A DNA stretch of 32,000 nt from Clostridiales bacterium (GCA_003534295.1 DPDV01000003.1:1580-33579), one strand, 5' to 3'. Counted from the first letter of the stretch, positions 1 to 32,000 are shown. Program-made: numbers and translations. The notes: generated from the letters alone by a model not told the origin.

Positions 1-465
1 TTCCAAAGCATAGTATTCACATTGAACTGGTATTAAAACACTATCAGATGCGGTAAATGCATTTAATGTAATTAAACCTAATGAAGGAGGGCAATCAATT
101 ATTATGTAATCATAATTATTCTTTTTTGGATCTAATTTTTCTTTTAGTCTGTACTCTCTTTTCTCCATATTAACAAGTTGTACCTCTGCCCCTGCCAAAT
201 TTATATTTGAAGCACATATATCTAGATTTTTTATTTTAGTCTTTTGAATTGCTTCATTCAATTCTATATCTTCAATTAATAAGTCATACACTGAAATTTC
301 TACTTCTTTATCTCCACCTACGCCACTTGTTGCGTTGCCTTGTGGGTCTGCATCTATCATTAATACTTTTTTTCCTTTTTTAGCTAAGATAGTGCTTAAA
401 TTTATTGCGGTAGTAGTCTTTCCGACTCCTCCTTTTTGATTTGCTATTGATATTACTTTTCCCAA
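1..465 (-). CDS. soj: ParA/Soj chromosome-partitioning ATPase (N-terminal 155 codons only; the gene runs off the window start)
   Basis: Reverse translation gives (M)[33 protein letters not shown], with the deviant Walker A KGGVGKT. GGAGG lies 8 nt upstream of the in-frame TTG at 465. The upstream ATG at 480 has no SD. Confidence 0.85.
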
Positions 466-502
466 ATTGATTGCCTCCATTTATAAAAAATTTAACATAT
501 TA

Positions 503-531
503 ATAATATAAAAATATTATTAATATGTCAA
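503..531 (-). promoter_or_regulatory. Candidate sigma-A promoter for soj: TTGACA-17-TATTAT
   Basis: On the minus strand, TTGACA is at 531-526, the spacer is 17 nt and TATTAT is at 508-503. It overlaps a perfect 15-bp palindrome (495-509 / 514-528). Confidence 0.45.
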
Positions 532-577
532 TGAAATTTTTTAAAATATTTTATTTTTTTTGTATCTTCTACATATT

Positions 578-1294
578 CTAAGCAATCGGCTCCTTTGCAG
601 GTGTACCAGGCTTTCTAGGGTATTGCTTTGGTGTTTCCCTTACTTTTTTTATTAATATAATATTTCTAGAAATATCTGTACTAGGAAGTACCATTTTATC
701 TACTTTTATTATTTCACCACCTAAAATATTTAGAGCTTTCTTTGATTGTTCTATTTCCTCATCTATGTTAGAACCTTTCATACAAATACATTTTCCGCCA
801 ACTTTTACTAATGGCATCATATATTCTAATAAGATATTTAATTTTGCTACCGCTCTTGAGGTGACTACATTGTAATGCTCTCTATGATTACAGTTTTTTC
901 CTATTTCTTCAACTCTGCCATGTATCGCCTCTACATTATTAAGTTTAAGAGCATCTTTAACCTTTAATAAGAAATTTATTCTCTTGTTTAATGAATCTAC
1001 TAGTGTTATTTTATTCTCCATTTTTGTTATTGCAAGTGGTATACCTGGAAATCCAGCACCTGTTCCAATATCAATTATTGTTTCTCCTTCTTCAATATAT
1101 TTATTTATTGTTAAACTATCTATAAAATGTTTTAATATTACTTCATTTTCTTCTGTTATTGCGGTTAAATTAATTTTTTCATTCCATTCTAATAGTAATT
1201 TCATATATTGATAGAATTGTTTGCACATTTGTTCATCTATTTCAACATCAATTTTCCTTGATAATTCTATAATTGTTTTATTAAAGTTTTCCAT
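578..1294 (-). CDS. rsmG: 16S rRNA (guanine527-N7)-methyltransferase RsmG (GidB)
   Basis: 238-aa ORF with the SAM-binding motif DIGTGAGFPGIPLAI. It sits directly downstream of mnmG, which is the conserved position. Confidence 0.9.
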   Translation of the reverse strand: MENFNKTIIELSRKIDVEIDEQMCKQFYQYMKLLLEWNEKINLTAITEENEVILKHFIDSLTINKYIEEGETIIDIGTGAGFPGIPLAITKMENKITLVDSLNKRINFLLKVKDALKLNNVEAIHGRVEEIGKNCNHREHYNVVTSRAVAKLNILLEYMMPLVKVGGKCICMKGSNIDEEIEQSKKALNILGGEIIKVDKMVLPSTDISRNIILIKKVRETPKQYPRKPGTPAKEPIA

Positions 1295-1296
1295 TC

Positions 1297-3177
1297 TTAA
1301 ATTTTTCCTTTCATTTGCTCTAAATATACTAATAATACTGATATATCAGCTGGTGAAACACCTGATATTCTGCTTGCTTGTCCTACTGATATAGGTTTTA
1401 CTTTGTCTAATTTTTGTCTAGCCTCTAATCGTAATCCTTTTATTTCATCATATCTTATTTTTTCTGGTATTACTTTATTTTCTAATTTTTTAAATTTTTC
1501 TACTTGCTCTTCTTGTAACTTTATATATCCTTCATATTTTATTTGTATTTCTACCTCTTCTATTACTTCGTTTGGTAAATCTTCTCTTTCTATATCTATT
1601 GGTTGCAATATTTCATATGTAATTTCTGTTCTTTTTAGCAAATCAGCTAATTTTACACCTGTATCTATTGAAGAAGAATTAAATTTTCTTAATAATTGAT
1701 TTACTTCATCAGTTGGCTTTATTGTTGTTTTTTTCAATCTATTTATCTCTTCTTCTATCATCTCTTTTTTATTTTTGAATTCATTATATCTTTTTTCACT
1801 TATTAAGCCTACCCTATATCCTATTGGTGTCAATCTTAAATCCGCATTGTCCTGCCTTAGTAGTAATCTATATTCTGCCCTTGAGGTCATCATTCTATAC
1901 GGCTCGTTTGTCCCTTTGGTAACTATATCATCAATCAAAACACCTATATATCCATCTGATCTTTTTAAAATTAATGGAGTTTCCTTTTTTATTTTCAAAC
2001 CTGCATTAATTCCTGCCACTAAGCCCTGAACAGCTGCTTCTTCATATCCAGATGTTCCATTTATTTGTCCTGCAAAAAACATTCCTTCTATTTTTTTATG
2101 CTCTAATGATAGCTTAAGTTCCATAGGATTTATACAATCATATTCTATAGCATATGCCGGTCTTGTAAATTCCACATTTTCTAAGCCAGCTATTGTTCTA
2201 TACATCTCTATTTGCACGTCTTCCGGAAGTGATGAGCTCATTCCTTGCACATACATTTCTTCTGTATTTTCTCCCATAGGTTCTATAAATATTTGGTGTC
2301 TCTCTTTATCAGCAAATCTTACTACTTTATCTTCTATAGATGGACAATATCTTGGTCCTGTAGCATCTATTTTACCAGAATATAATGGTGAACGATATAA
2401 ATTTTTCCTTATAACTTCATGAGTTTTTTCATTTGTATATGTTAAGTAACATGGCAACTGTTTTGTATCCTTGTCAATTTTGTCCTCTAGTGAAAAAGCT
2501 TCTGGATTAATATCTCCTTCTTGTATTTCCATTTTAGAAAAATCTACGCTTTTTCTATTAATTCTTGCAGGAGTCCCAGTTTTAAATCTAAATATTTCTA
2601 TATTTAATCTTTTTAATACATCCGCAAGTTTAATAGATGGAAATACTCCATCTGGTCCACTATCATAATTGGTTTCACCTATATGTATTTTTCCCCTTAA
2701 ATATGTTCCTGTCGCAATTATTACACATTCAACATTATAAATTGCGCCTACATTTGTCTCTATACTTTTTACCTTATCATTTTCTACACATATATCCACA
2801 ATTTCTGCTTGTTTAAGAAATAGATTCTCTTGTTTTTCCAATGTATGTTTCATTTCTGCTTGATATTTTTTTCTGTCCGCCTGTGCCCTTAAAGAATACA
2901 CAGCTGGTCCTTTTGATGTATTTAACATTCTTATTTGTGTAAAAGATTTGTCTATATTCTTGCCCATCTCTCCCCCTAGGCAGTCTAATTCTCTAACCAG
3001 ATGACCTTTTGAACTTCCTCCTATGTGTGGATTACATGGCATATTTGCAACTGCTTCTAATGTAGTAGAAAATAGTAAAGTTTTTAAACCCATTCTTGCA
3101 GTAGCAAGTGCTGCTTCACATCCAGCATGGCCTGCGCCAATAACTGCTATATCATATTTTCCTGCATCATATTTCAT
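1297..3177 (-). CDS. mnmG: tRNA uridine 5-carboxymethylaminomethyl modification enzyme MnmG (GidA)
   Basis: 626 aa. N-terminal FAD fold [32 protein letters not shown] 8 nt upstream of the ATG. Conserved origin-region synteny. Confidence 0.95.
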
Positions 3178-3298
3178 ATATACATTCTCCTTTTTTCATT
3201 AAACCCATTATTTAAGCCGTTTTCCATGAAACAGAAACACGGTTTTGTCCAAACACTATTTTTATCAATATTTATATTTTTTATTATTTAGTCCATTA

Positions 3299-3327
3299 TA
3301 TTTAAAAACGTTTTGTCTTTTTGTCAA
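3299..3327 (-). promoter_or_regulatory. Candidate promoter for mnmG: TTGACA-17-TAAATA
   Basis: On the minus strand, TTGACA is at 3327-3322, the spacer is 17 nt and TAAATA is at 3304-3299. It lies in the 223-bp mnmE-mnmG spacer. Confidence 0.35.
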
Positions 3328-3400
3328 ATAATGCCACTTTTGTTTTCAACATTTTCCTTTGTATCCCTACTCTTGCAAGGCTTTACCTATAGGTTAAATT

Positions 3401-4777
3401 TTATTTTCCAAGACAAAATTTAGAAAAAATTTCGTTTATAATATCTTCTGACACATTATCGCCTGTTATCTTACTTAAATCTTCTAATATTTGCTTTATA
3501 TATATTGCAATAATATCTATTGGCATATTTTCATCAACTGTTTTTATAGCGTTAATAACATTTTTTATTGCCATACTTATCTGATTCTTGTGCCTAATGT
3601 TTGTTATAACCGTTTCTTCTCCTTTTTCTATCTCCTCAAAATCAAACATTTCTGTTATCGCATCATATAGTTCATTTAAGCCATTTTTTGTTTTAGTAGA
3701 TATCTTTATTGTCTTTTTATTTAAACTGGCTATTTTTTTATTCTCGTCGTTCATCTTATCTTCCTTATCTATTTTGTTTAATAAGATAATGGCATTTTTA
3801 TTTTTTATTAATTCCAATATTTTTTCATCATCTTCTTCTAAATTATTTGAATTATCAAAAATTGCAATTATTAAGTCAGATTCATCAATTAAATTTATAG
3901 CTTTTTCTACTCCAATTTTTTCTATTTTATCACTTGTATTTCTTATTCCAGCTGTATCCACAATTTTTATAGGAATTCCATTTATAGAAATATACTCTTC
4001 TATTGTATCTCTTGTTGTACCTTCTATTTCACTAACAATAGCTCTGTCTTCCTTTAACAGTAAATTCAAAAGCGACGACTTACCTGTATTAGGTTTTCCA
4101 ATTATAACTGTTTTTACTCCATCTCTTAATATTTTACCATTATCAAAACTTTTTTCTAAATGTTCTAATTCTTCTTTTACAGATTTTAATTTTTTTTCAA
4201 CACTCTTCTGTGTAACATTTTCTATATCATACTCTGGGTAATCTATTGTTGCTTCTATGTCTGCCATTATGTCTAATAGTTGTTTTTTTATCAGATTTAT
4301 TTCCTTTGAAAGTCCTCCCTTAAGTTGATTTATAGAAGCCTTTGCTTCTCTACTTGTTTTAGAATTAATCAAATCCATGACAGATTCTGCTTGCGCTAAA
4401 TCCATTCTTCCATTTAAGAAAGCTCTTTTTGTAAATTCTCCTGGTTCAGCCAATATAGCCCCATTTTTTATACATAATTCTAAAATTTCTTTTTCTACAA
4501 CGATTCCCCCGTGAGAATTAATTTCGCACATATCCTCTGTTGTATAGCTTTTTGGACTTTTAAAGTATGAAACTAAAACCTCATCTATTTTTTCATTAGT
4601 TTCTTTATTTACTATGTATCCATATTTAATAGAATAACCTTTTATTTTATCTATATTTTCTTTTTTAGCAGGTTCAAATATTTTGTCTAAAATATCAAAA
4701 CATTCTTTTCCGCTCATTCTTATTATACCTATTCCTCCTGCTCCCATCGCAGTTGATATAGCAGCAATTGTATTCAT
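3401..4777 (-). CDS. mnmE: tRNA modification GTPase MnmE (TrmE)
   Basis: 458 aa. G1 motif GKPNTGKSSLLN, DTAGIR G3 motif and C-terminal CLGK tetrapeptide. AGGAGG SD. Confidence 0.95.
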   Translation of the reverse strand: MNTIAAISTAMGAGGIGIIRMSGKECFDILDKIFEPAKKENIDKIKGYSIKYGYIVNKETNEKIDEVLVSYFKSPKSYTTEDMCEINSHGGIVVEKEILELCIKNGAILAEPGEFTKRAFLNGRMDLAQAESVMDLINSKTSREAKASINQLKGGLSKEINLIKKQLLDIMADIEATIDYPEYDIENVTQKSVEKKLKSVKEELEHLEKSFDNGKILRDGVKTVIIGKPNTGKSSLLNLLLKEDRAIVSEIEGTTRDTIEEYISINGIPIKIVDTAGIRNTSDKIEKIGVEKAINLIDESDLIIAIFDNSNNLEEDDEKILELIKNKNAIILLNKIDKEDKMNDENKKIASLNKKTIKISTKTKNGLNELYDAITEMFDFEEIEKGEETVITNIRHKNQISMAIKNVINAIKTVDENMPIDIIAIYIKQILEDLSKITGDNVSEDIINEIFSKFCLGK

Positions 4778-4789
4778 TATTATCCTCCT

Positions 4790-4841
4790 AAAAAAGTCAA
4801 AGTTAGAAATAGTGTTAAAACTAAAATCTGAACTTTGACTT
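4790..4841 (-). terminator. Hairpin plus T-run between jag and mnmE (terminator or attenuator)
   Basis: 11-bp arms AAGTCAAAGTT (4794-4804) and AACTTTGACTT (4831-4841) with a 26-nt loop. On the minus strand it is followed by a T-run and then directly by the mnmE SD. Confidence 0.4.
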
Positions 4842-4851
4842 CTGATTTTTA

Positions 4852-5535
4852 TTATTTATTTTTTGATATAACTATTTTTCTATAAGGTTCTTCTCCCTTA
4901 CTAAATGTTTTTACTTTCTCATTATTTTGTAATCTAGTATGTATTATTTTTCTCTCATATGCTGGCATTGGTTCTAGCATTATAGTTTTTCCTGTTTTTA
5001 TTACAGTTTTTGAAATTTTGTCTGCTAAATCCTCTAAAACCTTTTTTCTTTTTTCTCTATAACCTGCAATATCTAATATTATTCTTACCTTCCCCATTAC
5101 ATTTTTATTAGCAATTGTAGACATTACTATCTGTATTGAATTTAAGGTTTCTCCTCTATAGCCTATTAGCTTACTTGAATCATTTCCCTTTAATTCAACA
5201 TTTATGTCATTTCCATTTACCTTTATATCATAATCAAAATCTTCAAACTTTGTAGAGAATTCATCTAAAAAAACTGTTAAATTCTTTTTTGCTATTTCTA
5301 TTTGCTCTGGAGTAATTTGATTAACATGTTCTTGCATTGGAGCATAATGTTCTTTTACATCTTTTAATGTTAGCTCCACTTTTACCACTCTTGGTGCTAA
5401 AATACTAAAGAAGCTTCTTTTTTCTGCATTTTCTAATACCTTTATGTTTACTTTATCCTTTGATACATTTAGTTGTTTTAATCCATTTTCTATTGCTTCT
5501 GCTGTAGTTTTTCCCTCTGCTATTACGCTATTCAT
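4852..5535 (-). CDS. jag: Jag/KhpB-type RNA-binding protein (Jag_N, KH, R3H)
   Basis: Begins MNSVIAEGKTTAEAIENGL. The C-terminal ERKIIH..PYRK region looks R3H-like. GGAGG lies 9 nt upstream of the ATG at 5535. The track start at 5541 is a TTG too close to the SD. It follows yidC, which is the conserved order. Confidence 0.85.
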   Translation of the reverse strand: MNSVIAEGKTTAEAIENGLKQLNVSKDKVNIKVLENAEKRSFFSILAPRVVKVELTLKDVKEHYAPMQEHVNQITPEQIEIAKKNLTVFLDEFSTKFEDFDYDIKVNGNDINVELKGNDSSKLIGYRGETLNSIQIVMSTIANKNVMGKVRIILDIAGYREKRKKVLEDLADKISKTVIKTGKTIMLEPMPAYERKIIHTRLQNNEKVKTFSKGEEPYRKIVISKNK

Positions 5536-6403
5536 TTTCAATTTCCTCCTTTTGATTTATAAATTTATCTATAATTAATCTTTCAATTATCATTAATACA
5601 TTACTTATAAACCAATATAACGCTAATCCTAAAGGAGCTATAATTGCTATTAATACAGACATTATTGGCATCATATATGACATATTATTATTCATTTGTT
5701 GCATCATTTCCATTTCGTCTGGTTGTTTTTCCTCTTTTATGTTATCTTTATCGTTTGCTTCACATAACAATTTTTTCTCTTTTTTTGTACTATTTTTATT
5801 ACTCATCTTTGTTGTTAATTTTATTGAAATTATAGAAGAAATAACATACAGTATTGGAATTATATATACCTTATAATCATCCAAGCTTTGTGTTGGTACT
5901 TTACTTAAATCTAATCCTAAGAATTCCATATTTATATATACTTCTGGATCTTCTGCCGCTTTTTTATTTATTATTGCTATTTCTGTATATGAAGAATTCG
6001 TTCCATCTTCTTTTAGCTCTTGAGCATATTTTTCTATTATTTCTGGATTAATTTTTTTCATATATGTTAGAGGCTTACTTACAAGCCAAAATACAGATAA
6101 TATTATTACTATTTGTAAAATCCCACTAAGGCAACCACTAAATGGCCCCATTTTTTCTCTTTTATATAACTCTATTGTCTCTTGATTTAATCTTTCCGGA
6201 TTTGACCTATATTTTTCCTGTATTTCTTTCATTTCTTTTTGCAGTTTAGCATTTTTCTTTAATGCTTTTTGCTGTTTTATTGTTATTGGTATTAAAATTA
6301 TTCTAAGTAATACAGAAAAGACAATTATTGCAATTCCATAATTATTAAATATTCCATACAAAAAATTTAACACGTAGCCAAATATTTCCGAAATAAAACC
6401 CAT
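5528..6403 (-). CDS. yidC: Membrane protein insertase YidC/OxaA
   Basis: Multi-TM protein with YGIAIIVFSVLLRIILIPITIKQQK, a typical YidC first helix. Start chosen at MGFISEIF (ATG at 6403, AAGGAAGGA 12 nt upstream). ATGs at 6415 and 6430 are alternatives. Confidence 0.85.
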   Translation of the reverse strand: MGFISEIFGYVLNFLYGIFNNYGIAIIVFSVLLRIILIPITIKQQKALKKNAKLQKEMKEIQEKYRSNPERLNQETIELYKREKMGPFSGCLSGILQIVIILSVFWLVSKPLTYMKKINPEIIEKYAQELKEDGTNSSYTEIAIINKKAAEDPEVYINMEFLGLDLSKVPTQSLDDYKVYIIPILYVISSIISIKLTTKMSNKNSTKKEKKLLCEANDKDNIKEEKQPDEMEMMQQMNNNMSYMMPIMSVLIAIIAPLGLALYWFISNVLMIIERLIIDKFINQKEEIENE

Positions 6404-6458
6404 ATTTACTATCATTCCTTCCTTAGGCATGAATTTTTTTAATATATTTAATCTTTTA

Positions 6459-6677
6459 CTACTTTAAAGGGTCATATCCACCTTTTGAAAATGGATTACA
6501 CTTTAAAATTCTGATTATTCCTAAACAAACTCCTCTAATTGAGCCATACTTTTCTATTGCTTGTTTTGTATATTCTGAGCAAGATGGATAATACTTACAC
6601 TTAATTCCTGTAGAACTGATTAATGGTGATAGCCTTTTTTGATAAAATAAAATCATCTTTATAAATATAGCTTTCAT
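6459..6677 (-). CDS. yidD: Membrane protein insertion efficiency factor YidD
   Basis: 72 aa with the conserved C.YYPSCSEY..QAIEKYG motif. It lies between rnpA and yidC. Confidence 0.9.
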   Translation of the reverse strand: MKAIFIKMILFYQKRLSPLISSTGIKCKYYPSCSEYTKQAIEKYGSIRGVCLGIIRILKCNPFSKGGYDPLK

Positions 6678-7015
6678 TCCATTATTCCTGCCTTGCTAAA
6701 AATATTTTCCATATCTTTTTTTATAGTGTGAAAGTTCAATTTATCTATTTCAGTGTTTTTATTCCATAGAAATACTATATTATTTCCTTTTTTTATCTTA
6801 TCTTCAATTAGTCTATAATTTTCTTTTATTTTCCTCTTTATGTTATTTCTTTTAACTGCGTTACATAATTTAGAACTAATTGCAATTCCTATTAAATTTT
6901 CATTGAGTTTGTTCTTAGAAATATAAATAAGAATTTGTTTTCCCGCGTACATCTTTCCTTTTGTTAACACATTTTTAAACTCATAATTTTTTCTTAATGT
7001 TTTCTTTTTTTTCAT
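6674..7015 (-). CDS. rnpA: RNase P protein component RnpA
   Basis: Basic ~113-aa protein starting MKKKKTLRKNYEFKNV, immediately downstream of rpmH. The ATG at 7015 is preferred to the track TTG at 7027. Confidence 0.85.
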   Translation of the reverse strand: MKKKKTLRKNYEFKNVLTKGKMYAGKQILIYISKNKLNENLIGIAISSKLCNAVKRNNIKRKIKENYRLIEDKIKKGNNIVFLWNKNTEIDKLNFHTIKKDMENIFSKAGIME

Positions 7016-7046
7016 AAAATCACTCAAATTCTATATTTTCTATTTC

Positions 7047-7074
7047 AAAAAGGTCACATTCACGTGACCTTTTC
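7047..7074 (-). terminator. Hairpin with T-run between rpmH and rnpA (partial terminator)
   Basis: AAAAAGGTCAC / GTGACCTTTTC inverted repeat. On the minus strand the stem is followed by TTTTTG. Confidence 0.5.
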
Positions 7075-7076
7075 TC

Positions 7077-7211
7077 TTACGCACTTATTTTTTTTCTTCC
7101 TTTTGCACGTCTTGCCTTTAATATTTTTCTTCCTGATGCTGTTTTCATTCTTTTCATAAAACCATGTTCTTTTTGTTCTTGTCTTTTTTTAGGTTGATAT
7201 GTTCTTTTCAT
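7077..7211 (-). CDS. rpmH: 50S ribosomal protein L34
   Basis: Not in the ORF track because it is shorter than 60 aa. Hand translation gives [53 protein letters not shown] upstream. Confidence 0.95.
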
Positions 7212-7281
7212 TTTTGCACCTCCTGCATATTATTTCTCTATCGTAATAGATATATTTAACTTTATTTTCACAAGTAGTATA

Positions 7282-7311
7282 ATTATATAACACTTAATAT
7301 GAATATGTCAA
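7282..7311 (-). promoter_or_regulatory. Candidate rpmH promoter: TTGACA-18-TATAAT
   Basis: On the minus strand, TTGACA is at 7311-7306 and TATAAT at 7287-7282. An alternative reading is a 16-nt spacer with TGtTATATA. Confidence 0.5.
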
Positions 7312-7344
7312 TATTTAGAAGTAACTTTTCACAATTTTTAAAAG

Positions 7345-7512
7345 TTTTCCACATTTATTTATTTTATGTATTGACTATTTTGTTACATTTTTGATATGAT
7401 AGAAAAACAGTAGGGCAACAAGACTTTTCTAGATTTTTGTTTTTACTATTTTATAATAATAAATTTATTTACACACAGAGTTATCAACATTTGTGGATAA
7501 CTCTGTGGATAA
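7345..7512. promoter_or_regulatory. oriC, dnaA-upstream DnaA-box cluster
   Basis: Two perfect boxes on the complement (TGTGGATAA at 7492-7500 and 7504-7512). One-mismatch boxes are TTATCAACA at 7481-7489 and TTTTCCACA at 7345-7353. All lie just upstream of the dnaA start. Confidence 0.8.
7371..7400 (+). promoter_or_regulatory. Candidate dnaA promoter: TTGACT-18-TGaTATGAT (extended -10)
   Basis: TTGACT at 7371-7376, TG at 7392-7393 and TATGAT at 7395-7400. Confidence 0.5.
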
Positions 7513-7532
7513 CTGGAAGGATTGAAAAAGAA

Positions 7533-8870
7533 ATGCAGAGGGAAGAATTAGATGAATTTTTAGAAAAAACAAAAGAATTGTTAAAAGGTGAAGTTACAAA
7601 AATATCTTATGAGACATGGATTAAAGATTTAGAATTGCAAAGTATGGATAATAACACTATCGTTTTAGTAGCACATACACAATTCCAAAAAGATTCCATA
7701 ATGTCACGTTATTATGAATTATTCAAAAACACTTTTAAATATTTAACAAACAAAGAATGGGATATTACAGTTATATTAAATGAAGATAATGAAGATGAGC
7801 AAGAATCATCTATATCACAAGTAGGACAATACACTCAAACTTTAAATTCTAACTTAAATCCTAAATATACGTTTGAAAGTTTTGTTGTTGGAAATAACAA
7901 TAGATTTGCACATGCTGCTGCGTTAGCTGTAGCAGAAGCTCCTGCCACATCATATAATCCACTTTTTTTATATGGTGGCGTTGGTTTGGGCAAAACTCAT
8001 TTAATGCATGCTATTGCAAATGAAATATTAGTACATAATAAAAATACAAGTATATTATATGTTACTTCTGAAAAATTCACTAATCAATTAATTAATGCAA
8101 TTAAAGATAATAAAAACGAACAATTCAGAAATAAATATAGAAATATAGATGTATTGTTAATAGATGATATTCAATTTATTGCAGGTAAAGAAAGAATTCA
8201 AGAAGAATTTTTTCATACTTTTAATGCGCTTCATGAAAGTGGTAAACAAATAGTTATATCTAGTGATAGGCCTCCTAAAGATATTAATTTTCTAGAAGAT
8301 AGATTAAAGTCAAGGTTTGAATGGGGTCTTATTGCTGACATTTCAAATCCAGATTATGAAACACGTTTAGCTATTTTAAGAAAGAAAGCACAATTAGATA
8401 ATATTATTATAGATGACGATATTTTATCTAACATTGCTACAAAAATAGATTCTAATATAAGAGAATTAGAAGGTACATTAAATAAATTAATTGCTAAAGC
8501 TTCTTTAATCAATAGTCCAATAACTATGGAGATGGCTGAAAAAGCAATTAATGATGTTGTTACTCAAAAAGAAAAAGTACTTTCAATAGAATTGATACAA
8601 GAAACAATTTCTAAATATTTTAATATTACTGTTAATGATTTAAAAGGAATAAAAAGGTCTGCTGATGTAACATTTCCTAGACAAATTGCAATGTATTTAT
8701 GTAGAAGTGTTGCTGGACAACCATTGACAGTGATAGGAGCTAAATTTGGAAAAAGAGATCATACTACAGTTTTACACGCTTGTAATAAAATCGAGAATGA
8801 AGTAAAAGAAAATCCAAGCACAAAAAGAATTGTGGATAGTGTTAAAAACTTGCTTACATCAGACAAATAA
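7533..8870 (+). CDS. dnaA: Chromosomal replication initiator DnaA
   Basis: 445 aa from MQREELDEF. AAA+ Walker A GGVGLGKTHLMHAI, Walker B LLIDDIQF and C-terminal DNA-binding signature KRDHTTVLHA. The track start at 7437 would translate through the DnaA boxes, so it was rejected. Confidence 0.95.
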   Translation: MQREELDEFLEKTKELLKGEVTKISYETWIKDLELQSMDNNTIVLVAHTQFQKDSIMSRYYELFKNTFKYLTNKEWDITVILNEDNEDEQESSISQVGQYTQTLNSNLNPKYTFESFVVGNNNRFAHAAALAVAEAPATSYNPLFLYGGVGLGKTHLMHAIANEILVHNKNTSILYVTSEKFTNQLINAIKDNKNEQFRNKYRNIDVLLIDDIQFIAGKERIQEEFFHTFNALHESGKQIVISSDRPPKDINFLEDRLKSRFEWGLIADISNPDYETRLAILRKKAQLDNIIIDDDILSNIATKIDSNIRELEGTLNKLIAKASLINSPITMEMAEKAINDVVTQKEKVLSIELIQETISKYFNITVNDLKGIKRSADVTFPRQIAMYLCRSVAGQPLTVIGAKFGKRDHTTVLHACNKIENEVKENPSTKRIVDSVKNLLTSDK

Positions 8871-9047
8871 TTCATATATAAATAACTATATGGTTTTTTC
8901 AAAAATTTGTGTTTGATAAAATTGTGTTTGCAAAAAAAATTGCTTTCTCTTCCTACGGAAACAATGCATTAGATATTCACATATAATTGTTAATTGTTTG
9001 TATAAAACTTGTTAATATTAAACTTACTCACAAAATAATTTTCACAC

Positions 9048-9183
9048 TGTAGATAACTTTATTAGTTTTCCACGAAATTATTAACATTGTTTTTCTTAAG
9101 GAAATAAGATATGCACAGGGTTTTCCACATAATCCACATAACCTACTATTACTACTACTAAAAATATTAAATTATATTATAAT
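9048..9183. promoter_or_regulatory. oriC core between dnaA and dnaN: DnaA boxes, DnaA-trio-like repeats, AT-rich unwinding element
   Basis: Boxes are TGTAGATAA at 9048-9056, TTTTCCACG at 9066-9074, TTTTCCACA at 9121-9129 and TAATCCACA at 9130-9138. A 4-nt spacer follows, then CTA CTA TTA CTA CTA CTA at 9143-9160 (complement TAG/TAA trios). A pure A/T run follows at 9161-9183. Confidence 0.75.
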
Positions 9184-9198
9184 AAGGAGACGATAAAA

Positions 9199-10317
9199 AT
9201 GAAAATAGTTTGTGAAAAGGAAAATATCCTTAAAGCTATTAATTCCGTAACAAAAGCTGTTGCTAGTAAAACTACAATGCCTATATTAGAAGGAATTTTA
9301 ATTCAAACTAATGATAATGATATAAAGTTTACAACATATGATTTAGAAATGGGGATAGAATATATTATTAATGAAGCACAAATAATAGAACAAGGTGCTA
9401 CTGTTGTAAATAGTATAATGTTTAGTGAAATTATAAGAAAATTACCAGATACAGAAATAAGTATATCTTTAGATAAGAATAATTTACTAATAATAGAATG
9501 TGAAGGTTCATTATATAAATTAGCAACAATGAATCCAGAAGAATTTCCAGAACTTCCAAAGATAGATGTTGAAAATTCTATAGAATTAGAACAAAAATCT
9601 TTAAAAGAAATGATAAGAAAAACTATTTTTGCTGTTAGTACAGAAGAAAATAGACCAATTTTTACAGGATGCTTATTTGAAATTAAAAATAATAGATTAA
9701 ATGTTGTTGCTGTTGATGGATTTAGATTGGCATGGAAAACTAAAGCTTTAAAAGAAGCAGTAAAAGATTTTGTTGCTGTAATACCAGGCAGAACTTTAAA
9801 TGAAATAAATAAAATTTTATTAGACTCTTTTGATATAGTAAAAATAGGAGTAAATAAAAATCAAGCATTATTTGAAATGGAAAATTGCAAAATTGTAACA
9901 AGATTATTAGATGGGGAATTTTTAAATTATTCAAGTGTTATTCCAGAAAACTGGGAAACAAGGATAAGGGTAGATAGAAAAAATATTCAAGACTGTTTTG
10001 AAAGAATAAGTTTGATTTCTGCATCAGCAATAGAAAAAGAAAAAAAATATCCTGTTAAAGTATGTGTGGATATAGGTAAAGTTATAATATCCTGTACAAA
10101 TCAAACAGGAGATGCAAAAGAAGAAATTTATTGTGCTACAGAAGGACAAAACCTAGAGGCAGGATTTAATCCTAAATATTTCTTGGATGCGTTACGTGCA
10201 ATAGATGACCCAGAAATATATGTTGATTTTGGTACAAGTATTTCACCATGTATTATAAGACCTATTGATGATGGAGATTATATATATATGATTTTACCAA
10301 TAAGAATGAAGGAATAA
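9199..10317 (+). CDS. dnaN: DNA polymerase III beta sliding clamp
   Basis: 372 aa. Conserved position after dnaA. Typical start MKI.CEKE.L..AI..V..AV. AAGGAG SD. Confidence 0.95.
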   Translation: MKIVCEKENILKAINSVTKAVASKTTMPILEGILIQTNDNDIKFTTYDLEMGIEYIINEAQIIEQGATVVNSIMFSEIIRKLPDTEISISLDKNNLLIIECEGSLYKLATMNPEEFPELPKIDVENSIELEQKSLKEMIRKTIFAVSTEENRPIFTGCLFEIKNNRLNVVAVDGFRLAWKTKALKEAVKDFVAVIPGRTLNEINKILLDSFDIVKIGVNKNQALFEMENCKIVTRLLDGEFLNYSSVIPENWETRIRVDRKNIQDCFERISLISASAIEKEKKYPVKVCVDIGKVIISCTNQTGDAKEEIYCATEGQNLEAGFNPKYFLDALRAIDDPEIYVDFGTSISPCIIRPIDDGDYIYMILPIRMKE

Positions 10318-10318
10318 T

Positions 10319-11388
10319 ATGCACATAAACAAAGTAGAATTACATAATTTTAGAAACTATGAGAATCAAGAAATAAAATTAAAAAAAAATATAAATGTTT
10401 TTTATGGAGATAATGCACAGGGCAAAACTAATATTTTAGAAGCAATTTTCTTATGTGCTTTTGGAAAATCTTTTAGAACAACACGAGAAAAAGAGCTTAT
10501 TAAATTAGGTGAAGAAAATGCTAGGATAAAAGTTGAGTATTCTAAAAAAGACAGAGATGGAAACATTTTAATTTGTATTTCTGATAAAAAGCAAATTTTA
10601 GTAAATGGTGTAAAAATTAAAAAATTAAGTGAGCTATTAGGTAAAATAAATATTGTTATATTTACACCAGATGATATTAATATATTAAAAGGAACTCCTG
10701 CACTAAGAAGAAGATTTTTAGATATGATGATAGGACAATTAAGACCAAATTATGTATACATTCTAAATATGTATAATAAAACATTAGAACAAAGAAACAA
10801 TTATTTAAGACAGATAAGACAAGAGGGAAAAGCAGAGAGTTTATTGGAAATATGGGATGAAAAACTAGTTGAATATGGTAATATAATAAGTAATTATAGA
10901 AGAGAGTTTATAAATAAAATTATAGAAAAGATAAACATAATACATAAAAAAATAACAAATGATAATGAAAAAATTGATATTATTTATACATCTTGTTGTG
11001 AAAATAAGAAAAATTATATGGATTTATTAACACAAAGAAGAAAATTAGACATTATAAAAGGATATACAACAAAGGGGATACATAGAGATGATTTTGAGGT
11101 ATACATAAATGACAAAGAATTAAGTATCTATGGATCTCAAGGGCAAAATAGAACAGCAGTATTATCGCTAAAATTGTCTGAATTACAAGTGATTCATGAT
11201 GAAATTGAAGAAGAGCCAATTTTACTATTAGATGATTTTATGTCAGAACTAGATATAAAAAGAAGAAGAAATTTTTTAAATAATATAAATAATACACAAG
11301 TAATAATAACTTGTGCAGAAAAAATAAACTTTATTAATGAAAATGTGGATTATTACTTGTATCAAGTAAAAAAAGGAGAGATAATTTA

Positions 11389-11389
<1 letters not shown>
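10319..11389 (+). CDS. recF: DNA replication and repair protein RecF
   Basis: 356 aa. N-terminal Walker A FYGDNAQGKTNILEAI and C-terminal LLLDDFMSELD Walker B. Starts 2 nt after the dnaN stop. Confidence 0.95.
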
Positions 11390-13580
<2,191 letters not shown>

Positions 13581-13591
13581 TGGAGAATAAG

Positions 13592-13626
13592 AAATAGCAA
13601 GGAATATTACCTTGCTATTTCTTATC
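13592..13626 (+). terminator. Rho-independent terminator after gyrB
   Basis: 11-bp stem AAATAGCAAGG (13592-13602) / CCTTGCTATTT (13610-13620) with a 7-nt loop and a T-rich tail. Confidence 0.6.
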
Positions 13627-14097
13627 GATAAAGCTAGTATTAATCTTCAGCTAAAACTAATATACCTAACTTTTAACCTAATATACATTACTGCATAAAT
13701 AAGCTATTCACCAAATATATTAATCAGTTGCTCGACTATTAATGCACCAATAATAACCATATTCATCCACGAAGGGACTAAAAATGACCACTATAAAATA
13801 CAAGAATAATCTTAACTTCGAATATATTGCATATATTACAACCATATATTAAAAATATAAAAAAGTACAATATAGCTTACATACAAACAATATACTCTCG
13901 TCGCCGACTTATAATAATCTAAAGTTATTAAACCATTATAAATCTTTGCTCGAATAATATAAAACTCAAAAAATAAATCCCATATTACTCTTAGTTCAAC
14001 TAATATTAACCTTATGCTAATATTATGTCTAATTTAATTTTTTTTATACATAAAAATAAAATAAAATAAAATGTCGAAAAATGGAATACGAAAAACA

Positions 14098-14126
14098 TTG
14101 ACTAAAAGCACAAATTATTGTAATCT
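14098..14126 (+). promoter_or_regulatory. Candidate promoter of T4SS-like module 1: TTGACT-17-TAATCT
   Basis: TTGACT at 14098-14103 and TAATCT at 14121-14126. Preceded by phased (AAAAT)n A-tracts and a perfect TGTCGAA at 14072-14078. Confidence 0.35.
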
Positions 14127-14173
14127 AATTATAGTTAAAATTTATATTTTTAATTCTATAAAAAAGGAGGTTT

Positions 14174-14737
14174 ATGAAAAAAAATAATTCTATTCAAGAA
14201 TGGTTGCCTTTTGAAAGAATATTAAAAAATGGAATTATAAAATTAAAAAATAATTCTTATATAAAAATAATAAAAATATATCCAATTAATTTTAATTTAA
14301 AATCGGAATTGGAGAAAGAGGCAATTTTAAATTCATATAAAATATTTTTAAAAACATGCGATTTTAATTTTCAAATTTTAATTCAAAGTAAAAAAGAAGA
14401 TTTATCTAAACATATTTCCAATATAAATTGTCAAAAGGAAAAAGAAGAAAAAAGTATATCAGAGTATTCAAATAAATATATAGAATATATTCAATCATTA
14501 AATCATCAAAAAAAATCATCATCAAAAAATTTTTATATAATATTAAAGTATAAAAATGATGATAAAAAAATTAAAACAGTAGATGATTTGGCGATTGAAA
14601 ACTTAAATGATAAATATTTTAAGATAAAAGATTGCTTAAGCAGATGTGGAAATGGTGTTATAGATATAAATAATATTAATGATTCAAAAAATGTTTTATT
14701 TTCTTTTTTAAATTCCAGAATTTATTTAAATAATTAA
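14174..14737 (+). CDS. VirB4/TraE-family conjugation ATPase, N-terminal domain encoded as a separate ORF
   Basis: 187 aa. IQEWLPFERILKNGIIKLKNNSYIKIIKIYPINFNLKSELEKEAIL..FLK resembles, from memory, the N-termini of Gram-positive VirB4 proteins (Tn916 Orf16 / TcpF type). Strong AGGAGG SD. It lies directly upstream of the ATPase ORF. Confidence 0.55.
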   Translation: MKKNNSIQEWLPFERILKNGIIKLKNNSYIKIIKIYPINFNLKSELEKEAILNSYKIFLKTCDFNFQILIQSKKEDLSKHISNINCQKEKEEKSISEYSNKYIEYIQSLNHQKKSSSKNFYIILKYKNDDKKIKTVDDLAIENLNDKYFKIKDCLSRCGNGVIDINNINDSKNVLFSFLNSRIYLNN

Positions 14738-14801
14738 AAAATGAGGTGATGAAAATATTAATATAATAAATAAAATATTTAATAAAAATAAAAAAAATGA
14801 G

Positions 14802-16583
14802 ATGATTTTTTTACAAGGAACTTATGACGAAATTAAAGAAATAGCACCAACATATATTAATTTAAAAAATCCACAATATATAGAAATAGATGAGATGTAC
14901 TATTCTAGTATATTAATAACTAATTATTACAGGGAGCAAACAGATTTAATTTTAAAAACAATAATAGATACAAATATTAATCTAAACATATCTATTTTTT
15001 GTGAAAAACAAGATACATATAGAACAATAAAAGATTTGACTTATCATATAGGCAATGTAGGCGTAGATTTAAAAACAAATAATCAAAATAGGCAAGACAT
15101 AGATATTGCGGCATTTACGTATAATGACGCTAAATATATAAGAAAAGAACTACAAGTAAATAATGAGAGTTTATATTTTTTATATATTTATATAACAACA
15201 TTTTCTACAAATTTGAAGGAATTGGAGTATTTTATTAATAAATTAGAAGGACTTTTACAAAGTAAAGGATTGCAAACACGTAAAGCATATTTTAGGCAAG
15301 AGCAAGCTTTTTTGTCTGTTTTACCAATAATGGAAAATAATGAAGATTTAAAAAATGTATTAAAAAGGAATGTATTAACAGGAGGATTAATATCAACATA
15401 TCCATTTATTTCATCTGCAATTTTTGATGAAAATGGAATTTTTGTAGGAACTAATATTTATAACAATTCTTTAGTATTTGTGGATAGATATGATACAAAT
15501 AAATACAAAAATGCAAATATTTGCATTTTTGGAACTAGTGGAGCAGGTAAGTCGTTTTATACAAAATTATTAATTTTAAGATATAGATTATTAGGGATAG
15601 AACAATATATTATAGATCCAGATCGAGAATATGGTGAATTATGCAAAAATTTAAATGGCACATTAATAAAAATTGGACCAGGTTCTGATACTTTTATAAA
15701 TATATTTGATATAAGAGAAGATAGCTTAGAAGATGGAGAAACAGGATACTTAGCAAATAAAATTGGTAAACTAATAGGTTTTTTTAATTTGATTTTCGGA
15801 GATATAAATGAGGAAGAAAAAGCAATATTAGAAGAAAAACTAATAGAGTTGTATAAAAGAAAAGGTATAACATTTGATGATAATTCGTTACATAAAATTG
15901 AAAAAAATAAAATTAATATAAAACCAGATTTTAAAGACACATATGATATGCCATTACTTGAGGATTTGTGTAATTTACTTGATGAAGATGAAAAAACAAA
16001 AATATTAAAAATAAGGCTAATTCCATTTGTGAAAGGTTCATTAAGTTTCTTTAATAATTATACAAACCTCAATTTAAATAATAAATTAATTGTTGCAGAT
16101 ATTTACGAGATGGGAGAAGAAAATTTAAAATATGCAATGTATTTATTTGTTGATTATTTTTGGGATAGAATAAAAAAGGATAGAAATATAAAAAAGGCAA
16201 TTTATTTAGATGAAATTTGGAGATTAATAGGTGTAACATCAAATAAAGACGTTGCTAGTTTTATATATAAAATATTTAAAACAATAAGAAAATTTGGCGG
16301 AAGTAGTGTGGCAATAACTCAAGATATATCAGATTTATTTAGTTTGGAAGAAGGAATATATGGTAAAAGTATTTTAAATAATTCAGAAATAAAAACGTTT
16401 TTTGCACTAGAGGAAGAAAATATAATATTATTAAGTAAATATACTAATCTTTCTGAAAAGGAAAAAATAGAAATAAAATCTCTAAAAAGAGGAGAATGTT
16501 TGATGTTTGTTGGAAATGAACATATTTTGACTAAAATAGATGCAGCAGAATACGAAAAAAATATTATTGAAAAAGGATTGTGA
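14802..16583 (+). CDS. virB4: VirB4/TraE-family (AAA_10-type) T4SS ATPase, central and C-terminal part
   Basis: 593 aa. Walker A IFGTSGAGKSFYTKLL (15531-15554) followed by YIIDPDREYGELC..INIFDI. Walker B AIYLDEIWRL and ITQDISD. The first ATG has no SD. An extended SD (GAGGTGAT, 14743-14750) lies 51 nt upstream and the frame is open from 14745, so the true start may be non-ATG (for example ATT at 14757). Confidence 0.8.
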   Translation: MIFLQGTYDEIKEIAPTYINLKNPQYIEIDEMYYSSILITNYYREQTDLILKTIIDTNINLNISIFCEKQDTYRTIKDLTYHIGNVGVDLKTNNQNRQDIDIAAFTYNDAKYIRKELQVNNESLYFLYIYITTFSTNLKELEYFINKLEGLLQSKGLQTRKAYFRQEQAFLSVLPIMENNEDLKNVLKRNVLTGGLISTYPFISSAIFDENGIFVGTNIYNNSLVFVDRYDTNKYKNANICIFGTSGAGKSFYTKLLILRYRLLGIEQYIIDPDREYGELCKNLNGTLIKIGPGSDTFINIFDIREDSLEDGETGYLANKIGKLIGFFNLIFGDINEEEKAILEEKLIELYKRKGITFDDNSLHKIEKNKINIKPDFKDTYDMPLLEDLCNLLDEDEKTKILKIRLIPFVKGSLSFFNNYTNLNLNNKLIVADIYEMGEENLKYAMYLFVDYFWDRIKKDRNIKKAIYLDEIWRLIGVTSNKDVASFIYKIFKTIRKFGGSSVAITQDISDLFSLEEGIYGKSILNNSEIKTFFALEEENIILLSKYTNLSEKEKIEIKSLKRGECLMFVGNEHILTKIDAAEYEKNIIEKGL

Positions 16584-16589
16584 TAAAAA

Positions 16590-17858
16590 ATGAAAAAAAT
16601 AATTACCGCATTAGCAGAACCACAACTTAATAATGAACTAAAAAAGGAAAAGGATTTTATTGTCATTGGAAAAGATATTCAATATCAAGAAGGGGTAATA
16701 GAAATACTGGAAACTGAAAAAGAAGTGGACTTTTTAATAATAAGTGAAGCTTTACCAGGTAATGAAAAAATAGAAAATTTAATAGAAAAAATTAAGCAAA
16801 TAAATAATGAAGTAAATATAGTAATTATTTTAGAAAATAAAAAAGAAGAGTTAGAGAAAAATTTATATTCAAAAAATGTATATTTAATTTTATATAATAA
16901 AATAGAAATTAAAGAAATAATTAAATTAATAAAAAACAAAAAAGAAGACGAAAACGAAAAAATAAAAAAAGAAATAAATGATTTAAAGAAAATTATAATA
17001 GAACAAAATAGCAAAAATAAGCAAAATAAAAAACAAAAAATAAAAGAGGTAAAAGAATTAAATTCACAAAAAGAAATTATTTGTATTTTAGGTAGCGGCG
17101 GTGTAGGGAAAAGCATTTTCACAGTTAATTTAGCTAAATCATTAATTTATTCAAAGAAAAAAATATTAATAATAGATTTTGATATTTTAAATAATTCTCT
17201 TCATACAATTTTAGGTGTCAAAAAATATTCTGAAAAAATCTCCAAAAAAATAAAAGAAAATAATTTAATAAAAGATAAAATAGGTTTAAAAGAATTAAAA
17301 ATTAAAATAAATAAAAGAATTGATTTAATTTCAGGAATAAATTTATTATTCGATTCTAAATATAAAATTAATAATATTCAATTTAATAATTTATTTAATG
17401 ATGTTAAAAAATTTTATGATGTTATAATAATAGATACTTCTTCAGAATGTTTTTTTAATTATACAAAAGATATAATAAAAAAAAGTAATATAAATATTTT
17501 TATTGTTGAGCCAAATTTATTGGAAATACAGAAATCAAAAAATATTTTAAAAATATATAAAGAAGAATGGAATATAGATAATAATAAAATAAATATTTTA
17601 TTTAATAAGTTTAATAAAAATTCAATAGATATTAACATTTTAAAAATAATTTTTTCTGAATACAATATTATTGGAAAAATAGATATAAATAATAAATATA
17701 ATTTAATAATAAATAAAAATGCAAATAAAATAGATAAAAATATAAAAAAAGAGTATTTAAAAATTATAGAAAAATATTTAATGAACAGAAAAAAACAAAA
17801 TTTTATAAAAAAAATAAAAAATAAAATATTAGAAGTTAGGAGAAGTAAAAATGAATGA
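16590..17858 (+). CDS. ParA/MinD-superfamily ATPase with N-terminal receiver-like domain (TadZ/CpaE architecture)
   Basis: 422 aa. Residues ~1-115 look like a receiver fold (DFLIISEALPGNEKIENLIEKIK) with Ser/Glu where the phospho-Asp is expected. Then a K/N-rich linker. P-loop ILGSGGVGKS (17091-17114), IIDFD and Walker B YDVIIIDTSS. Confidence 0.7.
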   Translation: MKKIITALAEPQLNNELKKEKDFIVIGKDIQYQEGVIEILETEKEVDFLIISEALPGNEKIENLIEKIKQINNEVNIVIILENKKEELEKNLYSKNVYLILYNKIEIKEIIKLIKNKKEDENEKIKKEINDLKKIIIEQNSKNKQNKKQKIKEVKELNSQKEIICILGSGGVGKSIFTVNLAKSLIYSKKKILIIDFDILNNSLHTILGVKKYSEKISKKIKENNLIKDKIGLKELKIKINKRIDLISGINLLFDSKYKINNIQFNNLFNDVKKFYDVIIIDTSSECFFNYTKDIIKKSNINIFIVEPNLLEIQKSKNILKIYKEEWNIDNNKINILFNKFNKNSIDINILKIIFSEYNIIGKIDINNKYNLIINKNANKIDKNIKKEYLKIIEKYLMNRKKQNFIKKIKNKILEVRRSKNE

Positions 17859-18564
17859 TTTAGAAATAGGACAAAATATAGCAAATGTAAATAATTTAGA
17901 AAAAGAGCAAAATAAATTTTTAGAAACAACACTTGGAAAAACAATTAACACGGCAGTAAATATAGGATTAAGATGGGTACTACCAGATTTAATTGAAGAT
18001 GAAATAATTAATATAAAAGATAGTTTGGTTAAGGGAGGTTTAAAACAAGGAATTAATACAGCAATTAATTCTGCAATAAATTTAGGAAAAAGTGCGATGG
18101 GAATATTTACTGGAAACTTTGAAAATTTATCACAAGCGCAGGAGGCAATAAAAAGCGGAGGAATAATTGATAGTTTATCAAATGTTTTAGATTCAGTACT
18201 AAGCAAAGTAACCAAAAAAGGTTGGATAAAATATGGAACATCAACGCTTATAAGGCAAGGAAAAAATGTTATATTAGACAATATTTCTAAAAGTATTGAA
18301 AATAGCTTTACAAATCAAATAAATAATTTAGACAAATTAGTAAAATATGAAAACAACTGGAAAGCGTATTATAAAGACAAAAACCTAAATGGAATGGAAA
18401 AAGAATATAGAAAAATAAACGAGAAGTTAAAAGAATTAATGCCATTTGAAACAGCTTTAAAACAGGCAAGACAAATAGAAAATCTTCATAAAATAATAAA
18501 AAACAATGGAGGAGATTTTAATTTGACTCAAGAACAAATAGAATTAAGTAAAATGCTAGTTTAG
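17851..18564 (+). CDS. Hypothetical protein, last gene of module 1
   Basis: 237 aa. AGGAGAAG SD inside the end of the previous gene and an 8-nt overlap (ATGAATGA). Gly/Asn-rich amphipathic repeats (GINTAINSAINLGKSAMGI). No signal peptide or TM segment seen. Confidence 0.6.
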   Translation: MNDLEIGQNIANVNNLEKEQNKFLETTLGKTINTAVNIGLRWVLPDLIEDEIINIKDSLVKGGLKQGINTAINSAINLGKSAMGIFTGNFENLSQAQEAIKSGGIIDSLSNVLDSVLSKVTKKGWIKYGTSTLIRQGKNVILDNISKSIENSFTNQINNLDKLVKYENNWKAYYKDKNLNGMEKEYRKINEKLKELMPFETALKQARQIENLHKIIKNNGGDFNLTQEQIELSKMLV

Positions 18565-18598
18565 TTACTAGAAATAACAGTTTTTTCTGCGTTTTTCC

Positions 18599-18627
18599 TT
18601 GCATAATTTTTTTCAGTTTAGTATAAT
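18599..18627 (+). promoter_or_regulatory. Candidate gyrA promoter: TTGCAT-17-TATAAT
   Basis: TTGCAT at 18599-18604, 17-nt spacer and TATAAT at 18622-18627, 36 nt upstream of the gyrA ATG. Confidence 0.55.
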
Positions 18628-18663
18628 TATAAAAGACAAAAGGCAGAAAGGAATGGTAAAAAA

Positions 18664-21096
18664 ATGGAATCACGTGACGGAAAGATTATAGAAAGAGATA
18701 TAGAAACAGAGATGAAAACATCCTATATAGATTATGCAATGAGTGTTATTGTATCTCGTGCTTTACCAGATGTAAGAGATGGATTAAAACCTGTTCACAG
18801 AAGAATTTTATATGCAATGTATGAAGATGGAATTACTTCAGATAAACCATATAGAAAGTGCGCTAATACTGTAGGGTCAGTTTTAGGAAGATATCACCCA
18901 CATGGAGATGCTTCTGTTTATGATGCAATGGTAAGAATGGCACAGGATTTTTCATTGAGATATAGATTAATTGATGGACACGGAAACTTTGGTTCAATAG
19001 ATGGCGATGGTGCAGCTGCAATGAGGTATACAGAAGCAAGAATGGCTAAAATTGCAGAAACAATGCTTACAGACATAGAAAAAAATACAGTAGATTTTAT
19101 GCCAAACTATGATGATAGATTGCAGGAGCCAACTGTTCTTCCATCTAAAATACCCACACTATTAATTAATGGATCTTCGGGTATAGCAGTTGGAATGGCA
19201 ACAAACATACCTCCTCACAATTTAACAGAAGTAATAAATGGAATTATTAAAATAATTGATGAAGATAATGTTACAGATGAAGAGTTATTATCAATAATTA
19301 AGGGGCCAGATTTTCCTACGGAAGGCATAATAATAGGAAGAGAAGGAATAAAAGAGGCATATTTAACAGGTAGAGGAAAAATTACAGTACGAGCAGAGGC
19401 AGAAATAGAAGAAACAAGCAATAATAGACAAAGAATAATTGTTAATTCTTTGCCATATCAAGTAAATAAAGCAAAGTTAGTTGAAAATATTGCTTCATTG
19501 GTTAGAGAAAAAAGACTAGAGGGAATTTCAGATTTACGTGATGAATCAGATAGAATAGATAGAGTTAGAATAGTTATAGAATTAAAAAGAGATGCAAATG
19601 CCCAAGTAGTATTAAATCAACTATATAAAAACACACAAATGCAAGATACATTTGGAATAATAATGTTAGCATTGGTAAATGGAGAACCAAAGATACTAAC
19701 TTTAAGACAGTGTTTGGATTATTATATAGACCACAGAAAAACAGTTATATTGCGTAGAACACAGTTCGATTTAGACAAAGCATTAGCAAGAGCACACATA
19801 TTAGAAGGATTAAAAATAGCTTTAGATAATATAGACGAAGTAATTAATATTATAAGAAACTCATATGATGATGCAAAAGAAAGATTAATGAAAAGATTTG
19901 GATTATCTGATATACAAGCTCAAGCTATATTGGATATGAGATTAAAGACGCTATCAGGTTTGCAAAGAGAAAAAATAGACGAAGAATACAATGAGCTAAT
20001 GAAATTAATAGAATATTATAGAGAAGTATTAAGTAGTGAGCGACTAGTATTTGATATAATAAAAAAAGAATTAACAGAAATTAAAGAAAAATATGGAGAT
20101 GAAAGAAAGACAAAAATAGCAGCAGCCGAAGGCGAAATTGATGTAGAAGATTTAATTAAAGAAGAACAAAGCGTAATAACATTAACTCACTTTGGATACA
20201 TAAAAAGAATGCCTGTAGATACATATAAAAGCCAAAAAAGAGGAGGAAAAGGAATAACAGGTATAGCAACAAGGGAAGAAGATTTTGTAAAACAAATATT
20301 TACAGCATCCACACATGATATTATATTATTCTTTAGTAACAAAGGAAAATTATATAGATTGAAAGGATATGAAGTACCAGAAGCAGGAAGAACTGCTAAA
20401 GGTACAGCAATTGTTAATTTATTAAGCCTAGATCCAGGCGAAAAAATATCCGCAGTTATACCAATCAATAACTTCTCAGAAGGAAAATATTTATTGATGG
20501 GAACTAAAAATGGACTAATAAAAAAGACTGCACTTACAGAGTATAATTCAGCAAGAAAAACGGGATTATTAGCAATCACATTAAAAGATGATGATGAATT
20601 AATAGATGTAAGACTAACAGATGGCGAAGACAATGTTGTAATGGTAACCAAAAAAGGTATGAGCATTACATTTGACGAAAAAGATGTTAGACCAGTTGGA
20701 AGAACTGCGCAAGGAGTAATTGGAATTAGACTTGATGAAGATGATAGTGTAATAGGTATGGAATCTATTATTTCTAACATTAAAGGTACCCTTCTTGCCA
20801 TAACAGAAAATGGATTTGGAAAGAGAACAGAATTAGAAGAATATAGAGTACAAAATAGAGGGGGAAGAGGTGTAATAACTTATAAAGTAACACCTAAAAC
20901 TGGAGATATAGTTGGAATAAGAATAGCGACAGATGAAGAAGATGTTATGCTTATAACTGACAATGGCACTATAATTAGATTAAATGTTAAAGACATAAGT
21001 ATATTGGGTAGAGCAACGCAGGGAGTAACTTTAATGAGGACAAATGAAGGTAAGGTAGTAAGCATAGAAAAAATATCTTTGGAAGAAAGTGAATAA
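18664..21096 (+). CDS. gyrA: DNA gyrase subunit A
   Basis: 810 aa. [23 protein letters not shown]-type [19 protein letters not shown], active-site [10 protein letters not shown], and a C-terminal beta-pinwheel repeat region. Confidence 0.97.
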
Positions 21097-21097
21097 T

Positions 21098-21625
21098 ATG
21101 ATGAATTTTAAAAAAGATTCAGTAAACCCAATAATGCTTCTTATTGAAAACCTTGGCGAAATAAGTATTTTGGCTGACGAGGTAGTAGATAATCCAGACG
21201 TAATATCAGATAATCAGGAGAGAGAAATATTAACAGATATATATGGAAAATTTATGAAAGAAAATATGGAGATAATAATTGAAATAACTAAAAGCTCTGG
21301 GCAGGAAGAAGGATACAAAAATGTGGAAGAAATTTCAAAGTTTTTTTATAAAAGATTGAATAAGCTTAAAACAGATGCTGTAGTAAAAAGACAAGAAAAA
21401 AGTATAGTAGCAATACTGAGTCAGAGACTACCAAATGGACTAAAGCAACAAAAACTTATGGAATTAGCAGAAGAAATAATGCAAAAAAACGGAGGTAAAA
21501 AAGGTGCAAGAATCAACGATGTAGGATATCTAAGGAAACGTATTTTATTCACTGCAATGGATAAAGGATTTGTTCCTCCTCACGGTACAGAAGAAGTTGG
21601 TGATACAGGAGATGAAGAAAGATAA
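21098..21625 (+). CDS. Hypothetical acidic protein packed against the gyrA stop
   Basis: ATG 2 nt after the gyrA TAA, with GGAAGAAAG 8 nt upstream (the track start is a GTG at 21089 inside gyrA). ~175 aa, no recognisable motifs, acidic C-terminus GTEEVGDTGDEER. Confidence 0.55.
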   Translation: MMNFKKDSVNPIMLLIENLGEISILADEVVDNPDVISDNQEREILTDIYGKFMKENMEIIIEITKSSGQEEGYKNVEEISKFFYKRLNKLKTDAVVKRQEKSIVAILSQRLPNGLKQQKLMELAEEIMQKNGGKKGARINDVGYLRKRILFTAMDKGFVPPHGTEEVGDTGDEER

Positions 21626-21631
21626 CAATAT

Positions 21632-21669
21632 AAAAAATCTGTGATTAATTGATTAATCACAGATTTTTT
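21632..21669. terminator. Bidirectional intrinsic terminator between convergent genes
   Basis: Perfect 18-bp inverted repeat AAAAAATCTGTGATTAAT (21632-21649) / ATTAATCACAGATTTTTT (21652-21669) with A-run and T-run flanks. The right arm encodes the last codons of the dnaI-like gene. Confidence 0.75.
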
Positions 21670-22654
21670 TAAATCTTATATCTTCTCCGAAAAAATAGCA
21701 AATATTGTAATCTCCAATTATTCTAGAAACTATTCTTTCATCATAAGTATTATATAAGTTTTGTAAACTTAAATTTGTAGAAATTATTGTTTTAGTTATA
21801 TTTTTTTGATTTAACAACCTTGTATTAATTATATTAAATAATTCAGTGAATTTCATGTTATTAACACATTCTGTGCCTAAATCATCAATTATTAATAAAT
21901 CTACATTTAATATACTTTCTAAAATATTAGAATTATTAGATTTGCCAAATCTGTAGTCAATTATTGTATCTAACATTACAGGAGCTGTTTGATATAAAAC
22001 GGTTTTTCTTTGCTTAATTAATTCATTTGCTATACAACTAGAAAGGAAAGTTTTGCCTAAGCCAGTATTGCCAGTAAATAACAAGTTTTTTTCCTCTGCT
22101 TTTTCAAAGTTATTGATAAAACTAAAACATATATCTTTTATTAATTTTATATTTTCTCTAGGAGAAACGTCTGAGTGATATTTTGACTCATCTATTTTAT
22201 CAGAATAAAATAGTTCATTAAAATTCTGAAAGTTTTGATTCTTTATGTTATAAATATTTGATTTATTATATTCCAAATCAAATATTTTTTGTTTTAGACA
22301 ATTGCACATTATAGAATTAGAGCCTTCTACAATATATCCGGTATCTTTACATATATTACACTCAAATTTAGGTAAAAAGTAAGATTCATTTATTCCGAGA
22401 GAATTTAAAACCTGTTTTTTCTTATTTTTTAAAACATTAATTTTTTCTTGAAATTTTTCTAAAAGAGTGGGATCATTTTTATTTATAAGAGATTTTGCAG
22501 TTGAAATAGCTAGAAAATTTAATTCGTCATCTATCTTTTGCAAATCTGGGTATTGCAAATATAATTCTTTTTTTCTTATATCAGCCATTTGAATTGCATT
22601 AATTCTTTTATTTTCATATTCTGTTAAAAGTTTTTTTAGAGTAGAATTATTCAT
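21653..22654 (-). CDS. dnaI: DnaI/DnaC-family AAA+ helicase loader
   Basis: 333 aa. Cys cluster CNICKDTGYI..MCNC (zinc-binding N-domain as in DnaI). Walker A FTGNTGLGKTFLSSCIANEL and Walker B DLLIIDDLGTE. Confidence 0.75.
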   Translation of the reverse strand: MNNSTLKKLLTEYENKRINAIQMADIRKKELYLQYPDLQKIDDELNFLAISTAKSLINKNDPTLLEKFQEKINVLKNKKKQVLNSLGINESYFLPKFECNICKDTGYIVEGSNSIMCNCLKQKIFDLEYNKSNIYNIKNQNFQNFNELFYSDKIDESKYHSDVSPRENIKLIKDICFSFINNFEKAEEKNLLFTGNTGLGKTFLSSCIANELIKQRKTVLYQTAPVMLDTIIDYRFGKSNNSNILESILNVDLLIIDDLGTECVNNMKFTELFNIINTRLLNQKNITKTIISTNLSLQNLYNTYDERIVSRIIGDYNICYFFGEDIRFKKICD

Positions 22655-22666
22655 TTTTTCACATCC

Positions 22667-23647
22667 TTATGCTTCTTGTTTTTTTTTAACATTTGCGTAT
22701 AAATTGTTTAAATTATCATAAGTTCTTTGTTCATATTTGTTATATCCAGAAGATTTTTCTAAATTCTGTACATTCTTATTTTTCTGTTTCATTTCCAATA
22801 AAAATTTTTGGATTTCGTCAGAATTGGTAAATCCTCTGTCATGCCAATCACTTAATAATTTATCTAAATAGTCAAAATTTGGATTGGCTTTAGATGTAGT
22901 ACGTTTTAATGCAATTTCAATTATATCTAGGTTATATTTAAAGTCAATTACCCACTTTTCGATGTAAGCGTACTCGTACTGAGATAAGTTTCTTTTTAAA
23001 CCTAATTTCTTTAAAATATTATTAGCAATTATATTTAATTTTTCTTGTTTTTCATAATAAATATCTAAATCTGTAAAAGTTTTGATATTATTTTTAGCCC
23101 ATGCAGCAGCAACTGTTTGGATATAATTTCTGTGTAATGCAGATTTATCAAAGCAGTAACCAAATAATGCAATCATAACTTCTTCATCAAAATTGTATTT
23201 TTTGAACCATAATTCAATATCTGGATACCATGAAGTAGGCATTAACCCAGAAAAATACTTATTATTAATATATTCTATAGCTTGAGCTCTTTTTTGACCT
23301 TCTGCAGATTTTTTTAGTTCTTCAGCAGATAAAGATGTTTTAGGTTTATATATTTTATATAACTCAATTTCTTGTAAATTATTAATAATATATCCTGTAT
23401 TTTTTTTAGTAATTACGCCAATATCTTCCCAATACTTTAAGGCATCCTGTATAACCTTTAGAGGAAGTACTAATTTTTTTGATAAATCATTTAGTTTTAC
23501 GTCTTTATCATATTTAGACAAAAATAATAAATACAAATATACTTTTATAAAATCACCATTTGCTTGTGATAAGTATTCTGAGAAAAAAATATCTGGTATT
23601 TCTGTTTTTGAAAACAAAGGTAATATTTCTGTATTTTCTAATTTCAT
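22667..23647 (-). CDS. DnaD-domain replication protein (Firmicute DnaB/DnaD co-loader type)
   Basis: Start chosen at MKLENTEILP (ATG at 23647, GGGGAGG 9 nt upstream; the track start at 23665 is a TTG). Two DnaD-like C-terminal repeats (YIQTVAAAWAKNNIKT.. and NFDYLDKLLSDWHDRGFTN). Followed 12 nt later by the DnaI-like gene, like the Bacillus dnaB-dnaI pair. Confidence 0.7.
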   Translation of the reverse strand: MKLENTEILPLFSKTEIPDIFFSEYLSQANGDFIKVYLYLLFLSKYDKDVKLNDLSKKLVLPLKVIQDALKYWEDIGVITKKNTGYIINNLQEIELYKIYKPKTSLSAEELKKSAEGQKRAQAIEYINNKYFSGLMPTSWYPDIELWFKKYNFDEEVMIALFGYCFDKSALHRNYIQTVAAAWAKNNIKTFTDLDIYYEKQEKLNIIANNILKKLGLKRNLSQYEYAYIEKWVIDFKYNLDIIEIALKRTTSKANPNFDYLDKLLSDWHDRGFTNSDEIQKFLLEMKQKNKNVQNLEKSSGYNKYEQRTYDNLNNLYANVKKKQEA

Positions 23648-23679
23648 AGCATAATGCCTCCCCAAAGTTTATTTGTCAA

Positions 23680-23708
23680 ATTATATCATTTTCTGAATAT
23701 TTTTACAA
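23680..23708 (-). promoter_or_regulatory. Candidate strong promoter for the dnaD-like/dnaI-like pair: TTGTAA-17-TATAAT, spacer ending in an extended -10 TGa
   Basis: On the minus strand, TTGTAA is at 23708-23703 and TGATATAAT at 23688-23680 (perfect extended -10). Confidence 0.55.
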
Positions 23709-23757
23709 TAAATCTTTTGGGAAAACACAGTTTATATGAAAAAAATTATAATAAATG

Positions 23758-24036
23758 TTATTTATACAAATAAAGTTTGTTTTTTAGTAAATATTTAAGA
23801 AAATATTTGAGAAAATACACAATATTTTCATTATTTACACCAATAAAAGTGAACAAGAGCAATGGGAAACATAATATGATAATTGCACTTATTTTTATAT
23901 ATAGACTGTTAAAAAAACAATTTGATATAAAAAATATTATACAGGCCCATATTAAATTTAGTATTAGAGAGCTGTAAGATATAAAACCAAATAATTTATT
24001 GTCAAAATTGTAATTTTGAGGAAAAATAAAATTCAT
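23758..24036 (-). CDS. Small two-TM membrane protein, VirB3/TcpE/PrgI-like by size, topology and position
   Basis: 92 aa. F..NYNFDNKLFGFISYSSLILNLIW.. gives two hydrophobic helices, then a basic tail YFLKYLLKNKLYLYK. The start overlaps the upstream stop (TAATG). AGGAGG SD. Confidence 0.4.
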   Translation of the reverse strand: MNFIFPQNYNFDNKLFGFISYSSLILNLIWACIIFFISNCFFNSLYIKISAIIILCFPLLLFTFIGVNNENIVYFLKYFLKYLLKNKLYLYK

Positions 24037-24917
24037 TAAGACCTCCTATTAAATAAATTTGGTGATATGCCAAAATTATTTGACACATCTGTAGAAATTC
24101 CGCCGATTAATTGCCTTATATATGAATTAATATGTACTAAAGCGTATATACATCCTAGGTAAGTTAATTTTGACATAGTATTAGAATTGAAACTAATTGA
24201 AAAAACTAGTAATAGTATTAGAGCAATAAATGATTGCATTATTAATAGTGAAAAAATACATCTAATCCATGATTTGAAAAACCAACTTATTGAATTGTTT
24301 AATAATGTCAATAGTGCAAATGGAGTTAGTAGGCAAAAGAGTTTTATCATAATATACCTTAGAGAGTAAGAAAAAATTAAATTAAAAAGGCTGATAGTTA
24401 TAAATGTTTTGGAAATTCCATCAAAGGAAAAAATATTAAAGTCAGAAGTTATAGAATATATATCAACATTTAATTTTTCAATAAGTTTTGAAAAAGAAAT
24501 AGAAAAACCAAATATGGACTGTCCAAGCTCTTGTATAGAAGAAGAAAGCAAATGATTAATATTTAGAATCTGCTCACAAATAAAAAATGAAGAATTGATA
24601 CTAATACCCAAAATAAGCAGTCTAAAAACAAAGTGATGAGGTGATTCTACAGGCTGACTAGTATAATTTGAATAAGCAAGTTTGACTGCATAATATATAA
24701 CAAAAGCAATTAATAGAGAGTTTGCAATTAATAACAAACCATTAGTTGAAGAAGTACCAAATATTTTTTCAAAAAATGATATTTTTAATATATTTGTATC
24801 TATAAAAGCCAATTCATCTAATATTTCATAAAGGGTTGTATCAATGGAAGACAATAGATTGTTTAACAAATTGTTTATAGTTTCAAAAATTATATAAGAA
24901 ATATTTTGTTGCTCCAT
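24036..24917 (-). CDS. Polytopic membrane protein, VirB6/TrbL-like
   Basis: ~293 aa from MEQQNISY (AGGTGA 6 nt upstream; the track GTG start is at 24926). At least 5 hydrophobic segments. SLRYIMIKLFCLLTPFALL resembles the R-Y..P-hydrophobic-A motif I recall from TrbL/VirB6-type proteins. Confidence 0.45.
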   Translation of the reverse strand: MEQQNISYIIFETINNLLNNLLSSIDTTLYEILDELAFIDTNILKISFFEKIFGTSSTNGLLLIANSLLIAFVIYYAVKLAYSNYTSQPVESPHHFVFRLLILGISINSSFFICEQILNINHLLSSSIQELGQSIFGFSISFSKLIEKLNVDIYSITSDFNIFSFDGISKTFITISLFNLIFSYSLRYIMIKLFCLLTPFALLTLLNNSISWFFKSWIRCIFSLLIMQSFIALILLLVFSISFNSNTMSKLTYLGCIYALVHINSYIRQLIGGISTDVSNNFGISPNLFNRRS

Positions 24918-24926
24918 AAATATCAC

Positions 24927-25262
24927 CTATACTATAAGTGTTTTTATGGCGGATAATATTAAGTCAATTGCTAAAATAAATCCATAAGAAAAAAGTGAGC
25001 TTCTAATTAGCTTTTTGGCTATCCTTATTCTTTCTTCATCACCAAAACTAAATTTTTTCATAAATACACCTGTTCCAACGGCAACAGCGGCAGCCGGTGT
25101 AGCAAGCTTTAAAAGCCATTCTTCTATTTTAGTAAAAGCATCATTTAATTTAGTAACTATCTTTGGTGTAGAATCAAAAAAACAATAAGAAATGTTAAAA
25201 ATATTAAATAATAAAATAAAAAATAGTAAAATAATAATAATTTTTTTAGTAAAAGTTTTCAT
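24927..25262 (-). CDS. Small secreted or membrane protein, TrbC/VirB2-pilin-like topology
   Basis: 111 aa. N-terminal signal-like helix, then two hydrophobic helices (ATPAAAVAVGTGVFM and SLFSYGFILAIDLILSAI) separated by a short charged loop. Strong AAGGAGGA SD. Overlaps the end of the coupling-protein gene by 17 nt. Confidence 0.4.
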   Translation of the reverse strand: MKTFTKKIIIILLFFILLFNIFNISYCFFDSTPKIVTKLNDAFTKIEEWLLKLATPAAAVAVGTGVFMKKFSFGDEERIRIAKKLIRSSLFSYGFILAIDLILSAIKTLIV

Positions 25263-26991
25263 GAAAATCCTCCTTATATAAAAAATATGGTATTAATTTT
25301 AATTTTTGGGGTGGTATAATTTTGGAACCATCTGATAAAAAGCCTAGGGCAGTAAAGTTTTCCAATTCTTGAGTAAAAAATTTTGTGTCATAGATAAAAT
25401 CTGTTTGAATAGATGTACTAATGGTTTCCGAAATGTTAGAATTTTTAGAATTCAACGAATTAGTTAAATAACTAAATACTGTTTTTTGTGCATTTTCAGA
25501 AATTGAATGAGAAGATTTTTCTTTATCCTCTTTACCAATTTGCTTTTGTATATCTTCTATTGTAAAAATGTCGTCAGATCTAAACCATAATTTATTTATT
25601 AAATTTTGAGTAATCATTTTTACAGTAGCTTGATTATTAATGGTATTAAGAAGAGATGTATAGCTTTGTGTTGCCAGAATGTTAATGCATTTTGCTTCCC
25701 TACTTTGAGAAAAAAAGTTGCTGTCTGTTTCCGTACAGTATTCATGATATTCGTCAGAAATAAATGCAACACTTCTATTAGAAATTTGAAAATTATTTGC
25801 TAGCCTCATCATGACTTCTGATTGGAAATCTAATTTTAAATATGCTGATATTATTTTAGACAAAATTGCATATTCACTGATATTCATATTTAAAACAACT
25901 ATTTTTCCATTTTCCAAAACATCTTGAAAACCTAAAAAATTAAGTTCCTCTAATGGTGGAGAAAAGGTTTTTAAAATATCATACTCTCCAATAAAACTAT
26001 TAGTAATGCGTGTTATTTCTGATTTTATAATAGATAAAGTACGAGGGTCTAAATTTAGAAATTCTTTTTCAAAAAAGGTTATGGAAGAAAGTAAATCATA
26101 GGTTTCGGTATGATTATAATAATTATTATTAAATTTTTCTCTTAAAATTTTTAACTTATCCAGATAATAATCATTAACCATAATTATTTTATGTAGTTCA
26201 TCAAAAGTTACATAACCATCATTATAAAGCCTGCATAATTTTATAGCTTCTGCTAAAACCTGCTCAGCTTTGTCTAACCAAAAAGATTCTGTATTATTTT
26301 TAGAAAACAGCAAAAGAATCGTTTTTAATCTATTTGCTAAGACAGAAGGCTTTAAGTTTGGCTTGTGTAAAGGGTTATATTTGTAAATTCCATTTAGTTC
26401 AATTGTAATTAAATCCTCTTCTCTATTATATATTTTGCAAAATTTTTTAACCTGTTTATAGTAATTACCTTTAACGTCTAAAATAAGCATTCCAATCTTT
26501 TTTTCGAAATTATTGGACTTATATTTAATTAGTTGTTGTGTAAAAGGATACATTGCGCTACTTGTTTTTCCAGTACCTATCGTTCCAGTTACTAAAATGT
26601 TTTGGTAAAGACTTTTTTCAGGTAAAAATATTTTCTCATCTGTAAAAATATTTTTTCCTATAAAAAGAGAGAGTTCGTTGGAATTAACAGAGGATATATG
26701 TTTGGGATGCTTAATCTTTTTAGAAAAAGTTTTTATAAATGGACGGATAAATAATGAAAAAAATGAACTAGAAAGAATAATGGATGAAAAAATATATGAG
26801 ATTACAAATAAAATTTTTATGTATTTCCAAATCAAAGGTTGTTCTATACAAATGTCGAATGGATGTAACCCGTATTCAATAATAATTGTAGATGATGTAA
26901 AAATAGGATAGAAGATTTTTAGACCAAACAAACAGGAAATAGAAGATAAAAATAAAACGAAAATAAAGTGTGCAATAAAAATCACCTCCAT
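25246..26991 (-). CDS. virD4: VirD4/TraG/TrwB-family type IV coupling protein
   Basis: 581 aa. N-terminal TM helices. Walker A VTGTIGTGKTSSAMYPF (about 26563-26592), LILDVKGNY, Walker B AFISDEYHEY and ILATQSYTSL. The start is uncertain (see findings). Confidence 0.7.
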   Translation of the reverse strand: MEVIFIAHFIFVLFLSSISCLFGLKIFYPIFTSSTIIIEYGLHPFDICIEQPLIWKYIKILFVISYIFSSIILSSSFFSLFIRPFIKTFSKKIKHPKHISSVNSNELSLFIGKNIFTDEKIFLPEKSLYQNILVTGTIGTGKTSSAMYPFTQQLIKYKSNNFEKKIGMLILDVKGNYYKQVKKFCKIYNREEDLITIELNGIYKYNPLHKPNLKPSVLANRLKTILLLFSKNNTESFWLDKAEQVLAEAIKLCRLYNDGYVTFDELHKIIMVNDYYLDKLKILREKFNNNYYNHTETYDLLSSITFFEKEFLNLDPRTLSIIKSEITRITNSFIGEYDILKTFSPPLEELNFLGFQDVLENGKIVVLNMNISEYAILSKIISAYLKLDFQSEVMMRLANNFQISNRSVAFISDEYHEYCTETDSNFFSQSREAKCINILATQSYTSLLNTINNQATVKMITQNLINKLWFRSDDIFTIEDIQKQIGKEDKEKSSHSISENAQKTVFSYLTNSLNSKNSNISETISTSIQTDFIYDTKFFTQELENFTALGFLSDGSKIIPPQKLKLIPYFLYKEDFHENFY

Positions 26992-26997
26992 TATTTG

Positions 26998-27026
26998 ATT
27001 TTAATATTTAATTTAGAACCTTGCAA
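26998..27026 (-). promoter_or_regulatory. Candidate promoter TTGCAA-17-TAAAAT placing the transcript start at or next to the coupling-protein ATG (leaderless)
   Basis: On the minus strand, TTGCAA is at 27026-27021 and TAAAAT at 27003-26998. Six nt separate the -10 from the A of the ATG at 26991. Confidence 0.35.
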
Positions 27027-27153
27027 ATTGTGGGAAACATTAATGTCGAAGAAATTGTAAATTGAGTAAAAAACAATAAAAAGATTAAAAATAAAGATAA
27101 TAAAAAAATAGTCTATTAATTTTAAAATATAATATCACCTCCCAGTTTTTACC

Positions 27154-27182
27154 ATAATACAACATTTTTGAAAATTTGTCTA
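27154..27182 (-). promoter_or_regulatory. Alternative upstream promoter for module 2: TAGACA-17-TATTAT
   Basis: On the minus strand, TAGACA is at 27182-27177 and TATTAT at 27159-27154. It would give a ~155-nt leader that begins with an orphan GGGAGGTGAT. Confidence 0.3.
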
Positions 27183-27203
27183 TACTTTTTGTAAAAAATT
27201 GTA

Positions 27204-27232
27204 TTGATATTTGTTTTTCTTTTTGCTATACT
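27204..27232 (+). promoter_or_regulatory. Candidate promoter of the LCP gene: TTGATA-17-TATACT
   Basis: TTGATA at 27204-27209 and TATACT at 27227-27232. Divergent from the module 2 promoters. Confidence 0.45.
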
Positions 27233-27262
27233 TAATAAATAGAATCAGAACAAAAAGAAAGA

Positions 27263-28558
27263 GTGATAAATTTGAAGGAAAAAAACACAAAAGAAATAAA
27301 CGAAATAAAATTTAAAAAGAAAAAAAAGGGAATTGGTAAGAAGATTTTACTTATTATAATATTTATATTACTAGCGATTGGAGTGATTTTTGGTTATAAG
27401 GTTTATAAAAATGGAGGAGGAACAAAAGGACTATTGATGACTGCTATAGGGCATGATAAAGATACGGTTTTATCATTAGACAAAATGTATTGCCTAATTT
27501 TAGGAAAAAGTCAAAATTTGACAGATACTTTAATATTAGCTTCATATGACCCGAAAGATCAATCAGCTGCTATGTTGTCAATACCAAGAGATACATTTAT
27601 AGGGGATTATAAGTCAAGTGCAACCGCCTGGGATAAAATAAATTCTGTATATCAAACAGAAAATGGACCACAAAAGGTAATGAAATATGTGAGTAATCTT
27701 ACGGGAATAGATGTTAAATATTATCTAATGGTTGATACAGAAGCATTAAAGGTTTTAGTAGATGAAATAGACGGCGTAACTTTTAATGTCCCAATTGATA
27801 TGAATTATGATGATTCAAGCCAGGACTTACATATACATTTAGAGGCAGGTGAACAACTATTAGATGGCGATAAAGCAGAACAGGTTGTTAGATTTAGACA
27901 TAATAATAATGGTAGTACATACCCAAGTGAGTATGGACAAGAAGATATAGGAAGAATGAAGACACAAAGAGCATTTTTAACAGCTTTAGCAAAAAAAATG
28001 TTAAGTTGGAAAAGTGTAACAAAAATAAATGGTATATTAGACATTGCACAAAAATATGTAGAAACAAACTTGGATTTTAATGCAATAAAAGATTATATAC
28101 CATATGCAGTGGAATTTGATATAAACAATTTGAAAACAGCAGCTTTACCAGGAGTACCAGAGTATGCAAATGTTGTATGGATATATAGTAGTGATAAAGA
28201 GGAGACAAAGAAAGTAGTAAATAAGCTATTTTTCAATATAGATGAGGAAAATTCTCAGATTAGCAGTGAAGAAAGAAGTAATATAAAAATAGAAGTATTA
28301 AATGGAACAGGCGATAAAGATGAATTTGAAAAAATTATAGATAGAATAGAAACTGCAGGATACAAAGTAAAAAATACAGGAGAGACCTCAAAAACAACTA
28401 GGACAACAATAATAAATAGAAATTCAATATCTGAAACTGCAATATCAGAGATAAAAAATGCTATTAAAATAGGAAATATATCAACAGGAAATTATTCAGA
28501 AAATATAGATATAACTATCATTTTAGGTAAAGATAGTATAGAGAAGTTAGAAGATTAA
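27263..28558 (+). CDS. LytR-CpsA-Psr (LCP) family cell-envelope phosphotransferase
   Basis: 431 aa. N-terminal TM anchor. LCP core TDTLILASYDPKDQSAAMLSIPRDT..VDTEALKVLVDEIDGV. The C-terminal domain looks LytR_C-like. The GTG start is uncertain. Confidence 0.8.
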   Translation: MINLKEKNTKEINEIKFKKKKKGIGKKILLIIIFILLAIGVIFGYKVYKNGGGTKGLLMTAIGHDKDTVLSLDKMYCLILGKSQNLTDTLILASYDPKDQSAAMLSIPRDTFIGDYKSSATAWDKINSVYQTENGPQKVMKYVSNLTGIDVKYYLMVDTEALKVLVDEIDGVTFNVPIDMNYDDSSQDLHIHLEAGEQLLDGDKAEQVVRFRHNNNGSTYPSEYGQEDIGRMKTQRAFLTALAKKMLSWKSVTKINGILDIAQKYVETNLDFNAIKDYIPYAVEFDINNLKTAALPGVPEYANVVWIYSSDKEETKKVVNKLFFNIDEENSQISSEERSNIKIEVLNGTGDKDEFEKIIDRIETAGYKVKNTGETSKTTRTTIINRNSISETAISEIKNAIKIGNISTGNYSENIDITIILGKDSIEKLED

Positions 28559-28572
28559 GCTTCTAACTTCTC
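28541..28572. terminator. Perfect 13-bp palindrome spanning both stop codons of the convergent LCP and carboxypeptidase genes
   Basis: GAGAAGTTAGAAG (28541-28553) / CTTCTAACTTCTC (28560-28572) with a 6-nt loop. There is no U-tract on either side, so its function as a terminator is uncertain. Confidence 0.4.
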
Positions 28573-29786
28573 CTAAAAATTGCAAAAAATATAAATATTA
28601 CAAGTAAGATTAAACCAAGTCTAAAAATAATTAAAACAAAGTTAACAATATTAACATCAGTTTCAGCAATTAATTCAGATGTATAAATTATTCCATCAAT
28701 ATCATAGGTAATTTTTCCAATTGTGCTTCCTCCTTTTATTGGAGCAACAAGTGGAGTATCTAATTCTAATTTAGGTTCTAAATTGTTAATATCAAAATTA
28801 TTTTCCAAAAATACATTAATATCGTTTTTAACTAAGATATTTAAATTTTTAGTATCTTCGGTAGCACCTAATACACTAACTTTTGTAACAACTGAATTAG
28901 CTTTTTTTATATTCTTATACGAATAATTACTAAAACCATATTCAAAAAGTTTTTTACAATCTAAAAATTTAGGTACTAAACTTCCGTTGGTATCTTCTGC
29001 ACCAAGAATAACAGCTATTAATTCTAAATCATCTTTTTTTGCAGTGGCTATTATGCAATCCTTTGCCGGATTAGTATAACCAGTTTTTAATCCAGTTGCA
29101 TATGGATAATAATAATCATCTGGTGAATGGTGGGATAATAGTAGATTTGTGTTATAAAAAATTCTATTATCACTATTATATTTATCTGTTTTAGGTAGGT
29201 TATATACAGTTTTTTGAACAATATCTTTTATCGCTTGAAATTGCATAGCATGCTTAGCAATAAGCGAAAGATCATAAGCAGTCGAATAATGATTTTCATC
29301 ATGAATACCACTAGGATTTTTGAAATTTGTATTTTCACAACCTATTTCTTTAGCTTTAGAATTCATCATATTGGCAAAATTTGCTATAGAGCCACCAACA
29401 TGTTCTGCAAGCACATTTGCAGCGTCATTAGCAGATGGAATTAATAATACATGCAATAATTGCTCTATTGTTAATTTCTCACCTTTTTGCAAATATGCAG
29501 TGGAATAACCGGCCGGTACAGAATCAACGGCACTGTTACTTACGGTGGCAACATCAGTTAGTTGGCATTTTTCTAATACCAAAATTGCGGTCATAAGCTT
29601 GGTGGTACTTGCAGGATACATCATTTTATTTAAATTCTTTTCAAATAATATTTTACCGGTTGAATATTCCATAAGAACGCATACTGGAGCTGATATATTG
29701 ATTTCTGCAGCGTTACAAAATTTATTAATTGATAAAATATTAAAAATAATTATTAAAAAGCAAATAATTTTTTTTATACGTCTCAT
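28563..29786 (-). CDS. D-alanyl-D-alanine carboxypeptidase (S11 family, PBP5/DacB-like)
   Basis: Start at MRRIKKIICFL (GAGGAG 6 nt upstream; the track start at 29849 adds 21 unlikely residues). Signal peptide, SxxK (ASTTK), SxN (PSANDAAN), KTG (LKTGYT) and a C-terminal TM anchor. Confidence 0.85.
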   Translation of the reverse strand: MRRIKKIICFLIIIFNILSINKFCNAAEINISAPVCVLMEYSTGKILFEKNLNKMMYPASTTKLMTAILVLEKCQLTDVATVSNSAVDSVPAGYSTAYLQKGEKLTIEQLLHVLLIPSANDAANVLAEHVGGSIANFANMMNSKAKEIGCENTNFKNPSGIHDENHYSTAYDLSLIAKHAMQFQAIKDIVQKTVYNLPKTDKYNSDNRIFYNTNLLLSHHSPDDYYYPYATGLKTGYTNPAKDCIIATAKKDDLELIAVILGAEDTNGSLVPKFLDCKKLFEYGFSNYSYKNIKKANSVVTKVSVLGATEDTKNLNILVKNDINVFLENNFDINNLEPKLELDTPLVAPIKGGSTIGKITYDIDGIIYTSELIAETDVNIVNFVLIIFRLGLILLVIFIFFAIFRRS

Positions 29787-29864
29787 ATAAACTCCTCTAA
29801 TATAACTATATATTAAGTGTTTGAAAAATTCAATACTAAAATTAAACAAAAAGGAATGATTTAA

Positions 29865-30458
29865 TTGAAAAAAATAAATAATAATATCAAAATAATTATT
29901 ATAATTGGAATAGCAACTTTAACTATATTTATTGTAATACTACTAAAGAAAATTGAAGAAAACAACTATAATAATTACAATTATGAGGAATATTTTGGAG
30001 AGCAAGAGAATAAAATAGTAGAAGAGAAAAAAACAATTGTTGTTCATATTACAGGTGAAGTAAATAAACCAGGAGTTATAGAGCTGGAAGAAGGAAAAAG
30101 GATCATAGATGCAATAAAAACAGCGGGAGGAGCAACTTCAAAAGCAAATTTAACTCAAATTAATTTAGCTTATGTCTTAAAAGATGGTATGAAGATATAT
30201 ATTCCAAATATTGAAGATAAAAATATAGAATATATTACAACAAACATCGGTGATAGTGATGATAAAGAAAAAATTAATATAAATCTCGCAAACGAAAAAG
30301 ATTTACAAAAGTTGCCAGGAATAGGAACATCAACTGCAAAAAAAATAATTAAATATAGGGAGGAAAACGGGGAATTCAAAAATATAGAAGATATAAAGAA
30401 TGTTAAAGGTATAGGAGAATCCAAATATGAAGAAATAAAGGAAAAAATAGAAATATAA
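29865..30458 (+). CDS. comEA: ComEA-family DNA-binding competence protein
   Basis: 197 aa. TM anchor, SLBB-like IVVHITGEVNKPGVIELEEGKRIIDAIKTAGG, and C-terminal helix-hairpin-helix pair LQKLPGIGTSTAKKII..VKGIGESKYEEI. TTG start. Confidence 0.85.
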   Translation: MKKINNNIKIIIIIGIATLTIFIVILLKKIEENNYNNYNYEEYFGEQENKIVEEKKTIVVHITGEVNKPGVIELEEGKRIIDAIKTAGGATSKANLTQINLAYVLKDGMKIYIPNIEDKNIEYITTNIGDSDDKEKININLANEKDLQKLPGIGTSTAKKIIKYREENGEFKNIEDIKNVKGIGESKYEEIKEKIEI

Positions 30459-30493
30459 AAAAATAATAACAAGGATAAATTTTTTCATAAGTA

Positions 30494-30522
30494 TTGACAA
30501 AAGGGGATAATGGGGGTATACT
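30494..30522 (+). promoter_or_regulatory. Candidate tRNA promoter: TTGACA-17-TATACT
   Basis: TTGACA at 30494-30499 and TATACT at 30517-30522, about 20 nt upstream of the tRNA 5' end. Confidence 0.55.
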
Positions 30523-30542
30523 TAGTAAGTAAGTAAAAATAT

Positions 30543-30618
<76 letters not shown>

Positions 30619-30629
30619 GATAAATTAAG

Positions 30630-30657
30630 AGTTCTAGAAATTAGCTAGAACTTTTTA
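30630..30657 (+). terminator. Rho-independent terminator after the tRNA
   Basis: AGTTCTAG (30630-30637) / CTAGAACT (30645-30652) with a 7-nt loop, then TTTTT. Confidence 0.65.
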
Positions 30658-30689
30658 TTTGTATTTTAGAGTAATTAGCGCAAAATTTT

Positions 30690-30723
30690 AAAACAAGTTT
30701 TGCAGAATTTTACTTGTTTTTTT
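30690..30723. terminator. Second hairpin with T-run (tandem or bidirectional terminator)
   Basis: AAAACAAGT (30690-30698) / ACTTGTTTT (30712-30720) with a 13-nt loop, followed by TTT. Confidence 0.35.
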
Positions 30724-30802
30724 GATAGATACAATATATAATTATTTACAATAAAACATGTTTTTGCGTTGATATTTTAAATAATAAATTGAGGAAAAGA
30801 GT

Positions 30803-31657
30803 ATGGAAGAAAATATATTTAATACAATTAGACATGAATATAAAATTGAAAACTGTATAATAGAAAAGAGAAATGATTCAACAGATGGAAATGTATATAC
30901 TATTTTTGACAATCAAAATAAATTTATAGCTAAAATATATAAACAAGAAGAACATACAAAATCAATGATTAATCTTCACTTATTTTTAATAAAAAATGGA
31001 TTTATTGTTCCCAATATAGTTAAAAATATAAATGGAGATTATTATTGTAACATAGAAAATAATTACATAGTTGTTTACACTTTTATAAATGGCGAACAAT
31101 ATGGGCCAAAAATTGAGAATATAGAAAATATAGAATACAAAAATAATATTGTAAGAAAACTTGCAATTCAATTAAGAAAATTGCACGAAATTACAAGAGA
31201 TAATAATTTTAATCTTAAAGAAATAGAAATTCATAATTCAAAAAAAGAGAATGAGAGGAAGTCTGTTTTGCATTTTGACCTAACAAAGGATAATATATTT
31301 ATTTGCAAAGATAAAATTGGCTTTATAGATTTTGATGATGCAAAATATGGAGATTCTTTATTTGATGTGGCAAGTGTGATATGTTTTTTGTTTATTTCTA
31401 AAAAAAGAGGAGTTGATGAAAACTCCATTAATGTTTTTTTAAACAGTTATTATAATAACGAGACAGAAGTTAAAAGAAGAGAAATTCACATGATAAAGAC
31501 TTATGCACATGAATGGATAAAAGAAGTATTAAAAAATGAAAATTTAGATAAACCAATAAAAGAAAGTTTTATATTTAAGGACAAAATGATAAGAAAAATA
31601 AATATAGGAGGGAGTAAAAATGAGGCACACAATGAAATTAAAAGAGGATCCATTTGA
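30803..31657 (+). CDS. APH/choline-kinase-fold phosphotransferase (substrate unknown)
   Basis: 284 aa. Catalytic loop VLHFDLTKDN (HxDxxxxN) followed by GFIDFDD. GAGGAAAAG SD. Confidence 0.7.
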   Translation: MEENIFNTIRHEYKIENCIIEKRNDSTDGNVYTIFDNQNKFIAKIYKQEEHTKSMINLHLFLIKNGFIVPNIVKNINGDYYCNIENNYIVVYTFINGEQYGPKIENIENIEYKNNIVRKLAIQLRKLHEITRDNNFNLKEIEIHNSKKENERKSVLHFDLTKDNIFICKDKIGFIDFDDAKYGDSLFDVASVICFLFISKKRGVDENSINVFLNSYYNNETEVKRREIHMIKTYAHEWIKEVLKNENLDKPIKESFIFKDKMIRKINIGGSKNEAHNEIKRGSI

Positions 31658-32000
31658 AAGAATGAAAAATGGAACCAAAACAATTGAATTTAGATTGTAT
31701 GACGAAAAAAGAAGGAAGATTAAAGTTGGGGATGAAATTGAATTTTTTAAATTACCTAAATTGCAAGAAAGAATTTTGGTTAGAGTTAAAAATTTATATA
31801 GAGGAGATTCTTTTAAAAATTTGTTTAAAATAATATTTCCAGATAAAGATAATAAAGAAATAAATAATAAAACTGAAGAAATGCTTAAATATTATACTCA
31901 TGAACAAGAAAAAGAATATGGTGTAATAGGGATAGAAATTGAGATAATAGATAGCAACTTTAGATATACATATAACAAATTAGTAAGAGATAAAATTCCA
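31620..32000 (+). CDS. ASCH-domain protein continuing into a MazG/PRA-PH-like NTP pyrophosphohydrolase N-terminus (partial; runs off the window end)
   Basis: Not in the track because no stop is reached. AGGAGGGAG SD. MRHTMKLKEDPFERMKNGTKTIEFRLYDEKRRKIKVGDEIEF is ASCH-like. The last visible residues YNKLVRDKIP match the usual start of MazG-like pyrophosphohydrolases. It overlaps the kinase gene by 38 nt. Confidence 0.6.
   Translation, partial: MRHTMKLKEDPFERMKNGTKTIEFRLYDEKRRKIKVGDEIEFFKLPKLQERILVRVKNLYRGDSFKNLFKIIFPDKDNKEINNKTEEMLKYYTHEQEKEYGVIGIEIEIIDSNFRYTYNKLVRDKIP

Follow-up and report, generated by a model that had tools for sequence, protein, structure and literature searches.

Within the 32-kb window (the whole stretch of DNA that was analysed), eight intact genes of a type IV secretion system (T4SS) are arranged in two modules. 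Module 1, on the plus strand, comprises a VirB4 N-domain protein (TrsD-like), a VirB4 ATPase, a TadZ-like P-loop ATPase and an orphan helical protein of 237 aa; module 2, on the minus strand, encodes a coupling protein (T4CP), a VirB2-like pilin, a VirB6-like protein and a VirB3/PrgI-like protein. Judged from its sequence, the set is a Gram-positive-type (MPF-FATA) T4SS, a derivative of this known class. The host clade consists of gut Clostridia that have not been cultured, with a GC content of about 26% and genome sizes of about 1.4-1.6 Mb; CAG-type names and the GTDB classification suggest that the organism may be a member of the order TANB77. The features of the locus, with the evidence used to assign them, are the following:

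7027-9199, no strand: oriC region with dnaA (GC skew, DnaA boxes)
11652-13580, plus: gyrB, conserved left neighbour of module 1 (Pfam)
14174-14737, plus: VirB4 N-terminal domain as a separate protein, TrsD/TraC-like, 187 aa (profiles)
14802-16583, plus: VirB4 ATPase, the C-terminal two-thirds of a full VirB4, 593 aa (profiles, PDB)
16590-17858, plus: TadZ/CpaE-like P-loop ATPase with an N-terminal extension, 422 aa (Pfam, orthologue HMM)
17851-18564, plus: p237, conserved soluble all-helical protein, fold without known match, 237 aa
18664-21096, plus: gyrA, conserved right neighbour of module 1 (Pfam, synteny)
21653-23665, minus: dnaI-like and dnaD/DnaB_2-domain helicase-loader genes (Pfam, PHROG DnaC-like/DnaD-like loaders)
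23758-24036, minus: VirB3/PrgI-like two-helix membrane protein, 92 aa (orthologue profiles)
24036-24926, minus: VirB6-like polytopic membrane protein, 296 aa (orthologue Pfam matches)
24927-25262, minus: VirB2-like T4SS pilin, 111 aa (orthologue Pfam matches)
25246-26991, minus: type IV coupling protein, VirD4/TraG family, N-terminal membrane helices, 581 aa (Pfam)

The preliminary description of this DNA had proposed a VirB4-family ATPase in two ORFs (14174-16583), a TadZ/CpaE-type ATPase, a 237-aa protein without family, a VirD4/TraG-type coupling protein and VirB2-, VirB6- and VirB3-like membrane proteins; all of these lie where that description placed them, profile HMMs support both the VirB4 and the VirD4 assignment, and the searches described below bear out the others.

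The two VirB4 ORFs together span the VirB4 profile. The 187-aa protein aligns with positions 2-130 of the NCBIfam VirB4 models and has a weak match to the TrsD family (NF041427); it carries PF26593 (TraC-like) in precomputed Pfam, and the HMM of its orthologues matches the N-domain of 124 unsplit VirB4 proteins. The 593-aa ATPase finds its best NCBIfam match in the CD1110 family (284 bits) and its second-best in the mycoplasma ICE ATPase Mbov_0397 (245 bits), matches P-loop_TraG (E 7e-21) and AAA_10 in Pfam as well as VirB4 of PDB entry 4AG5 (E 1e-45), and has the Walker A motif GTSGAGKS in 79 of 80 orthologues. A separate N-domain ORF (median 190 aa) is kept in 50+ species and the split VirB4s cluster together in a rough NJ tree; a frameshift as the cause of the two-ORF arrangement was rejected, the split being ancestral and conserved among relatives. 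The closest plasmid VirB4 in PLSDB shares only 37% identity.

The 422-aa ATPase combines an N-terminal extension of 160 aa with a ParA/MinD fold, to which CbiA, AAA_31 and ParA match across residues 161-369 (Pfam). Its Walker A motif is GxxGxGKS, and the ParA signature lysine is missing in every orthologue. The closest relatives are TadZ-type genes, those of the distant lineages L092, L093, L095 and L096 being matched by the orthologue HMM with E 1e-67 to 6e-33 and adjoining T2SSE/T2SSF or RcpC. The protein thus resembles the TadZ/CpaE component of the Tad/Flp pilus (TadZ/CpaE, TadA/CpaF, TadB/C), a conserved Tad cluster having been described in the uncultured order TANB77 (PMC11680825); unlike Tad/Flp pilus loci, the window holds no TadA, TadB/C or Flp pilin, and the TadZ-like gene is its sole Tad gene. 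As for p237, searches of Pfam, NCBIfam and PDB sequences returned no family match, and its AlphaFold model (pLDDT 89.6, pTM 0.80, deep alignment) matched nothing in the PDB and BFVD with Foldseek. It nevertheless has 3605 homologue clusters, and homologues close VirB4-TadZ(-TadA-TadB) clusters in L091, L092, L094 and L095 (E 1e-55 to 8e-13). A 1-bp deletion in one of six same-species assemblies would, if real, mean that p237 is dispensable in some strains.

In module 2, the coupling protein exceeds the Pfam cut-offs of TrwB_AAD_bind (40.7 bits) and TraG-D_C (25.6 bits) and shows two to three hydrophobic segments near its N terminus, a GTIGTGKT Walker A motif and a DE Walker B motif. The pilin has a signal-like helix and a hydrophobic segment at the C terminus; all 35 of its orthologues match T4SS_pilin (PF18895; best E 1.7e-6), and 9 of these 35 match TrbC/VirB2. 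The VirB6 and VirB3 assignments are suggested by profile matches that are consistent, though weak, and homologues of both proteins occur in a conjugative element of lineage L093. Of 37 orthologues of the 296-aa protein, which has at least four hydrophobic segments, 8 weakly match TrbL/VirB6 (PF04610; best E 1.4e-4); of 34 orthologues of the 92-aa protein, 4 weakly match PrgI (PF12666). The orthologue HMM of the latter protein also matches 22 VirB3-VirB4 fusion proteins over their first ~100 residues (E 1e-8 to 2e-4), one cluster of which bears the NCBI name 'PrgI family protein', and the gene immediately upstream of VirB4 in L093 and L096.

Both modules lie among replication genes. The sign of the GC skew flips at about 7 kb and DnaA boxes cluster at 7345-7651 and 9048-9138, with oriC at about 7.0-7.5 kb and 8.9-9.2 kb, so that module 1 begins 5-7 kb away; of the distance of 'about 5 kb' given previously, the proximity to the origin stands and the figure becomes a range. 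The adjacency of gyrB and module 1 is found in all loci reaching that far, as well as in L091 and L097. The dnaI/dnaD genes, read in the same direction as module 2, lie immediately downstream of it. Promoter-like motifs of their own were seen by eye for gyrA (TTGCAT-17-TATAAT) and dnaD (-35/-10), a consensus scan being at chance level. The G+C content of module 1 (16-24%) is below that of the adjoining genes.

At the locus, the functions that accompany a T4SS in conjugation are missing. Among the window's ORFs of 60 aa or more there is no relaxase, recombinase, adhesin, hydrolase or recognisable VirB8-like protein, and the 10 kb beyond either end likewise contain none of these (52 kb in total, of a genome of about 1.4 Mb); a sequence-level search of window and flanks gave no lytic transglycosylase, CHAP, M23 or NTF2-like protein. 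No att-like repeats surround the locus, the repeats present being low-complexity and AT-rich. These absences had been noted for the window and extend to the flanks, save for one strain-variable IS transposase. In other species, insertions at the locus consist of genes for defence, toxin-antitoxin systems or the cell surface, and none carries a relaxase or integrase; roughly 90 chromosomal loci, variable insertions included, contain no relaxase, and the sole one encountered lies in the L093 element.

A scan found 340 relatives, and about 80 species-level genomes share the interleaved order gyrB, module 1, gyrA, dnaI/dnaD, module 2, judged as far as each contig extends. The identical VirB4 protein is present in 3326 metagenome data blocks, with the same context in six of six places among the matches listed. 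Relatives carry the set as core chromosomal genes and not as an annotated mobile module. The T4SS genes are vertically inherited and under purifying selection: pairwise divergence of their proteins tracks that of GyrB/GyrA/DnaN (Pearson r 0.69-0.88; 0.80-0.94 for the control genes dnaA, recF, dnaD and dnaI), and the median cross-species identity of the VirB4 ATPase is 76.5%, versus 69% for DnaA and 67% for RecF. Over all eight genes dN/dS is 0.045-0.28 (VirB6-like protein 0.045, VirB4 ATPase 0.054, T4CP 0.07, pilin 0.07, p237 0.15, VirB4 N-domain protein 0.22, TadZ-like ATPase 0.28). Where dS approaches saturation, as it does for the small module-2 genes compared with L007 and outside the closest comparison, the ratios are rough. 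With these values and the intact, conserved Walker motifs of the ATPases, the earlier impression of genes that are not decaying holds.

Beyond this clade, distant lineages whose VirB4 is 45-53% identical have this gene set next to gyrB or gyrA (L091, L092 and L097, at 45-50% identity), often accompanied by Tad-pilus genes, and L091 retains the order T4CP, pilin, VirB6, VirB3, dnaD despite an inversion of the block. VirB4 is followed by TadZ-like and p237-like genes in L092, L094, L095 and L098, and by a TadZ-like gene without a p237-like gene in L096 and L097; genes for a T2SSE ATPase and T2SSF-like membrane proteins, both Tad-like, are present in L092, L094, L095, L096 and L098. The L093 lineage has an unsplit VirB4 (46% identical) in a true conjugative element with relaxase, MobC and M23 hydrolase, which shares VirB3, VirB4, pilin, T4CP and VirB6 with the host locus. 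HMM matches of the T4CP reach E 5e-136 in this element and 6e-179 in L091; those of the pilin E 3e-15 in the element; and those of the VirB6-like protein E 7e-49 in L091, 6e-16 in L093 and 4e-26 in L096.

Ancestry in conjugative elements and the low G+C of module 1 would suit an ordinary ICE, or two decaying ICE fragments, lying near oriC by chance. Of the 'two fragments of an old ICE' suggested earlier, however, only the ancestry stands: the genes are intact with dN/dS well under 1, no integrase, relaxase or att site is found at the locus, and about 80 species, as well as lineages with only 50% VirB4 identity, share the position among core genes. Conservation rules out an ordinary or decaying ICE, and this explanation is hardly credible.

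The locus might instead belong to a working conjugation system, whose canonical relaxase and oriT would be located at another chromosomal site or on integrated mobilisable elements, the T4SS serving them in trans in an Hfr-like or helper manner. In many conjugative systems T4CP and relaxase are encoded far from virB4 (PMC12102498), the span inspected here is limited to 52 kb, and the coupling protein has been kept, first in the module-2 operon and close to that of the relaxase-bearing element. Conservation across about 80 species with dN/dS like that of core genes is not expected for the helper of a selfish element, and the roughly 90 loci free of relaxase also argue against such an arrangement, which we consider unlikely, if the strongest of the alternatives.

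A machine used only as a pilus or adhesion organelle, in which VirB2-type and Tad pili serve attachment or aggregation and nothing is translocated, would agree with the pilin being among the best-conserved small components (72% median identity) and with L094, L095 and L098, where VirB4 lies inside Tad-pilus operons and no T4CP or VirB6 is in view. In model T4SSs VirB4 suffices for pilus biogenesis; no function of a T4CP in mere pilus formation is known, and its conservation makes this reading improbable.

The closest described parallels are the T4SS of Patescibacteria (PMC12102498) and the archaeal Ced and Ted systems (PMC9905601). The chromosomal T4SS of Patescibacteria (CPR; Quinonero-Coronel et al., 2025, PMC12102498) has been shown to be essential to the epibiotic growth of Saccharibacteria (reported in PMC12102498 and PMC12857230). 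Compared by its description in PMC12102498, the clostridial set has the same type of gene content and an origin-proximal chromosomal site: both show MPF-FATA ancestry, a TrsD-like protein separate from VirB4, VirB3/PrgI, VirB6 and a VirB2-like pilin, have no relaxase nearby, and are chromosomal and lineage-wide, near dnaA, dnaN, rnpA and rpmH, in uncultured hosts with small genomes. In contrast to the CPR system, the host is clostridial, the pilin gene is single and not in arrays, the T4CP is in-operon and strongly conserved (often distant and not essential in CPR), a TadZ-like ATPase and p237 are attached, and the genes are interleaved with gyrB, gyrA and dnaD-dnaI.

The Ced and Ted systems import DNA (Beltran et al., 2023, PMC9905601) and are likewise chromosomally domesticated conjugation machines with VirB2, VirB6 and VirB4 homologues and without relaxase, although their host domain differs and the sequence relation is detectable at family level only; they operate together with a separate type IV pilus, Ups (PMC9905601), and a ParA/VirC1-like ATPase adjoins the Ted genes, as the TadZ-like ATPase does here. 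These shared features, a comEA gene 3 kb away in this window and a small genome that might rely on outside DNA would fit a competence-like machine for uptake from neighbouring cells, a bacterial counterpart of Ced/Ted or Helicobacter ComB. Ced and Ted are, however, described without a coupling-protein homologue (PMC9905601), whereas the strong purifying selection on the clostridial T4CP (dN/dS 0.07) suggests that a cytoplasmic substrate is recruited to be exported and argues against import. DNA uptake is as improbable as the pilus-only explanation. Helicobacter ComB is not known to have a coupling-protein homologue.

Among MPF-FATA conjugative T4SSs (pGO1/pSK41 Trs, pCF10 Prg, C. difficile CTn CD1110-type), CD1110 gives the best VirB4 match and the TrsD plus TrsE-like split of pGO1 resembles that of the clostridial VirB4; a PrgI-like VirB3, a VirB6-like protein, a T4CP and a PrgF/VirB2-like pilin (bioRxiv 10.64898/2025.12.18.695078) are shared. 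Unlike these systems, the clostridial one lies on neither plasmid nor ICE and is without relaxase, accessory Dtr proteins, VirB1-type hydrolase, VirB8-like protein and adhesin. Mycoplasma ICEs have a similarly minimal set of recognisable genes (TraE/VirB4, TraG/VirD4) and no known canonical relaxase; they are mobile and strain-variable with a DDE recombinase, whereas the clostridial set is fixed and core. In mycoplasma, chromosomal DNA moves between small-genome cells.

We give a probability of about 0.6 to the eight genes being one vertically inherited, host-owned MPF-FATA machine fixed beside oriC and domesticated from conjugation. The preliminary description's domesticated chromosomal apparatus is supported by synteny, purifying selection, co-divergence with gyrase and clean flanks; its 'new minimal subtype' was partly right, the set deriving from a known class with relatives that include the L093 element and a parallel in Patescibacteria (PMC12102498). 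The domesticated machine would descend from an L093-like conjugative element whose genes for DNA processing, wall lysis and integration, absent from the locus, were presumably lost. From what is known of the families, VirB3, VirB6 and the two-piece VirB4 would form the membrane translocon, VirB4 would supply VirB2-like pilin to a short pilus, or conduit, crossing the wall, and the coupling protein would recruit a cytoplasmic substrate. The TadZ-like ATPase and p237 may derive from an older VirB4/Tad-pilus hybrid locus and probably serve either to position the machine or to link it with a Tad pilus whose genes lie elsewhere. By analogy, its most likely role would be contact-dependent export of macromolecules to neighbouring cells for the benefit of the host and not self-transfer of a mobile element; we lean slightly towards relaxase-independent DNA exchange, similar to mycoplasma chromosomal transfer, over protein delivery. 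This clade would thus keep a conjugation-type secretion machine as a permanent chromosomal set, resembling the system of the ultra-small Patescibacteria.

The window corresponds to the replication-origin region of the chromosome (about 26% G+C): it starts with the minus-strand genes gidB, mnmG, mnmE, jag, yidC, yidD and rnpA, in this order, followed on the plus strand by dnaA, dnaN, recF, remB and gyrB. The GC skew switches sign at about 7 kb, and DnaA-box clusters are located at 7345-7651 and 9048-9138. The mechanically read dnaA ORF (7437-8870, plus strand) has a TTG start and encodes 477 aa, while metagenome gene calls give 445 aa; since two perfect DnaA boxes (7492-7512) fall within the extended ORF, the shorter start is likelier and these boxes were assigned to oriC. 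An Rfam search of the region matched only tRNA. The T4SS-like genes are arranged in two modules of opposite orientation.

Components of module 1 (plus strand) and module 2 (minus strand)
14174-14737, plus: VirB4 N-terminal domain as a separate protein (VirB4N), TrsD/TraC-like
14802-16583, plus: VirB4 ATPase (VirB4C); CD1110 family 284 bits, PDB 4AG5 E 1e-45
16590-17858, plus: ParA/MinD-fold ATPase with TadZ-like relatives; N-terminal extension of 160 residues
17851-18564, plus: p237, 237 aa, no family match
23758-24036, minus: VirB3/PrgI-like; orthologue HMM matches the N-terminal ~100 residues of 22 VirB3-VirB4 fusions
24036-24926, minus: VirB6-like (p296); TrbL/VirB6 in 8 of 37 orthologues
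24927-25262, minus: VirB2-like pilin; PF18895 in 35 of 35 orthologues, TrbC/VirB2 in 9
25246-26991, minus: VirD4/TraG coupling protein (T4CP); two Pfam domains above cut-off, N-terminal membrane helices, Walker A and B motifs

The preliminary description had recognized these components from the sequence, namely a VirB4-family ATPase in two ORFs, a TadZ/CpaE-type ParA ATPase, a 237-aa protein of no assigned family, a coupling protein and three VirB2-, VirB6- and VirB3-like membrane proteins, and the profile matches uphold each assignment, those of the membrane proteins through their orthologues. The VirB4 Walker A motif is identical in 79 of 80 orthologues. All orthologues of the TadZ-like protein carry a classical GxxGxGKS Walker A, G[TSN]xG[VIA]GKS, and every one of them lacks the signature lysine ("KGG") of ParA/MinD ATPases. 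Searching the VirB6-like protein by profile against PDB sequences gave no match, and PADLOC and PHROGs returned nothing useful on the proteins without an assigned family. The pilin is not novel in itself, since nearly every Gram-positive conjugative plasmid is now reported to carry a VirB2-like pilin (bioRxiv 10.64898/2025.12.18.695078).

The division of VirB4 into two ORFs is kept across loci (median lengths 190 and 589 aa), which rules out a frameshift; the split is ancestral. The 64-nt gap between both ORFs (14738-14801, plus strand) contains a Shine-Dalgarno sequence and a 5-codon mini-ORF (ATGAAAATATTAATATAA); in two distant relatives, L091 and L097, the ORFs overlap by about 13 nt with no gap. 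Ahead of T4CP, the stretch from a promoter-like site to its start (26992-27135, minus strand) includes a strong Shine-Dalgarno sequence (GGGAGGTGA) and, after it, an open frame of about 45 codons that would specify a hydrophobic peptide. This frame has no ATG, GTG or TTG start, and its stop overlaps the T4CP ATG (TAATG); it may encode either a leader or a small membrane protein that begins at a non-canonical codon. Just past the T4CP promoter region (27263-30458) are genes for an LCP-family (LytR-CpsA-Psr) protein, a PBP5-type D-Ala-D-Ala carboxypeptidase and ComEA.

The distribution of the set was examined with one genome per species, which yielded 340 VirB4 relatives, and synteny was read in the best 80 of these (71-91% identity to VirB4). 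In the best 80 of 340 loci the genes had the identical order as far as the contigs extend: gyrB, VirB4N, VirB4C, TadZ-like, p237 and gyrA, then, on the minus strand, dnaI, dnaD, VirB3, VirB6, pilin and T4CP. VirB4 is more conserved than DnaA or RecF, and the TadZ-like ATPase is the fastest evolving of the set, the 178-aa ORF p178 aside.

Median protein identity to the window
GyrB / GyrA: 86%
VirB4 (C part): 76.5%
Pilin: 72%
DnaD-like: 71%
DnaA: 69%
T4CP: 69%
RecF: 67%
VirB4 N-domain protein: 65%
DnaI-like: 63%
p237: 57%
VirB6-like: 54%
VirB3-like: 52%
TadZ-like: 50%

Compared with the closest species, dN/dS was 0.045-0.08 for VirB4, VirB6, pilin, T4CP and VirB3, 0.15 for p237, 0.22 for VirB4N and 0.28 for the TadZ-like protein, with 0.03-0.14 for housekeeping genes; dS approaches saturation in more distant pairs and, against L007, for the small module-2 genes, so that those ratios are rough. 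The pairwise divergence of the T4SS proteins follows that of GyrB+GyrA+DnaN (Pearson r 0.69-0.88; control genes dnaA, recF, dnaD and dnaI, r 0.80-0.94). Retention by selfish hitch-hiking was rejected, as selection acts on the protein sequences. The set had also been considered as two fragments of an old integrative and conjugative element (ICE), and an ordinary ICE or decaying remnants are contradicted by synteny, dN/dS, co-divergence and intact motifs. The gene set is fixed and vertically inherited, neither an ICE nor a wreck.

The ORF p178 (21089-21625, plus strand) follows gyrA with an 8-nt overlap at the gyrA stop codon. It matches no family, is detectable in the closest species only and evolves fast (dN/dS 0.57 versus L007); in most other species, gyrA and dnaI are separated by a short gap instead. 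The gyrA-dnaI gap, together with gyrB-VirB4N and p237-gyrA, is an insertion hot spot in other species (L020:2321-8693, L032:5424-8420, L057:14215-16887, L014:16723-19894, L037:6625-8601, L046:2617-4038). The inserted genes encode an AbiEii toxin, AAA_15/AAA_21 ATPase, Fic-HTH, M78 and M14 peptidases, a MurT-like ligase and surface proteins (a Listeria-Bacteroides-repeat protein, and VWA plus a tip-pilin-like Ig protein); no relaxase or integrase was present in any of the gap insertions inspected.

The functions said to be missing from the region were not found in the searches either: none of the window ORFs of at least 60 aa encodes a relaxase, recombinase, wall hydrolase, VirB8-like protein or adhesin, and the repeats in the region are AT-rich low-complexity matches only. 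The 10 kb beyond each end contain soj/parA, parB, acetyltransferases, NUDIX and similar genes, one strain-variable IS transposase and a stretch devoid of genes, probably an rRNA operon. The proposal of a domesticated chromosomal T4SS-like apparatus is supported by synteny, selection and co-divergence, with no relaxase within the 52 kb inspected. Promoter and terminator consensus scans performed at chance level. The region 5' of module 1 lacks conservation across species, and a regulatory element or oriT is therefore not claimed there; nor is co-transcription of gyrA and dnaD with the T4SS operons, since each has good promoter-like motifs of its own.

Neither a membrane segment nor a signal peptide is predicted for p237. 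A first structural model from a shallow alignment was useless (pLDDT 50), whereas AlphaFold with a deep alignment over four lineages gave a confident all-helical fold of ten helices (pLDDT 89.6, pTM 0.80). Foldseek found no match to it in PDB or BFVD (best E 0.3, TM <0.35), and neither did a profile search against PDB sequences; p237 may be an adaptor, a structural part or a substrate. In one of six same-species metagenome assemblies (L004:13050-13762) a 1-bp deletion frameshifts p237 after codon 156, representing either an assembly error or a natural loss in one strain.

A VirB4 family search over 1.84 billion cluster representatives retrieved 6832 relatives, and the surroundings of the nearest ones outside the clade brought to light a wider family.

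Distant VirB4 relatives (identity to VirB4; gene content)
L096 (262-12744), 53%, 40% G+C: one string of VirB6, x, VirB3, TrsD, VirB4, TadZ-like, x, ParA-like, T2SSE, two polytopic proteins, two small pilin-like proteins
L091, 50%: dnaA, dnaN, recF, gyrB, two inserted genes, TrsD-like, VirB4, shortened ParA-like, 83-aa ORF, p237 homologue, gyrA; block T4CP, pilin, VirB6, VirB3, dnaD inverted, internal order unchanged
L092 (10001-16119), 49%: VirB4, TadZ-like, T2SSE ATPase, polytopic membrane protein, p237 homologue, gyrA
L093, 46%, unsplit VirB4 of 849 aa: true conjugative element adjoining a Tad locus; 1121-aa relaxase, MobC, VirB3, VirB4, pilin, T4CP, M23 peptidase, VirB6, ParA
L097, 45%: gyrB, few genes, TrsD-like, VirB4, TadZ-like
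L094 (9654-15728), L095 (2277-8776) and L098 (9466-15758), 31-36%, 22% G+C in L094 and L095: conserved chromosomal site; TrsD-like, VirB4, TadZ-like, T2SSE, T2SSF-like, last gene of ~240-250 aa

Five of these (L092, L094, L095, L096 and L098), from low-GC gut bacteria, are VirB4/Tad-pilus hybrid loci, of which no description was found in the literature: a split VirB4 (TrsD-like protein plus an ATPase of ~590 aa) is followed by TadZ-like, T2SSE (TadA/CpaF-like) and T2SSF-like genes. Most end in a gene of ~230-250 aa, a p237 homologue in L092, L094 and L095; L096 has none. The L098 locus lies at most 10 kb from gidB-parA-parB, and in L094, L095 and L098 three small possible pilin genes are found upstream on the opposite strand. 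A rough neighbor-joining tree groups the split VirB4s apart from the element-type proteins of 800-1100 aa, which is indicative only, as the tree has no support values; the nearest PLSDB plasmid VirB4 is 37% identical. These comparisons suggest an L093-like conjugative element as the source of the T4SS components, and that VirB4, TadZ-like protein and p237 probably form an old unit shared with the hybrid loci.

The evidence supports an apparently relaxase-less domesticated T4SS in Firmicutes, set among replication genes, with a TadZ-like partner and the orphan p237. Its closest counterpart is the T4SS of Patescibacteria, which likewise comprises TrsD and VirB4, PrgI, VirB6 and VirB2-like pilins without a relaxase and lies near dnaA, dnaN, rnpA and rpmH (PMC12102498). 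That system occurs throughout the lineage and proved essential in a Saccharibacterium grown in culture (PMC12102498; PMC12857230), and a December 2025 review regarded it as unique among monoderm bacteria (PMC12857230). Archaea, too, have domesticated VirB2/VirB6/VirB4 sets, the Ced/Ted systems, with a ParA/VirC1-like partner in Ted; however, these systems are described as DNA importers without a T4CP homologue, which the present set possesses (PMC9905601). Papers on TANB77 describe a conserved Tad cluster (PMC11680825) and no T4SS.

In the proposed mechanism, VirB3, VirB6 and both VirB4 parts would form the membrane translocon, VirB4 would pull pilin from the membrane to build a VirB2-type conduit through the wall, and T4CP would choose the cytoplasmic substrate. 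Tad machines of model systems are localized by TadZ; the TadZ-like ATPase and p237 may localize the machine or couple it to a Tad pilus. Retention of T4CP under strong selection argues for export rather than import. The substrate may be protein, the usual reading of relaxase-less T4SSs, or DNA moved without a canonical relaxase, for which chromosomal transfer in mycoplasmas sets a precedent; among the models matched by VirB4, the mycoplasma ICE ATPase ranks second. The deep, repeated linkage to gyrB, gyrA and dnaD-dnaI is suggestive of DNA, but may just as well stem from the origin region being stable and high in gene dosage, an explanation put forward for Patescibacteria (PMC12102498).

Proteins identical to those of the window recur in thousands of assembled gut metagenomes, where the contigs reach 1.40 Mb. 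Related loci are found in metagenome-assembled genomes that bear the labels "uncultured Clostridia bacterium", "Clostridium sp. CAG:567" or "CAG:575" and come from the guts of humans, rabbits, chickens, mice and ruminants, including one circular genome of 1.57 Mb. These labels may point to the GTDB order TANB77; a literature search on the CAG-567 and CAG-575 taxa found nothing. A kit comparable to that of Patescibacteria is here a core, origin-proximal set in a prevalent human and animal gut Clostridia clade of small genomes with no cultured member, to which an obligate TadZ-like partner and the confidently folded p237 are added as new parts. The fixed T4SS might, together with a Tad pilus, be the organ through which these Clostridia rely on other bacteria (an obligate cell-cell conduit), an unlikely reading to which we give a little under one chance in five; in a related reading, it might be a host-owned, relaxase-free apparatus for chromosomal-DNA exchange. 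If true, an obligate conduit resembling that of epibiotic Patescibacteria would set this lineage apart as the first in Firmicutes to live in this way and account for its resistance to culture, and relaxase-free exchange would be the first host-owned bacterial apparatus of its kind, a bacterial Ced/Ted. In a clade that may belong to an order linked with immunotherapy response, the gene set offers something concrete to aim at when co-cultures are designed and when the secretome or DNA transfer is assayed, and small-genome bacteria would have domesticated conjugation machines repeatedly, not as a single oddity.
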